A stretch of DNA of 64,000 nucleotides from Bacteroidales bacterium (lineage in GTDB: Bacteria; Bacteroidota; Bacteroidia; Bacteroidales; UBA3824). The DNA lies in contig JAFPZK010000016.1 of the NCBI GenBank assembly GCA_017417315.1, positions 31,494-95,493 on the forward strand, written 5' to 3'. Shown piece after piece: positions 1 through 64,000 of this stretch. The notes below the pieces were generated by a model. The model was not told where the DNA came from and searched no databases. It saw nothing but the letters and a program-made list of their open reading frames with translations. The stretch's first letter is position 1; every line of letters begins with the position of its first letter. A program made the position numbers and the translations under genes.

Positions 1-147
1 GGCAGAATATACTAATGAGTCTTGTTCGCAATATATCAATGTAATACGGCAGTCCAAACCACCGTTTTGAGCAATAGCCTTAACGCCGGTAATTACCGTT
101 AACAAAAAAATAACGAAAAACGCTGAAATATTTTTTCCCTTTTTCAT
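1..147 (-). CDS. 5' end of a secreted/membrane protein gene (partial, runs off the window start)
   Basis: ATG at 147 on the minus strand opens MKKGKNISAFFVIFLLTVITGVKAIAQ..., a signal-peptide-like N-terminus. The frame is still open at position 1. Confidence 0.35.
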   Translation of the reverse strand, partial: MKKGKNISAFFVIFLLTVITGVKAIAQNGGLDCRITLIYCEQDSLVYSA

Positions 148-191
148 GGTGCTAAATTATAAAAAATCATTTTAATTTTAAAAAAAAAGAC

Positions 192-199
192 TAATTTTG
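192..199 (+). promoter_or_regulatory. Bacteroidota-type -7 promoter motif (TAATTTTG) for leuB
   Basis: Exact TAnnTTTG match 37 nt upstream of the leuB ATG. Confidence 0.5.
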
Positions 200-235
200 C
201 AAAAAATAATTTTAAAAATAAATTCAATACATAAA

Positions 236-1303
236 ATGAATAAGCAGATAGCAGTTTTACCCGGCGACGGTATCGGTCCCGAGGTTATCGCTGAGGCTCA
301 GAAATCTCTCCAAGCGATAGAAAAAATCAGAGGTCATAAATTTACATACGTTCCCGTTTTGGGCGGTGCAGCGGCAATTGATGCTTGCGGCAATCCTATG
401 CCCGACGAGACGGTTGATATTTGCAAACAGTCAGACGCAGTGCTTTTCGGCGCGTTCGGAAGCCCGAAATACGACAACGACCCTAATGCAAAGGTTCGTC
501 CCGAGCAAGGCTTGTTGGCAATCAGAAAACGTCTTGAACTTTTTGCAAATATCCGTCCGATTTACACTTTTCCGGCACTCATTCACAAATCACCGATTAA
601 GAAAGAAATCGTTGACGGAGCAGATTTCGTTGTTGTAAGAGAACTTACGGGCGGAATGTACTTCGGTATGAAAGGCCGCACGGAAGACGGCAAATCGGCT
701 TTCGATACCAACCTTTATTCGGTTTACGAAATCGAAAGAATTTTGAAATGCGCTTACGAACTCTCGCTCAAACGCCGCAAAAAACTCTTGGTTGTTGACA
801 AGGCTAACGTTTTGGCTTCATCACGTTTGTGGAGAGAAACGGCTCAAAGAATGAGCAAAGATTATCCTGAGGTTGAAACTTCTTATATGTTTGTTGACAA
901 CGCTTCGATGAGAATCGTTACGACACCTAAGGATTTTGACGTTATGGTAACCGAGAATACTTTCGGCGACATTTTGACGGACGAGGCTTCGGTTATTACC
1001 GGAAGTATGGGCTTGATGCCGAGTGCTTCAATCGGTGTTTACACATCATTGTTCGAACCTATTCACGGCTCATATCCTCAGGCGGCAGGCAAAAACATCG
1101 CTAACCCGATGGCTGCAATTCTTTCGGCTGCAATGCTTTTGGAAACGGGATTCGGTTTAAAAGAAGAGGCTCAAATTGTTACAGATGCTGTTAACAAAGC
1201 CCTTGCAGACGGTATCCGCACCGAAGACATCGCCGAAGGCAAAGCATACGGTACAAAAGAAGTCGGCGACTATATTGCAAAAGTAATTTTGGAAACAAAA
1301 TAA
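236..1303 (+). CDS. leuB: 3-isopropylmalate dehydrogenase
   Basis: [18 protein letters not shown]-terminus and a full-length isocitrate/isopropylmalate dehydrogenase pattern ([10 protein letters not shown]-like [11 protein letters not shown]). The true start is the ATG at 236; the track ORF begins at an upstream TTG. Confidence 0.95.
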
Positions 1304-1310
1304 TTTAAAA

Positions 1311-1357
1311 TAAAAAAACGCCGCATTGTTTGATTAAAAATGCGGCGTTTTTTTTTA
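1311..1357. terminator. Bidirectional rho-independent terminator
   Basis: Perfect 9-bp stem ACGCCGCAT/ATGCGGCGT (1318-1348) flanked by an A-run and a T-run, between convergent genes. Confidence 0.85.
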
Positions 1358-2137
1358 TCTTATTTTCTTTGATGAAACTATAACGGCGTATGTATAATTG
1401 TAAGGTTTTGAGAATAAAACTTTTTTAGCACGTTCTTCGGTTATCGAAATGCCTGACAGCGACATATCTGCTTTTCCTTCGGCAATTAGAGGAATTATAT
1501 CCGAAAACTGAACTATCGTTGTTTTTATCGGTCTGCCGATTTTATTCGCAAACATTGTCCATAATTCGGCATCAAGACCTGAAATTACGCCACCGTTAGA
1601 GAGATTAAACGGCGGATAATCACCTTCACAAAGAATTGTCAAAGGTTCTCCTTCCGTAACGGTTACCTCCGGAATCGGAAGCGAAGACGGTGAAGTTGCG
1701 CTAAACCATTTTTCTCTGATTTTATTGAGTTCGCCGCTTTTGTCCAAGTCGGTTATAAATTCATCAAATTGTTGTTTCAATGCCTCATTTTTCTTGTTGA
1801 AAACAGCCGCCATAGGTACTGCCTGCATATTAGCAACCGCAGTATCAATTGACAGACCGCTACTTAACATAAATACTGCTGAAACATCTTCATCGATGCC
1901 GTATTCCGCTGTTCCGGCAACGATGGCTTTGTATATCTCAAATGATGTGGAAACCCGTTGAATGTCAAACGTAGGATACTTCTCCGTAAAAATAGCGTCA
2001 AAGGTCGTTCCTTCCTGAACGGCAATTTTTTTGCCGTTTAATTTTTCAAAATCACGTATCTTGACATCTTCTGTGCCGTTGCAACTTACACAGACTGATG
2101 CAATAAAACATGCCAGAATAAAATTTATCGTTTTCAT
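1355..2137 (-). CDS. Lipoprotein with a circularly permuted family-3 solute-binding (GlnH/HisJ-like) fold
   Basis: Lipobox (ASVCVSC). The N-terminal half aligns to the C-terminal half of GlnH-type SBPs (GKKIAVQEGTT...KIREKWF). The C-terminal half aligns to their N-terminal half (PPFN...GLDAELW...IIPLIAEGKADMSLSGISITEERAKKVLFSKPY). Confidence 0.7.
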   Translation of the reverse strand: MKTINFILACFIASVCVSCNGTEDVKIRDFEKLNGKKIAVQEGTTFDAIFTEKYPTFDIQRVSTSFEIYKAIVAGTAEYGIDEDVSAVFMLSSGLSIDTAVANMQAVPMAAVFNKKNEALKQQFDEFITDLDKSGELNKIREKWFSATSPSSLPIPEVTVTEGEPLTILCEGDYPPFNLSNGGVISGLDAELWTMFANKIGRPIKTTIVQFSDIIPLIAEGKADMSLSGISITEERAKKVLFSKPYNYTYAVIVSSKKIR

Positions 2138-2152
2138 TTTATCACTTTTTTT

Positions 2153-3931
2153 TTAAAAATAATACAAAAATCTGAAATTAGCTCTATTTAAATCCTTGTA
2201 GAACATATCGTGCCAATCAACAGAAACGGTAACATGTTTGCCGAAAGTTTTTTGAACCGATAACATGCCGTAAACGTCAGTATCCGTAACTATTTTTTCG
2301 GGCGTGTTTTTGCTGCACCAAAGAGCCTGTGCCGAAATTTTTAAGTTTGACGGAAGATTAAGAGTAGGCATTAGGCGGATATATTCGTATGAAGTATTTT
2401 CGCCGTAATAATGATTGTTATAAAAACTTACGCCGCCGGTAAGAGTTAGTTTACCGGTAGTCCAAGTAGCACTTGCGTCAATGTTGGTGATTTGACATTT
2501 TTCAGGGTCGTTTTTATACGTGGTAACAGGTCCGTTTACATACCAACTTTGTGTTTCGGTTACGATGTCGCGGGTGTCAATATAACGTCCGATTAACGAA
2601 CCCCAGAATTTTTTAGACGAATAAGTGTACATCAGACGGTAAACGTCAGCGGGTTGATAATCGAGTTTAGGATTGCCGATTGAAACAGGCGTGCCCATCT
2701 CGTTATAACGTGGAAAACTGTGAATGTTAATATAATCCGGTGCAACAAAACGGCGGTAATACGAGCCTTGAATTTGATGATGCCAATTAGGGGTGAGAGT
2801 TGCGCTTGCGACAATCAAGTTGTAAGGATTGTCGATTTTTTCGTCGCCGTAACCGTAATGATAACACATCACGCGGTCGCCGAGCGAGAAAGACAAAGGT
2901 CCGACAGTGTAATCAAACTGTGCGTAAAAGTCATTGTTATAGGTGGTAAGGTCGCGGTCGATTTCTAACTGTTGATCCATAAAACTGCTGAATAAGTCAA
3001 CGGTTTGAAAATATTTTGAGTTGAGGTTTGTTGTTGCATAATCCAACTCCCAACCGCCGCAAAATTCAAGACCGCCTGCTATCGGCGTGTAGAGTTCAAC
3101 GATATAAACTTGCCAAATCTCTTTTGTACGTTCTTTGCTGCTTATAAGAGAGAGCATTTCGTTTTTAGTACCGTCATCATAATATTCCACATCGGCAGAA
3201 ACGCAGAGTGCCGTTCCCTTATCGTTGAAAATGCCGTCGTATTGAATTTGTCCGCCGTAATAGCGTGAATCAGAATTTCCGCCGTGTCCGTAACGCATTG
3301 CAAAATCGTACATTAAATTGTGATTTTCATTTAATGCGGTGTTGATTTTTGCCGCGCAACGTGCCGTGCCGTCATAATCACCGTGCCGTGAATTGTCATA
3401 AAGACTTGCTGAAACGAGTACGTCCGTTTTGCCGTTTCCGTAAACGGCGTTAATTACCGGCGCACTTTGCTGACCTTCCGTGTCAAATTCGGCACCGATA
3501 TAAATGTCTTTTGTTTCAGAGCCTCTTACCATGTTGATGTCGATAACGCCGCCGAGACTTTTGCTGCCTTTCATAACGTCGGGGTTGTCGCAAACTTGTA
3601 TTTTTTCAACGTATTTTGCTTTTAATGTTGAAAGAAATACGCGGATATTTGCCTCATAATTAAAGTTTTCTACCCTGACAACATACCTTTCGTCAAGGTT
3701 TTCGTAGTTGCGTGAAAGCGCCTCGGGAAACATTTGAAGCAAATCCATAACGGTAGTGTTTTCATTAAGAGCCATGCGTTGGGGGAATATAAGCACCCTG
3801 TCAGCGCGGTGTTCGATAACGGGTTCTTCTCCTAACAGGCCGTATTCAACGGTGTTTTCATCTTGTGCTAAAACTTGCGGCACAGAACACACTGTGAATG
3901 CCGAAAGCATTAAAACTGCCAATTTATTCAT
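2153..3931 (-). CDS. TonB-dependent-receptor-like outer-membrane beta-barrel protein
   Basis: Signal peptide, plug-like N-terminal region, Gly/Tyr/Asn-rich alternating beta-strand pattern, and a terminal aromatic (..FLYYF). 16 bp upstream of the SBP-like gene. Confidence 0.6.
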   Translation of the reverse strand: MNKLAVLMLSAFTVCSVPQVLAQDENTVEYGLLGEEPVIEHRADRVLIFPQRMALNENTTVMDLLQMFPEALSRNYENLDERYVVRVENFNYEANIRVFLSTLKAKYVEKIQVCDNPDVMKGSKSLGGVIDINMVRGSETKDIYIGAEFDTEGQQSAPVINAVYGNGKTDVLVSASLYDNSRHGDYDGTARCAAKINTALNENHNLMYDFAMRYGHGGNSDSRYYGGQIQYDGIFNDKGTALCVSADVEYYDDGTKNEMLSLISSKERTKEIWQVYIVELYTPIAGGLEFCGGWELDYATTNLNSKYFQTVDLFSSFMDQQLEIDRDLTTYNNDFYAQFDYTVGPLSFSLGDRVMCYHYGYGDEKIDNPYNLIVASATLTPNWHHQIQGSYYRRFVAPDYINIHSFPRYNEMGTPVSIGNPKLDYQPADVYRLMYTYSSKKFWGSLIGRYIDTRDIVTETQSWYVNGPVTTYKNDPEKCQITNIDASATWTTGKLTLTGGVSFYNNHYYGENTSYEYIRLMPTLNLPSNLKISAQALWCSKNTPEKIVTDTDVYGMLSVQKTFGKHVTVSVDWHDMFYKDLNRANFRFLYYF

Positions 3932-4046
3932 GACATTTAGTGTTTAAAGATTTTTATTAAAAGTGTTATATTTTCTTAACGCAAAATTTGTGCAAATGTT
4001 TTACCGTAGATATGGATTTAAATTTTAGGTAAGATTTAGTTAATAT

Positions 4047-4075
4047 GAAAAAAGGCTGCCGCAAACGCAACAGCC
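4047..4075 (-). terminator. Rho-independent terminator of the KAS gene
   Basis: Minus-strand hairpin GGCUGUUG/CGGCAGCC (two G-U pairs) followed by a U-run. Confidence 0.55.
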
Positions 4076-4092
4076 CTATCAACAAAAAAAAA

Positions 4093-5313
4093 TTACAAAT
4101 TCTTTACAATCAAAGTTGAGTTAGTTCCGCCGAAACCGAATGAGTTAGAAAGGAACGTATCGAAATGAGCCTCAACTCTTTGAGCCGGAATATTCAGTCT
4201 TGCCGAATCTTCGTCCGGGTTTTCAAAATTTAAGTTTGCTGCGATGAAATTGTTTTTCATCATCAAAATTGAATAAATCGTTTCTGATGCGCCTGCCATC
4301 CACATTTCGTGTCCTGTTTGTGATTTTGTTGAAGTAACAAACGGTTTGTTGTTGCCGAAAACCTGAGCGATTGCTTTTGCCTCGTTCATATCACCGATGT
4401 GTGTTGAAGTTGCATGAGCATTAACGTAACCGATTGTCTTAATGTCGATTCCGGAATTTTTGATTGCTTTTTCGAGCGATTTAGCAGGACCTTCAACGTT
4501 AGGCGAAGAAATATGGTCGCCGTTAGAAGAAAATCCCCAGCCGAGAACCTCTGCAATTATCGGCGCACCGCGTTTAACGGCGTGTTCGTATTCTTCGATG
4601 ATAACAGTTGCCGCGCCGCCGCCCGGAACCAGACCGTCTCTGTCTCTGTCAAAAGGTCTTGAAGCCGCTGTCGGATTGTCCTCGCGGGTAGAGAAAGCAC
4701 TGATACCGTCAAAACTACCTACTGCGTAAGGGTTAACTTCCTGAGCACCACCGCAAACGACCATTTCTTCCAAGCCGTTTTTGATTAACAATGCGCCCAA
4801 ACCTATTGCGTGGCTCGACGAAGCACAAGCGGCAGAAATCGTCAAATTGATACCGCGAAGTTTAAAAATACAGCCGAGGTTCATTGTAACGGTTGAGTTC
4901 ATAGACTGGAAAATTCCGCCTGAACCGATTAAAGTTGTATCTTTTTTGCGGAACATTGTGTCAACACTCTTGTAAACCGGCTCTGCGCTCGAATCGTTAC
5001 CGTAAAGCAAGCCTACATCATTTTTATCCAAATAATCTTGGTCGATGTTTGCGTTTTTCAATGCTTCAACGGTTGCTACGTATGCGTATTTTGCCTGTTC
5101 GGGCATAAAAACACGCTGAGCGCGTGAGAGTTGCCCTTTTAAATCGGGAATGTCAAGTTTTGAAGTTAAACCCGAACGGAAACCTAATTCTTTACGTTCT
5201 TGATCTAAAACGATGCCGGAGGTACCGTTCCAAAGTGAATTTTTCACTTCGTCAAGGTTTTTGCCGAGGCACGAATAAATGCCTAAACCCGTAATTACTA
5301 CTCTTTTTTCCAT
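4093..5313 (-). CDS. Beta-ketoacyl-ACP synthase (KAS I/II family, FabB-like in length and sequence)
   Basis: Active-site context ISAACASS, HATST, GH..., C-terminal NSFGFGGTNSTL. At 406 aa it aligns end to end with E. coli FabB as I recall it. No other fab genes are adjacent. Confidence 0.85.
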   Translation of the reverse strand: MEKRVVITGLGIYSCLGKNLDEVKNSLWNGTSGIVLDQERKELGFRSGLTSKLDIPDLKGQLSRAQRVFMPEQAKYAYVATVEALKNANIDQDYLDKNDVGLLYGNDSSAEPVYKSVDTMFRKKDTTLIGSGGIFQSMNSTVTMNLGCIFKLRGINLTISAACASSSHAIGLGALLIKNGLEEMVVCGGAQEVNPYAVGSFDGISAFSTREDNPTAASRPFDRDRDGLVPGGGAATVIIEEYEHAVKRGAPIIAEVLGWGFSSNGDHISSPNVEGPAKSLEKAIKNSGIDIKTIGYVNAHATSTHIGDMNEAKAIAQVFGNNKPFVTSTKSQTGHEMWMAGASETIYSILMMKNNFIAANLNFENPDEDSARLNIPAQRVEAHFDTFLSNSFGFGGTNSTLIVKNL

Positions 5314-5402
5314 GTATTCTTACTTAAAATTATTTGCGCAAAGATAAGCGGATTTTTTCTTAAACGCAAATATTTTTTTTGCATAACTGCTTTATTACAT
5401 TT

Positions 5403-6146
5403 TTAATACTCGAAATTTTTTCCGAGGTCGTAAGTTTTGCCGTCTTCTACCTTGTTCATTTTCATAACGCCGGTTACAACGTGTCCGTAACGGTCTGTTA
5501 CTTTGACGGTGAGGTCGCAGTTATATTGGTCGAACGGGCATTGAAGTTCCCAAAAAGCATTGTATTTGTACGGAGTCATTTCGTAAAACTTTTTGCCGTC
5601 TTTGGAGAGTTCTACTTTTTTAACACCGTACCGTCCGTTGAAAATAAATGCGCCTAAAAACCAATTATTTGAGCCGGATTTTATTTTTAGGACTAAGTTT
5701 TTATCAGTATAATAAGGTGTTTCCCTCCATTTTACGTTGACTTTTCCGAGTGCTTTGTCGCCGGTTAAAAATTCAAAACCTTCGGGCGTATTGTCAAACC
5801 AAGAATTATCACCGTCAGGACAAATATCTTTGCCGACAACGCGGATAGTTTTGTCCTTGTATTTTATTTCGTATGCCGAGCCGAGAATATAATCAGGAAA
5901 AAAATAAACGCCGACAGCCACGTTATAATAACCTTTTTCCATTTCGGGTAGGGGATAGGGGTAACTCTCGTTGCTCGAAGGCTGACCGTAAAAAGTGATA
6001 TAACCGTCTTTCCAATCGGTAACGGTGCCGCCGTCTTCGGAAGACGAGGTTTGTTCTGTGTTTTCTTTGTTGTCAGTATTTTCATCGTCTTTGCACGATA
6101 TACTGACCGTCAGCAATAATGCTAATAATATGTTTCTGATTTTCAT
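5403..6146 (-). CDS. Expansin-like (EXLX1/YoaJ family) lipoprotein: DPBB domain plus CBM63-like domain
   Basis: Lipobox (TVSISC). GYITFYG, KDICPDG, GKVNVKWRE, KIKSGSNNWF, KVELSKDGKKFYEM and LTVKVTDRYGHVV align with GYATYTG, TDLYPEG, GKINIKWRV, RIKEGSSRWW, KMEYEKDGKWINM and LKVRMTDIRGKVV of B. subtilis EXLX1. Confidence 0.65.
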   Translation of the reverse strand: MKIRNILLALLLTVSISCKDDENTDNKENTEQTSSSEDGGTVTDWKDGYITFYGQPSSNESYPYPLPEMEKGYYNVAVGVYFFPDYILGSAYEIKYKDKTIRVVGKDICPDGDNSWFDNTPEGFEFLTGDKALGKVNVKWRETPYYTDKNLVLKIKSGSNNWFLGAFIFNGRYGVKKVELSKDGKKFYEMTPYKYNAFWELQCPFDQYNCDLTVKVTDRYGHVVTGVMKMNKVEDGKTYDLGKNFEY

Positions 6147-6236
6147 AACAGTAAAATTTTGTGTGTCGCAAAGGTAAACGTTTTTCTGAAAAAATCAAAA
6201 ATTGTTTTTTCCCTTGGCAAAATCCGTTTTTCTTTT

Positions 6237-6244
6237 TACATTTG
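6237..6244 (+). promoter_or_regulatory. TAnnTTTG promoter motif (TACATTTG)
   Basis: Exact motif immediately upstream of the triple repeat, about 92 nt before the ATPase ATG. Confidence 0.4.
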
Positions 6245-6250
6245 CAGTCA

Positions 6251-6333
6251 ATAATCTCGAAAACGTGTAAAATTTGCGTTTTGATAATCTCGAAAACGTG
6301 AAAATTTTACCGTTTAATAATCTCGAAAACGTG
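6251..6333 (+). repeat. Three direct copies of ATAATCTCGAAAACGTG with a 33-bp period
   Basis: Identical 17-mers at 6251-6267, 6284-6300 and 6317-6333. The last copy ends 2 nt before the ATG at 6336. Confidence 0.9.
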
Positions 6334-6335
6334 AA

Positions 6336-7688
6336 ATGAAAAGGAAAATTTATTCGCAACTGCTTGAATGGAAGCAAAATAGGAAAGGTACAACCGCTTT
6401 GCTGATTGAAGGCGCAAGGCGCGTTGGCAAAAGTTATATCGTTGAACAGTTCGCACGTCAAGAATACAAGACATATATTTTGATTGATTTCAACATTGCA
6501 GGAGATGATATACGTCAGTTGTTTGATAATTACCTCGGTAATTTGAATACGCTTTTTATGTATTTAACCAATTATACCGGCGTGAAACTTTATGAAAGGC
6601 AGTCGCTTATAATTTTTGACGAGGTGCAGTTTTTTCCGAGGGCGCGGGCGGCAATAAAGTATTTAGTTGCTGACGGTAGGTACGATTACATTGAAACCGG
6701 TTCGTTAGTTTCTATAAAACAGAGTGTTGCAGGTATTATGTTGCCGTCAGAAGAAGAAACTTTGGAGATGTTTCCGATGGATTTTGAGGAATTTCTTTGG
6801 GCTTCTGACAACGATATACTGATGGATTTTATTCGCGACCGTTTCAACAATAAACAACCTTTGGGCAACTCTATGCACCGCAAAGCAATGGATTATTTCC
6901 GTCAGTATATGATAGTCGGCGGTATGCCGCAAGCCGTTGAAAAATATATCGTTACAAAAGATTTTCAAGAAACCGACCGTGTAAAACGTCAAATTCTTAC
7001 TCTTTATCGACATAGTGCGGCACAATATGCCGGTGGGTATGCCGATAAGGTTGTCAGCCTTTTTGACGAAATTCCTTCGCAACTTCAACGCCACGAAAAA
7101 CGTTTCAGACTTTCGGATTTGAAAAAAGATGCGAGGTTGAGGGATTATGAAAGTTCGTTTTTTTGGCTTTCTGACGCTAAAATCGTGAATATCTGTTATA
7201 ATACGACAGAGCCGTCAGTCGGTTTGAATATGAAAAAAGACCGTGTAACTCTGAAATGTTATATGGCGGATACGGGTTTGCTTATAAGCCACGCTTTTGA
7301 CGAAAAAGGTATCGTTTCTAACGAGGTCTATCAAAAAATTCTCAAAGACAAACTTGAATTTAACAGCGGAATGATTATTGAAAATATTGTGGCTCAAATG
7401 CTTAGAACATCAGGACACAAACTTTACTTCTATTCTAATCCGTCAGTTGATGACAAAGATGACCGTATGGAAATAGATTTTCTAATTCAGAAAAGCAAAA
7501 TAACAAGCCGCCACAATATTATCCCGCTTGAAGTGAAATCGAATCAGCGTTACACACTTGTTTCGCTAAAAAAATGTATTGAAAAATACGGCAGTTACAT
7601 TACTTCGCCGTGTGTTATTCATGCCGCTGATTTAAAAGAAGAAAACGGTATTTTGTATGTTCCGCTGTATATGACGGGGTTGTTATGA
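6336..7688 (+). CDS. AAA-type ATPase with a DUF4143-like C-terminal domain
   Basis: Walker A-like GARRVGKS, Walker B IIFDEVQ, and the typical roughly 450-aa Bacteroides 'ATP-binding protein' layout. Confidence 0.7.
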   Translation: MKRKIYSQLLEWKQNRKGTTALLIEGARRVGKSYIVEQFARQEYKTYILIDFNIAGDDIRQLFDNYLGNLNTLFMYLTNYTGVKLYERQSLIIFDEVQFFPRARAAIKYLVADGRYDYIETGSLVSIKQSVAGIMLPSEEETLEMFPMDFEEFLWASDNDILMDFIRDRFNNKQPLGNSMHRKAMDYFRQYMIVGGMPQAVEKYIVTKDFQETDRVKRQILTLYRHSAAQYAGGYADKVVSLFDEIPSQLQRHEKRFRLSDLKKDARLRDYESSFFWLSDAKIVNICYNTTEPSVGLNMKKDRVTLKCYMADTGLLISHAFDEKGIVSNEVYQKILKDKLEFNSGMIIENIVAQMLRTSGHKLYFYSNPSVDDKDDRMEIDFLIQKSKITSRHNIIPLEVKSNQRYTLVSLKKCIEKYGSYITSPCVIHAADLKEENGILYVPLYMTGLL

Positions 7689-7776
7689 AAAAGTAATGGA
7701 TTTTCATTTTGGATTTCACTTTTTTTGTGAAAAAGAAAAAATTGAATTATTTTCGCACTGATAAAAATTGTAAATT

Positions 7777-8421
7777 ATGGGCATCACATTTGTAGAAGGG
7801 AGATTCGTTTTCGATTTTTCGCACGACGGTATAAACGATATTATCACGTTGACCGGCGACGGATATGAAGTCCGCGCATTTGGAAAATGTTTTTACTACG
7901 GTTATGAATTTTCCGGCGAAGTTGCAGGCAATGTTAGAACAGAGTTTATTAAATATCTGAAATTTACCGGCGATTTAAGACACAATCCCGATTTGACTGA
8001 CTTTATAAAATCCGCCGTTGACAGCCTGCATAAAAAAATCAATCTTTATAATTACGACCTTGTTGTGTTGCCGGAATCATCAAGCGATGTAAACGACTAT
8101 ATGTTAAGATATATTTACAGATTTGCGCAGCCTAATTTACAAGAAATGCAACTTGTAAAAAATCTTCCTAAAAATATTGATTTTGATATGGCGGCATACG
8201 AAAGTCAATATCCTGATAAAAAACTTGAAGAGTTATGTTCAATGATACGGAATCAAAATATTCTAATTATTGACGATGTAACAACAAGTGGTTCAACACT
8301 TAATGAAATACTTCGCACATTAAGAATCTTAAATGAAGACAATGAAATAACAATTTTCAGTCTTATAGGCAGAAAAGATTTGATGGCATTTGAAAAACGA
8401 AGGACTAATCTAAAAAATTAA
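7777..8421 (+). CDS. Phosphoribosyltransferase-like (ComF/PRTase fold) protein
   Basis: C-terminal PRPP-loop motif ILIIDDVTTSGSTLNE, preceded by a ComF-like 'DLVVLPESSS' segment. The N-terminal roughly 90 aa are unassigned. Confidence 0.6.
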   Translation: MGITFVEGRFVFDFSHDGINDIITLTGDGYEVRAFGKCFYYGYEFSGEVAGNVRTEFIKYLKFTGDLRHNPDLTDFIKSAVDSLHKKINLYNYDLVVLPESSSDVNDYMLRYIYRFAQPNLQEMQLVKNLPKNIDFDMAAYESQYPDKKLEELCSMIRNQNILIIDDVTTSGSTLNEILRTLRILNEDNEITIFSLIGRKDLMAFEKRRTNLKN

Positions 8422-8425
8422 CAAA

Positions 8426-8764
8426 ATGAATACTTTAACATATAAAAATTATATCGGCTCGGTTGAATTTTCGGAAGAAGATAATGTATTTTTCGGAAAA
8501 TTGGAAGGCATTAACGCCCTTGTAAATTACGAAGGAGAAAGCGTTACAGAACTGAAAAATGCTTTTAAGGAAGCGGTTGATGATTATTTGGAGTTCTGTA
8601 ATGCCGAAAATATTACTCCCGAAAAACCGTATTCAGGCAAACTTAGTATTACAATTTCACCGGCAACTCACAATACCATAGTACATTTAGCACAAAAAAA
8701 CGGAATTTCCGTCAACACTTTTGTTAATAGGGCTATTGAAAAACAAATCAGCGTTTTTGCATAA
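8426..8764 (+). CDS. hicB: HicB-family antitoxin (RNase-H-like N-domain plus RHH C-domain)
   Basis: YKNYIGSVEFSEEDNVFFGKL...YEGESVTELKNAFKEAVDDYLEFC...YSGKL matches the HicB family consensus. Starts 4 nt after the PRTase-like gene. Confidence 0.8.
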   Translation: MNTLTYKNYIGSVEFSEEDNVFFGKLEGINALVNYEGESVTELKNAFKEAVDDYLEFCNAENITPEKPYSGKLSITISPATHNTIVHLAQKNGISVNTFVNRAIEKQISVFA

Positions 8765-8775
8765 ATAAAACGCAT

Positions 8776-8817
8776 AAAAAAAGAGGCTGTCTAAACTTTT
8801 TTGACAGCCTCTTTTTT
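8776..8817. terminator. Bidirectional rho-independent terminator
   Basis: 11-bp perfect stem AAGAGGCTGTC/GACAGCCTCTT flanked by A- and T-runs between convergent genes. Confidence 0.85.
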
Positions 8818-10231
8818 ACCCCTTTCTCCATGCCTCTTTTTTCAAAATGCTGTCTAATTTATCAAACAGCGTTTTGCGCAAATTAATCGTTTCTTTGAGT
8901 CCCGTACCTCTGCGCTCGTGTTCCGAACGTTTTGAACGGACGTGAAACCGCCATTCACGTTTCAAACCGATGAAAAATTTTCTGTACGTCCACGCAAACA
9001 AGCCTAATGACGGCAGACAAACCAAGTGCAAAAGCGAACACCACCAGTTCCAAAAATACGATTCTATCGCAAAAAACAGCCCGTAAATCACCGGAAACGC
9101 CACCAACGAGCCGACCGCAAACCTTATTCCGCCTACAAACATCGTCATGTGAGCGTTGCCCGCTTTAAACTTTTTCGTCAACGGATACGGCGAAAGAAAT
9201 ATCAAAATGTTCGGAATCGAAGCCACTACAAACAGCGGAAACAATAAAATCAGACACAAAAACCTAATTAACAATGACCAAGGTTTCCACGGAATGTCAA
9301 AATTTTCGTCCGTAATCGTAAAACGTTTGCAGTTTTTTTTCAGCGTTAACGCATCAGAATAAAGTTGCGCAACTGTTTCGGGGTCGTCCTTTTTAACGTC
9401 TTCCAACTCTTTGAAAAGGGCTTTGTCGGAGGCTAATTTGTCCGGCAAATATTTTTTGTCGCCGCCGCAATCCGTACAATATTTAAAACCGTAAGTTTCT
9501 CTTATATAGTCGATTGCCTCGTAATTTTCAAGGTCGGTGATGTTCAGCATCATGTCCGAAATCCTTTGACGGACAAGCGCATTGACGTTTCGCTGCGCAG
9601 TGCGTGGTTTGGTTTGATAAAGTTCATAATAATCTTTGAGCGAAACTGGCTCGCCGCACTGAATTATCATATCTTCACGAAACTTGAAATAATTAGAATA
9701 GTGGTTAATCAGCGGTAAAATTTTTATATCTGCCTTAAAATCAGACTTTTTAGCTGCATCAAACGCCATTCTTAAATATCCTAACGAAAAGTCGCCGAGC
9801 CAACGTTTGTCTTGATTTAGGGCTTCGGGGAAAATCAAAACTGAACCGCCTTCCAAAATTCTTTCGCCCGCCTCGGCAAAAATATCGAAATTGTTTTTCA
9901 GAGCATCCACACCGTCAAAATCAATTCTGAAAGCCGGCAAAAGGTAAATGCTGCGTAAAAACTTTCCGATAAAAGGTCTGTTGAAAGCATCAGCCCGCGT
10001 AAAAATGCTGACAACACGATCCCTAAACGCAAACTCAACGCCGAGGGCGTCGTTAAGAGCGTTCTGATGGTTGGAAGCGATGATTAAAGGCGTGCCTTTT
10101 TCCGGAATGTTTTCTTTGCCCAAAACGTATATGTTCTTGTAATACATATTGTTATGACAAAGCCTGAGGTAATTTCTCAAAACCCTGAAAATAACTTCGC
10201 CGATTAAACTTCTCTTTTTCTTCTTCAACAT
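8816..10231 (-). CDS. Lysophospholipid/glycerol-3-phosphate acyltransferase (PlsC/LPLAT) family protein with a C-terminal membrane domain
   Basis: ASNHQNALNDA acyltransferase motif, FPE..N block, and hydrophobic helices at about residues 320-420. Confidence 0.6.
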   Translation of the reverse strand: MLKKKKRSLIGEVIFRVLRNYLRLCHNNMYYKNIYVLGKENIPEKGTPLIIASNHQNALNDALGVEFAFRDRVVSIFTRADAFNRPFIGKFLRSIYLLPAFRIDFDGVDALKNNFDIFAEAGERILEGGSVLIFPEALNQDKRWLGDFSLGYLRMAFDAAKKSDFKADIKILPLINHYSNYFKFREDMIIQCGEPVSLKDYYELYQTKPRTAQRNVNALVRQRISDMMLNITDLENYEAIDYIRETYGFKYCTDCGGDKKYLPDKLASDKALFKELEDVKKDDPETVAQLYSDALTLKKNCKRFTITDENFDIPWKPWSLLIRFLCLILLFPLFVVASIPNILIFLSPYPLTKKFKAGNAHMTMFVGGIRFAVGSLVAFPVIYGLFFAIESYFWNWWCSLLHLVCLPSLGLFAWTYRKFFIGLKREWRFHVRSKRSEHERRGTGLKETINLRKTLFDKLDSILKKEAWRKG

Positions 10232-10240
10232 TTTTTTACC

Positions 10241-11743
10241 TTATTTCTTACAACAAAATTGTTTCAATTTTCCTTCTCTTTTTAAAAGTCTTTGAACTGC
10301 AAAACGTCCCGTAACCAATGCGTTAGGCAGTCCGCCCGGAGTTTGCAGCCATTGTCCTGCCAAATAAAAATTGTCCAAACCCGGCAAAACTCCGCTGTGA
10401 ACCTCTTTCTTAACATGTGGCGTTTGAATAAACCCCATATACGAACCTTTGTAAGAGCCGAGATAACGGTTAAAACTTTTCGGAGTAACCGTTTCCAAAA
10501 CGCCGAGTTTGCCTTTTAACTTCGGATAATGTTTTTCGAGTCTTTCGAGTAAAGCGTTGGCTATCTGCATTTTAACGGCTTTGTATTCGTCTCTGTTTTC
10601 GTTATAAAGTTTTTCCCAATATTCGTATTCGTAATCGTATTGAACTATTAACACTTCAATAATGCCTTTGCCTTCGGGCGCAAAATTCGGCTGGTCGGCA
10701 AAATTATTCATTATTATAAAGTGATGTTTTCTGCCTGCGATTTCAAATGCTTCCGCGTTAAAAATCTCCATAACCGGCATATCTTCCGTTGTGTAATCAA
10801 CTGAAAAATAAACGTTTACATCGCTGAAAACAGGAAATTTATCAGGATTGTCATAACAAAACTTAAAATGCTTGTCCATATATTTTTCGCCGATTAATTT
10901 GAAAATCACCGAAGCGTCTGTGGCGCAAATAATGTTTTGCGGTTCAACGGACGTGCCGTCTTCAAAATTAATCCGTTTGCATTTTGTGCCTTCGATGTCA
11001 ATGTTAACAGCCTTTTTCTTAGTTGAAATTTTGCCGCCGAGTTGAAGATATTTGTCGCGCATTTTTAAAGCGATTGCGTCAGAGGCTCCGTAAGGCAAGT
11101 CAGCGTTGCCCGCCGAAAACATTGCGTACATATAAAACATCGAAATCGCAAAATATGCATCAGGAACATAATTATTGATTATTCTCTTAATAATCGGACT
11201 TTTAAAGCGTTCCGCATAATCATTTAAAGTGAGTTTTTGATATTTTGCGGCAACGGGAATTACTTTCCGCATTTTCCAAAGCAGTTTCATATTGTCCCAA
11301 AACGTCATTTGCTCTTTCGGTTTTAAGGCAGGAAGTTCTATGCCTTGAAAATTTTTTATTGCTTTGATGAGGCGTTTGATTTCCGTTTCGTCTTCGGGCG
11401 CAATGGATAGAAGTTCGGCTTGCATTTTGTTTAAATCGCGCCAAACATGCCCCTTAACTCCGTCAATATCAACCTGTAAGAAATAATCGTGGCTGACGAT
11501 TTTTTGTCCTTCGCCCAAGACGCCGACATCTTTCCAAACCTGATAAATTTCTTTTTCGGGAGAGGTTCCCGTCATCCAGTGAACGCAGTTGTCTATGTGA
11601 AAACCTTTTCTTGTCCAAGAGGTGCATTGACCGCCTACGACGGAGTGCCCTTCAAAGATTTTGCTTTGAAGTCCGCTTAACTGAGCGTAAATACCTGCGC
11701 AAAGTCCTGATATTCCGCCGCCTATAATTGCTAATTCCGACAT
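10241..11743 (-). CDS. FAD/NAD(P)-dependent oxidoreductase, phytoene-desaturase (CrtI)-like
   Basis: N-terminal dinucleotide fold IIGGGISGLCAG and a roughly 500-aa amine-oxidase/CrtI layout. Confidence 0.7.
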   Translation of the reverse strand: MSELAIIGGGISGLCAGIYAQLSGLQSKIFEGHSVVGGQCTSWTRKGFHIDNCVHWMTGTSPEKEIYQVWKDVGVLGEGQKIVSHDYFLQVDIDGVKGHVWRDLNKMQAELLSIAPEDETEIKRLIKAIKNFQGIELPALKPKEQMTFWDNMKLLWKMRKVIPVAAKYQKLTLNDYAERFKSPIIKRIINNYVPDAYFAISMFYMYAMFSAGNADLPYGASDAIALKMRDKYLQLGGKISTKKKAVNIDIEGTKCKRINFEDGTSVEPQNIICATDASVIFKLIGEKYMDKHFKFCYDNPDKFPVFSDVNVYFSVDYTTEDMPVMEIFNAEAFEIAGRKHHFIIMNNFADQPNFAPEGKGIIEVLIVQYDYEYEYWEKLYNENRDEYKAVKMQIANALLERLEKHYPKLKGKLGVLETVTPKSFNRYLGSYKGSYMGFIQTPHVKKEVHSGVLPGLDNFYLAGQWLQTPGGLPNALVTGRFAVQRLLKREGKLKQFCCKK

Positions 11744-11822
11744 TGTGTTTATATTATTGTATCATGTCCGCAAAAGGTTAAGATTTGAGTTTACAAAAGT
11801 AAGGATTTTTTTTGAAAATGAC

Positions 11823-11873
11823 AAAAAATAAAAATGTGCCGAACTCACAAAAAAATTGCGTTTCCGGCACATT
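11823..11873 (-). terminator. Possible terminator downstream of the TrpB-like gene
   Basis: 9-bp inverted repeat AATGTGCCG/CGGCACATT with a large (23-nt) loop, followed on the minus strand by a U-rich run. Confidence 0.4.
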
Positions 11874-11889
11874 GAGATATTGTTAAACA

Positions 11890-13254
11890 TTAAATTACTT
11901 TTTCCAACTGCGCTACATTCTTTTTGATTTCTTCGTCTGAAACTTCAAAGTTTTGAAGCGAGCCGCTTAGGTATTGGTCGTATGCCGTCATGTCAATCAG
12001 ACCGTGTCCTGAAAGATTGAAAAGTATGACTTTTTCTTCGCCCGTCTCTTTACATTTTAACGCTTCGTTAACCGTTGCGGCTATTGCGTGGCAACTTTCT
12101 GGCGCGGGAATTATACCTTCTGCCTGAGAAAACAAAAGTCCTGCTTTGAAACTTTCAAGTTGCTGAACGTCAACGGCTTCCATTAACTTATCTTTCATCA
12201 ACTGACTTACGATAACGCCTGCGCCGTGATACCGTAAACCGCCTGCGTGAATGTTTGCCGGCATAAAGTTGTGTCCTAACGTGAACATCGGCAAAAGCGG
12301 CGTATAACCGGCTTCATCACCGAAATCATACTGAAAAACACCTTTTGTAAGTTTCGGACAACTTGCGGGTTCGGCTGCGATAAAGCGCGTTTTTTTGCCG
12401 TCCAAAATATTATGACGCATAAACGGAAACGCTATTCCGCCGAAATTGCTTCCGCCGCCGAAACAAGCAATCACCATGTCGGGATATTCGCCTGCCATTT
12501 CCATCTGTTTTTCGGCTTCAAGACCGATAACAGTCTGATGCAGAGTTACATGACTAAGAACCGAACCTAACGTGTATTTACAATTAGGAGTGTTCATCGC
12601 AAGTTCTATCGCCTCCGAAATCGCCGTTCCGAGCGAACCCTGACAATTAGGATTAACAGTCAAAATATCTTTTCCGGCTCTTGTTGACATTGACGGTGAG
12701 GGCGTAACCTGCGCACCGTAAGTCTGCATAATAGAGCGGCGGTAAGGTTTCTGATTGTAAGAGATTTTTACCTGATAAACGGCTGCTTCAAGTCCGAAAA
12801 CTTTTGCTGCGTAACTAAGTGCCGCACCCCATTGACCTGCGCCGGTTTCTGTTGTGATGTTAGTAACGCCTTCTTTTTTGCAATAATACGCCTGAGCCAA
12901 AGCAGAGTTCAACTTGTGGCTGCCCACCGGCGAAACACTTTCGTTCTTAAAATAAATGTGTGCAGGGGTACCCAATGCTTTTTCCAAGCCGTAAGCCCTT
13001 ACCAAAGGCGTTGAACGGTAATATTTGTACATTTCACGCACTTCTTCGGGAATTTCAATCCACTGATTTGTCTGGTCAAGTTCCTGTCTTGAAAGTTCCT
13101 GCGCAAAAATCGGAAACAAATCTTCCGGTTTTAACGGTTGTTTGGTTTTCGGGTGAATCGGCGGCATGGGTTTGTTAATCATATCCGCCTGAATGTTATA
13201 CCATTTCGTGGGAATTTCTTCCTCGCTCAAAAAAAATCTTTTTTGTTTAGACAT
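11890..13254 (-). CDS. TrpB2-type tryptophan synthase beta-like PLP enzyme (stand-alone)
   Basis: 454 aa. N-terminus ...IPTKWYNIQADM..., PLP-lysine context GSHKLN, and GGGSN loop. No trpA is adjacent. Confidence 0.85.
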   Translation of the reverse strand: MSKQKRFFLSEEEIPTKWYNIQADMINKPMPPIHPKTKQPLKPEDLFPIFAQELSRQELDQTNQWIEIPEEVREMYKYYRSTPLVRAYGLEKALGTPAHIYFKNESVSPVGSHKLNSALAQAYYCKKEGVTNITTETGAGQWGAALSYAAKVFGLEAAVYQVKISYNQKPYRRSIMQTYGAQVTPSPSMSTRAGKDILTVNPNCQGSLGTAISEAIELAMNTPNCKYTLGSVLSHVTLHQTVIGLEAEKQMEMAGEYPDMVIACFGGGSNFGGIAFPFMRHNILDGKKTRFIAAEPASCPKLTKGVFQYDFGDEAGYTPLLPMFTLGHNFMPANIHAGGLRYHGAGVIVSQLMKDKLMEAVDVQQLESFKAGLLFSQAEGIIPAPESCHAIAATVNEALKCKETGEEKVILFNLSGHGLIDMTAYDQYLSGSLQNFEVSDEEIKKNVAQLEKVI

Positions 13255-13268
13255 TGTAGGTATTATAA

Positions 13269-14111
13269 TTATAGTGATTTAATTGCTTTTAACACGTTGC
13301 CGGCAAGTGAGGTTGCGCCTATTCTGAAAGAATACTTGTCAATTCTTTCGCCGCCGGTTATGTCTTTTAAAATTTGATAATAAGTTAACGCTTCTTCAAC
13401 GCTGCGTATTCCGCCTGCGACTTTCAGACCTGCGTCTTTGCCGGTTTTGTTTTTGAAGTCCATCAACGCCAAAGCCATAATGACAGCGGCTCTCGGAGTT
13501 GCGGCGGGAGACATTTTGCCGGTTGAGGTTTTGATAAAGTTTGCGCCTGCTTGTAATGCAACGATTGAAGCGTCGTAAATGTCGGAGTCATACTGATAAA
13601 TTCCCGTTTCGAGAATAACTTTCAGTTTTGCTGCTCCGGCTGCCTCTTTCATGGCTTGAAGTTCGTACAAGGCTTTGTCCTTGTTTCCGGCGATGATGTC
13701 GCCTGCGTTGATTACAACGTCAATTTCGTCTGCTCCGGCGTTGTAAGCGAGTTTTACCTCTTCCGTTTTTATCGTTAAAAAGGTCTGCGCGTGAGGAAAT
13801 CCTCCTGCAACTGACACGATGTCAACCTCCGGCACGGTGCAGAGTTTTTTTACCAACTGTACAAACGACGGATAAACACAAATGCCCGCAACATTCGGAA
13901 CGTCAGGGTTTTCCTTCTTATGGTTGTTGACTTGTTCTACGAGTTTTGTAATGCTTGCCTCATTGTCGGCATTGCTCAAACTCGTTAAATCTATGCACGA
14001 ATAAATCGTTTTAAGTATTTCGGAGGTCGGTGTTAAAGGATTTTGACTATAAAAAGCAAGTTTGCTGTCTACGAGTTCCGACCCGTATCTTTGAAAACTG
14101 AAATCTCCCAT
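13269..14111 (-). CDS. deoC: Deoxyribose-phosphate aldolase
   Basis: Schiff-base lysine context GANFIKTSTGK, with VKVILETG and AGGIR motifs. Confidence 0.85.
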   Translation of the reverse strand: MGDFSFQRYGSELVDSKLAFYSQNPLTPTSEILKTIYSCIDLTSLSNADNEASITKLVEQVNNHKKENPDVPNVAGICVYPSFVQLVKKLCTVPEVDIVSVAGGFPHAQTFLTIKTEEVKLAYNAGADEIDVVINAGDIIAGNKDKALYELQAMKEAAGAAKLKVILETGIYQYDSDIYDASIVALQAGANFIKTSTGKMSPAATPRAAVIMALALMDFKNKTGKDAGLKVAGGIRSVEEALTYYQILKDITGGERIDKYSFRIGATSLAGNVLKAIKSL

Positions 14112-14132
14112 ATCGAAATTTTTTTTTATTGT

Positions 14133-14585
14133 TTATAATCGGTTTTTGCTGTCAATGATTATTGTAACGGGTCCGTCGTTAATAAGGCTTACTTTCATGT
14201 CTGCGCCGAAAATTCCCGTTTGAATTTTTTTGCCGACGGTTTCTTCCAAGATCTTTATAAAATTTTCGTAAAGAGGTTCGGCAATTTCGGGTTTTGCAGC
14301 CATAACGTATGACGGACGGTTGCCCTTTTTTGTCAGCGCATGAAGCGTAAACTGACTGATTAACAGAATGTCGCCGTCAACATCTTTTAACGACAAGTTC
14401 ATAACTCCGTCTTGGTCGTCAAAAATCCTCAGCCCTGAAATTTTTCCTGCCGTCCAAGTTAAATCTTCTTTTGTATCTTCGGCAACAAAGCCGGCGAGTA
14501 TCATAAAACCTTTTTTGATTTCGCCGTTTATTTTGCCGTCAATTTTAACGGAAGCCTCTGAAACCCTTTGAATTACAACTTTCAT
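14133..14585 (-). CDS. dtd: D-aminoacyl-tRNA deacylase
   Basis: MKVVIQRV... start, SQFTL motif, 150 aa. Confidence 0.9.
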   Translation of the reverse strand: MKVVIQRVSEASVKIDGKINGEIKKGFMILAGFVAEDTKEDLTWTAGKISGLRIFDDQDGVMNLSLKDVDGDILLISQFTLHALTKKGNRPSYVMAAKPEIAEPLYENFIKILEETVGKKIQTGIFGADMKVSLINDGPVTIIIDSKNRL

Positions 14586-14610
14586 TTAAAGCGTTTATTA
14601 AATTCTTTTT

Positions 14611-15684
14611 TTAACAGATTTTTTTGTCTGCCTCTAATTCAGCCTGACGTTTTAGCGGAACGATTCCGTCAAGAATTTTTCTGGCGTTGAAGATGTCGAT
14701 TGCCGTGTACAATGCGTTTTTGAACGAGGTTTCGTCAGCCAAATCTTTTCCTGCGATGTCGTAAGCCGGACCGTGAACCGTTGAAGTGCAGACAACCGGC
14801 AAACCGGCGGTGTAGAAAATACCTTTGTTGCCTTCTATCAATCTGAAACTCAGCATTGCCTGGTCGTAATACATTGCTAAAACCGCGTCAAATTTGGAGT
14901 ATGCGCCTGAGGCAAAAAATCCTTCCGGACTATACGGACCAAAACACGTAATGCCTTCTTCGTTAGCGCGTTCTATTGCCGGCAATATTCTTTCGCCTTC
15001 TTCTATGCCGAAAACGTTGTAGTCTGAGGCAAAGGGATTTAAGCCTAAAACTGCAATTTTGGGTTTGCGTACCGTGAAATCGTCTTTTAATGCTTTGTCG
15101 AGTGTGCGGATTTTCCAAAGAATTTTTTCCGAGGTGAGGTTTTCGGATATTTTTGCAACGGGCATTGCGCTTGTAACGGTTGCTACTTTGAGTTTTTCGC
15201 CCACAAAAGTGATGATGAAATTTTTGCAGTTGAACTCTTGTGCGAGCGATTCCGAAATGCCTGCAAATCTGAATCCTGCGTCAAAAACGTTGAAACCGTT
15301 TACCGGCAGCGTAACGAGCATATCTATCAGTCCGTTTTTCAAATCAGCCTGTGCTCTGTTGATTGCCGCAACGCTACATTCGCCCGCTTGAATGGAACTG
15401 CTGCCGATTTCAACGCGGGTATTTTCGTCGCAAACGTTAATAATGTTGATACTGCAAGGTACGAGTTCTGTCGCACTATTAGCGTTGTTGACGGTTATAT
15501 TATTGATATTTAGTAATTTACGGTGATAAGCTGCAATTTTGGGCGAACCGTATATTACGATTGTGAAATTTTCGTAAACCTCGGCATCGGCGAGGGCTTT
15601 GAAAACTATTTCATAACCTATTCCGTTGATGTCGCCTTGTGTAATGCCGATTACGTATTTGTTTTGACTATTCTTTTCCATCAA
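14611..15684 (-). CDS. pdxA: 4-hydroxythreonine-4-phosphate dehydrogenase
   Basis: GDINGIGYEI N-terminal motif, TSTVHGPAYDIAGK near the C-terminus, about 350 aa. Confidence 0.85.
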   Translation of the reverse strand: MMEKNSQNKYVIGITQGDINGIGYEIVFKALADAEVYENFTIVIYGSPKIAAYHRKLLNINNITVNNANSATELVPCSINIINVCDENTRVEIGSSSIQAGECSVAAINRAQADLKNGLIDMLVTLPVNGFNVFDAGFRFAGISESLAQEFNCKNFIITFVGEKLKVATVTSAMPVAKISENLTSEKILWKIRTLDKALKDDFTVRKPKIAVLGLNPFASDYNVFGIEEGERILPAIERANEEGITCFGPYSPEGFFASGAYSKFDAVLAMYYDQAMLSFRLIEGNKGIFYTAGLPVVCTSTVHGPAYDIAGKDLADETSFKNALYTAIDIFNARKILDGIVPLKRQAELEADKKIC

Positions 15685-15755
15685 AAAATCTTATTTGTTT
15701 TGAAGTTACAAAAATAAAAAATTTTTTTCTGAAAAAAAATGTTTTGCCGCAAATT

Positions 15756-16577
15756 TTATTCCATCGGATTGACACACATTACGGGAATTTTGGCTTCGTT
15801 AGCGATAATTTGCTGTTCCGTTGCCCCGAAAACGTAATCCTGAAATCTTATGTTTTTGGTTGTCATAATTATAATAAGTCCGCTGCCGATGCTTTCGGCA
15901 AATTTTACCGTTTCCGTGGCAAACGCTGTCTTGCCGTCAAAGCGTTGAAGTTCATAGTTAATGGAGCGGCTTTCAAGGTATTTTACTGCGGTATTCAAGT
16001 TTGCGTGAGTGCGCTTAAATATCAGACTATCATTACTTTCTGTATAGCAGAGATAAAATTTGCATTTGAAAATTTTGTTTATGAAGTCAGCCCAAACGAG
16101 TTTTTCCCTTTCCTCGGCTTTGAAGTCAAGAGGTAATACTATTTTATGAATGTCAGCCTCGGTAGGTTTGTCCTGAACGACCACAAAAGGTGCTTTGCTG
16201 CCTGCAATTACTTTCAATGCCCAACTGCCGGTAAATTTTTGAAGACCTTTTATTCCGTGAGTTCCCATGACGGCGATTTCGGCATCACATTCTTGAATTA
16301 TTGATTTTATTTCTTCGAAAATATTTCCAGTTTTAACGATTACCGAAGGGCGTATACCGTATTGATTCATAATGTCTTCGGCTTTGAGGTTGAGGCGTTC
16401 TACATTAAGGGCGACGTCGTTTTCCCATTTCGTGATATGCGCCAAAATGATTTCGCGATTTAGTGCTTTTGCGAAATCAATGGCATGGAGAAGTGCAAAT
16501 TCCGACTTTTCGGAATAGTCCCATGTTACTAATACGGGTTTATTTATGTTTGGATTTTCTGACATAATTGTACTCAT
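15756..16577 (-). CDS. Tandem universal stress protein (UspA-family) protein
   Basis: Two Usp-like halves, with MGTHG motif and C-terminal PVMCV. Confidence 0.7.
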   Translation of the reverse strand: MSTIMSENPNINKPVLVTWDYSEKSEFALLHAIDFAKALNREIILAHITKWENDVALNVERLNLKAEDIMNQYGIRPSVIVKTGNIFEEIKSIIQECDAEIAVMGTHGIKGLQKFTGSWALKVIAGSKAPFVVVQDKPTEADIHKIVLPLDFKAEEREKLVWADFINKIFKCKFYLCYTESNDSLIFKRTHANLNTAVKYLESRSINYELQRFDGKTAFATETVKFAESIGSGLIIIMTTKNIRFQDYVFGATEQQIIANEAKIPVMCVNPME

Positions 16578-16641
16578 AAAAAAATATAGAGACGTAGCCT
16601 CGCTACGTCTCTACGTTAAAAACAAAAACTATACCGTTGTA

Positions 16642-17337
16642 TTAGTTCTTCAAAGCAAATTTGATTGGCACCGAGTGCGAAACCTTAACGGCTTTACCTC
16701 TTTGTTTGCCCGGTTTCCAGTTCGGAAGGCTGTTAACCACTCTCAGAGCCTCTTTGTCGAGCAACGGGTCAACGCCTCTTAACAATTCTACGTTAGTAAC
16801 TTTGCCTTTTTCGTCAACGACAAAACGTACATAAACCGTACCTTGAATATCGTTTTCTTTTGCCATTTCAGGATAGCGGACGTTTTCAGCGATGTATTTT
16901 CTAAGAGCCGTTTCGCCGCCGGGGAACTGAGGCATTTCTTCTACGATGAAGAAGATTTCGGGTTCTTCGGGTTTTTCTTCTTCCTGAACGATTTCTTCAA
17001 CGGGAGCCGAAAAATCTACTTTGTCTTCGTCATCAAGTTCCTCTATCGGAGCGATGTCTTCTACTTCAACTTTATCGTCGAGAATTTCAAGAATTTCAGC
17101 AACCTGCTGCTTTGGAGGCGGGGGAGGAGGCAATTGTATGTCTTCTTGACGGGTAATCATGATTTCTTCCACCTCTTCTACTGCCGTCTGATTGCCGACT
17201 AATTCTTCTGCTTTTTCTACTTTTGTAGACCATTCGAAAATGCCCCAAAATGCCAAAAGCGTTACTGCAAGACCAATCTCTAAGAAAACGCCTTTTTTGT
17301 TTTCAAGATTGGCGGCCTCTGTCTTTCTTTGTTCCAT
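16642..17337 (-). CDS. TonB-family energy transducer
   Basis: N-terminal TM helix, Pro/Glu-rich spacer (PPPPPPKQQ), and C-terminal TonB domain PQFPGGETAL..YP..A....QGTVYVRFVVDEKG. Confidence 0.8.
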   Translation of the reverse strand: MEQRKTEAANLENKKGVFLEIGLAVTLLAFWGIFEWSTKVEKAEELVGNQTAVEEVEEIMITRQEDIQLPPPPPPKQQVAEILEILDDKVEVEDIAPIEELDDEDKVDFSAPVEEIVQEEEKPEEPEIFFIVEEMPQFPGGETALRKYIAENVRYPEMAKENDIQGTVYVRFVVDEKGKVTNVELLRGVDPLLDKEALRVVNSLPNWKPGKQRGKAVKVSHSVPIKFALKN

Positions 17338-17462
17338 TTTTTTTAATGTTATGACTGTTAAATACTTATGTTTCTCAAATTAAAGTTTTAATTTAAGTTT
17401 TGGCGTTTTTATGATTCCGCCGCGCTAAATTAATACTTTTTCTTTACAAAATGAAATTTTTG

Positions 17463-17690
17463 TTAATTTATTTTTTCATTTTTTTTCCTTTCGGGCGGTT
17501 TTACGTTTTTTACCGTTTTGTCAGATTTGTCAATAATACGGATTTGTAACCCCGAAATCAGAGTTTGTTTGTTTTCGTATTTTGGTTTCGGTTTTTCGTA
17601 GTTGAAAACGAGCAACGCTAATGCCAAAACGATTGAAAGAGCGATTTGAAAATACAATAACCGGTCTGTATTTTTTTTGTCATGCTTCAT
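17463..17690 (-). CDS. Small single-pass membrane protein (TonB N-terminus-like)
   Basis: One TM helix followed by a Lys/Pro-rich tail. 4-nt overlap with the upstream BlaR1-like gene. Confidence 0.35.
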   Translation of the reverse strand: MKHDKKNTDRLLYFQIALSIVLALALLVFNYEKPKPKYENKQTLISGLQIRIIDKSDKTVKNVKPPERKKNEKIN

Positions 17691-19009
17691 AATTTTAACG
17701 TTTTTGCCGGGTTTATAATTTTTCCGTTGACGGCTACTTTTATGTAAACAAGCGAATTATCTTTTGTTATTTTACATAAAACTTCACCTTCTTTTACGAA
17801 ATCCCCCGCATTAAAACCGAGAAGAGAAACGTTTTCTCCGCCGATTGTAATTTCAAGGTTTTCTGCTTGCAAAATGATTTCTTTGTCGATAGTTTTAGCG
17901 ACGGCGTCTGTGTTTGCAATTATTTCGGTGCCTTCGCTGACAAAAAAATCAATTTGCGGGTGCGAGACTTCAAAGACATTGCCTAAGGAGTCTGCATAGA
18001 GTTTGTTTTCAAAATAGCCGGTTGAAATTCTGAATTTTCCTTTGAAAGGAATTTCTAAACCGTAGTTTTCAGGACAGAAAAGTCCTATACATACTATATA
18101 TGCTGACACTAATGTCAGTAAAATTGTCAGCGTAGATAAAAACCTGATTTTCCGGATTTTATCCGTATCCTTATTGAACAAAAGAATTAACCTCTGTGTT
18201 ATGCTTCCCCGTTTTTTCTCTTGCGGAGAAGTTTCTTCTGGTTTGCTGACATTTTTTTCGCCTAACCTTAACAATAGTTTTGAATATTCCGTCAAACCGC
18301 TTTCTGACGAAACGCTACTGTCGGCAATATTTTCTGCAATTAACCTCGAATTTACGACCGCTTTTTTCAGACACGGGTTAAACCATTGTAAGGCTGAAAA
18401 CAGTCCGAAAAATATCGAGTCTAATGAATCACGATTTTTTATGTGCTGTTTTTCGTGAGAAAACACCGTCTGTAAATCTTCCTTAGAAAGAGTTTTCGCT
18501 TTTTTGCCCAAGAATATGTTTTTGAAAAAAGAAAACGCTACGACATTAAGTTGAGTTTCAAATACTTTGATATTGTTATCCAAAGTATAGATTAATGGAT
18601 TGCGTTTTAGTTTCAAAGTTTTGTTTAGTCCCCGACAAAAGGTGAAAAGTTTCACTGCAAAGCCCGCGAGGTAAACTGCGAAAAGAATTTCAACCGAAAT
18701 TTCAAAGAACGCCGAGTCAAAAAAATTCTCGATTATAGTTTTAAACGTTTTTTCTTCACTGACGGTCATCATGTTTAGATTGTCAGTCAAGGGTTTTATT
18801 TCGAGAATTTTGAAGTTCGGATTATCTATCCTTTTTTCAAAGTATTTGACTTTCATTAAAGGAAGAAGATAACTCAAAAAAGTGCCGGAAGTCAAATATA
18901 CTCTGTTCCATTTGTTGTAGCACAAGTTGCAATATACCTGGTTGAAGAAAAACTGGAAAACACAAAATATTATGCCGGCTTCAAGAGTGTATTTCAGTAC
19001 TTCAACCAT
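17687..19009 (-). CDS. BlaR1/M56-family membrane metalloprotease-sensor with a C-terminal degenerate M23-like domain
   Basis: HEKQH (HExxH) after TM helices. The C-terminal roughly 130 aa carry SHPQID (HxxxD) but lack the second His motif. Confidence 0.7.
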   Translation of the reverse strand: MVEVLKYTLEAGIIFCVFQFFFNQVYCNLCYNKWNRVYLTSGTFLSYLLPLMKVKYFEKRIDNPNFKILEIKPLTDNLNMMTVSEEKTFKTIIENFFDSAFFEISVEILFAVYLAGFAVKLFTFCRGLNKTLKLKRNPLIYTLDNNIKVFETQLNVVAFSFFKNIFLGKKAKTLSKEDLQTVFSHEKQHIKNRDSLDSIFFGLFSALQWFNPCLKKAVVNSRLIAENIADSSVSSESGLTEYSKLLLRLGEKNVSKPEETSPQEKKRGSITQRLILLFNKDTDKIRKIRFLSTLTILLTLVSAYIVCIGLFCPENYGLEIPFKGKFRISTGYFENKLYADSLGNVFEVSHPQIDFFVSEGTEIIANTDAVAKTIDKEIILQAENLEITIGGENVSLLGFNAGDFVKEGEVLCKITKDNSLVYIKVAVNGKIINPAKTLKL

Positions 19010-19371
19010 TACTTTGCTTTATCTTCGATAATCCGTTTTATTTCAGAGATTTCGCTATCCGAAATTTTTTCTTCGTCTACCATATACGAAACCATCGTTT
19101 GATAACTACCGTCGAAATAATTTCTTAGCATTTGCGAAAAAGTAAACTTTTTGTATTGAAGTTTTGAGACCCTCGGGAAATACTGATAAGTTTTACCATA
19201 CGCCTTAAAGTCCACAAACCCCTTATCTTTCAAGATTCTTACGACCGAACTTATCGTGTTGTACGGCGGTTTCGGTTCGTTGATTTCCTCAATGATGTCT
19301 TTTACGAAAGCCTTTTTCAACTTCCATAAAATCTGCATCACTTTTTCTTCCGTTTTTGTGAGTTGTTCCAT
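19009..19371 (-). CDS. BlaI/MecI/CopY-family transcriptional repressor
   Basis: 120-aa winged-helix repressor pattern (LTKTEEKVMQILW...). Its stop overlaps the BlaR1-like start. Confidence 0.85.
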   Translation of the reverse strand: MEQLTKTEEKVMQILWKLKKAFVKDIIEEINEPKPPYNTISSVVRILKDKGFVDFKAYGKTYQYFPRVSKLQYKKFTFSQMLRNYFDGSYQTMVSYMVDEEKISDSEISEIKRIIEDKAK

Positions 19372-19391
19372 AGTAAAAATAGTTTTTGTTA

Positions 19392-19407
19392 AACTGAATA
19401 ATCAGTT
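19392..19407. promoter_or_regulatory. Palindromic operator candidate AACTGA-ATAA-TCAGTT
   Basis: Perfect 6-bp half-sites with a 4-nt spacer, 21 nt upstream of the blaI-like ATG. Confidence 0.5.
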
Positions 19408-19467
19408 GTTTAATTGACAATGCAATTTTATAACTTATTTTTCAGTTTTCAAAATTTATTTATCAGT

Positions 19468-19493
19468 TTTATAACTGATTTTTCAGTTATAAA
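19468..19493. promoter_or_regulatory. Palindromic operator candidate TTTATAACTGA-TTTT-TCAGTTATAAA
   Basis: Perfect 11-bp arms sharing the ACTGA-N4-TCAGT core of the proximal site. Extra half-sites (TTCAGTT, ATCAGTT) lie at 19441-19468. Confidence 0.5.
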
Positions 19494-19554
19494 CGATATT
19501 TTTGTAATTTTTTATGTATTATATTGAGTAAGAAGTGGTTATGTAAAAAATATT

Positions 19555-21048
19555 TTAGTTAAAAAGTTTTAAATTCTTTATAATTTTTCTTGAAATTTTG
19601 ATTAAATCGCCCACAGTTTTGATATTTTCGATGTCTTCGTTCTCGAAATTAATGTCAAATTCTTGTTCTGCGGCGATTATTAGGCGTATTGCATCGTTTT
19701 CTTCGAGTTCAAGTTCAGGATTTATGTTTTTTTCGCTCGTAATATCGGCTGTTAATGAAAGAATTGCTTTCTTTACGTATTCTTGCGTGAAAATATCTTT
19801 TAGCCCCGTATCTTGGGTTTTGCAGTCTAAATTGTTGAGCCTCGGACGAATTTTAGACAATAATTGCTCCGTCAGTTCGTTGTAGTCGGGACATTCGTCT
19901 TTGAGGTTATCCTCTAAGTTGTTGTATACGGAAAGAAGTGTTTTACAGGTATCGTCTACACGGTCAAGAGTTTTGTCGTTAGAGGAATAGGCTTCTGCAA
20001 GGTCGTAAAGAGCCTCCAAAATTTCTGTTTCCGGCGTGAAGTCCGGGTGCATGGTTTGAACCCGTTGTTCATAACAAGATATAGCCTCTCTTGTGTAACC
20101 GAGTTTGTCGTATGTTAGAGCGAGGCTGCGGTATATTCCCGGTAGTGCCGCTTCCGAATGGTTTTGAGACAATTCTTCTTGAAAATACAATACGGCGTTT
20201 TCGTATTCGCCTTTTTTATAAAGCGTGTATGCGATAAGGTGTATGACATCTCTTATGCCGTCAAGGTCGCCTTGCTGACGTTTAATTTTTTCACATTCTT
20301 TGAAAGCAGAGGCAGCCTCGTCGTATTTTTCGAGGCTTAAAAGTATTTCGCCGTAAAGTTTCAGTTTATCCGGCAAGGATTCAATTTCGCCGTATTCGCG
20401 GTTGATTTCTATTGCTTCTTCGATTTGTTTTTGTGCTTTGAAATGTTTTTCTTCCAAATGGTAAATTTGTGCGAGATAGTAAAGTGCTTCGTCAAGATAG
20501 CCTATCCCGTCAATGTTTTGTGAAATGTCAACGGCTATTTCGAGAATTTTTTCGGCGTTAGGATAATCGTTTTCTTGACAAAGACATTTCGCCTGACCGA
20601 TGAGGCTGAGCGAAACTCCACGGACGTTTTTTTGATTATGAAACATATCGGTGGACTTTTCAAAATGTTTGAAGGCTTTTTCGTATTTGTTAGTGTCGAA
20701 TTTTTTTGAATATTCTAACATTCCCAAACAATATTCAGCAACTGCGCCGTTAGCTTCGTCGCCGAGTTCTTTGAAAAGTTTTGCCGCTTTGTTTAAATAC
20801 AGAGAAGCACCGTAATACGATTCCGCAAAAATTTGCCCCGTTTTAAGACAAATTGAAGCGTTTTTTTTCTTGTCGCCGTTTTTATACATTTCCAACAGCC
20901 TGAATGCGGAGGCAAGCGCAGATTTTTTGTCGCCCGTCTTGAAATACAAATCGGTAAGCGTTTCTCTGTATTCAGCCGCTTTTTCGGTGTCGCCTTTGCT
21001 CTCAGCCAATCTGAGCAACATTACGGTATTTGAAATCTCCCTATTCAT
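19555..21048 (-). CDS. TPR-repeat protein with a C-terminal ACP-like (PP-binding-like) domain lacking the Ser
   Basis: Multiple 34-aa TPR-like units. The last roughly 75 aa align with E. coli ACP helices II-IV (AIRLIIAAEQEFDINFENEDIENIKTVGDLIKI), but Glu/Asn stand in place of the DSL serine. Confidence 0.65.
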   Translation of the reverse strand: MNREISNTVMLLRLAESKGDTEKAAEYRETLTDLYFKTGDKKSALASAFRLLEMYKNGDKKKNASICLKTGQIFAESYYGASLYLNKAAKLFKELGDEANGAVAEYCLGMLEYSKKFDTNKYEKAFKHFEKSTDMFHNQKNVRGVSLSLIGQAKCLCQENDYPNAEKILEIAVDISQNIDGIGYLDEALYYLAQIYHLEEKHFKAQKQIEEAIEINREYGEIESLPDKLKLYGEILLSLEKYDEAASAFKECEKIKRQQGDLDGIRDVIHLIAYTLYKKGEYENAVLYFQEELSQNHSEAALPGIYRSLALTYDKLGYTREAISCYEQRVQTMHPDFTPETEILEALYDLAEAYSSNDKTLDRVDDTCKTLLSVYNNLEDNLKDECPDYNELTEQLLSKIRPRLNNLDCKTQDTGLKDIFTQEYVKKAILSLTADITSEKNINPELELEENDAIRLIIAAEQEFDINFENEDIENIKTVGDLIKISRKIIKNLKLFN

Positions 21049-21129
21049 AATGAAAAAAGTTTTGCCAAATGTATGTATTTTTATTCTTAATAAAAAATTT
21101 TATTTGCTTTTGTTTTGATAAAAATGTTT

Positions 21130-21137
21130 TAATTTTG
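21130..21137 (+). promoter_or_regulatory. TAnnTTTG promoter motif (TAATTTTG) for upp
   Basis: Exact motif 26 nt upstream of the ATG at 21163. Confidence 0.5.
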
Positions 21138-21162
21138 CGGCAAAAACTTATTTTATTGAAGT

Positions 21163-21819
21163 ATGAAAATACATTGTTTGTCAGACAAAAATTCCACAGC
21201 AGGAAATTTTATCGCTCAAATGCGCGATATTAATATTCAAAAGGATTCGTTAAGATTCCGTAACAACATCAAACGCCTTTCGCATATTTTGGCTTACGAA
21301 ATTTCGCAAGAACTTGATTTTGAGGAAATTTTGGTAACAACACCGCTTGATAAGGCTAAATGCAGTGTCATAAAAGATAAAATTGTTATCGCATCGGTTT
21401 TGCGTGCGGGACTACCTATGCACGAAGGCTTTATTGATATTTTTGACAATGCAGAAAATGCGTTTCTTTCAGAATACAGGGCTTATAATCCCGACGGAAA
21501 AACTTTTGAAATAAAGTTTGAATACATGGCTTCGCCCGAAATTGAAGGCAAAACTCTGATTATCGTTGATCCGATGTTAGCGACGGGGGCAAGTATTCTT
21601 GTTGCAATGAACGGTCTTATGAAAAACGGCAAACCGAAGCACATACATTTTGCGTCTATTTTTTCGTCAGAGCAGGGAATAGAAACTTTGAAAAATAACA
21701 TTGACGAAGACCTTTGTGATATTTGGACGGCTGTTACAGACCCGCACTTAAATTCTCACGGATATATCGTGCCGGGGTTAGGAGATGCCGGAGATTTATG
21801 TTTCGGAGCAAAACTTTAA
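21163..21819 (+). CDS. upp: Uracil phosphoribosyltransferase
   Basis: VDPMLATGAS PRPP loop, C-terminal YIVPGLGDAGD, 218 aa. Confidence 0.9.
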   Translation: MKIHCLSDKNSTAGNFIAQMRDINIQKDSLRFRNNIKRLSHILAYEISQELDFEEILVTTPLDKAKCSVIKDKIVIASVLRAGLPMHEGFIDIFDNAENAFLSEYRAYNPDGKTFEIKFEYMASPEIEGKTLIIVDPMLATGASILVAMNGLMKNGKPKHIHFASIFSSEQGIETLKNNIDEDLCDIWTAVTDPHLNSHGYIVPGLGDAGDLCFGAKL

Positions 21820-21854
21820 AAAAAAACAGACAGGCGTTTTTTTACGTCTGTCTG
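21819..21854 (-). terminator. Hairpin terminator overlapping the 3' end of the ABC-2 permease gene
   Basis: 10-bp stem CAGACAGGCG/CGTCTGTCTG (one G-U pair), followed on the minus strand by a U-run (A-run 21819-21827 on plus). Confidence 0.5.
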
Positions 21855-23005
21855 TGTAATGCTTTTCTTAGTTTTTTTGTATAAATCAAACATGCAATAA
21901 GAAAATATACCGCAGTTTGAATTGCAATTCCTTTCATCTCGAATGACACATCGGAAATTGATGCGCCCATACCTGAAATTCTCATGTAAGCGTTTAGCCC
22001 GAATGTTGACGGGAAAAGATATGAGAAATATTTTATGCCTTCCGGGATTGCCGAGCCGGGCCAAGAAAGTCCGCACATAAAATACAGCGGCAACGACATA
22101 AAGACGAAAATTAGCATACAATCTTCACGTCTGAAAATCATATAACTTAATACCATTCCTAAAAAGCAACAAGCGGTGATATAAGGAATAAAAAACAAAA
22201 TAAAATCCCAATAATGACCGAGTTGCGGCAAATCGAAAAGTTTTGTTACTACAACAAAGGCATAAAGTCCGTGAATGATGTACAACATTAAGTAAAACAG
22301 CATTTTACCTAAAACAATTTCGACGGAATTTCTGTAATAACGGTTCAGCGGAATTACAAAACCTCCGTTTTGTTCTCTGCTGCGTCCCATACTCATACCG
22401 ATACCCAAAAACAAAGACTGCTGAAATATCATCATCAGAATAGGCGGAATCATAAACGCCGCATAACCGCTTTGCGTGTTATAGAGCGGAGTATGCTGAT
22501 AATCAATCGGTGTTGCCATAATTTCAGCCTCACGGTCGGTTTTAGGTCTCATATAGTTGTTGACCTTGATTCTGCGGTTCATTGCGATAGAAACGTTGCT
22601 GCAAGCCGATGCAGCACATTTGTAGTAAACCATACTCATCATGTTGCAATACAATCCTACTACGGTTTGACGACCTTTGTTGAGCGCAGTTTCAAAATCT
22701 CTGTCAATATGAATGACGGCGTATGCTTTTTGTTGTTCTATCATAGCGTATGCTTCGTTCATATTCAAGCAATTACCGACTATCTTGACGTCAGGCGTAG
22801 CATCTACTTTGCGGATAAATTCTCTACTGAGTGTAGATTTGCTGTCGTCAACAACGACAACGGGAGTATCTCTCTGAACCTCAGGCGTATACACGTATGC
22901 GTAAAGCAACGGGTAAGCAAGCGGTAATATTATCACGAAAAGGATAATTCCGACATCGTGAAACACCGTCCGCAATTCATCATACCATATTTTTGTGATG
23001 TTCAT
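21842..23005 (-). CDS. ABC-2-type transporter permease (YhhJ-like)
   Basis: N-terminal TM, large periplasmic loop, and five C-terminal TM helices. Paralogous layout to the upstream gene. Confidence 0.75.
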   Translation of the reverse strand: MNITKIWYDELRTVFHDVGIILFVIILPLAYPLLYAYVYTPEVQRDTPVVVVDDSKSTLSREFIRKVDATPDVKIVGNCLNMNEAYAMIEQQKAYAVIHIDRDFETALNKGRQTVVGLYCNMMSMVYYKCAASACSNVSIAMNRRIKVNNYMRPKTDREAEIMATPIDYQHTPLYNTQSGYAAFMIPPILMMIFQQSLFLGIGMSMGRSREQNGGFVIPLNRYYRNSVEIVLGKMLFYLMLYIIHGLYAFVVVTKLFDLPQLGHYWDFILFFIPYITACCFLGMVLSYMIFRREDCMLIFVFMSLPLYFMCGLSWPGSAIPEGIKYFSYLFPSTFGLNAYMRISGMGASISDVSFEMKGIAIQTAVYFLIACLIYTKKLRKALHRQT

Positions 23006-23014
23006 AATTTTTTT

Positions 23015-24187
23015 TTACGGTTTGTATTCTACATATTTGAAAGCGTGTGCTATCCTAAACAGCATTGTCAGCGGCAAAAGGCAAATTAATAACAAAGCCA
23101 CTATTGACGGCCATGCGTAAACCAATTTGAAACCGTTCAACGCCTGATTAACATACAGCATATAATAATGTCTTAACGGACTTATCCACGCAAGATATTG
23201 AAACACAGGCTTCATTGCCGTCAGCGGAAACGTAAAGCCGCAGACCGAAATCTGCAAAACTCCGAATAACGAACAAGCACTCATACCCATTCTCAGCGTT
23301 AAAAATATTCCGAAAAAGAACACCGCCAATGCCTGTGAAGCAAAAATGCAAAGCCAGCCGGCACAAAGTATTCTTATCAGACTGACATTCAACGGAAAAC
23401 CCTGATATTTGTAAAAATACACGTCAATCAGAGTCATCAAAACGCAATATAAAAGCGTTTGAGGCCAAAGTTTTCCGGCAAGGGCTATTGTAGAACTCTC
23501 GCCAGCCATTTCAAAAAGTTCTTTTTGCGTTCCCATTTTCCATTCGTAACCGATAGTGTACGCCGTAAACAGCATGATTATCAGGAAGAAAAGTCCCGGA
23601 ACGACAATGTTATTAAGGTAAACCGAATAGTTAAGACCGGGGTTTGCGATAGGGTGCGTTTCTATTGAAATCGGCTGCAAAATGCCCATCATCAAACTCG
23701 TCGGAACACCTTTCGCACTCAGTGTCGCCCTTGTAACCGCTAAACCTGCAAGTTCGGAAGTCATTTGAAGGTCTTTCATCAAAAGGCTTCCGGCAGCATA
23801 CCAAGTGTCGGCAGTGTAGAAAGAAATCTGCGGACGGCGGCTCGCTAAGGCCTTATCGGTCGTGTTTCGTGGAATGTAGAAAAAGGCATAAATTTCGCCC
23901 CTCTGCATAGCCTTACGCGCCTCGCTGAAACTACCGTAATGTGCCTTAATGTCAGTATTTTGCATCGAACCGAGTATTCTGACGATACTGCGGGTTGTAG
24001 AAGTGTTATCTTCGTCAACAACGCCGCACGGCATTTTGTCAGGCGTTCCGCTGCGCATTATCTGAGTAAAGTATATCAGACACAAAAGCGGTGCTATCAA
24101 TATGACAAACAGATACATAGGACGGTGCGAGAAAATTCCTATTTCCCGCAAACCGATTCTAAATATCCGTGCAATAACTTCTCTCAT
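23015..24187 (-). CDS. ABC-2-type transporter permease
   Basis: Same topology as 21842-23005. Part of the TolC-HlyD-permease-permease operon; no ATPase gene is present. Confidence 0.75.
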   Translation of the reverse strand: MREVIARIFRIGLREIGIFSHRPMYLFVILIAPLLCLIYFTQIMRSGTPDKMPCGVVDEDNTSTTRSIVRILGSMQNTDIKAHYGSFSEARKAMQRGEIYAFFYIPRNTTDKALASRRPQISFYTADTWYAAGSLLMKDLQMTSELAGLAVTRATLSAKGVPTSLMMGILQPISIETHPIANPGLNYSVYLNNIVVPGLFFLIIMLFTAYTIGYEWKMGTQKELFEMAGESSTIALAGKLWPQTLLYCVLMTLIDVYFYKYQGFPLNVSLIRILCAGWLCIFASQALAVFFFGIFLTLRMGMSACSLFGVLQISVCGFTFPLTAMKPVFQYLAWISPLRHYYMLYVNQALNGFKLVYAWPSIVALLLICLLPLTMLFRIAHAFKYVEYKP

Positions 24188-24205
24188 TGTTAATTATTAA
24201 TTATT

Positions 24206-24272
24206 CATTGTCAATTGTCAACTGTCAATTTGTCAATTGCAACTGTCAATTGCAACTGTCAATTGTCAATTA
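24206..24272. repeat. Seven tandem TGTCAA(T/C) units (TTGACA on the coding strand) filling the hlyD-permease spacer
   Basis: TGTCA at 24209, 24216, 24223, 24231, 24244, 24257 and 24264, giving several CAATTG palindromes. Confidence 0.85.
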
Positions 24273-25250
24273 TTTAAGTACCGCTGACATTCCGACACAA
24301 ATACCGTCAACTTCCGTCTGATTCAATGGTTTGGCTTGAACTTCAAAAGTTTTTAAATCGTATTTGTCAAGTGCTTTTGTGGCTTTCCAAGCGGCAAAAT
24401 TTCCGACGTTTTTCATACGGGTAATTTTTACGTCCACTTCTTTGTTAAGGGCGGGAATGAAAACTTTCTTTTGGTCGTTGACTTTTATTCCCGGCAGATA
24501 ATCTTCTCTGACAGAAAATACAAACCAGTAATCACCCGTTTTAGAAATGTTCATAATTGGAGAGCCTGTGCCGACAAGTTCGCCGAGTTCAGGATAAATT
24601 TCTGTGATTTCACCGTCAGCCGTAGCGATTAAAACCATCTCGTCGATGTATGACGAAACTTCGCTGATAGCACCTTTTGCACGTTCAACCTGAGCGCGGG
24701 CTGCGGCTTTGTCCTCTTGTTGAGCACCGTTGACAGCCATGTCGTACTGAGATTTAGCGGCTTTTTCGGTTGCCTGCATTGCATCGTAATTGGCTTTTGC
24801 CTCGTCGCGTTTTTGAGCAGCGATTACGCCTTCTTTGAAAAGGTTTTCAGCGCGGTCGTAAGTAGCTTTTGCGAGTTCGAGACCGGCTTTTGCTTTCTGC
24901 CAAATCTCGTATGCGCCTTGAATCTGTTCTTTACGCGCACCATTTTGAGCCTTGTTTTCAATGGCTTTTGCTGCTGAATAAGCAGCGTTTGCCTGAGAAA
25001 GTTTTGCCATAATGTCGGGTGCTTCAAGGATAGCGAGGGTGTCGCCTTTTTTGACGCGGTCGCCTTCTTCAAAACGGATTTCGGCTATTCTGCCCGGCAC
25101 TTTTGAGGACACTCTGTAAGAGGTTGCCTCAGTTTCGCCTTGAATTACTTCTTCGGGGTCGGTCTTTGTCAAACCGATAATTATTACTACTGCTATTACG
25201 GCTAAAATCACTGCCGCAAACAACAAATTTGCCGTTACTTTTCTGTTCAT
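24270..25250 (-). CDS. HlyD-family membrane fusion (periplasmic adaptor) protein
   Basis: N-terminal TM, lipoyl-like motif VKKGDTLAILE, long coiled-coil hairpin, and beta-barrel C-terminus. Confidence 0.8.
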   Translation of the reverse strand: MNRKVTANLLFAAVILAVIAVVIIIGLTKTDPEEVIQGETEATSYRVSSKVPGRIAEIRFEEGDRVKKGDTLAILEAPDIMAKLSQANAAYSAAKAIENKAQNGARKEQIQGAYEIWQKAKAGLELAKATYDRAENLFKEGVIAAQKRDEAKANYDAMQATEKAAKSQYDMAVNGAQQEDKAAARAQVERAKGAISEVSSYIDEMVLIATADGEITEIYPELGELVGTGSPIMNISKTGDYWFVFSVREDYLPGIKVNDQKKVFIPALNKEVDVKITRMKNVGNFAAWKATKALDKYDLKTFEVQAKPLNQTEVDGICVGMSAVLK

Positions 25251-25273
25251 TTTATTTAATGTTTTTTATATCC

Positions 25274-26836
25274 TTAATAAGTTAATCTTCCCGTTGCTTT
25301 GTTTAAATAAAGTTGAGCGAGTTTGAGGTCTATTTTCGCCTGAACCATAGTTGATTGTGCTTTCAACCAACCGGTCTGCGCTTCCAAAACGTTTGATACG
25401 GGAATCACACCTTCTTTTAAACCGACGTTAGCGTACCGCAAATTTTCAGTCGCCGATTGAAGACTTTTTTGTGCCGTTGAGAGCCTTTTTGCCGCTTCAA
25501 CAACTTTTTGTGAAGACTGTTTTACTTGAAGTTCAATTTTTTCTTGCGTTTCTTCTAACTTGCAAGCGGCTTTTTCGGCTTCAAGTTTTGCGACGCGGGT
25601 TTTGTAAATGCGTTCGCCAGAGGTTATAATCGGAATTTTAACGCCGACACCTACCGTCCACATTCCCTTCATTTTGTTTTCAAAACCGTCAAAACATGAC
25701 GGATTTGTCCATGTATAACCGCCGGTTAAAGCCACATTCGGCAAAAATTCAGCACGGGCAACGTTGATTTTCTGCTCGTAAATTTTATCTGCGAGTTCCA
25801 AAGCACGAAGTTCGGGACGGTTGACGTTTTTACCGTCAATGTTCGTTGTATCAATATTTTCCGCCTCTGAAATGTCGGACAAGGTTACAATATCGTCATT
25901 ATTGGAGTCCGCTAACGTGAAATCGCTGTCAAGCGGCATTCCGCAAATTTGACACAAAAGCATTTTGCAAAGAGCTAAACCGTTTTCTACCTGAATGATA
26001 GTAACTTCGGCTTCGTTGAGTTTTACTTTTACGCTAAGACCGTCGGCTTTTGTCGCAAAACCGTTTTCAACAAGTTTATCAACGTTTTTGTCTAAGGTTC
26101 TCAGCAATGTAGCGTAACTTTCCGCAAGTTTTTTCTTACTTTCAAGTGAGACGATTTGCCAATAAGCCTCGTCAACTTTTACGATAATTTCTTGATTAGC
26201 AAGTTCGTTTTTGTTTTCCTCCACTTGATAGAGGTAATCAGTAATTTTATTGTAAGCGACGATTTTTCCGCCCATATAAATAGGCTGTGTCAGCATTATG
26301 CTTGCTAAAAAGATATTGTGCGTGTTGAGGGTCAGAGCATCGGCAATTTCGTTTCCGACACCGCTTACCATACCGAGTGCCGATTCTATACGTCCCGGAC
26401 TTTGAATCGCCTGAACAAGTTGAGGCATATAATTTTGAACCGCTTGCGCTAACTGCGGATTTGCTTGAAGCAATTGCAAAAATTGCGGATTCTGTTGAAG
26501 TTGTTGAATCTGCTGCAAAATTCCGGTTTTTGCCTCGTTGATTTGTCCCGTTAAATTAGTTCCTACGCCGCGCAGTTTTTCTTCTTGTTCTTCGCTGATA
26601 AGGTTGATGTTTTTGCTTGTGTAAACGTATGCTCCGAGAGCGTTAACCCTCGGAAGGTATTTTGAAAATGCCGTTTTTTTGTTATATTCGGCAATTTCCT
26701 TGTCAATAGCCGACATTCTCAAATCTTTGTTGCCGTTGATTGCCATTATTCTGCAACTGTCTAATGTTAAGACGGTTTGAGCATTTGTTAGGCCACCGAA
26801 AAGCAACACTGAAACTATGATTAAAAGCCTTTTCAT
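25274..26836 (-). CDS. TolC-family outer-membrane efflux protein with a Gln-rich insert
   Basis: Signal peptide and two TolC-like repeat halves. Residues about 107-145 are LQQIQQLQQNPQFLQLLQANPQLAQAVQNYMPQLVQAIQ. Confidence 0.8.
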   Translation of the reverse strand: MKRLLIIVSVLLFGGLTNAQTVLTLDSCRIMAINGNKDLRMSAIDKEIAEYNKKTAFSKYLPRVNALGAYVYTSKNINLISEEQEEKLRGVGTNLTGQINEAKTGILQQIQQLQQNPQFLQLLQANPQLAQAVQNYMPQLVQAIQSPGRIESALGMVSGVGNEIADALTLNTHNIFLASIMLTQPIYMGGKIVAYNKITDYLYQVEENKNELANQEIIVKVDEAYWQIVSLESKKKLAESYATLLRTLDKNVDKLVENGFATKADGLSVKVKLNEAEVTIIQVENGLALCKMLLCQICGMPLDSDFTLADSNNDDIVTLSDISEAENIDTTNIDGKNVNRPELRALELADKIYEQKINVARAEFLPNVALTGGYTWTNPSCFDGFENKMKGMWTVGVGVKIPIITSGERIYKTRVAKLEAEKAACKLEETQEKIELQVKQSSQKVVEAAKRLSTAQKSLQSATENLRYANVGLKEGVIPVSNVLEAQTGWLKAQSTMVQAKIDLKLAQLYLNKATGRLTY

Positions 26837-26998
26837 TTTTGCAAAAAATTTTTTGCAAAATTACTTCAAAAATTTCGTTTATCAAACAAAAAAATATAAA
26901 AAATTAATAGTGAAAAAAATTTTTGAAATCAAAAAGTATTTGTAATTTTGCGGCGACAATATCAAAAAAATCATTAAAAAGTTTTAAAAAATTTAATT

Positions 26999-27676
26999 AT
27001 GAAAAAATTAACTTATTTAGCGGCTTCAGCAGTTCTTGCCGTTTCCTTGCTTTCTTCTTGCGGCGGAAACAAAAACGCTAACAACGACAAAAATGCTCCG
27101 GCTACGGAACAAACAGCTACACAGGAAGATGCAGCAGCTAAGGCAGCAGCTGAAAAAGCAGCAGCAGAGGAAAAAGCACTTGCAGGCGCAACAGAATTTT
27201 TCGGTTGGATTAAATCTATTGACGGAAAAAACGTAACAATCGCAAACGCTGACGGTCAAGAAATCACTGTTACTATTCCTAACGCAGGCGACGAACTTAT
27301 CGAAGGTTCTCCTATCACTATTAAATACATCGAAGTTGACGGTGCTAAGAAATCTGCAACTGATAATGAAAAATCGGTAAAACTTTCTCAAAACTTCAAA
27401 AAACTTCTTGGTAAATGGGGTACGGGCAAAGATAATGCCGAAATCACATTTGAACTCCGTAAAAGCGGTAAATGTAAAAATGTTGGTAAAGGTCAGAACG
27501 CACAGTTCAAATCTTGGCGTTTGAAAGACGATCAAACCATCGAATTTGAAGTTGAAGCAAACGGCAAATCATTCTTTATGCCTTGGACTGTTGATGGTCT
27601 TGCTGATGATGAAATGAATCTTGTAAACGGCGAGTCTAAATTGGCTATGAAACGTATTGATTCTAATCGCGAATAA
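26999..27676 (+). CDS. Lipoprotein of unknown function with an Ala/Glu/Lys-rich linker
   Basis: Lipobox LLSSC, AAAKAAAEKAAAEEKA linker, then a roughly 150-aa beta-rich domain. Confidence 0.5.
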   Translation: MKKLTYLAASAVLAVSLLSSCGGNKNANNDKNAPATEQTATQEDAAAKAAAEKAAAEEKALAGATEFFGWIKSIDGKNVTIANADGQEITVTIPNAGDELIEGSPITIKYIEVDGAKKSATDNEKSVKLSQNFKKLLGKWGTGKDNAEITFELRKSGKCKNVGKGQNAQFKSWRLKDDQTIEFEVEANGKSFFMPWTVDGLADDEMNLVNGESKLAMKRIDSNRE

Positions 27677-27718
27677 AGAAGGTATTTTACATAGTATTTT
27701 ATAAGTTTTAAAAGGTTG

Positions 27719-27759
27719 ATACCCTGTTTTGATGTTTATCAAGACGGGGTATTTTTTTT
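27719..27759 (+). terminator. Rho-independent terminator
   Basis: Roughly 14-bp stem ATACCCTGTTTTGAT/ATCAAGACGGGGTAT (G-U pairs) followed by T8. Confidence 0.75.
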
Positions 27760-27996
27760 AACATTTTTTTGCATAGGGTTTTCATCTTTTACCGTGTTAT
27801 AAAAGTGAAAACAAATTTAGGCTACCTGAATTAAAATATATATGTATTCTGATTGAAAGTTTTTTTGATGATGTGTTTATATTGTTAGTTGTTACAAAGG
27901 TTAAAGTTCTCCTGAAAAAAGAGCTGTGATTTTATTTTTTTTGAGAAAGGAAAGCAGTGCTTTTTTTTGAAAAAAAGAGAAGTGCTGCTTTTTTTT

Positions 27997-28058
27997 ATTG
28001 TCCCTGCCTCGGTCTCCGGTCTTCAAGAGGGACAATTGAAAGACCGGAGTTTCTTTTT
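27997..28058 (+). other. Two interleaved inverted repeats (mutually exclusive hairpins or pseudoknot) ending in a T-run
   Basis: A ATTGTCCCT (27997-28005) pairs with AGGGACAAT (28028-28036). B CTCCGGTCTT (28014-28023) pairs with AAGACCGGAG (28040-28049), followed by TTTCTTTTT. Confidence 0.6.
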
Positions 28059-28134
28059 AGATAAAAAGCGTTCTTGTTGATTAAAAGATTTTTAAAAGTT
28101 TGTCCGTATTCTATTCCTTAGTTATTTTTTATGT

Positions 28135-28569
28135 TTACTTTCTGAAATATTCAGAATCGCTCATCCACGCTTCGATTTCAAGCGGTGTCTCTTCGAGAGA
28201 GATTTTTTCGCTCATCCAAGGCTCTACTTCGAGTTTTTCTTCGGCGTTGAAGTTGATTTCTTCGCTCATCCAAGACTCTACTTCGAGTTTTTCTTCGGCG
28301 TTGAAGTTGATTTCTTCACTCATCCATGCTTCGATTGCCAAAGACTCTTCTTTGTTTACGACAACGGGTTCAAACATCCAACTTTCAAGTTCCAAAGCCG
28401 TTTCTTCAACAGCGTCTTCGCTATCCGGACCGATATTAGCCTCAGTGCCGTCTGCATACTTTAAAGTGTCGATTTTAACATTAGAATAACTGTTTACGGG
28501 ATTCATCATCGTAGCCGCGAACATCGTTACAACGGCAATCATTTTTTTGCTGAACTTTTTCATAATCAT
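28135..28569 (-). CDS. Small secreted acidic repeat protein (six E-x-W-M motifs)
   Basis: Signal peptide, then ESWMFE, EAWMSE, ESWMSE, EPWMSE and EAWMSD motifs spaced about 18 aa apart. Confidence 0.6.
   Translation of the reverse strand: MIMKKFSKKMIAVVTMFAATMMNPVNSYSNVKIDTLKYADGTEANIGPDSEDAVEETALELESWMFEPVVVNKEESLAIEAWMSEEINFNAEEKLEVESWMSEEINFNAEEKLEVEPWMSEKISLEETPLEIEAWMSDSEYFRK
28211..28318. repeat. Two near-identical 54-bp tandem repeats (18-aa units) inside the repeat-protein gene
   Basis: 28211-28264 versus 28265-28318 differ at one position by my reading. Degenerate copies flank them (about 28160-28390). Confidence 0.85.
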
Positions 28570-28965
28570 ACGTGTTTTTTAAAATTAATACTCACTTTTA
28601 TTGTTTTCTTCCGTTTCAACTCCTTATGTGTGTTGGGGAGTTCTTTTTTTTGTTTTTTGCTACAAGTTTTGAAAAAGGACTTATTTCCTTTCAAAACAGG
28701 TAAAGGTAATTTTGTGTCGTCCGATTTATTGTTTTGTGATGAATTTTAGTAAACTTTTAAGAATCTTTTTCAAAGAACGTATATGCTGTAAATCTGTCCT
28801 CAGTATCTCTTCTGATTACGGTGCAAAGATATATCAAAAAACTGTTATGCAGAACACTTTTCTATTTAAGATTTTGTTAATTAAATAATACTTTTATCCG
28901 TCATTTTTTTTGTGTTTCGTATATATTTTTTATTTTTGCGTGATGTTAATTAATATTCTATTAAA

Positions 28966-29505
28966 ATGAAAAAAATATTGTATTGTGCAGCGTTGTTATT
29001 TGCGTTTTACGGTTGTAACAACACGGAAAACGACATAAAAACGCTTAACGTTTTTTTTACGGATTTGTCGGAAGTTTATACCAATGAGTTCAACGGACCT
29101 GATGCGGACGATGTAACGAAGATTGATTTTGCCGTCAAAAAAATGCTTAACAAAAATCCGGAAATGTTTACGCCCTCCGGTAAACGCAGTTACGGAATTG
29201 ATACTGCAAAAGTTCACGCTACGGTGTTGCAGTATTTTTCTTATCCCGTCAAGAAACCGCAAAACACTGTTGACGTAGATTTGACCTCTGACGGCAAATA
29301 CGAAATCCTGAAAGCCGTTTCTAATGAAAAAGTTTTTTCGAGAGTGGAAAAAATTGTGGCAGAACGAAATGATACTTTGCTTTTAGATGTTAACGTGTAT
29401 TCCGGCGAGGAGGGTGCTGAACCGGCGTTGTATAAAAAAATGCGTTCCGTCGTAGTTAGAAAAGATGACGGATTTAGGATTGTATCATATACGCCGTCAA
29501 AATGA
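28966..29505 (+). CDS. Lipoprotein, unknown function
   Basis: Lipobox FAFYGC. No motif recognised. Confidence 0.45.
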   Translation: MKKILYCAALLFAFYGCNNTENDIKTLNVFFTDLSEVYTNEFNGPDADDVTKIDFAVKKMLNKNPEMFTPSGKRSYGIDTAKVHATVLQYFSYPVKKPQNTVDVDLTSDGKYEILKAVSNEKVFSRVEKIVAERNDTLLLDVNVYSGEEGAEPALYKKMRSVVVRKDDGFRIVSYTPSK

Positions 29506-30044
29506 TTTTAGAAAAAAAGACGTTGAGGAAAAAGATTCGGGAACTTAAAACTTCTTTTTCTGTTTCTGAATTAAAAAACTTTTCATCTTTCGTAACGGAT
29601 AAAATTAAAAGTGAAGCATTTTGGCAAAAAGCCTCTACGGTTTTACTTTATTATCCGCTAAAAGACGAACTTGATGTTACACCTCTTATAAAAGATGCGG
29701 CGTTGAATAATAAGACGGTGTTGTTGCCGGTTGTCGAAAACGAAATTTTAAAACTTGGTGTGTATAAAAACGACACCTTATTAATAGAAGGTGCTTTCGG
29801 AATTTTAGAACCGTCAACGGAATTGTTCCCGGAAGAAAAATATTCAGAAATAGATGTTGCAGTGATTCCGGGTGTGGCATTTGATAAAAACGGTAACCGT
29901 CTCGGCAGAGGTAAAGGTTATTACGACAGATTTTTGCCGGAATTAACTTCTGCATATATAATAGGTGTATGTTTTCCGTTTCAAATGTTCGAGGAGATTC
30001 CGTCAGAGGAGTTTGACGTCAGAATGGATAAAGTATTTTGTTAA
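29502..30044 (+). CDS. 5-formyltetrahydrofolate cyclo-ligase
   Basis: GVAFDKNGNRLGRGKGYYDRFL signature, 180 aa. 4-nt overlap with the upstream gene. Confidence 0.8.
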   Translation: MILEKKTLRKKIRELKTSFSVSELKNFSSFVTDKIKSEAFWQKASTVLLYYPLKDELDVTPLIKDAALNNKTVLLPVVENEILKLGVYKNDTLLIEGAFGILEPSTELFPEEKYSEIDVAVIPGVAFDKNGNRLGRGKGYYDRFLPELTSAYIIGVCFPFQMFEEIPSEEFDVRMDKVFC

Positions 30045-30082
30045 TAAAAAAAGGAACGTATTGTTTTTACGTTCCTTTTTTT
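30045..30082. terminator. Bidirectional rho-independent terminator
   Basis: 10-bp stem AAGGAACGTA/TACGTTCCTT flanked by A- and T-runs. Confidence 0.8.
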
Positions 30083-30091
30083 AAAAGTTTT

Positions 30092-30964
30092 TTAGTCTGT
30101 TACAACGACTAATATTTTACTGTTTTCCCAGAATTTTACGGGGTCGGTGATTTCTATTTTTTCAACCGTCTTGCCTTTTTGAACTAATTTGTAAGAACCG
30201 CTCGGATGATTAGAAAGTATCTGAGCCTTTTTAACATTCAAATTGATTGTGTTGCAAGACCTTAAATCAACTTTCGTGAAATAATCCTTGTCCATTCCTG
30301 GACCGATTTTCAAGCCTTTGAAAACGCCGTCTTTTGCTACGATGTTGTGATTCATAAGTTCTTTTTTAGAGCCGACAACATAATATACGGTGTTAAGAGC
30401 CTCGTCCTGAGAAGAAATAATTTCTGATTTTTCATCGCTCAAACGTTGTTCTTCTTTGAGCGTAGAATCAATTATTGCCATCTGAGACTCCAATTGTTGA
30501 ACGTCAAGATTAAGTTTTGATAATTGTGCTTTAAGATCCGTGATTTCAGAATCTTTGCTGTTGATCTGTTCGGTAAGGAGTTGAATGGTTTTTGCCATCT
30601 CCTTGTTTTTGAGACCGTTTTTTTGAAGTTTATTATTTAAGTCGTTGATTGTCTGTTTATTCTTCTGCATCAACTCGTAAATAGAAAGAATGTCGTTGTT
30701 GATTTGGTCGGCAGAAGTTTCATCAAGTTCTTTCCCGTTTCCGGTTTTTACTGAAATTATTTTTTCTTTTTCTTTAATTTTGTTAAGGTTTTCCTGAATA
30801 GAATTGAAAGCCGCAAAATATTCGTCAATTTTTACTCCGCCTGTTGTTGCAACGCTTCTAAGGCTGTCATTTTGCGCTTGAAGTCTTTGAAGTTCATCAT
30901 TATTGCATGACGAACCGATTAACAAAGGTCCCGCAATGGCGACCGAAAGTAGTAATCTTTTCAT
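30092..30964 (-). CDS. Coiled-coil lipoprotein, unknown function
   Basis: Lipobox IGSSC, roughly 150 aa of heptad-like Q/L/N/K-rich sequence, and a globular C-terminus. Confidence 0.45.
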   Translation of the reverse strand: MKRLLLSVAIAGPLLIGSSCNNDELQRLQAQNDSLRSVATTGGVKIDEYFAAFNSIQENLNKIKEKEKIISVKTGNGKELDETSADQINNDILSIYELMQKNKQTINDLNNKLQKNGLKNKEMAKTIQLLTEQINSKDSEITDLKAQLSKLNLDVQQLESQMAIIDSTLKEEQRLSDEKSEIISSQDEALNTVYYVVGSKKELMNHNIVAKDGVFKGLKIGPGMDKDYFTKVDLRSCNTINLNVKKAQILSNHPSGSYKLVQKGKTVEKIEITDPVKFWENSKILVVVTD

Positions 30965-31060
30965 TTTTATTATGTGTTATGTTATGAAAATGTTTATAAA
31001 AACAGCGCAAATTTAAAAAAGATTTTTTGATTATCGTGCCGTAGTAGAGAAAAAAAAACT

Positions 31061-31068
31061 TAATTTTG
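31061..31068 (+). promoter_or_regulatory. TAnnTTTG promoter motif (TAATTTTG) for rsmI
   Basis: Exact motif 20 nt upstream of the ATG at 31088. Confidence 0.5.
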
Positions 31069-31087
31069 CACTTAAAAATATAAAATT

Positions 31088-31774
31088 ATGTCCAAACTTT
31101 ACATTGTGCCTACTCCGGTAGGTAATCTTGAAGATATGACTTTCAGGGCTATAAAAGTCTTGAAACAAGTCTCCTTGATACTTTGCGAAGATACCCGTAC
31201 AAGTGCTGGGTTGTTGAAACATTTTGATATTCAGACACCTACTGCGTCTCATCATAAATTTAACGAGCATGAAAACTGCGAATATTACGCAAAGCGTATT
31301 GCCTCAGGCGAGGATATTGCGTTGATTTCTGATGCCGGAACGCCGGCTGTTTCGGATCCCGGTTTTATGCTTGTCAGGGCTTGTATAAAAGAAGGTGCTG
31401 AGGTGGAATGTCTTCCGGGAGCAACGGCTTTTGTGCCTGCGCTTGTGGATTCTGGTTTCGGGTGTGAAAGTTTTGTTTTTAACGGCTTTTTGCCGCAGAA
31501 AAAAGGTCGTCAAAAACGGCTTTCATACCTTGCCGGTTTGGAAATGACGGTTATTTTTTACGAATCACCTTTCAGAATAGTAAAATTGTTGGAAGAAATC
31601 AAAGAATATTTTTCTCCCGAAAGGCGTATTTCTGTATCACGTGAAATATCAAAACTTTACGAAGAGACCGTAAGAGGAACTGCTGACGAATTAATCGAAT
31701 TTTTCAAAAACAAAACTCCGAAGGGCGAGTTTGTTGTCGTTGTGGATAAAAGAGATGCAGATGTTCAGGAATAA
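31088..31774 (+). CDS. rsmI: 16S rRNA (cytidine1402-2'-O)-methyltransferase
   Basis: MSKLYIVPTPVGNLEDMT..., CEDTR, ISDAGTP and ESPFR motifs. Confidence 0.9.
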   Translation: MSKLYIVPTPVGNLEDMTFRAIKVLKQVSLILCEDTRTSAGLLKHFDIQTPTASHHKFNEHENCEYYAKRIASGEDIALISDAGTPAVSDPGFMLVRACIKEGAEVECLPGATAFVPALVDSGFGCESFVFNGFLPQKKGRQKRLSYLAGLEMTVIFYESPFRIVKLLEEIKEYFSPERRISVSREISKLYEETVRGTADELIEFFKNKTPKGEFVVVVDKRDADVQE

Positions 31775-32420
31775 AAGCATAAAAAAGTCAGGAAAGGTAT
31801 TAATTATTTTTGTTTCGATATTATCGGCGGCATTGTTTTTTTTGAAAGATGTCAACGCACAAGTTTATAAAGCGTATAAAAAACTGTCTTCGCCGGAAAA
31901 GAGTTGGGTTTTGCGCCACCCCGTTGCTGCAAGCAAGACTTACAAAATCCGTGACATTGTTGAAGCACAAGTCAGTAAGTGTAATAAAAACAAAGAATTG
32001 GACGGCGACGGTATCGGTGGACAACTTGATGCTTTTAAACATACTCTTTGGATGGCACTTTGCAGTCAGAAAATAGGAAGAGAAAAAGCCGTCGCCTTGG
32101 GAAAAGCACACGAAGACGGTAACCGATTACAATTTGAAAACGGTGGTTCAAGATATGTGGTTCAGGACAGCGTTTTGAGCCGTATGGATATGTTAAATAA
32201 TGAGGTCGGAGCGGCATTAGGCGAAAAATATCCGACGGCCTCGCTTGACGAAATTGTGGAAATCGTCATGCAAAATGTTTTAGCCGGCAAATGTTATAAG
32301 ACCAAAAAGAATCAAAAACGCCGTTATCTTGACAAAGACGGCAACATTATCGATGAAAAAAAATATGCCGGAATTTGGAATATTCCTAAGGTTATAGTCC
32401 CGTCTGATTATAAATTTTAA
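31761..32420 (+). CDS. Secreted protein, unknown function
   Basis: Signal peptide after MFRNKSIKKSGKVL.., and a DAFKHTLWMA motif. The start is uncertain (ATG 31755 or 31761); it overlaps the rsmI 3' end. Confidence 0.45.
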   Translation: MFRNKSIKKSGKVLIIFVSILSAALFFLKDVNAQVYKAYKKLSSPEKSWVLRHPVAASKTYKIRDIVEAQVSKCNKNKELDGDGIGGQLDAFKHTLWMALCSQKIGREKAVALGKAHEDGNRLQFENGGSRYVVQDSVLSRMDMLNNEVGAALGEKYPTASLDEIVEIVMQNVLAGKCYKTKKNQKRRYLDKDGNIIDEKKYAGIWNIPKVIVPSDYKF

Positions 32421-32655
32421 CAAAGTTTAACAATATAGGTAAAATATGCGTTACAAATATCTGTAATAGGGATTTTTATGCCCAAAAACTATTAAAAAAG
32501 CATATAAAAAGGATAAAATTTTAGTGTTTTTATAAAATTTTCTAAGAAAAATTTGCATAATGAAAAATATAGTTATAACTTTGCAGCGTAATCAATAAAA
32601 CAAGATTACAAACAACAACAACTTTATTTATTAACAACTTTAATTTTTTAAGAAA

Positions 32656-32838
32656 ATGAGAACGATAAAAGTTAAATTACCCTTTACTAAACTTACGGGT
32701 ATTGAAGAGAGACAGTCTAAATTAGGCATGTGGGTTAACGCATTGCTTAACGGTTCAAAAATCAACGTGATTGAAGAATTGCACTATTCGACGGGCAGTT
32801 ACATCGTTGTGGAAAACACCAGAGATTACTCTCGGTAG
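32656..32838 (+). CDS. 60-aa hypothetical protein behind a G-poor CA-rich leader
   Basis: ATG ORF preceded by TAACTTTG (32576-32583) and a roughly 70-nt leader with only four G, followed by hairpins. No homolog recognised. Confidence 0.3.
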   Translation: MRTIKVKLPFTKLTGIEERQSKLGMWVNALLNGSKINVIEELHYSTGSYIVVENTRDYSR

Positions 32839-32881
32839 CAAGCAAAACCCGGATAGTTTTGAATGCGGGTTGTTTAAAGAA

Positions 32882-32914
32882 GAGGATCCATAGAACAGGA
32901 TTCTCTTTTTTTTT
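32882..32914 (+). terminator. Rho-independent terminator
   Basis: 8-bp stem GAGGATCC/GGATTCTC (one G-U pair) followed by T9. A second small hairpin lies at 32846-32871. Confidence 0.7.
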
Positions 32915-33011
32915 GTTTTATATGATAAAAAAAATCATATTTTTTTGCGTAAGGTGAAGTTTTTTTTTAATTTTGCCCCGTAAAAAATAATTTAGAAAAA
33001 GTTTAAGAATT

Positions 33012-33776
33012 ATGTCAGGACATAATAAATGGTCAACCATTAAGAGAAAAAAAGGTGCTTTGGACGCTAAACGTTCAGCAATGTTTTCACGTATTGCAAA
33101 GGAAATCGCTGTTGCGGTAAAAGAAGGCGGTCCCGATCCGGACGGTAACCCCAGACTTAGAACCGCTATTCAGAATGCGAAAGGTGTTTCGATGCCCAAA
33201 GACAACATCGAACGCGCTATCTCTAAATCTGCCGGCGATGGTGTTAACTATCAGGAAATTACATTTGAAGGATACGCTCCGGGCGGTGTTGCAGTTTTTA
33301 TTGAATGTCTTACCGACAACAACAACCGTACCGTGGCTTCGATTCGTTCGATTTTCAACAAGAGAAACGGCAACCTCGGAACTAACGGTTCTTTGAGTTT
33401 CTTGTTTGACAGAAAAGGCGTTTTCACGATTCCCGTTCCCGACGGCAAAGACGTTGATGAATTTCAGATGGAATTAATCGAAGCCGGTGCTGACGATTTT
33501 GACGACGTTGTAGAAGACGAAGAAGAGGGTACAAAATCATTGGTTGCATACACTTCGATGGAAGGTTTTGCAGCGTTCCAAAAACAACTCGACAGTTTAG
33601 GAATAGTTGCTACAAATGCTTCGTTGCAGCGTATACCTAACAATATGAAAGAACTTCCGACCTCTGACGGTGTTTCAGTTTTGAAAATGATTGAAGCATT
33701 TGAAGAAGATGACGACGTTCAGGCCGTATATCACAACCTCGAAGTTACCGAGGAAATGGAAGCACAAATGGAATAA
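33012..33776 (+). CDS. YebC/PmpR-family DNA-binding regulatory protein
   Basis: MSGHNKWSTIKRKKGALDAKRS N-terminus, diagnostic of the family. Confidence 0.9.
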   Translation: MSGHNKWSTIKRKKGALDAKRSAMFSRIAKEIAVAVKEGGPDPDGNPRLRTAIQNAKGVSMPKDNIERAISKSAGDGVNYQEITFEGYAPGGVAVFIECLTDNNNRTVASIRSIFNKRNGNLGTNGSLSFLFDRKGVFTIPVPDGKDVDEFQMELIEAGADDFDDVVEDEEEGTKSLVAYTSMEGFAAFQKQLDSLGIVATNASLQRIPNNMKELPTSDGVSVLKMIEAFEEDDDVQAVYHNLEVTEEMEAQME

Positions 33777-33816
33777 TGTTTTTTCTTCATGTAAAAAAAT
33801 CTCCGTATAATGTTTT

Positions 33817-34743
33817 TTATGCGGAGATTTTTATTTTATCGTATTCTAATTGCCGTTTTAATTCTTCTAACGAGGAAAATTTTTTTTCGTCGCGTAATCG
33901 CCTTATCAGCGTTACCGTTATTTCTTTTGAATATAAATCTCCGGAAAAATTCAGTATATGCGCCTCAAAAAAGATTTTGTTGTTGTCAGCATTTACGGTA
34001 GGATTACTGCCGATATTCAGCATAACGCGGTATTTTATGCCGTTAATTATACAACAGCCTTCATATACGCCTGATTTCGGGACAATTTTGTGTTTGTCGT
34101 CTGATAGAATGTTAGCCGTCGGAAAACCGATTTTTCTGCCGAGATGTTTTCCGTGGACAACTTTTCCCGTTATGAAAAAATTATAGCCTAAAATTTCTGC
34201 AGCTTTATCAACCTTACCTTCATGAATCAGTTGTCTGACCGTTGTAGAAGATACGGGATAATGACTTTCGGTAAAAAGTTTCTGCGTTTCGGTTACCTCA
34301 AATCCCGCCTCTATACCGTATTGTCTGATTACGGAAATGTCAGAAAGCCTGTCTTTGCCGAAATGATTGTTGAAACCTTTGATTAAATGTTTCATTTTTA
34401 GTTTTTTACAAAGCAGGTCTTTGAAAAAAACTTCTGCCGGAAGTCCGGCAAATTCTTTGCTGAAAGGGTGAATTACCAAAAAATCAATACCTGATTTTGA
34501 AAAAGCCCTGATTTTTTCTTCTTTGGAAAGGACAAAACAAATATCAGCACCCGGAAATAAAACCTCTCTCGGGTGCGGCGAAAAAGTTATGACCGCGCTT
34601 TTGAGTTTTTTTCTCATCGCGGTATCTTTCAACTGTTTTAAAACTGCCTGATGACCGATATGCAAACCGTCAAAAGTTCCGACGGTAACACATGTAAAGT
34701 CTTGTATGCACGGAAAATTGTCAATGCCCGATATTATTTCCAT
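33817..34743 (-). CDS. ribF: Bifunctional riboflavin kinase / FMN adenylyltransferase
   Basis: GTFDGLHIGHQ nucleotidyltransferase motif, GFPTAN kinase motif, 308 aa. Confidence 0.9.
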   Translation of the reverse strand: MEIISGIDNFPCIQDFTCVTVGTFDGLHIGHQAVLKQLKDTAMRKKLKSAVITFSPHPREVLFPGADICFVLSKEEKIRAFSKSGIDFLVIHPFSKEFAGLPAEVFFKDLLCKKLKMKHLIKGFNNHFGKDRLSDISVIRQYGIEAGFEVTETQKLFTESHYPVSSTTVRQLIHEGKVDKAAEILGYNFFITGKVVHGKHLGRKIGFPTANILSDDKHKIVPKSGVYEGCCIINGIKYRVMLNIGSNPTVNADNNKIFFEAHILNFSGDLYSKEITVTLIRRLRDEKKFSSLEELKRQLEYDKIKISA

Positions 34744-34752
34744 AACTAAAAT

Positions 34753-34869
34753 TCAAAGGGCGATATGGTGAAACCTCGGACACGGAACGGTCTTATAACC
34801 GCTTCTACAACCCGAAAACGCTGCTAAAAGTATTAAAACCAATACCGCAAAAATTATTTTTCTCATCAT
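34753..34869 (-). CDS. 38-aa putative lipoprotein
   Basis: MMRKIIFAVLVLILLAAFSGC... is a signal plus lipobox. The longer 76-aa track ORF overlaps the upstream gene and is unlikely. Confidence 0.35.
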   Translation of the reverse strand: MMRKIIFAVLVLILLAAFSGCRSGYKTVPCPRFHHIAL

Positions 34870-34948
34870 GTATTCTTGTTTATTTAAAATTGTTATAAAA
34901 AAAGGCTGCCATAATGGGCAACCTTTTATAAAATTAATGTTTCTATGA

Positions 34949-36736
34949 TTAGTCAACAATTGCTTTGAATGCGCTTTCTTCAAAGTAGCGAATGAACTCT
35001 ACGTCGTTTTTAGCGTAGTTTTTGAGTTCAGAGTTCTTTTTGCAAGCGTTTTTCAAATTGTCGATAACACCGTCTTTATCACTGTTTTTAGCAGCAACGA
35101 TTGCTTTGAGGTAATCTACCCAAGCATCTTCGCTTTCAACGTTGTTGAGGGTTGATTTTGCGTCTGCGGTGCTTCTGTTAAGAGTTTCAGCAAGTGCCTT
35201 GTTGAATGTGGGAACAGTACCGAAGTTAACAACTGCTTTGTCATATTCGCCTTCGCGGATATTGATAACGCCGAGGTTGTAACCTGCTTCTTGTGAACCG
35301 AAGTTTTTAGCCTTGTTCCAGTTTTCTTTTGCACCTTCAACTTGGTTGTTAGAATAATCTACAACACCGAGGTTGTTGTAAACTGCACCTTGGTTGCCGT
35401 CGATTGATTTGGCTTTTTCAAACTGAGTTTTTGCAGAAGCCATATCACCGGTTTTAACGTAGTTAACACCTAAGTTGTTGAAACCTCTCCAATCGTTGGG
35501 GTTCTTTGAAGTGTAATCTTTCAACAAGTTGATTTTGGTCTGAGGATCAAGGTCAGCAAGAGTAGAAGCGTAGAGAGCCTCTTCTTTTGAAAGTTGTGCC
35601 GGAGCAGACTTAGCCAAAGACATCAACTCAGAATTTGTTTTTTCTTTGGTTTCCAAAATCGCTTTGATTTCAGAACGACGAAGTTTGGGAAGAACCGAAG
35701 TTTTAAGACCGGTGTAAGCAGCAGAGATGTTTTTGATTTCTCTTTCTCTTACGTTGGGGTCAGAATACATTGAAAGTACTCTCAAAATCAAATCTTTGTC
35801 TTTCAAGTTAGAAGCCTCAGCCTCTTTTTTGAAACCTTCCCAGTCCTCAGCCTGTGTGGTCTGACGAGAAACGATATTGCCGGCACCTTCTACTTTTTTG
35901 AGTTGGTCTTTTGCAAAACCTTCACCCGTTTTACCACGTTGGTCAACCAAGTTAGCGTTCATATCCTCAGGACCGTCAGGAGAAGCGTAAGAGGCAACTT
36001 GAATTGATTTCAAATTCGTGTTAGCGTCTTCTGCTGCTGCTTTAACGTCTGCTACGAAAGTAGAAACTTCGTTTTTCTTCTGCTCTTTTTTGTCAAGAGC
36101 GGCTTTCTGCATAGGATAGTATACGGTAAGGTCTTTGGTTGCAACGCTGCTCTTGGGTTTGTCTACTTTAACCTCTACCAAACGACCCGAACCTGCGTTT
36201 TTGCCGTTATTAGCACCGGAAATGACACCGTTGTCTACTTTCAAACCTTCTTCAACCAAAAGCGGGGTAACGTTAACTCCGTCGCCGATTTTGATGTCAG
36301 CAATGTCAACTGTTTCAGAACCTTTTGTTGCTTTCATGTTGAGGATAAGGTCTGATCTTCTGTAAGGATCAGAATAATCGAGTGTATCTTTGTAAGTGTA
36401 AGAACCTCCGTTTTTGTAAGAAATAGCGGGATTGTTATCCTTAACTTTTTCGCCTTGGATAGATGCCGGTTTCATTTTGATTTCTGCACCGCTGTTCAAT
36501 TCCGATTTCAAAGAAGGCGTACAAACGATATACGCTTTTTTGTCGAAATATTTTGCGGGGAAACTTACCGTAATGCTTACCGGAACTTTGCCGGCGTGCA
36601 TCTCCAAAGGAGACGGAGTAATACTACGCTGAATCAAATTAGCATTGTTCGCCATTTTTTTAAGGCCGTTACAACCGCTTGCTACAAAAGCAGTCGCAAT
36701 CATCAATGCCAAATAGTTGGCAGATACTTTTTTCAT
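34949..36736 (-). CDS. TPR-containing lipoprotein, unknown function
   Basis: Lipobox VASGC. C-terminal TPR-like units (GVNYVKTGDMASAKTQFEKA.., YNLGVINIREGEYDKA). Confidence 0.55.
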   Translation of the reverse strand: MKKVSANYLALMIATAFVASGCNGLKKMANNANLIQRSITPSPLEMHAGKVPVSITVSFPAKYFDKKAYIVCTPSLKSELNSGAEIKMKPASIQGEKVKDNNPAISYKNGGSYTYKDTLDYSDPYRRSDLILNMKATKGSETVDIADIKIGDGVNVTPLLVEEGLKVDNGVISGANNGKNAGSGRLVEVKVDKPKSSVATKDLTVYYPMQKAALDKKEQKKNEVSTFVADVKAAAEDANTNLKSIQVASYASPDGPEDMNANLVDQRGKTGEGFAKDQLKKVEGAGNIVSRQTTQAEDWEGFKKEAEASNLKDKDLILRVLSMYSDPNVREREIKNISAAYTGLKTSVLPKLRRSEIKAILETKEKTNSELMSLAKSAPAQLSKEEALYASTLADLDPQTKINLLKDYTSKNPNDWRGFNNLGVNYVKTGDMASAKTQFEKAKSIDGNQGAVYNNLGVVDYSNNQVEGAKENWNKAKNFGSQEAGYNLGVINIREGEYDKAVVNFGTVPTFNKALAETLNRSTADAKSTLNNVESEDAWVDYLKAIVAAKNSDKDGVIDNLKNACKKNSELKNYAKNDVEFIRYFEESAFKAIVD

Positions 36737-36835
36737 AATTACTATTGAATTTTAATTTTTATTTTGTAATATCTATTTCTTTAATTGATTAAGATTTTGC
36801 AAAAGTACACTTTTTTTCTCAAACGAAAAAAAAAA

Positions 36836-37324
36836 TTATATAATTTTTAGATTTTCCCTCTGTTTTTTGTCTTTGATTAAGCCAAATACGTATCCTAAGG
36901 AAACCGTAACAGAGAGCAAAATTAAAAAAAGTTTTTTCTTATAATCAAAATCACCGTCCGAAACAACTGATACAATTATTCCGATAACAATTCCCGCTAA
37001 AAAGCCGTACAAAGTATAAAGAGGTTTAAACCAATCTTTCTTTGAATACCCGTGCTTTTCTATAAGGTGTTCGGCAACAAAATCCGCAGCCGTTTCCAAA
37101 TCTTTTTTACCTTCTTTGCCTTTTTCCATCATCATAGGATAATGCTCCGATAAGAAAAGCAATGTGTCCATATTCGCTTTACACTCCGAGCATTGACACG
37201 CTTCTTTTTCTGTTATCACGGCAAGCGATTCCAAAAAAGAAATGTTAAAGAATTTAAAATCCTTTGCATTAATTTTTTCAGAATTGTCCGAAACATTGTT
37301 TTTTATTTCTTCGGCTAAAATCAT
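36836..37324 (-). CDS. Hypothetical membrane-anchored protein
   Basis: CQCSECK motif and two C-terminal TM helices. Confidence 0.4.
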   Translation of the reverse strand: MILAEEIKNNVSDNSEKINAKDFKFFNISFLESLAVITEKEACQCSECKANMDTLLFLSEHYPMMMEKGKEGKKDLETAADFVAEHLIEKHGYSKKDWFKPLYTLYGFLAGIVIGIIVSVVSDGDFDYKKKLFLILLSVTVSLGYVFGLIKDKKQRENLKII

Positions 37325-37422
37325 AACGTCATTTTTTTTCTTTCAAATTTTAATCCAAAAGTATAAAAAAATACATAAATAAAATAATTTTTCATATTTT
37401 TGTAAAAATTTTTCAAAAAAAA

Positions 37423-38184
37423 ATGAAAATCACTTTTCTCGGCACGGGAACTTCGTTAGGCGTTCCTATAATCGGTTGCAAATGCAGGGTTTGTCAGTCA
37501 AAAGATTTGAGGGACAAGCGGTTCAGAAGTTCGGTTTTTATCGAAACCGAAGGTAGAAATTTTATCATCGACACAGGACCCGATTTTAGGATTCAGTGCC
37601 TCAATAACGGCGTGGAAAGGGTTGATGCCGTATTCATAACGCATATTCATAGAGACCATCTTTCTGGTTTGGACGACATACGGCCTTTTTGTTATCAGCA
37701 AAAAGCATTTATTCCCGTTTACGGCACAAAAACAACTTGCGAAAGAATTTTGAAAGATTTTGCGTATTGTTTCGGCGAAAACCGCTATCCGGGAGTCCCT
37801 GACATAACTTTGCAGGAGATTTCTACGGAAGATTTTCTCGTTCAAGGCGTTAAAGTAACACCGATACCAGTGCTTCACGGCAAAATGGAAGTTACGGCTT
37901 ACAGAATCGGAAATTTTACGTACATCACCGATGCAAGCAAAATTTCGGAAGAAAGTATGAAAAAAATTGCCGGCACGGAATATTTGGTTGTCAACGCTTT
38001 AAGAAAAGAGCCACACCCGTCGCATTTTACGCTGTCTCAGGCTTTGGCGTTGATTGAAACAATCCGTCCGAAACATGCTTATATTACACATGTAGGACAC
38101 GGTTTCGGCTTTTATGACGAAATGCAAAAGACCCTGCCCGAAAACGTTACACTCAGTTATGACGGCTTGAAAATTGAATTTTAA
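37423..38184 (+). CDS. MBL-fold metallo-hydrolase (PhnP/GPMBL-like)
   Basis: HIHRDH (HxHxDH) motif and an N-terminal Cys cluster CKCRVC. Confidence 0.8.
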   Translation: MKITFLGTGTSLGVPIIGCKCRVCQSKDLRDKRFRSSVFIETEGRNFIIDTGPDFRIQCLNNGVERVDAVFITHIHRDHLSGLDDIRPFCYQQKAFIPVYGTKTTCERILKDFAYCFGENRYPGVPDITLQEISTEDFLVQGVKVTPIPVLHGKMEVTAYRIGNFTYITDASKISEESMKKIAGTEYLVVNALRKEPHPSHFTLSQALALIETIRPKHAYITHVGHGFGFYDEMQKTLPENVTLSYDGLKIEF

Positions 38185-38200
38185 TAGACAAAAATGAAAA

Positions 38201-39382
38201 ATGGAAATCATAATTTTAGTTCTTACTATATTAAATAGTGTAGCGGTTTTGTTGATGGCGGTAAATTCGCGAAGAAATTTTGATGAATTGAGGCGTGATT
38301 CCGCAGATTTAGAAAATGCTTTCAGAGAAGAGTTCTCTAATCAGCGGCGTGAGAAAGAAACTTCCGATTCTCAATCGAGAATGGAAAATTCAGCACAATT
38401 CCGCCTTATGAGCGAAACATTGGGCAGAAATGTTGACGCTTTGGCTAAATCACAAAAAATTCAACTTCAACTTTTTTCTTCGCGTTTGAAAGAAATTAGC
38501 GATGAGACAACAAAAAAACTCTCTGAAATTCAGCAACTTGTTGACAACAAACTGAAAGAGACAATAGAAAACCGCTTCGACAAATCTTTCAATTTGATAA
38601 ACGAGAGATTGGAGCAGGTTTCAAAGGGTTTGGGCGAAATGCACGGTTTAGCGCAAGGTGTCGGCGATTTAAAGAAAGTGCTGACAAATGTAAAAACGCG
38701 CGGCAATATGGGCGAAGTGGAATTAGGCAGCATCTTAGAACAGATTTTAAGTCCTGCACAATACGTTGTAAATGCCTCTGTTGAAGACGGTTCGCAAAAA
38801 CGTGTGGAATATGCCGTAAAACTTCCCGGTTCAGACCCCGACGGAAAACCGATACTTTTGCCCGTTGACAGTAAATTTCCGATTGAGGATTATTACCGTC
38901 TTTTGGAGGCTTACGACAACGGTGGCGACCTTGAACACGAAGGTCAGCGTTTTGAAATTGCCGTCAGAAATGCCGCAAAAGAAATTCATGACAAATATAT
39001 TCAACCGCCTGTAACGACGGATTTTGCGATAATGTTTGTGCCGACGGAAGGACTTTACGCGGAGATTCTGCGCCGCACGGGACTTTTTGAAGCCTTGCGC
39101 CGCGACTATAAAATCACGGTTACGGGACCGGCAAATTTAGCGGCGTTTTTGTCAAGTCTTCAAATGGGTTTCAGAACTCTCGCAATCGAAAAACGCAGCA
39201 GCGAGGTTTGGAAACTCTTGTCGCAAGTGAAAACCGAGTTTACGAATTTCGGCGACATATTGGACAAAACCCGCAAAAAACTTTCCGAGGCGGCTAACGT
39301 AATTGATTCAGCCGGAGTAAGAAGCCGCGCAATAGAACGCCGTTTGAGAGATGTGGAAAATTATAACGAATTAGACGAATAA
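38201..39382 (+). CDS. rmuC: DNA recombination protein RmuC
   Basis: N-terminal TM plus coiled coil, and the RmuC core ...MFVPTEGLYAEILRR... Confidence 0.85.
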   Translation: MEIIILVLTILNSVAVLLMAVNSRRNFDELRRDSADLENAFREEFSNQRREKETSDSQSRMENSAQFRLMSETLGRNVDALAKSQKIQLQLFSSRLKEISDETTKKLSEIQQLVDNKLKETIENRFDKSFNLINERLEQVSKGLGEMHGLAQGVGDLKKVLTNVKTRGNMGEVELGSILEQILSPAQYVVNASVEDGSQKRVEYAVKLPGSDPDGKPILLPVDSKFPIEDYYRLLEAYDNGGDLEHEGQRFEIAVRNAAKEIHDKYIQPPVTTDFAIMFVPTEGLYAEILRRTGLFEALRRDYKITVTGPANLAAFLSSLQMGFRTLAIEKRSSEVWKLLSQVKTEFTNFGDILDKTRKKLSEAANVIDSAGVRSRAIERRLRDVENYNELDE

Positions 39383-39458
39383 AAAGTAGGAACTGATATT
39401 CCCGTTCAAAATATACAACTTTTTTTTAGCGAAGAACTTTTTTTCAAGAAAAAAGTTT

Positions 39459-39466
39459 TATTTTTG
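39459..39466 (+). promoter_or_regulatory. TAnnTTTG promoter motif (TATTTTTG)
   Basis: Exact motif 26 nt upstream of the ATG at 39492. Confidence 0.5.
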
Positions 39467-39491
39467 CAAAAACTTTTAATTCGAGAAAATT

Positions 39492-40400
39492 ATGTCGAAA
39501 TATCTGAACCCGAAAGTTGATTTAACTTTCAAAAAAGTTTTCGGTGAGCATGCAAATTTGGTAAAAAGCCTTTTGAATGCTCTTTTGCCGTTGCCCGCCG
39601 GTATGACAATCGAAACTGTTGAGTATTTAACGGCAGAAAACGTTCCTGAAAATCCTGCGAAAAAATATTCAATCGTAGATGTAAGATGTACAGATAATTA
39701 CGGACGAGGCTTTATTGTTGAAATGCAGTCGTATTGGAACAAAGAATTTTTCTCGCGGACACTTTTTAACGCGGCTTCAATGTATTCGAAGCAGTTGGCA
39801 AAAGGCAATCCGTTTGAAAGATTAAAAGAGGTTTACGCCCTCGCTCTTGTCAATGATGAGGCGTTTAATTATGAAGGCGACAGCGATTATATGCAAGAGT
39901 TTTACATAATTAACAAAAAGCATCCGTCTGACATTCACAGAGATATATCGCTGATTTTTGTTGAACTAAAAAAATATAAACCTGCTGATAAAGGCAGCAA
40001 GGCGATAAAAGAACTTTGGCTGAAATTTTTAACGCAGATTGACGAGAATACGGTTGAAGTAGAAGATGCGATGTTAGAAAATCCTGAAATAAATGAGGCT
40101 CTGAATCTTGTAGAGCGTTCTGCTTACACGGATGCGGATATATATGTTTACGAGGATTATTTGCTTGAAGTTATGACACAGAGAAACTCTGTTGAAAATG
40201 CGCGAAATGAAGGCGAAGAAATCGGTTTTGAGAAAGGCGAAAAAGTCGGAATTGAAAAAGGACGTGCCGAAGGACGAGCCGAAGGCGAAAAACAAGCCAA
40301 ACTTGCTATTGCCCGTAACCTTAAATCTTTGGGTACAATGACGTTGAAACAAATTGCTGAGGCGACCCAACTTTCCGTAGCAGACTTAACCTTAATTTAA
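39492..40400 (+). CDS. Rpn-family recombination-promoting nuclease / PD-(D/E)xK putative transposase
   Basis: MSKYLNPKVDLTFKKVFGEH... and IVDVRC...FIVEMQ, the hallmark of the Rpn/transposase_31 family. Confidence 0.8.
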   Translation: MSKYLNPKVDLTFKKVFGEHANLVKSLLNALLPLPAGMTIETVEYLTAENVPENPAKKYSIVDVRCTDNYGRGFIVEMQSYWNKEFFSRTLFNAASMYSKQLAKGNPFERLKEVYALALVNDEAFNYEGDSDYMQEFYIINKKHPSDIHRDISLIFVELKKYKPADKGSKAIKELWLKFLTQIDENTVEVEDAMLENPEINEALNLVERSAYTDADIYVYEDYLLEVMTQRNSVENARNEGEEIGFEKGEKVGIEKGRAEGRAEGEKQAKLAIARNLKSLGTMTLKQIAEATQLSVADLTLI

Positions 40401-40520
40401 CCTAACACCTTTGTCTTAACTGTTAATTTTTGTTACTTTTGCACATTACAAACCCAATTAAACAACAAAATTTAACTAAAACTTAAAATAATAATGTTGC
40501 AAAATTCAATAAAAATATTA

Positions 40521-40545
40521 CAACGCAACGCAACGCAACGCAACG
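40521..40545. repeat. Pentanucleotide microsatellite (CAACG)x5
   Basis: Five perfect tandem units read directly. Confidence 0.95.
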
Positions 40546-40589
40546 GTATTTTATACCTCGTTTAGATATTTTTATATGATTGATATATA

Positions 40590-40643
40590 ATCCCTTGTGG
40601 ACGGAAAAATTTAATTCTGTCCGCAAGGGATTTTTGTTTTTTG
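40590..40643 (+). terminator. Rho-independent terminator
   Basis: 13-bp stem 40590-40602/40619-40631 (one G-U pair), 16-nt loop, then TTTTTGTTTTTT. Confidence 0.7.
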
Positions 40644-40674
40644 TATATATTTTAAGTTTAATATTTTTTTAATC

Positions 40675-40833
40675 ATGGAGAAAAACCAGAAGAAATCAGT
40701 CGTCATTGACGTAACGACAAAAAAGAAATACGTCAAACCCGATTTTGAAGTAATCGAGTTGAATATGGAAGCACCGCTTTTGATGCAGAGCGGCAAATTC
40801 GGTATACAAGAAGGACAACGTCATGAAATTTAA
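40675..40833 (+). CDS. 52-aa small ORF coupled to the downstream lipoprotein gene
   Basis: ATG ORF MEKNQKKSVVIDVTTKKKYVKPDFEVIELNMEAPLLMQSGKFGIQEGQRHEI, too short for the ORF track. Its stop lies 16 nt before the lipoprotein ATG. Confidence 0.3.
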   Translation: MEKNQKKSVVIDVTTKKKYVKPDFEVIELNMEAPLLMQSGKFGIQEGQRHEI

Positions 40834-40849
40834 AAAAGGAGGAATTAAA

Positions 40850-42283
40850 ATGAAAAAGACGTTTATTAAATTCTTGCCCTTTGCGGCAGCAGTTTTGCTT
40901 GCAACCTCTTGCGGCAAAGACGATAACAGCGACAACAACGTTGCTAATCCTAACAACGGAACAGAAGTAGTAACACCTGAAAACGGAGTTAAAACCGTGC
41001 CTTTTACCGTGAAAGTCGGTACTAACGGCAAAATCTCCAAAATTGCTTATTCAGGTGCTGACGGTACGGGTAACGTAACACCAACTTTTGAAGCAAGCGA
41101 AGTTGATAAACTTACGATGATAGTAACGGGAGAAGGTGTTAATACCACATTGACGTTGAAAGATGTTGACGGTACATTTAGCGGCGAAATTGCAGCGGGT
41201 TTAGCCACAGATTTTGATTTGACCGCCACAATTACTATTGACGGAGAAGCCGCTACTTCAAATACCAGTCTTAGTGATTTGATGAAAAATTGCGGACATA
41301 TTTATTCTCAGTCATTTAAGTATGGTGATGTTACATCAGGTAACAAAATTATGTTAGTTGACAACAAATCATATATTGAAGTATCTTGGATAAACAAAGG
41401 CGGACAAGAAGTAACTATCAGTGGAGAAAAATACACCTTAAACTCTGACGGTAAAATTTGGATTGCCGTTGCAGCAGGCTCGAACATAGTTTCAGATGAC
41501 CTTGGCGTTAGTTCAACTACTACCGTTGCCGGTGATATTTATACTATCAGTCGTACTTTTGTTGCAGTAACAAGTATCTCCATTTCCGGCGGTTTTGAAT
41601 CGAGCGAAAGCAATCCTTACGTATGGGGTTCAGAAACCACCGACAATAAGTCCTTGACTGCTACCGTTTTGCCTGAAAACGCTACCAACAAAAATGTTAC
41701 GTGGTCATCAGACGCACCGTCTCTTGTTACTGTTGATGAAAACGGCAAAATTACAATCATCGCTCCGAATACGGAAGCAAGTGCAAAGAAAGTTACCATT
41801 ACAGCCACTGCTGCTGACGGTAGCGGAAGTTTTGGTACTTATGACCTTTGGCTTGACAACTACGTTGACCTCGGTATTTCGGGCATTCACTTTGCAACAA
41901 CCAATAGTGCAGAAAGCAAATGGACTGACATTTCTGATAAAAATACTATTCCTTCAAAAGACGAGTGGACATCACTTTGGCAGAATTGCTATTGGGTGTG
42001 GAGTTCTGATTCTGAGGGTATGTACGTTTTTAAAGCGACTGGTTCAAATCAAAGTGCCCCCGCTAGATCATTTGACGATAATTATAAACTTGGCAATGGC
42101 GTTCCGTATATTTTCCTTCCGGTCACTCCGGACCGCTCCAACGGCATCTATTGGTCGAGTACGGAGGACGAGGGCGACGCGTACTGTTTGTACTTCCTCT
42201 CCAACGAAGTGAACACCGAGAACTACCTCGGCAACGTCAAGACTGGCACTTGGTCGGTTCGCACGGTTCGGCGCAGCAATTAA
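40850..42283 (+). CDS. Surface lipoprotein with a Big_2 Ig-like domain and a C-terminal FISUMP/DUF1566-like (C-type-lectin-fold) domain
   Basis: Lipobox LLATSC. Big_2 segment LTATVLPENATNKNVTWSSD..VTVDENGKITI. C-terminus ...YWSSTEDEGDAYCLYF....WSVRTVR. The likely start is ATG 40850 (MKKTFIKF). Confidence 0.7.
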   Translation: MKKTFIKFLPFAAAVLLATSCGKDDNSDNNVANPNNGTEVVTPENGVKTVPFTVKVGTNGKISKIAYSGADGTGNVTPTFEASEVDKLTMIVTGEGVNTTLTLKDVDGTFSGEIAAGLATDFDLTATITIDGEAATSNTSLSDLMKNCGHIYSQSFKYGDVTSGNKIMLVDNKSYIEVSWINKGGQEVTISGEKYTLNSDGKIWIAVAAGSNIVSDDLGVSSTTTVAGDIYTISRTFVAVTSISISGGFESSESNPYVWGSETTDNKSLTATVLPENATNKNVTWSSDAPSLVTVDENGKITIIAPNTEASAKKVTITATAADGSGSFGTYDLWLDNYVDLGISGIHFATTNSAESKWTDISDKNTIPSKDEWTSLWQNCYWVWSSDSEGMYVFKATGSNQSAPARSFDDNYKLGNGVPYIFLPVTPDRSNGIYWSSTEDEGDAYCLYFLSNEVNTENYLGNVKTGTWSVRTVRRSN

Positions 42284-42312
42284 CCATGTTTAACGGAACG
42301 AATTTTATAATT

Positions 42313-42352
42313 AAACGACTATCGGAATGCTTTTTTCGGTAGTCGTTTTTTT
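42313..42352 (+). terminator. Rho-independent terminator
   Basis: 12-bp stem AAACGACTATCG/CGGTAGTCGTTT (one G-U pair) followed by a T-run. Confidence 0.8.
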
Positions 42353-42423
42353 GTTGCAGAAAATAAAAAAAAGTTTTATTTTTACAGAAAAACTTTTAAT
42401 TTTTGCGAAAAATAAAAAGTGTA

Positions 42424-43299
42424 ATGATAGACGAAATTGAGAAAGGAAAAAGCGAAATCGTTATGTATCAGCCTGATGAAACAATAAAGTTAGAGGTTAG
42501 GCTTGATAATGAAACTGTTTGGTTGAATCGACAGCAAATGGCAGAATTGTTTAATCGCGATATTAAAACAATAGGTAAGCACATTAACAATGCTCTGCAT
42601 GAAGAGTTGTCTGAAATTTCAACTGTCGCAAAATTTGCGACAGTTCAATTGGAAGGAGAGAGAATGGTAAAACGTAATGTTGAGTATTATAATCTCGATA
42701 TGATTTTATCCGTAGGATATAGAGTAAAATCGGCTCAGGGTATTAAATTCAGGCAATGGTCGAATGCTGTTTTGAAACAATATTTATTAAAAGGTTATGT
42801 ATTGAATCAACGACTTTCCGATTTAGAAACTACTGTTACAGCACACAAAAGTGATATTGCCGATTTACAAACCAAAGTTGATTTTTTTATTCGCACCTCG
42901 TTGCCGCCTATTGAAGGTATTTTTTATGACGGACAAATTTTTGACGCATACGTACAGATTGTCGGATTAATTAAAGCGGCGAAAAAAAATATTGTACTTA
43001 TTGACAACTACGTTGATGAAACCGTTTTGACAATGCTCGGCAAAAGAACCGCCGGAGTGTCAGCAACAATTTATACAAAGCAAAATTCTAATAGTTTTCA
43101 ATTAGATGTCAATCGTTATAATGCTCAATATCCGCCTATTATTGTAAATATCTGCCATAATGCCCATGACCGTTTTTTGATTATAGATGATATTGTTTAT
43201 ATCTTCGGAGCAAGTCTAAAAGATGCTGGTAAAAAATTGTTCGCTTTTATAAAAATGCAGGAAACATCTCCAACTGATATTTTATCTTTGATAAGGTAA
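42424..43299 (+). CDS. RhuM-family virulence/phage-associated protein
   Basis: IVMYQPDETIKLEVRLDNETVWLNRQQMAELFNRDIKTIGKHINN is the characteristic RhuM N-terminus. The start is taken at ATG 42424. Confidence 0.75.
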   Translation: MIDEIEKGKSEIVMYQPDETIKLEVRLDNETVWLNRQQMAELFNRDIKTIGKHINNALHEELSEISTVAKFATVQLEGERMVKRNVEYYNLDMILSVGYRVKSAQGIKFRQWSNAVLKQYLLKGYVLNQRLSDLETTVTAHKSDIADLQTKVDFFIRTSLPPIEGIFYDGQIFDAYVQIVGLIKAAKKNIVLIDNYVDETVLTMLGKRTAGVSATIYTKQNSNSFQLDVNRYNAQYPPIIVNICHNAHDRFLIIDDIVYIFGASLKDAGKKLFAFIKMQETSPTDILSLIR

Positions 43300-43352
43300 T
43301 ATAATAAAAAAAGCTGCCCTTTTGGACAGCCTTTTTATTTTATGCTTGATTA

Positions 43353-46300
43353 TTATTTCGAATAATCCATTGCTGCGTAGCGTTTGTAGTTGTTGTAACG
43401 TTTCAAAGCGGCCTCTTGACATGCAGCGTAAAGTTCTTCTGCTTGTCCGGGGAACGACTTTTGAAGCGATGCAAAACGAACTTCACCTAACAAGAAGTTT
43501 CTAAATTCTTCCCATTTTGGTTCTTTTGAATCCAAAGTGAACGGGTTCTTGCCCTCTTTTTCAAGTTCAGGATTGAATCTCCACAAGTGCCAGTAACCGC
43601 AATCAACTGCTTTCTTCTCCTCTGCCTGAGATTTACCCATACCGCCTTTGGCTTTCAAACCGTGGTTGATACAAGGTGCGTATGCTATTACCAATGAAGG
43701 TCCGGGATATGCCTCAGCCTCTTTCAACGCTTTCAAAGTCTGTGCTTGGTCGGCACCCATTGCAATTTGTGCTACGTAAACATAACCGTAAGTCGTTGCA
43801 ATCAAACCGAGGTCTTTCTTTGAAACTCTCTTACCAGAAGCAGCAAATTTAGCAATTGCGCCAAGAGGTGTTGCTTTTGATGACTGTCCGCCCGTGTTAG
43901 AGTAAACCTCTGTGTCGATAACAAATACGTTAACGTCCTCGCCCGAAGCAATTACGTGGTCAAGTCCGCCGTATCCGATGTCGTATGAAGCACCGTCACC
44001 ACCGATAATCCACTGTGAACGTTTTACCAAGTGATCTTTGTAGATGAGGATTTCTTTGCACTTGTCGCAACCGCAAGCCGTGCAAGCCTCTACAATCTTC
44101 GGACCTAAAACTTTCGTTGCTGCTGCATCGTTCTGTTTTTCAATCCATTCGTTGAACAACGCTTTCAATTCAGCAGAACAACATTCGCAACTTTGAGCCT
44201 CTGTCATCAACTTGGTCAAACGTGCTTTCATCTTCTTGTTAGCGATTGCCATACCGAGACCGAACTCGCAGAAGTCTTCAAACAATGAGTTTGCCCAAGC
44301 TGGACCCTGACCTTTTGCGTTTTTGGTGTAAGGTGTTGAAGGAACCGAACCTGAATAGATTGATGAACATCCTGTTGCGTTTGCAACGATTTCTCTGTCG
44401 CCGAAAAGTTGAGAAATAAGTTTTACGTAAGGTGTTTCACCGCAACCTGCGCATGCACCTGAGAACTCAAACAACGGTGTTGCAAACTGTGAGTTCTTAA
44501 CGTTAGAGGTGATGTCAACCAAATCCTGTTTTGACGTAACTTTTTCAACGCAGTAATCCCAGTTAGCAGCCTCTTTTGCAGCAGCCTCTGAACCGTCGTC
44601 GTAAGGTTTCATCGTAAGAGCAGGACCGCCGAGTTTCGGATTGCCCGGACAAACGTCAGCACAGTTACCGCAAGCCAAACAGTCTTTAACGCCAACCTGC
44701 ATTGTGAAGTACATGCCTTTCAATGCTGCCGGTGCTTTGATTTCGATGGTCTGACCATTGAAGCCCGCTTTCTCTTTTTCCGTCATAACAAACGGACGGA
44801 TACAAGCGTGAGGACAAACGTAAGCACACTTGTTACACTGAATACATTTTTCAGCGTCCCAAACAGGCACAAATGCACCTACACCGCGTTTTTCAAATTT
44901 AGCAGTGCCGGCTTTCCATGTACCGTCTTCAATGCCTTTGAATGTTGATACAGGCAACAAATCACCGTCCTGAGCGTTGATAGGACGAACTACTTTGTTG
45001 ATGAAGTCATCACCGTCAGTGTAAACTTTTTCAGTGATTTCAAGATTAGCCCAAGCGGGATCTACCGTTAATTCTTTGTACTCGCCGCCTCTGTCGATAG
45101 CGTTGTAGTTCATATTAACGATGTCTTCACCTTTCTTGCTGTATGATTTGTATGCGAAATGTTTCATTTCATCAACGGCTTTGTCAACAGGAATTACGCC
45201 CGTAATACGGAAGAATGCTGACTGCAAAATCGTATTCGTTCTGTTACCCAAACCGATTTCCTGACCGATTTTCGTAGCGTTGATGTAATAAACCTTTATA
45301 TTATGCTTTGCGAAATAAGCCTTAACTTTGTTCGGAATGTTGTGAACCAAATCTTCACCGTCCCAAATCGTGTTCAAAAGGAACGAGCCGCCGTCTTGAA
45401 GACCTCTTGTAACATCGTACATGTTGAGGTAAGCCTGTTGATGGCAAGCAACGAAGTTAGGAGTGGTTACCAAATATGTTGAACGGATAGGTTCGTCGCC
45501 GAAACGGAGGTGTGAACATGTGAAACCGCCTGACTTTTTAGAGTCGTAAGAGAAGTAAGCCTGACAATATTTGTCAGTTGTTTCACCGATGATTTTAACA
45601 GAGTTTTTGTTTGCGCCGACAGTACCGTCAGAACCCAAACCGTAGAATTTTGCTTGGAACATACCTTTGCCGCCTACTGCAACTTCTTCGCCTACGGGCA
45701 ATGAAGTAAACGTAACGTCATCGGTAATACCGAGTGTGAAGTGGTCTTTCGGTTTGTTCATTGCGAGGTTGTCATAAACGGCAATGATTTGAGCAGGTGT
45801 TGTGTCGTTAGAGCCGAGGCCGTAACGTCCGCCGCAAACACTTATATTATTAAGGAGACCGAGTTCTGACAATGCGTTAACAACGTCCAAATACAAAGGT
45901 TCTGCATTTGCGCCGGGTTCTTTTGTGCGGTCGAGAACGCAGATTCTCTTTGTTGAAGCGGGGATAGCCTCTTTTAAGAATTTCAAAGAGAACGGACGAT
46001 ACAAGTGAACTGAAATCAAACCTACTTTTTCGCCTTTTGAAAGTTTCAAGTCGATAACTTCTTTGATACATTCTGTTACCGAACCCATAGCGATGATAAC
46101 GTTTTCTGCATCGGGTGCGCCGTAGTAGTCGAACGGACGATATTTTCTGCCGGTTAAAGCCGAAACTTGATCCATGTATTCAGAAACGATGTCGGCAACT
46201 TTGTCGTAATACGGGTTGCAAGACTCTCTGTGAGCGAAGAATACATCGGGGTTTTCAGCCATACCTCTCATTTCGGGTCTTTCGGGAGATAATGCTCTTT

Positions 46301-46919
46301 CTCTGAACTCTTTAACAGCGTTCCAATCAACGAGAGTTTTGAGGTCTTCTTGGTCAACAACTTCTACTTTCTGATATTCGTGAGAAGTACGGAAACCGTC
46401 GAAGAAGTTCAAGAAAGGAACTCTTGATTTGATTGTTGCAAGGTGAGCAACGCCTGCTAAGTCCATAACTTCCTGAACAGAGCCTTCTGCCAACATAGCA
46501 AAACCTGTCTGACGGCACGCATAAACGTCCTGATGGTCGCCGAAAATACAAAGTGCGTGAGAAGCCAAGGTTCTTGCCGAAACATGGAAAACGCAGGGGA
46601 GTAATTCACCGGCGATTTTGTACATGTTAGGAATCATAAGGAGAAGACCTTGTGAAGCGGTGAAAGTAGTTGTCAAAGCGCCGGCTTGCAAAGAGCCGTG
46701 AACCGTACCCGAAGCACCGCCTTCGGATTGCATTTCCTGAACGGTAACAGTTTCACCGAACATGTTTTTTCTGCCTTGTGCAGCCCATTCGTCAACGTTT
46801 TCTGCCATCGGGGAAGAAGGCGTGATGGGATAAATGGCGGCAACTTCCGTGAACATATACGCGATATGCGCAGCGGCGGTATTACCGTCACAAGTCATAA
46901 ATTTCTTTTCTTTTGCCAT
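43353..46919 (-). CDS. nifJ: Pyruvate:ferredoxin (flavodoxin) oxidoreductase
   Basis: 1188 aa. Two 4Fe-4S motifs (CIQCNKCAYVCP, CLACGNCADVCP) and a TPP-binding GGDG..YDIG region. Confidence 0.95.
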   Translation of the reverse strand: MAKEKKFMTCDGNTAAAHIAYMFTEVAAIYPITPSSPMAENVDEWAAQGRKNMFGETVTVQEMQSEGGASGTVHGSLQAGALTTTFTASQGLLLMIPNMYKIAGELLPCVFHVSARTLASHALCIFGDHQDVYACRQTGFAMLAEGSVQEVMDLAGVAHLATIKSRVPFLNFFDGFRTSHEYQKVEVVDQEDLKTLVDWNAVKEFRERALSPERPEMRGMAENPDVFFAHRESCNPYYDKVADIVSEYMDQVSALTGRKYRPFDYYGAPDAENVIIAMGSVTECIKEVIDLKLSKGEKVGLISVHLYRPFSLKFLKEAIPASTKRICVLDRTKEPGANAEPLYLDVVNALSELGLLNNISVCGGRYGLGSNDTTPAQIIAVYDNLAMNKPKDHFTLGITDDVTFTSLPVGEEVAVGGKGMFQAKFYGLGSDGTVGANKNSVKIIGETTDKYCQAYFSYDSKKSGGFTCSHLRFGDEPIRSTYLVTTPNFVACHQQAYLNMYDVTRGLQDGGSFLLNTIWDGEDLVHNIPNKVKAYFAKHNIKVYYINATKIGQEIGLGNRTNTILQSAFFRITGVIPVDKAVDEMKHFAYKSYSKKGEDIVNMNYNAIDRGGEYKELTVDPAWANLEITEKVYTDGDDFINKVVRPINAQDGDLLPVSTFKGIEDGTWKAGTAKFEKRGVGAFVPVWDAEKCIQCNKCAYVCPHACIRPFVMTEKEKAGFNGQTIEIKAPAALKGMYFTMQVGVKDCLACGNCADVCPGNPKLGGPALTMKPYDDGSEAAAKEAANWDYCVEKVTSKQDLVDITSNVKNSQFATPLFEFSGACAGCGETPYVKLISQLFGDREIVANATGCSSIYSGSVPSTPYTKNAKGQGPAWANSLFEDFCEFGLGMAIANKKMKARLTKLMTEAQSCECCSAELKALFNEWIEKQNDAAATKVLGPKIVEACTACGCDKCKEILIYKDHLVKRSQWIIGGDGASYDIGYGGLDHVIASGEDVNVFVIDTEVYSNTGGQSSKATPLGAIAKFAASGKRVSKKDLGLIATTYGYVYVAQIAMGADQAQTLKALKEAEAYPGPSLVIAYAPCINHGLKAKGGMGKSQAEEKKAVDCGYWHLWRFNPELEKEGKNPFTLDSKEPKWEEFRNFLLGEVRFASLQKSFPGQAEELYAACQEAALKRYNNYKRYAAMDYSK

Positions 46920-46955
46920 AATTAATATTAACTATTTGTTTGAAATTTTCACTCA

Positions 46956-46963
46956 CAAAGGTA
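46956..46963 (-). promoter_or_regulatory. TAnnTTTG promoter motif (TACCTTTG on the minus strand) for nifJ
   Basis: Exact motif about 37 nt upstream of the ATG at 46919. Confidence 0.45.
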
Positions 46964-47036
46964 CAAATATTTTTTTAAGAACGGCAATATTTTATAAAAA
47001 GTTTTATATTTTTTTTGCAGAAAACGACTTTATTTA

Positions 47037-47044
47037 TATTTTTG
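47037..47044 (+). promoter_or_regulatory. TAnnTTTG promoter motif (TATTTTTG)
   Basis: Exact motif 56 nt upstream of the ATG at 47100. Confidence 0.4.
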
Positions 47045-47099
47045 CGAAACCGTCATTTCGGAAACGGCGGTTTCGGAACTTTTGTAAACTTAAAAGATT

Positions 47100-48419
47100 A
47101 TGAAATTTTTTGACAGGGAAAAAGAAATAAAAACGTTGAAAGAAATCAACGAAAAATCTAAGTCAAACGCACAATTTACCGTTTTGACGGGTCGTAGGCG
47201 TATCGGTAAGACTTCGCTTGTTTTTAAGGCATACGACGGTCTTGATTTTCTGTACTTTTTCGTCTCCAAAAAGAGCGAAAGCGAACTTTGTAACGATTAC
47301 AAAAACGAGATTGAAAACAAACTGAAAATCTTAATTCCCGGCAAAATTACAAAGTTTTATGTTTTGTTTGAATATTTGATGCAACTTTCTTTAACGCGGC
47401 ATTTAATTATTTTTATTGACGAGTTTCAGGAATTTTTGCACGTTAATCCGTCAGTTTACAGCGATATGCAGCGGATTTGGGACGTTAACAAAAATTCAGC
47501 ACATCTTAACCTGATTGTTTGCGGCTCGGTTAATTCGCTTATTAACAGGATTTTCAGGGACTTAAAAGAACCGCTTTATGCACGTCAGACGGCATTTTTG
47601 AAAATTGAGGGTTTTGAAACAGGAGTTTTAAAAAACATTCTTTTGGAATATAACAGCGGTTACGATAACGAAGATTTGCTTGCTTTTTATGCTTTGACCG
47701 GCGGGGTCGCAAAATATGCGGAATTGTTGGTGGATAACAATGCTTTGACGAAGGACAAAATGTTGGATTATGTTTTGCAGAGCGAATCCGTTTTCTTGTC
47801 AGAAGGCAAAAATCTTTTGATTGAGGAGTTCGGAAAGGATTACGGCACGTATTTTACGATACTTTCGCATATTGCTTCGGGCGTTAATTCGCGACCGGCT
47901 ATTGAGACGGAAATCGCTAAGGAAATCGGCGGTTATATTTCGCGGCTTGAAAACGATTACGGTATAATCGCCAAAAAACAGCCGCTTTTTGAAAAATCAC
48001 CTAACAAAAATGTCCGTTATTTTATAAAGGATAATTTTTTGAATTTTTGGTTTCGCTTTATTTTTAAGTACAATTTTATGTTGGAAATCAATGCGCATGA
48101 CCGTCTTAAAGAAATTATTAGACGTGATTGGGAAGTTTATAGCGGTTTTGCGCTTGAAAAATATTTTACTGCGCGGCTTATTGAAGAACAACGTTTTACG
48201 CGAATCGGTCAATGGTGGGACAGAAAAGGCGAAAACGAGATTGATGTTATTGCCGCTGACGAACTTTCTAAAACGGCTGAATTTTACGAAGTTAAGCGTC
48301 AAAAAAGCCGTATCAATATTGAGGTTTTGAAAGACAAAGCCGGGGCTTTTAACAAAGCGACCGGCGGATTCAAAAAGTTTGACGAAAAGTTTTTTGCGTT
48401 AAGCCTTGAAGATATGTAA
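47100..48419 (+). CDS. ATPase of the 'archaeal ATPase'/DUF234 type
   Basis: FFDREKEI start, Walker A GRRRIGKTS, Walker B IIFIDEFQ, and a C-terminal DUF234-like region. Confidence 0.7.
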   Translation: MKFFDREKEIKTLKEINEKSKSNAQFTVLTGRRRIGKTSLVFKAYDGLDFLYFFVSKKSESELCNDYKNEIENKLKILIPGKITKFYVLFEYLMQLSLTRHLIIFIDEFQEFLHVNPSVYSDMQRIWDVNKNSAHLNLIVCGSVNSLINRIFRDLKEPLYARQTAFLKIEGFETGVLKNILLEYNSGYDNEDLLAFYALTGGVAKYAELLVDNNALTKDKMLDYVLQSESVFLSEGKNLLIEEFGKDYGTYFTILSHIASGVNSRPAIETEIAKEIGGYISRLENDYGIIAKKQPLFEKSPNKNVRYFIKDNFLNFWFRFIFKYNFMLEINAHDRLKEIIRRDWEVYSGFALEKYFTARLIEEQRFTRIGQWWDRKGENEIDVIAADELSKTAEFYEVKRQKSRINIEVLKDKAGAFNKATGGFKKFDEKFFALSLEDM

Positions 48420-49235
48420 CAGTCTGTTTTTCAAAATCTTCCAATTCGCTTTTATTGTCATTTGGGTTTTGAAAATCTGTTTTTCTTGGGCGTTTAAGTC
48501 CGTTAAAGTGGATTTTCCGCCGAGGTGCTTTACTTTTGCATTTTCTGAAATGCCCGTTTTGTAACCTTTTTGCTTGATATAATCGAAAAGCAGCATTTCT
48601 TCGCCGTAAAGAAACGTTACCGGCAAAAACGCAAACTCCTCGTTTTCAATCCATTTTCTTGAAAACACAACGCACGAGCCGTGAAGAATACAATCCGTAA
48701 TATTTTCTAAATTAACGCTCTGCTTGTGAAAACTCTGACTTGTAGTGTTGTATGTTTTGAGAATTTTTTTCTCGAAAAGTCCTGTTTTTAGGCATATTAA
48801 TCTAAATATGTCAATGATATTTTGCTTAAAAATTCTGAGGCTTGAATACGGCTCTCTGAGCAGCGGATTTTGATGCTTTCCTTCTGGCGTTATGATGTCA
48901 GGACCGGTGATGTCAAAATGCTTTTCTAAAATGTTTTTCTCAAAATCTTTGTCGTCTATCATAACGTCATTGTTCATAACAACCATGAAATCAGCGTTAT
49001 AATTCTTCTTTGCAAATTCATAGCCCGTGTTGTTGCCTTTTGCGAAACCGAGATTTTTTTCTGTTAAAAGGACGTTGACTGTCGGAAAAATTTCGCGCAG
49101 TTTTTCCGCACTGCCGTCGTTGCTGAAATTATCAACGATGACAATTTTTGACTCCGGAAAATTTTTCAAAAGTTTTTCCGTACATTCTTTTGTTAAGTCA
49201 AAAGTACGGTAATGAAGAATTACATAGACGAACAT
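48399..49235 (-). CDS. Family-2 glycosyltransferase
   Basis: N-terminal VILHYR...IVIVDNFSNDGS and a DxD-like NNDV motif. Confidence 0.75.
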   Translation of the reverse strand: MFVYVILHYRTFDLTKECTEKLLKNFPESKIVIVDNFSNDGSAEKLREIFPTVNVLLTEKNLGFAKGNNTGYEFAKKNYNADFMVVMNNDVMIDDKDFEKNILEKHFDITGPDIITPEGKHQNPLLREPYSSLRIFKQNIIDIFRLICLKTGLFEKKILKTYNTTSQSFHKQSVNLENITDCILHGSCVVFSRKWIENEEFAFLPVTFLYGEEMLLFDYIKQKGYKTGISENAKVKHLGGKSTLTDLNAQEKQIFKTQMTIKANWKILKNRLLHIFKA

Positions 49236-50128
49236 GATTTTAAGTAACGTTTTAGTTTATAATAGTTTATCACTTGTCTGAAAAGAGAACAATCATAGAT
49301 TGTTTTAAAATTTTTCAATATTTTTTTGTCGACTTCGGTTGACGGACAAAAATTAAAATCCTCTTTTTCAAACGAAATTTCCGTGTCGTATTTTGAGGTT
49401 TGACCGACGTGTGTGCCTGAGCCGTCAGCACCGTTGTTGATGACAAAAGATTTTGTCGGATACATTGTCGGCATTTTAGCCTTAAACCCTGAATAACAGA
49501 ACCTTATCGACCACGAATTAATTTCGCCTAATTGTTGCTTCAACAGCATTGCCCAAAGGTCTGAACCCGCTTCGTTGAATTTTTTTCGCTGCTTTTTGTC
49601 AGCAATAAAGGTCGAAAAATCCGAGACTTTAAAGTCAACTTTTTGCCAACGGTCTTTCCATGTTGCCCAGCCCCAAGAGCAGTTACGCATTATTGGATAA
49701 GTGGTAAAGTTATAATTTTCAGGGAGTTGGATTCTCGGCGTGTAGCCCGCAACCGAGAAAACGTTTTTGTCGGCATAATAATCCAAAGCCTTGTTCATAT
49801 AGTTTAAAAAGCCGGGCGTAGTGATGAGGTCGTCTTCCAAAACGATTGCGCGGTCAAATGCGGAAAAAACTTCGTCAAGACCGCTGATAATATTGTTAGC
49901 AAGCCCGATGTTCTTATCTCTGAAAACTTTTTTTACGCTTTTGAATCCGATGATTGTGTTGATGAAATTTTTAACTTCTTCAACTTTTGGGTCTTTTGTC
50001 CCGATTTTTTGACCGTCGCAAAAAATAATTAAATCTGTTTCTGAGGCTTCCGCGTTCAAAAGCAGACTTTTAATGAGTTTTTCTAAATGTGATTTTCTGT
50101 TATATGCAAAAATTATTACGGGTGTCAT
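49220..50128 (-). CDS. Glycosyltransferase-like protein (GT-A fold, GNT-I/GT2-like)
   Basis: MTPVIIFAYNRKSHLEKLIKSL N-terminus and an EDD motif (IVLEDDL). 16-nt overlap with the downstream GT2. Confidence 0.55.
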   Translation of the reverse strand: MTPVIIFAYNRKSHLEKLIKSLLLNAEASETDLIIFCDGQKIGTKDPKVEEVKNFINTIIGFKSVKKVFRDKNIGLANNIISGLDEVFSAFDRAIVLEDDLITTPGFLNYMNKALDYYADKNVFSVAGYTPRIQLPENYNFTTYPIMRNCSWGWATWKDRWQKVDFKVSDFSTFIADKKQRKKFNEAGSDLWAMLLKQQLGEINSWSIRFCYSGFKAKMPTMYPTKSFVINNGADGSGTHVGQTSKYDTEISFEKEDFNFCPSTEVDKKILKNFKTIYDCSLFRQVINYYKLKRYLKSCSSM

Positions 50129-50200
50129 GCACTTTTGTTTTTCTTATTGCGGCAAAGATAATATATTTGCACGGATTTTGACGTAAAACAGCAAAAAAAT

Positions 50201-50887
50201 ATGCTGAAAAAAATTCTTGACATATATAATGATTGTTTGGTCAGATTGTTTTTGGTAAAATGGTTCTGCGTTGATTATGAGCGTTTTATGAAACGAAACC
50301 ATAATCCTAAAAAACTTATTTTGCGCATGAGTTTTATCACTGTTTTTCTGACCTTTTTGGCGACGATTCCTACTAACGTTTTCATTTCCATTCCGTTAGC
50401 GGTGTTGGATTTGTTGCAGTTTCAAGTTTTTATAAATTTGGTTCAGCAGTGTATTCTTTATCATTATGGTCAGGAAGATTTAAGGGATTCAGACGGCAAA
50501 ATCGGTTTTAAAAACGGTGATTATTTGATGTGGCTTCAAGCCGAGGCGATGTTCGGATTAAGGGGCAGTGTTAATAATAAACTTAAAAGTGCAGGTAGTT
50601 TTATTGTCAGAAAATCAATCTCTTTGATTTTTACCAAATCGCCGTTCAGGGTTGTTTTGATGTCGCTTTTGAGGCAGTTTTTAAAGTGGTGCGGTGTTGT
50701 GGTAACGCATGAATTGCTGCTAAGTTCGCTTGATATTTTGGTTGTCGGGCTTTGTGCGCTGATTGCTGCGCTCGTTTCGCTTTGGCAGTTTTTGCCGATG
50801 TGCAAAAATTTTTACAAGAACATTCGCAATAACGGCGTTAGTTTTTATTCCACCTCCTTTTGTAATATTCATTCACCAAACTCCTGA
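50201..50887 (+). CDS. Membrane protein, possibly EcsC-like
   Basis: Several hydrophobic helices with weak resemblance to EcsC-family proteins. Its 3' end overlaps the RT 3' end by 50 nt. Confidence 0.35.
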   Translation: MLKKILDIYNDCLVRLFLVKWFCVDYERFMKRNHNPKKLILRMSFITVFLTFLATIPTNVFISIPLAVLDLLQFQVFINLVQQCILYHYGQEDLRDSDGKIGFKNGDYLMWLQAEAMFGLRGSVNNKLKSAGSFIVRKSISLIFTKSPFRVVLMSLLRQFLKWCGVVVTHELLLSSLDILVVGLCALIAALVSLWQFLPMCKNFYKNIRNNGVSFYSTSFCNIHSPNS

Positions 50888-52061
50888 AACCTAAACTTTT
50901 AAGTTCTGAGTACCGAACCTTAAAATTCTTTTTCGTGTGCCGTCCCGAAAAAAGGAAACGCATATATTGAATCAAATGTGTGTCAATTATTTTCAGACTT
51001 TTTGAAGTCGTCAAAAGCGGAAAATACCAGCGCGACCACGTAAAGCCGTCTTCGTTTTCGTCGTCGTAAAACTTTCTGTTGAAACAATCCGCTAAGTCAG
51101 CGGCAACGGTGTCAAAGTCTTCGTGTTTGCGCTTTTTACGCCTTAACAAGGCTTTGGCTTTGCGACGAATTTTGGCTTTTAATTTTTTTACTGACATTTC
51201 CGCTATGTCAATTTCCCCGTTTTGAAGCGAAAATCCTAAAAATTCCCATCTCTGCCCCGGAGAATAAGTTCTTAGTTTTTCTTGATTTATTGTCAGACCT
51301 TTTTCTATTATATAGTTGAAAATTAATGTTTTATATTCTTCCATTTCTTCTTTTGTGTTGCAGAGAACCAAAATGTCGTCAGAATATCTGAAATACGGTA
51401 CGGCTTTCTCGAAAAATATTTTGTCAAGACCGCGTAAATAAATGTTTGCAAAAAATGCCGAAACAGGTGCGCCCGCCATTGCGCCGGTATTTTCTTCTAT
51501 GACGGTGTATTTACCGTTGTCGCTTTTCAGACAGGCTTTGTTTTTGGTGACAAGTTGTTGAAGCAGAGCGCAAAGCGGGGCGTCGTCGGTGATAACCTCC
51601 GCAATTTCTTCGGCAAGTTTTTCCGAGGGTATTGAGTTGAAATAATCGTGAATGTCGATTTTCAACACGTATTGTTTGTTTCTGTTTTTTCGGCTGACGA
51701 TTTCTTTTATCGCCGTCTGAGCGCAAAATCCACGTCTGAAAGAATAACAATTTGGGTAAAGTTTATAATCGTATTTGTAAAGTATAAACGTCAAATGTTT
51801 TAAAATATAACTTTCGATTTTCGGGAAACGGTATATAATGCGTTTTTTGTCAGTGCCTTTTTTGTTGACGGCTGTTTTTAGCGGATAACGAAATTTATAT
51901 TCTCCCGAAATTATTTTTTCGGCGGTTTTGTGATATTCTTTATCGTCGATAAATTTTTTTAGTTTTTTTAATTTGCTTTTTTGTACGCTGGTAATTGAAG
52001 ATTTAAACGTATAAAACGCGTTCCAATTTTTTTTACTGTCAAGTTTTTCGATTAGGCTCAT
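50838..52061 (-). CDS. Stand-alone reverse transcriptase (unclassified; retron/DGR/UG-like palm, YSDD catalytic motif)
   Basis: Ordered RT motifs RIIYRFP, YVLKIDIHDYFNSI, GAMAGAPVSAFFANIYL, FRYSDDILVL, LTINQEK and WEFLGFSL, plus a basic thumb-like tail. The start is taken at ATG 52061 (MSLIEKLD); the track ORF starts at a TTG at 52088. Confidence 0.85.
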   Translation of the reverse strand: MSLIEKLDSKKNWNAFYTFKSSITSVQKSKLKKLKKFIDDKEYHKTAEKIISGEYKFRYPLKTAVNKKGTDKKRIIYRFPKIESYILKHLTFILYKYDYKLYPNCYSFRRGFCAQTAIKEIVSRKNRNKQYVLKIDIHDYFNSIPSEKLAEEIAEVITDDAPLCALLQQLVTKNKACLKSDNGKYTVIEENTGAMAGAPVSAFFANIYLRGLDKIFFEKAVPYFRYSDDILVLCNTKEEMEEYKTLIFNYIIEKGLTINQEKLRTYSPGQRWEFLGFSLQNGEIDIAEMSVKKLKAKIRRKAKALLRRKKRKHEDFDTVAADLADCFNRKFYDDENEDGFTWSRWYFPLLTTSKSLKIIDTHLIQYMRFLFSGRHTKKNFKVRYSELKSLGFRSLVNEYYKRRWNKN

Positions 52062-52257
52062 GGTGTTTGTCAACAAAGAAAAAAACAAAGAGAAAATTGC
52101 TTTGAAAGAAGCAATGCTTCTGATAAAGGGCTGAACGCGTAAATGGTTGCCTGCAAAACCAGTGTGCTATGGGAAATTATTTTTACGCGCTTTGCCCGCC
52201 GCAGGCGCAAATTTATCACAGAAATAAATTTTGCATTTCTCTTTGTTTTATAATGTT
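52062..52257 (-). ncRNA. Candidate structured non-coding RNA upstream of the RT (retron msr/msd-like or DRT-type ncRNA)
   Basis: A 14-nt perfect inverted repeat (52082-52095 / 52236-52249) encloses a 140-nt relatively GC-rich core with several internal helices. No promoter motif lies between it and the RT. Confidence 0.5.
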
Positions 52258-52713
52258 TTATAAGTATTTCGAAAGTCTTTCCCTAATGTACTTTATTTCG
52301 TTAGGAAAATGTTCGAGAAAATTTATCATCGGTATCGAATTTTTTTCTGCCACCTCTTTCGACCAACGGTAAAGCCTATAACGGCAAGTGTTGCGACCGA
52401 CTATCATGATGAAAAGTTTCGGTTTTCCGTTAGAATATATGCCGAAGGAATAATTCATAAATTTTCCCGTGCCGCCGAGTGTCAGGGGCGAAACATTTTC
52501 GCATACATCATATTGAGAGAAATTTTCTTTCAAAACTTCTTTCAATTTTTCACCGACATATCTTGTGTCCGAAAAGTCAAACGTTCTTTCCGGCTCGTAA
52601 TATCTTTCCGGTTGCGGTTTGCGTGAAGTTTTCATCGGGACTTCGTCGTCTAATCCGCCGAAAACTTTTGCTAATCCGTTGAATATATTATCAAGTGTAT
52701 TAATTAAGCCCAT
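52258..52713 (-). CDS. 152-aa hypothetical protein, first gene of the RT operon
   Basis: ORF from ATG 52713 (MGLINTLDNIF..). No family recognised. The C-terminal half (KPKLFIMIVGRN..IPMINFLE) has an alpha/beta pattern faintly reminiscent of endonuclease-like folds. Confidence 0.5.
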   Translation of the reverse strand: MGLINTLDNIFNGLAKVFGGLDDEVPMKTSRKPQPERYYEPERTFDFSDTRYVGEKLKEVLKENFSQYDVCENVSPLTLGGTGKFMNYSFGIYSNGKPKLFIMIVGRNTCRYRLYRWSKEVAEKNSIPMINFLEHFPNEIKYIRERLSKYL

Positions 52714-52723
52714 AATTTTTTTG

Positions 52724-52731
52724 CAAATATA
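52724..52731 (-). promoter_or_regulatory. TAnnTTTG promoter motif (TATATTTG on the minus strand) for orf152
   Basis: Exact motif in the 52-nt gap after the last MCP gene, 11 nt upstream of ATG 52713 (implies a very short leader). Confidence 0.4.
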
Positions 52732-52765
52732 AAAAGTTTTTTTTACCGAAAAAAGTTTTTTCTCT

Positions 52766-54922
52766 TTAAAATTCAGTATATTCGTCATCAAGTCTTATAT
52801 CCGAACCGCCGGTTCTTAACTGACTGAAATATTGAAGTTCTTTTTCAACGTTTTTTTCGAGTTCGGTTTTTTTGTCCGTTTCTACAAGTTTTTCTTCCGT
52901 TACAGTATTTTTCGTGTCCTCGTCTTTTGTTTCGAGTTTTGTATTGTCGGGATAAGAGGGCGATAACAGCGAAATTTTTTCTTCGTAATTAATGCCGCCG
53001 AGTTCTAAAATTTTGGTTTTTAATCTTAGAATTTCCGTTGTGTGCGAACTGATTTCTTCTATGAGTTTTTGAGTTTTGCTGTCTTCTGTAATTTGCGTTT
53101 TGAAAAAGTTTGTAACCGTATTCAAGTCAGCAATATTTTTTGTTAAGTTTTCGGAATATGCGGCTGTTTGTTTCGCAAAGTCAGAATTGTTGGCGGCTAT
53201 GCTGACAAGTTGCATAACTGACATACTTATCGAATATGTCATATTGAGTTGCTCTTTGCATATTTCGGAAATCGTGGAAACTTTTTCTGCAATTTTTTTG
53301 ATGTTCGGTAAAATTTGCTGTATGAGTTCCGCCGATTGACTTGTGGTTTTTAGACTCCATTTTGACGACTCGTTGATTTCTGTTGAAGCTTCAAGACAAT
53401 GTTCGGCGAGTTTTCGGATTTCTGAGGCAACCACGCCGAAGCCTTTTCCGTTTTCGCCAGCGCGTGCTGCTTCAACTGCCGCATTGATAGCCAAGAGGTC
53501 GGTTCTTTCGCTGATTTCGTCAATGATTTTAATTTTTTCCATGACGATTTGGATACTGTCCAAGGTGTTTTCGGAGGCTAATGTTATGTTGTTCATATCG
53601 CTTGCGACCTTGTCGGTAAAACTCTTGGTGTGCAGCGCGTTTTGAGTGTTTTGCTGAATCGAAACCGTCATTTTGTCAATCAAATCGTGAATCTGATTGC
53701 CGAACGAAACCTGTGATTTGGCTTCTTCCGAAACACTTTTAACGGATTTTTTCAGTGCGGAGTTTCCGTTAGCGATTGATTTTGAAATGGTGCGGATTTT
53801 TTTTACAGTTTCCGAAACCTTTTTTTGCATTTTTTCTGCCGAAAGTTTCAGGTCTCCGAACTCGTCGTTGCTCGTAATTGAGTTAGCGGCGTTGAGATAC
53901 ATTCTGCCTTCTGCAAAATCGTTGTTGAACTCTTTCATTTTATTGAGAGGTTTTTCAACAAAGGTTTTCGTAATTCTTTTTATTACAATGTATAACGCAA
54001 TTATTGATATAATCGTGATTACAATCATTATGACAAGCAGAAGGTTAGGCAAAAGGTCAAGCAAAACTTTCGGAGTGTTTAGACTCATGCCTATATCGGT
54101 GCCGGGCAAAACGTAAATCATACCTATCATTTCAAAACCGTTGGAATTGTATGTGCCTATGTAACATTCAGGTGCTGCTTCTTCTTTGCCGTTATCAAGA
54201 AATGAAATAACGTTTTTTGCTCCGGCTTTTTCCATTTCTTCCGCCGTTACGTTCTTAATTTTATTGTCATAATATACACGAAAATTATAGTCTAAGTTTC
54301 CCAAAACTGCATAACCGTACCCGTTTGCTTTGGTTTTTAAAAGAATGCTGTCAATCGGGGCTGACGAAAATCCTATCGCCAAAACAGCCGCTACGGAGTC
54401 TTTGTGCCGGTAAACGGGAAGCGAAACTTCAAACATGTCAGAGCCTAAATCCTGAGGCAATGTAACGTACCAGTTGTATTTTTCATAAATTATTTTGTGA
54501 AATGCCTTAGTTTGCTTGAAATTTTTGGATATTTCTTTTTCGTTGCTTTGGTATGTTGAGCCTTCAACGGGATTTGACAGCGAAATGTATGAATAGGGCA
54601 GAGGCGTGCCTTTAATCATTTGTTCGCAATTCTCCAAAAATGCTTTCGGGTCGGCAGTTTCGGAATATCCTTGCTGCAAAATGTTTAATTCGGCTTTGTA
54701 ACCCAAAAACGTATTTCTTAACGACTGACCTTGGGTTACTACCGACTGCTCATACATTTGTTTGGTGTTGTGAGTGTGCAGTTTAGAGACCGTTAGCAAA
54801 ACTATGACGTTTATGCCGACGATTATCAGAAATGTTACGGGTATCAAAACTGACGTATATTTTTTCAAAACCGTTTTTCCGCTTTTTTCCAAACGTTTTT
54901 TTATGTATTCCGAAGTATTCAT
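52766..54922 (-). CDS. Methyl-accepting chemotaxis protein paralog 5 (Cache-like sensor, HAMP, MCP signalling domain, long tail ending EYTEF)
   Basis: Two TM helices flank a roughly 270-aa periplasmic domain. Signalling tip [36 protein letters not shown]. Confidence 0.85.
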
Positions 54923-54967
54923 AACGATGTAATTTTTAGTTTTTTATCATTTATTACCTTTTTGATT

Positions 54968-56923
54968 TTATCTTTTTGCAATAAGGCGGTTTTTAAGTTT
55001 TGTAATTTCGCCTGAGTGCATTTCTATAAGGTCTATGATTTCTCTGTCTTCTTCGTTAGTTAAGTTGCTTTTCAGACGGAAAAATCCTATTGACTTGTTC
55101 AGGTCTTCGATTTTCCCGCTGATTCTGTCTGCAAAATGTGCCAAATCTTCCGCCGATTCGCTATTGTTTTGAGTAATGGTTACGAGGTGGTTAATGGCAT
55201 TTTTTATGACGAGTGTTTTTGACATTTGGTCTGTACACGTGTCCGAAATCTCTGAAATTTTTTCTGCCGCTTCTTGTATTTTCGGTGAAATTTTGTCAAT
55301 AAGTTCTACGGCATGACTTGTGATTTGAAGACTTTGTGCCGAAGATATATTGATTTCGGTTGAGGCTTTCAGACAACTTTCGGCGAGTTTGCGGATTTCG
55401 GTTGCAACTACCGAAAAACCTTTACCGTTTTCGCCGGCGCGGGCTGCCTCTACTGCCGCGTTTATTGCCAAAAGGTCTGTTCTTGTGGTGATTTCGTCAA
55501 TGATTTTTATCTTTTCGATAACGTTTTTAATACATATCAAAGTATTTTCTGATGCCTCGGTAACGGTTTGAATGTCAGAGGCTATGCCTTGCGAATTAAC
55601 GTGTGTGTTAACAGCCTTTTCGGTATTATCTCTGATAGAGTCGGCGATAGTTTCTACGGCGGCGGATATTTCTTGTACCGTTGCCGATTGAGAGCGGGCA
55701 TCTTCGGCAATCGCTCCGATTGAATTTTTCATAACGCTGCTGCTCTTGGAGATTTCTCCCGAATATTCCCTTATTTCTTTTACCGCATCGTGAACCTGTT
55801 TTTGCATTTGTTGAAGGTTGTTGCGCAAGACCATAATTTCGTCATCGGAGTTGATTTCGTTGATTGCCGAAGAATAAAGTCTGCCGAAAGTAAAATCTTT
55901 GGTAAATTTATTGACTTTGGCAAGAGGTCGTATAATTCTCTTTTTCGTTATTATGTATAGTACAAACAACAAAACTAAGATTAAAACTGCTGATACGATT
56001 ATAATAATGTATACCGTAGTGTACATATTTTTTTCGATTTCGCTTTTGGCGATGTTTAGTGTCAAAGCCCAGTTGAGACCTGCTACCATAGAGTAGAAAA
56101 TCAACATTTCTTCTTTTTGCGGGTTGTAATAATGATTAGTGCCTGTCATACGTTTTACCTCACCCGGTTTTGCGCAATGCAGACCGTCTATATGAAAACC
56201 TTTTTCCATTGCTTGTTCAATACCCGTAAATCCGTTAGAGACGAGGTATTGCATCGGTATGGTTAAGATTTTGTTGACATAATACATTCTTAAATTGTAT
56301 TCGGGGTCAACAAAACAGCAAAAACCTTTTTCGTTGATTCTCATGTCTTTTAATTCTGCGTCAATAACCGAGGCGGGAAAATTAGCGGTGAGTATGGCAC
56401 TGACGGTATCCGAACCCATATTTTTTACGGGAATTGAAATGCTGAAAACTTCGGTTTTGTAAACCTCTGATTTGTGTGCCATTTCAAAGGAGATTTGTTT
56501 TTTCTCCGAGATGATTTCTCTGAAAAATTTTCTTGTTTGGGCAGACTCTTTTTCCATGCCGGCTAAGTCCGTATAAGAAATTCCCGAAGGCAGCGTTACC
56601 TGCAAAAATGCCCATTTGTTATAATGAGAAGAAAGCATATTGCGGTATGCCGTGAAAATTTTTTCGGGGTTTTTTATATCATAACTTTTTGACAAAACAT
56701 TCAAATCGTCTGCATACCGATAAAAAATATTGCTGATATTATCGGCTTGTATGTTGATTGTCTGATGTATAGACGCACTTGTATTTTTTTTCGCCGCGCT
56801 GATGACACTATAAAACATCATGACGAAAATTAATACGACAAACACGATTACTAACGGAATAAGACCTTTGAGGTAATATGTCCAAATCGTTTTTTTACTT
56901 TTGTTGTTTGTTGTCTTTTCCAT
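54968..56923 (-). CDS. Methyl-accepting chemotaxis protein paralog 4
   Basis: Same architecture. Tip [36 protein letters not shown]. Confidence 0.85.
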
Positions 56924-56926
56924 ACG

Positions 56927-58891
56927 CTAATCTTTATTTGCAGTGAGTTTTGACCTTAACCGTATAATTTCCTGTGTGTGTTGTTCTATTTGAGAAACAA
57001 TTTCAAGTTCGTTGTCCGCTTCGGGGCGGAGTTTAAAGAAATCCAAATACAAGTTCAGTTCGTAGAGTTTTTTGTTGAGTTCCTTTGCAAAACTTTCCAT
57101 ATCGTCTGCCGAAACGGAGTTAGTTTCCGTAATGGTCATAAGTTGGTTCATTGAATCAGCGATTACTGAAACCTGTTGACGTAAAGTGTTACAAGCCTCA
57201 GAAATTTCGTCCACCTTTTTTTCGTTTGAGATGATTTCGGGTGCAATTTTACCGATCAGCGAAGTGGTCTGTTCGGTGATTTTGAGGGTCTGCGCCGAGG
57301 AAATGTCTATTTCCTGCGATGCTTTTTTGCATTGTTCTGAGAGTTTGCGGATTTCAGCGGCTACTACTGCAAAACCTTTACCGTTTTCGCCGGCTCTCGA
57401 AGCCTCTACTGCCGCATTGATGGCAAGCAAATCCGTTTTGTTGGTGATTTCGTTGATAATCAGCGATTTTGATATAACGTTTTGGATACATTCCAAAGCG
57501 TTTGACGATGTTCCAGTGATGACGGAAATGTCAGAGGAAATCCGTTTTGAAATTATGGAAGTGTCGGTTGCCGTTTTTGCATTGTTTGTTATGATGTCTT
57601 CCATGTTTGTTATGCTGACCGAAATTTCTTCTATCGTGGAGGCTTGTATTTGCGCTCCGCTCGAAACGTCAGCGATTGCCTTGTTGAGTGTTTTGTTTTC
57701 TTCGGCGATAGTTTCAGAATAGTCTTTGACGGAACTTACGGCATCAAAAATTCTGTCTTTCATAACTTGAAGTTTTGATTTTAAGTTATGAAGTTCTTTC
57801 GCCTTGTCAAAACCTTCGCCGGTCTGACTGTATATATGTCCTTCCGAAAAGTCGCTTATAAATCCGTCTATTGCAGAAAGAGGCTCCGTGATAAGCCTTT
57901 TTGTGAGTTTTTGGGTAACAAAATAAACTGTCAAAATAGTAATTATTGACAATATTGCCATCAACACTCCTAACCAATAAAGGTTGCCGTAAAAAATATG
58001 ATTGTAGACGCTCATTGAGAGAGCCATGTCTTTTATGCCGGGAATGTTGATGTAGACCATCTCCATTTTGTTCTTTTTGAACGAATCGAAAGTCGCCCTG
58101 CCGATGTATTTTTCTTTATCGTTGATGTGCGCCTGCATAGAGTCAAGCCCGTGTGAAAAAATATCATCTATGCCTGTGAATCCGACTTTCAATAATTGCG
58201 GTACGGTAAGAGTTTTTATTCCGAACTCAAAATAGCCCCTTACTCTGCCTTCTTTTTCCAAAATCGTGCAGTAACCCTCGTTGTTTACTTTGTAATGAGA
58301 GAGTTCTTCGTCGATTACCTCCGAAGGGAAATACGCTGTTAAAACGGCTTTGATGTTTCCGTCTTCGTCTCTGTCCGCTATCGAAACGCTGAATACTTCT
58401 TTGTTTTCTTCAAATTCATGCGGAAAAGCATTGCCGAAAGAAGTTTCTTCGTTTTCTTCAAATATCTGCCTAAAAAATTTTGAAGCCGTAAAATCAACCG
58501 TATCTTTTCCCGTTATGCTGTTGAAAGATTGTCCGTCTTGAAAAGTAAGACGGAAATAACTCCAAGGATTAGTGTGTCTTTCCAACAGATGATTTACCCT
58601 TTTCATGGTTTTGTCCATATTGGAATAGTCGAGAAGATATTTTATGATATTCAAATTGTCAACATACTGAGAGTATTTCAGCCCCGTGTTGACGGCGTGA
58701 ATATAGAGATTTTCGTTGACGGTGTCTACGAAATTGGTGTTGATTTTTTTGAAGACAATTATATACACCGTAAAATTAATTGTTAATACGATAAGTATAA
58801 TTGTCGGTATGAATATTCTTAGTAACTGTTCTCCTACGGTGTAATGTTCCGCAGGGTGAAGCAGTTTATTTATTTTGCTTTTTAAGTCCAT
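56927..58891 (-). CDS. Methyl-accepting chemotaxis protein paralog 3
   Basis: Same architecture. Tip [36 protein letters not shown]. Confidence 0.85.
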   Translation of the reverse strand: MDLKSKINKLLHPAEHYTVGEQLLRIFIPTIILIVLTINFTVYIIVFKKINTNFVDTVNENLYIHAVNTGLKYSQYVDNLNIIKYLLDYSNMDKTMKRVNHLLERHTNPWSYFRLTFQDGQSFNSITGKDTVDFTASKFFRQIFEENEETSFGNAFPHEFEENKEVFSVSIADRDEDGNIKAVLTAYFPSEVIDEELSHYKVNNEGYCTILEKEGRVRGYFEFGIKTLTVPQLLKVGFTGIDDIFSHGLDSMQAHINDKEKYIGRATFDSFKKNKMEMVYINIPGIKDMALSMSVYNHIFYGNLYWLGVLMAILSIITILTVYFVTQKLTKRLITEPLSAIDGFISDFSEGHIYSQTGEGFDKAKELHNLKSKLQVMKDRIFDAVSSVKDYSETIAEENKTLNKAIADVSSGAQIQASTIEEISVSITNMEDIITNNAKTATDTSIISKRISSDISVITGTSSNALECIQNVISKSLIINEITNKTDLLAINAAVEASRAGENGKGFAVVAAEIRKLSEQCKKASQEIDISSAQTLKITEQTTSLIGKIAPEIISNEKKVDEISEACNTLRQQVSVIADSMNQLMTITETNSVSADDMESFAKELNKKLYELNLYLDFFKLRPEADNELEIVSQIEQHTQEIIRLRSKLTANKD

Positions 58892-58906
58892 AATGATTAA
58901 TTTTTT

Positions 58907-61078
58907 TTAAAAATTTTCATAATTTTTGTCGCCCATATCAAGTGTTACGCCTTTATTAACAGGTTGTTCCGGCTCTGAAATTGCCGTTTGAGGCTGTTGG
59001 TTCGGTTTGTTTTGGTTTTCTTCCTCAAAAATGCCGAATCCGTCTTCGGTGTCTTTGTATAGCGAAACCTCTTTGGTATTGTTGAGCGTAGAGTCGATTA
59101 TGGAGTTTACCTCGTCTACTACGTCAGGGCTTTCTGCTATGTTTACGAGTTCTGTTTTCAGTTTCAAAATTTCTTGTGTATGACTTTCTATCATAGAAAT
59201 CATCTCATTGCGTTTGAGTTTTTTCAAAGTGTCCACTTGGAAAAAGTCGGTGCCGGCGTTCAAAACGGCGAGTTTGTCGCTGATTTGTTTTGAATAGTCA
59301 GCTATTTGATCGGCTGAGAGACGGTTGTTTGCCGTAATTTCCGCTAACTGCATTATCGCTTTGTGAACGGAAGCCGTTTTTGAAATTTGGTCAAGACAAA
59401 TCTCTGATATTTCGGCAATTCTGTCGGCGGTTTCTTTTATTTTCGGCGAAATATTGTCGATGAGTGCTACTGCATGACGTGTTATGTCAAGACTTTCAGC
59501 CGAGGAGTGATTGATGTCGGCAGAGGCTTGTTGACAACGCTCTGAGAGTTTGCGGATTTCGGAGGCTACTACGGCAAAACCTTTTCCGTTTTCGCCCGCC
59601 CTTGATGCTTCAACTGCGGCATTTATTGCCAAAAGATCTGTCCTTGTGGTTATTTCGTTTATGATTTTTAGTTTTATCAAAACGTTTTTCAAATATATCA
59701 GACTATTTTCAGATGATTTCGTAACGTTTTGAATATCTTTTGAAATGCTTTCAGAGGCTTCTCTTGTTGCCTGTGTTTTTTCGTTAGTTTTTTTTATGGA
59801 GTCGATAATTTGGTTTATCGAATTAGAAATATTATCAACGGTTTGTTGTTGAACTTTGGCATCGGCGGAGATATTGTTTACCGAGCGTGCCCATATCTTG
59901 CTGCCTTCGTTGAAACTGTCGGAATATTCCTTTATGTTTTTTACCATTTCAGCGAGCCGACTCTGCATGGATTGAAGACTGTTTTTCAAAACAGAAAATT
60001 CGTCCGTAGTGTTTTTGAAATTATGTTTGCCGTCTAATTTTAGAGGTACGGAGTAGAGTTTGCCTTTCGAGAAATCTTTTGCTATTTCGTTGATTTCGCC
60101 CAGCGGTGTCAACACGTATTTGTCGGTGATTAATTTTACGAATACCACAATTAATATCAAGACGATAACCGTAAGGATAATCATTATTTTCAGAATAAGG
60201 TTTGAGGAGGCATGCAAAACGGCAGAGGGGACGTTAATACTTACGCCCCAAGGTGTTCCGTCGATTTTAGCAAAATATGCCACCATTTTATCACCGTCTT
60301 TGTTATAATATTCGCCTTTTGCGTTTACGTTATAATTCCGCATGAAATTGTCGTAGAGTTTGTAGAAGTCTTTATTGCCGTTTTTTTCGGTTTCTTCGGC
60401 AGTGGTGTTGACATAGTCTTGGTCGAGGACTCTCATATTGAGGGTTTCGTCTACGATTGCGACGAAACCTTCGCCGTTGATTTTCATTTTTTGCAGCATT
60501 TTGTCCATTTTTGTGGTCGCAAATGTCGCTGACAATGACGCTATGACATTTCCGGCGGTGTCTTTTACCGGAATCGTAACGCTGAAAACATCGTCTTTAA
60601 TGATGTCAGTATGATGTGATATTCTGAAACTTATGTCTTTTTTGTCGATGAAAATTTCGCGGAAATATTTTCTTATTTTGGTGTTTACCGTATCCAAATA
60701 CGTGTAGTTTGTCCATGTTGTGCCGTCAGGGACGGTAATTCTGAGATAAGCCCATTCGTTGGAGTGTTTATAAAGCGTTTCGTTGGCTTTTTTGATAAAA
60801 CCCGATATGTCTCCGGGCGTGAAATACGATTTCAGAATATTTAAATCGTCGATGTATCTGTGCAGAAGATTCGACAAGTTATCGCTCTGAATGTTTACCG
60901 TCTGCAAAGCCATTTCTTGGGTTTTTGACTGTACGTCGTCGCTTATGGTGCGGTAAATCGTAAAATTCATGACGATAATCATAACAAGCACCGTCGGAAA
61001 AATATAATGAATGTATTTTTTCCAAATCGTGCTGTCTGAGGAATGAGTTATCTGTTTTATGATGTTTCTTAGGTTCAT
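58907..61078 (-). CDS. Methyl-accepting chemotaxis protein paralog 2 (long tail ending NYENF)
   Basis: Same architecture. Tip [36 protein letters not shown]. Confidence 0.85.
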
Positions 61079-61093
61079 AATTTTCTTTTTTTT

Positions 61094-63025
61094 TTACGCG
61101 TTAAACTGCCGGTCTTTTTCTTCCAACTCTTGACGGAGTTCCGTGATTTTGTCGGAATGTTCCTTTATTTGGGCTGAAAGTTCTTCTATTTTTTCTTTCT
61201 TTGTGTCTGTCAGTTTAAAAAACTGTATGTTTTTCAACAAATCGTTTGCAAATTTGCCGAAATTATCCGCTTTTGTAGCGAGGATTTCGGATAGTGCCGA
61301 ATTTTCGACCGAAATTTGCGTAAGTTGCTGGATTGCGTTGTTGATTTGTGAAGCACCGTTTTTTTGTTCGGCGCAGGCAACGGCTATTTCCGAAACTTTG
61401 TCGGCGTTGTCTTTGATTCTCGGAGTTATGTTTTCAATCAGCGAGGTTGACTCTTCCGTGATTGCAAGTGTTTCGTTTGAGGCTTCGTCGATTTGAGTGG
61501 AAGCCGTTTTGCATCTTTCGGCGAGTTTTTTGATTTCTGCCGCTACGGTCGAAAATCCTTTACCGTTTTCTCCCGCTCTTGAAGCCTCAACAGCCGCATT
61601 CACCGCTAATAAGTCGGTTTTTTTGGCGATGTCGTTGATGATTTTGATTTTTTCGATAATCATCTTTATACTTTCGAGACTCTTGTCGGAGGCTGAAAGT
61701 ACGGCGTTGATGTCATTTGCTATTGCCTCAGAATTTCTGCGGGTGTTTTCGGCATTGCTTGCCGTTTGTGTTATTGACGAAGAAATCTGCTCGATTGTCG
61801 CCGAAATTTCTTCTATTGCCGAAGACTGGTCGCCGGCGCGTTTGTAAATCGTATCGGCTGAGTCGTTGAGTTCATGACTGTTTTTGGTGATTTTGCCGGT
61901 GTTCTTCTTTATTTCCGTCATGGTATCAATCAGTTTCTTCGACATTTTTGTCATGTTTTGCGCAAATTCGCCTATTTCGTCGGAATAATAAGTATTTTGA
62001 TTATCAGCGTTGTACATAATGCCGTCAGAAAACTCTTTTACCGTCTGTTGAAGTTTATCCATCGGTTTTACGACCCTTTGTCGTATGTGAATGTAAAAGA
62101 ATATCATCACGCAAATCAAAATCAAGATGTTGACGATGATGAACAAATTTCTTAAATGCACTCTTACGCCGTCTATACTGCTGAACCTTTCGTATATGAT
62201 AAGATACCATCTTGTCCCTAAAATGCCGTGAAATGAGGTTTCAAATTTTTCGCCCGTAGAAGAGTTTATTATTTCTTGTAGACCTGACGGTACGCCGTTA
62301 TTGATTCTGCTTTTCAGAAGTGCCTGACCCTCTAAGATCCGGGAGTCGGCTATGTTGAAGTTTTGGGCATCGTAGTTAGGTGATTTTGCGATGACGGTAT
62401 TGAAGTCGTCCCGTTTTACGATAAGTGCGCCGCCGTCGGGATAGAGGTTAGAGTCTGAAATGATGTTGTCGATTTCATGAGCGTTTAAAGCAAGCGTGAT
62501 GTATCCTACGAGACTTTTTTTCTTGTAGTACGGCACGCTGACGTAAAACACTTCTTTTGTAATATCCGATATATCAACATAGCGGTCGCTGATATAATAT
62601 TGGTCTATGTATTTTAGCCCTTGTTCAAAGCGTTCTTGTCCTGAGATGTTTTCGGTATAATTGCCGATAGTGCTTGTGGTCGTACCGAAAATATCGGTAA
62701 ATTGTCCGTACCGAACAAGCACGTCGCTGCTGTCGGCGATGTGTGACAATACGGGCATAATGAAATTTTTATCTGCATCTTTTAGCGACAGTTCTTTGGA
62801 CAGTGCTTTCAACAGTCTTGCCGAAGATTGTATTTGTTGAGAGACGAGGTTTGCCTGCGCTTGTGCAATTTTGCTTTCGCTCCTAATGGTGTTGCCGAAA
62901 TTGAGCCGTTGGAAATTTTTCAGCAGAAAAAAATCCGCACCTATAACCAAGCATATCGTTAGCAACAATATTCTGACAACCAAAACCGAAACTAAGGATT
63001 TGCGTTTAAAAACTATGGTTTTCAT
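61094..63025 (-). CDS. Methyl-accepting chemotaxis protein paralog 1
   Basis: Same architecture. Tip [36 protein letters not shown]. Confidence 0.85.
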
Positions 63026-63103
63026 ACAAAATAGCGAATTTTTAGATTACAAAATTAAAATCATACAAATTTCAGGCAAAAACTGTCGCTTTTGAATGAA
63101 ATT

Positions 63104-64000
63104 TTATTTGTTAATATGCAGAATGTGTCCCATTCTGTCTTTTTTCGTCAGCATGTACCTTTTATTGTATTGGTTGACGGGTATTTCTATCGGGACGTTT
63201 TCTACGATTTCGAGTCCGAATGCCTCCAAGCCGACACGTTTTACGGGGTTGTTGGTCAAAAGCCGCATTTTTTTTACGCCGAGTTTTCTTAAAATTTCAG
63301 CACCTACGCCGTAATCTCTTTCATCGGGGTCAAAACCGAGGTGAATGTTAGCGTCTACCGTATCCATGCCTTCTTCTTGAAGTTTGTATGCTTTTATCTT
63401 GTTGAAAAGCCCTATTCCTCTGCCTTCCTGACTCATATATAAAAGCACACCTTTTCCGGCTTTGTCGATTTCCTGCATTGCCTTGTGAAGTTGATCACCG
63501 CAATCGCAACGGAAACTTCCGAAAATATCTCCTGTTGCACAAGAAGAATGAACTCTTACCAAAACGGGTTCGTCTTCGTCCCAAGTGCCTTTTACGAGAG
63601 CCGAATGTTCAAGACTGTTGTTTAACTGACGGAAAACCGTCATCTTGAAATTTCCGTATTTTGTCGGCATAATTACCTGAGGTCCGCTTTCTACGGTAGT
63701 TTCTTTTTTCAGCCTGTAAGCGATGAGGTCGGCTATTGACACGATTTTTATGTCGTATTTTTGGGCGATTTCTTCCAACTGAGGAAGTCTTGCCATTGTG
63801 CCGTCAGGGTTTAAGATTTCTATTAACGCCGCTGCCGGATAAAGTCCCGCCAAACGTGCAAAATCTACTGCTGCTTCCGTATGTCCGGCACGTTTCAAAA
63901 CGCCTCTGTCCTGAGCGTAAAGCGGATTGATATGTCCGGGTCTTGCAAAACTTTCAGGAGTAGACTTCGGGTCTGCCAAAGCGCGTATGGTTGCCGTGCG
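63104..64000 (-). CDS. ribBA: Bifunctional 3,4-dihydroxy-2-butanone-4-phosphate synthase / GTP cyclohydrolase II (3' part; gene continues beyond the window)
   Basis: RPGHINPL and GHTEAAVD (RibB part), then HSSCATGD...CDCG (RibA zinc site). The frame is open to position 64000 (..[11 protein letters not shown]..). Confidence 0.9.

Follow-up and report, generated by a model that had tools for sequence, protein, structure and literature searches.

In Escherichia coli, the chemoreceptors Tar and Tsr are of the 36H length class, sense through a four-helix bundle and end in a flexible C-terminal linker with an aromatic pentapeptide, and they occur together with the untethered Trg and Tap. Receptors of the layout TM-dCache-TM-HAMP-MCP include McpB and McpC of Bacillus subtilis, where receptors are of the 44H class, as well as PctA, Tlp3, TlpA and Mlp37. 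A minor 34H class with C-terminal pentapeptides belongs to the defined Che class F8 and comprises Pseudomonas syringae PSPTO_0912 and others, which are encoded by single genes inside the che cluster (PMC11253619). The pentapeptide, defined as xZxxZ, is a tether motif for CheR and CheB, and chemoreceptors that bear it are numerous in Bacteroidetes (PMC7390727). In the same phylum as the locus described here, a che operon (L010, GCA_016845175.1) of environmental, not host-associated, origin contains a receptor with an acidic tail ending in EFEKF.

The array of five receptor genes considered here shares several features with these systems. As in E. coli, tethered and untethered receptors are mixed, but the array receptors appear to be 34H rather than 36H, have dCache instead of four-helix-bundle sensors and are encoded by five genes in one operon. 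McpB, McpC, PctA, Tlp3, TlpA and Mlp37 have the same domain layout and are the best full-length and sensor structural matches, although sequence identity to them is 10-18%, and on informal inspection the amino-acid-binding motif of PctA type is not evident in the array sensor alignment. Whereas PSPTO_0912-type genes stand inside the che cluster, multi-gene arrays away from che genes are found here. The L010 receptor aligns gaplessly over the signalling domain (32% identity), but it sits between CheW and CheR and lacks a helix that follows the signalling bundle in the array receptors.

The five-gene array and its setting

The window, which is the whole stretch of 64,000 nucleotides that was analysed, carries five co-directional minus-strand genes (M1-M5) at 52766-63025, separated in the ORF map by 15, 15, 3 and 45 nt. 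They encode TM-dCache-TM-HAMP-MCP receptors and are arranged as follows.

63050..63057, minus strand: putative -7 promoter box TAATTTTG in the gap between ribBA and M1, a match to the Bacteroidetes-type motif with a presumed promoter function
61094..63025, minus strand: M1, first array gene, 643 aa; TM, dCache sensor, TM, HAMP and MCP signalling hairpin
58907..61078, minus strand: M2, 723 aa; M1-type architecture plus an acidic tail of ~75 aa, terminus NYENF
56927..58891, minus strand: M3, 654 aa; M1-type architecture, near-consensus methylation site STIEEISVS, without pentapeptide
54968..56923, minus strand: M4, 651 aa; M1-type architecture, one strict methylation site, modelled with AlphaFold
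52766..54922, minus strand: M5, last array gene, 718 aa; architecture assigned via alignment to M2 and M4, tail of ~70 aa, terminus EYTEF

M1-M5 are new members of a well-understood kind of receptor, and public records already annotate them as MCPs. M4 is identical to NCBI MBQ3655735.1 (locus tag II956_02660), from a ruminant-gut "Bacteroidales bacterium" MAG. The preliminary description had taken the genome for one of Bacteroidota, in agreement with its NCBI label, Bacteroidales, and with the nearest GTDB representative, a sheep-rumen Bacteroidales MAG.

The array is ancient, since its paralogs are 31-39% identical, synonymous sites between them are saturated (pS 0.58-0.79), and orthologous arrays, gene for gene and in the same order, occur in relatives at ~80% and ~50% identity. 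The original view of an old array without recent amplification therefore holds, as does the remark that the DNA blocks shared are only short ones: CCGTTTTCGCC is exact in four copies with one mismatch in M1, and the best-conserved 300 nt are 62-78% identical between copies. An artefact, whether through mis-assembly or mis-binning of DNA from another organism or through recent amplification, is extremely improbable. Paralog divergence and saturation speak against the latter; against the former, the array and its Bacteroidales neighbours were assembled independently in several samples on contigs of up to 216 kb, the synteny recurs in a separate species, and the GC content of the array lies within the range of the rest of the window (0.34-0.45). 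This Bacteroidales lineage is widespread in the ruminant gut, and one type of receptor has been expanded in it into several stand-alone operons, with sizes of five, three and two genes.

The proposal that the five paralogs form a single operon-like unit is borne out by the short gaps, by a lone intergenic -7 box and by the absence of terminator-like sites between the five genes. Within the array and immediately ahead of it, the TAnnTTTG box upstream of M1 is the only intergenic one, and the three other matches on this strand all fall within MCP coding sequence; a sigma-70 promoter scan was also run and is not informative for Bacteroidota. M5 ends 52 nt from the following ORF, which confirms the reported spacing to the RT operon. 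However, this adjacency looks incidental, because promoter-like boxes and an RNA of its own belong to the RT unit and because the ~50%-identity array is located elsewhere without an adjoining RT. The small ORF after the array was considered as a CheW-like adaptor and rejected, with no Pfam or PADLOC match. It is unrelated to the small ORF that follows the three-gene arrays.

Sensor and signalling domains

The domains and motifs on which the receptor assignment depends are listed below. Tips were located by sequence, and that of M4 by residue-by-residue alignment with Tsr 370-407.

61553..61585, minus strand: M1 hairpin tip, the CheA/CheW-contact region
59576..59608, minus strand: M2 hairpin tip
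57371..57403, minus strand: M3 hairpin tip
55415..55447, minus strand: M4 hairpin tip
53438..53470, minus strand: M5 hairpin tip
56033..56785, minus strand: M4 periplasmic double-Cache sensor, ~residues 47-297, from Pfam and the model
54974..55063, minus strand: M4 extra helix (residues 621-650) that follows the signalling bundle, from sequence and model
58910..58924, minus strand: M2 C-terminal pentapeptide NYENF (xZxxF type), putative CheR/CheB tether, motif as in PMC7390727
52769..52783, minus strand: M5 C-terminal pentapeptide EYTEF, putative CheR/CheB tether by its sequence motif

The periplasmic domains, earlier called Cache-like, can be subtyped as dCache from Pfam matches and structure comparison. 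The dCache_1 profile (PF02743) was matched by M1-M4 below Pfam's cutoff (E 1e-7 to 3e-11), over its full span in three of these four proteins and over about two thirds in M3; M5 gave no Pfam Cache match and is assigned to dCache by paralog alignment only. The AlphaFold model of M4 has a double-Cache fold (pLDDT 82.8), and its sensor compares with the solved dCache ligand-binding domains of KinD, Tlp3, TlpA and PctA at TM 0.6-0.76. The dCache_1 family is recognised by a periplasmic module of two PAS-like units carried on a long N-terminal helix, and the M4 model fits this family.

The signalling domains are conserved and the sensors have diverged, as had been noted. In comparison with the ~80% relative, dN/dS for the window genes is 0.05-0.07 in signalling domains and 0.09-0.19 in sensors, and the signalling domains are thus under strong purifying selection. 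MCPsignal (PF00015) was matched by all five proteins at E ~1e-24 (scores of 83.5-87.9 bits, where the cutoff is 34.6). The canonical tip claimed for the array, DLLA(I/V)NAAVEA(A/S)RAGENGKGF, is common to all five, with the correction that M1 carries V and not I, and it is near-identical to that of Tsr in M4, with conservative changes only. Degeneration at the residues that contact CheA and CheW, which the preliminary description had named as a possible objection, was found in none of the five.

Relative to the 36H receptor Tsr, M4 is seven residues shorter per arm, which gives 34H, or seventeen heptads per arm, and of the 90 homologs in which both motifs could be located, 85 have exactly 116 residues from the tip to the end of the bundle. 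M1-M5 thus appear to be of the 34H class, as assigned by length rather than by MiST class HMMs. Past the bundle, all five genes encode a family-specific helix motif, I..IE.HT.EI..LK..L, and this extra conserved C-terminal helix is absent from environmental relatives among the metagenome matches listed.

Adaptation motifs are distributed unevenly over the array. By the consensus [ASTG][ASTG]xx[EQ][EQ]xx[ASTG][ASTG], which shares its EE/QE core with E. coli, M1 has two strict methylation sites and M4 has one, the M3 site is one residue off, and M2 and M5 have none. M2 and M5 are the members that end, after a linker, in a pentapeptide with aromatic residues at positions 2 and 5, and in this they differ from E. 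coli, where tether-bearing receptors do have consensus sites; the aromatic residue is Y in the array and W in E. coli. M1 and M3 lack a C-terminal pentapeptide. An xZxxZ terminus was found in 43 of 120 homologs, compared with ~1% expected by chance, mostly in long forms, with a final residue that is almost always F or Y, and it survives despite divergence of the linker.

Che genes around the array and elsewhere in Bacteroidota

The first reading of the sequence saw no che genes in the 64 kb, and phmmer together with Pfam and NCBIfam scans agrees. Bacteroidota queries for CheY, CheA, CheW, CheR, CheD and CheB had no phmmer match among window ORFs of at least 50 aa, and Pfam and NCBIfam returned only housekeeping, transport and defence-like genes from essentially all window ORFs of at least 150 aa. 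Since the genome is probably several Mb in size, this absence says little. Extension of the window at its left end matched only contigs of 2-3 kb, and a scan of a genome collection gave a pair of related contigs from MAGs, 8 kb and 21 kb long. CheA, CheW, CheR and CheB were also absent within ~20 kb around six rumen Bacteroidales MCP-array locus types, and the 10-kb neighbourhoods of eight further MCP homologs held more arrays and no che gene. The placement of a receptor inside a che cluster, in Bacteroidota of the order STAS-CheY-CheA-CheW-MCP-CheR-HATPase-CheD-CheB, was not seen in the 64 kb here or in the 10 kb around any related rumen array.

Searches for CheA were seeded from a Bacteroidota operon and a Bacteroidales MAG and led to environmental lineages and Tenuifilum. 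For twelve array-bearing MAGs, no NCBI-sourced CheA match with a returned accession had a neighbouring accession, and an exhaustive search of cluster representatives gave 150 CheA sequences, none of which could be assigned; amino-acid composition failed to single out rumen CheA candidates. Rumen MCPs recur on many contigs from many samples, whereas the top CheA matches show no such pattern. The metagenome receptor matches listed are unrelated and mostly of high GC. No publication on chemotaxis in Bacteroidales of the rumen came up in a literature search.

Chemotaxis machinery had been described as uncommon in Bacteroidota, but an anomaly on that account is not supported, given the CheA genes and complete che operons present in the phylum. 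A Bacteroidota CheA query gave over 7,000 matches at E <= 1e-10 among 8,000 scored, and every sequence with a taxon label in the best 120 belongs to Bacteroidota, namely to Cyclobacteriaceae, Salinivirgaceae, Marinilabiliales, Mucilaginibacter, Bacteroidales and Tenuifilaceae/Tenuifilum, the last with a genome of 3.9 Mb among them. Complete che operons on Bacteroidota contigs include a receptor of the M1-M5 length class, and the M4 signalling domain aligns without gaps with the receptor inside a CheY-CheA-CheW-MCP-CheR-CheD-CheB operon on one such contig. Because same-length receptors and CheA occur in other Bacteroidota, the result for the array should be read as "no che genes nearby" and not as "no che genes".

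These observations bear on the idea of orphan receptors, in a lineage that lost or never had CheA and CheW and whose receptors signal through some other partner, which might be a different kinase or a component of gliding or type IX secretion. None of the six array locus types has a che gene within 10 kb, while among the metagenome matches listed, 19 of the 28 long loci of the nearest environmental signalling-domain relatives have CheA or CheW at that distance or closer; none of the array-bearing MAGs could be linked to a CheA; and the extra conserved helix, which might act as a contact site, is confined to the rumen receptor family. Nevertheless, the idea is unlikely. The tip, length class, methylation motifs and pentapeptides have been kept under strong purifying selection, which is hard to explain without canonical partners, the che search spanned a few percent of the genome and the best 120 CheA matches, and in most bacteria MCP genes lie dispersed over the genome, apart from the che genes, in any case. 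That the expanded arrays of the rumen lineage work without CheA and CheW, with the C-terminal helix as the link to a partner outside the canonical pathway, for instance the machinery of gliding or type IX secretion, is a proposal that deserves little credence.

Probable signalling route and possible output

M1-M5 are probably chemoreceptors of the ordinary sort, with a Che pathway as their target whose genes lie in another part of the genome. They carry features that make sense only with CheA/CheW and CheR/CheB. Counting against this reading are the lack of che genes in the regions searched, the CheA search results, the missing consensus methylation sites of M2 and M5 and the extra C-terminal helix. 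With its own diverged double-Cache sensor, each receptor would recognise a different ligand in the periplasm and pass the signal through HAMP and then along the short 34-heptad four-helix hairpin, whose conserved tip would couple to a CheA kinase and CheW adaptor encoded elsewhere. Adaptation by methylation could take place at the consensus sites of M1, M4 and probably M3, and the flexible acidic tails of M2 and M5, with their aromatic pentapeptides, may tether CheR and CheB. If one promoter co-expresses all five genes, mixed receptor clusters could form in which tether-bearing members would serve their neighbours by adaptational assistance, as Tar and Tsr do for Trg and Tap in E. coli. The output could be some form of movement, or gene regulation through STAS, RsbW-like kinase and PP2C genes, such as are found with che operons in other Bacteroidota.

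A more particular version, possible though rather doubtful, is that canonical receptors feed a non-motility Che pathway, with transcription controlled by partner switching via STAS, an RsbW-like kinase and PP2C/SpoIIE. It differs from signalling to an ordinary Che pathway in output only, which the latter leaves undefined. The Bacteroidota che operons inspected are suggestive in this respect: in all four, CheR and CheD are separated by an additional HATPase gene, a STAS domain adjoins the operon CheY in three of the four (for L010 on the basis of a sequence match only), two of the four continue with PAS/GAF-SpoIIE genes, and a che-operon receptor shares the length class and kind of pentapeptide of the array. 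Genes for flagella, pili or gliding were absent from every locus inspected. However, none of these che operons comes from the rumen lineage, and eight or more diverse periplasmic dCache sensors are more typical of taxis; Che pathways with alternative functions as a rule have just one or two.

The common view of gut and rumen Bacteroidales is that they are non-motile and lack chemotaxis. Multi-gene arrays under strong selection in an abundant rumen lineage point to active sensing of several chemical cues by members of a group that is important in fibre degradation. Should a Che pathway be present, the question becomes which behaviour it controls without flagella and which rumen metabolites are detected; if it is absent, M1-M5 would signal to a partner of a new kind.

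Architecture and age of the receptor array

Five genes for methyl-accepting chemotaxis proteins (MCPs) occupy 52766-63025 on the minus strand, numbered M1 to M5 in transcription order (643, 723, 654, 651 and 718 aa) and spaced by 15, 15, 3 and 45 nt. All five match Pfam MCPsignal (E ~1e-24) and four match dCache_1 (E 1e-7 to 3e-11), and hydropathy places two membrane segments either side of a periplasmic region of ~250 aa. In an AlphaFold model of M4 (input alignment of 41 sequences; mean pLDDT 82.8), the chain is predicted to run, N- to C-terminally, through a long helix, two alpha/beta modules, TM2 and HAMP, a 134-residue helix, a five-residue turn, a 113-residue helix and a terminal 30-residue helix. 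Foldseek matches the whole model chain to McpB and McpC of B. subtilis, and its sensor to the solved double-Cache domains of KinD, Tlp3, TlpA, PctA and Mlp37 (TM 0.6-0.76).

What the preliminary description observed is correct, and the array is functional as well as real and old. The tip motif it reported for all five genes is present in each, with V replacing I in M1; four copies carry the shared 11-mer without a mismatch; and DNA divergence extends, as claimed, into the conserved parts, since the best-conserved 300 nt are 62-78% identical between copies. Its claim of an old array is borne out by paralog identities of 31-39% overall (40-54% within the signalling domain), by saturated synonymous sites between the paralogs, and by orthologous arrays in two relatives. 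The nearest species representative, the sheep-rumen Bacteroidales MAG RGIG6747, has one-to-one orthologs in the same order at 78-83% identity, and shares the gene order ribBA, five MCPs, small ORF, RT (reverse transcriptase) with the window. A second lineage (locus L011) likewise matches one-to-one and in order, at 40-52% identity. As such, the five-gene unit is older than these lineages. M4 is identical to NCBI MBQ3655735.1 and is recovered in several independent ruminant-gut assemblies, on contigs of up to 216 kb.

The second lineage has its array between an OstA-like gene and ribF, without an adjoining RT; array, nitroreductase and OstA_2 genes are inserted between YebC and ribF (L011 461-17118), which are adjacent in the window. 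Across window 33012-36736, YebC is 95% and a TPR protein 76% identical to L011, far more than the MCP orthologs, so either the receptors would diverge much faster than the genes around them, or entire arrays may have undergone duplication and differential loss. M1-M5 are working genes: compared with RGIG6747, the window has a dN/dS of 0.05-0.07 for signalling domains and 0.09-0.19 for sensors. The M5 ortholog of RGIG6747 is split into ORFs of 268 and 455 aa (L001 13093-15293), which would reflect either pseudogenization by a frameshift or a misassembly.

Operon structure and the reverse transcriptase unit

The array strand was scanned over 13.5 kb for the Bacteroidetes -7 promoter consensus TAnnTTTG. 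Six matches were found, about the chance expectation, and three of them fall within the few hundred intergenic bases.

Promoter motifs and genes beside the array
5' of M1, minus: TAnnTTTG box, motif match
52731, minus: TAnnTTTG box, motif match, just 5' of the 151-aa ORF after M5
52258-52713, minus: 151-aa ORF upstream of the RNA and RT, without family match
52215, minus: TAnnTTTG box, motif match, at the start of the RNA preceding RT
52093-52210, minus: RT-5 RNA, Rfam RF03026 (69 bits, threshold 45.7, E 4.5e-12)
50838-52088, minus: RT, PADLOC class UG26 (E 3e-145)
50201-50887, plus: 228-aa ORF, PADLOC candidate defence family PDC-S30 (E 4e-13)

Neither a TAnnTTTG box nor a terminator-like site was found in the gaps within the array, and the motif pattern suggests that M1-M5 form a single transcript and that the RT unit has a promoter of its own. 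The RT-5 RNA match sits in the 169-nt gap 5' of RT (folding z = -3.1), and RGIG6747 has the 151-aa ORF in synteny at 81% conservation. The 228-aa ORF, also syntenic there (84% conserved), is convergent with RT, and the two share 50 nt at the RT 3' end.

Receptor class, adaptation features and the post-bundle helix

Aligned with the 36H receptor Tsr, M4 has seven residues fewer per arm and is thus 34H, a minor class usually placed with F8 systems (PMC11253619). Both motifs were located in 90 homologs, and in 85 of these 116 residues separate the tip glutamate from the FFK motif at the end of the bundle.

Strict methylation-consensus sites number two in M1 and one in M4; M3 is one residue off, and M2 and M5 have none. 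M2 and M5 instead end in NYENF and EYTEF, each after an acidic tail of ~70-75 residues. These putative tethers are of the same xZxxZ type as the pentapeptide that tethers CheR and CheB in Tar and Tsr (PMC7390727). Such a terminus occurs in 43 of the 120 best homologs, mostly long forms (chance expectation ~1%), and about a dozen more carry the motif 1-3 residues before the end. The split between tether-bearing and methylatable receptors suggests, as a hypothesis, adaptational assistance, by which M2 and M5 would aid adaptation of methylatable neighbours within mixed clusters; this would also explain the probable co-transcription of the five genes.

A conserved helix (I..IE.HT.EI..LK..L) lies 8-12 residues past the bundle end in all five receptors and in most of ~100 rumen/gut Bacteroidales homologs.

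Post-bundle helix
54974-55063, minus: helix of M4, ~25-30 aa, with equivalent positions in M1-M5

It is modelled in M4 at pLDDT ~85, is lacking in environmental 34H relatives and in the receptor embedded in the che operon at L010, and is an unexplained structural feature of the rumen/gut family.

Proposed chemotaxis partners

The reported lack of che genes in 64 kb holds: phmmer with the full Bacteroidota Che set gave no match among window ORFs of at least 50 aa. The remaining window genes are housekeeping, transport and defence-like, with no flagellar, pilus, gliding or che genes seen among them. Mobile or defence-like genes are scattered at 39492-43299, 6336-7688 and 47100-48419, comprising PDDEXK_2 (PD-(D/E)XK transposase-like), a RhuM-family gene, an Ig-like surface protein and two AAA ATPases (DUF4143 and DUF234).

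Six kinds of rumen Bacteroidales array locus were compared: the five-gene array at two sites, a conserved three-gene array after hemH (ferrochelatase), two different two-gene arrays, and the window itself. After the three-gene array lies a gene for a 137-aa secreted protein of WMTExxxLLNEETL repeats.

Other rumen arrays
L008 5987-12070
L013 10001-15990
L014
L015
L018 10001-14185
L103 8084-12112

No che genes occur within 10 kb at any of the six kinds, whereas among the nearest environmental signalling-domain relatives 19 of 28 long loci have CheA or CheW close by; nor do NCBI-sourced CheA matches with an accession fall near the accessions of twelve array-bearing MAGs. Both observations would fit true orphan receptors with a new partner. 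As they cover a few percent of any genome and the top 120 CheA matches out of thousands, they amount to weak negative evidence. The intact tip, conserved length class, methylation motifs, conserved tether and very low dN/dS speak against orphans, which we regard as improbable, and favour canonical receptors whose Che genes are encoded elsewhere in the genome, the reading we consider likely.

Chemosensing is not foreign to Bacteroidota, in which the preliminary description held chemotaxis machinery to be uncommon. A distant homolog, gapless against M4 over the whole signalling domain and ending in EFEKF, a pentapeptide of the kind seen in M2 and M5, lies in an operon of CheY, split CheA, CheW, MCP, CheR, HATPase, CheD and CheB (L010 6721-16889), on a contig that also encodes type IX secretion tail domains. 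Three further operons (L016, L017 and L106) are of this type, sharing an unusual make-up: CheY, two-ORF CheA, CheW and CheR, then an additional HATPase protein, followed by CheD and CheB. Named CheA relatives, among the best 120 of thousands, belong to Cyclobacteriaceae, Tenuifilum/Tenuifilaceae (including a 3.9 Mb genome), Salinivirgaceae, Marinilabiliales, Mucilaginibacter and Bacteroidales. The implied anomaly of receptors without a pathway in a non-chemotactic phylum is not established, and is probably wrong.

The Bacteroidota che operons include genes of the STAS, RsbW-like kinase and SpoIIE types, so their output may be regulatory rather than motility; this gene make-up (STAS, HATPase, SpoIIE) points to partner switching. 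A STAS domain is recognizable beside CheY in three of the four operons (in L010 by sequence match only), and PAS/GAF-SpoIIE genes follow the operon in L016 and L017. The two CheA ORFs (Hpt part and kinase part) overlap by ~40-50 nt in two loci.

To summarize, the array adds a new, host-associated member to a receptor class already known; it raises a worthwhile ecological question and carries one unexplained structural feature, the post-bundle helix.
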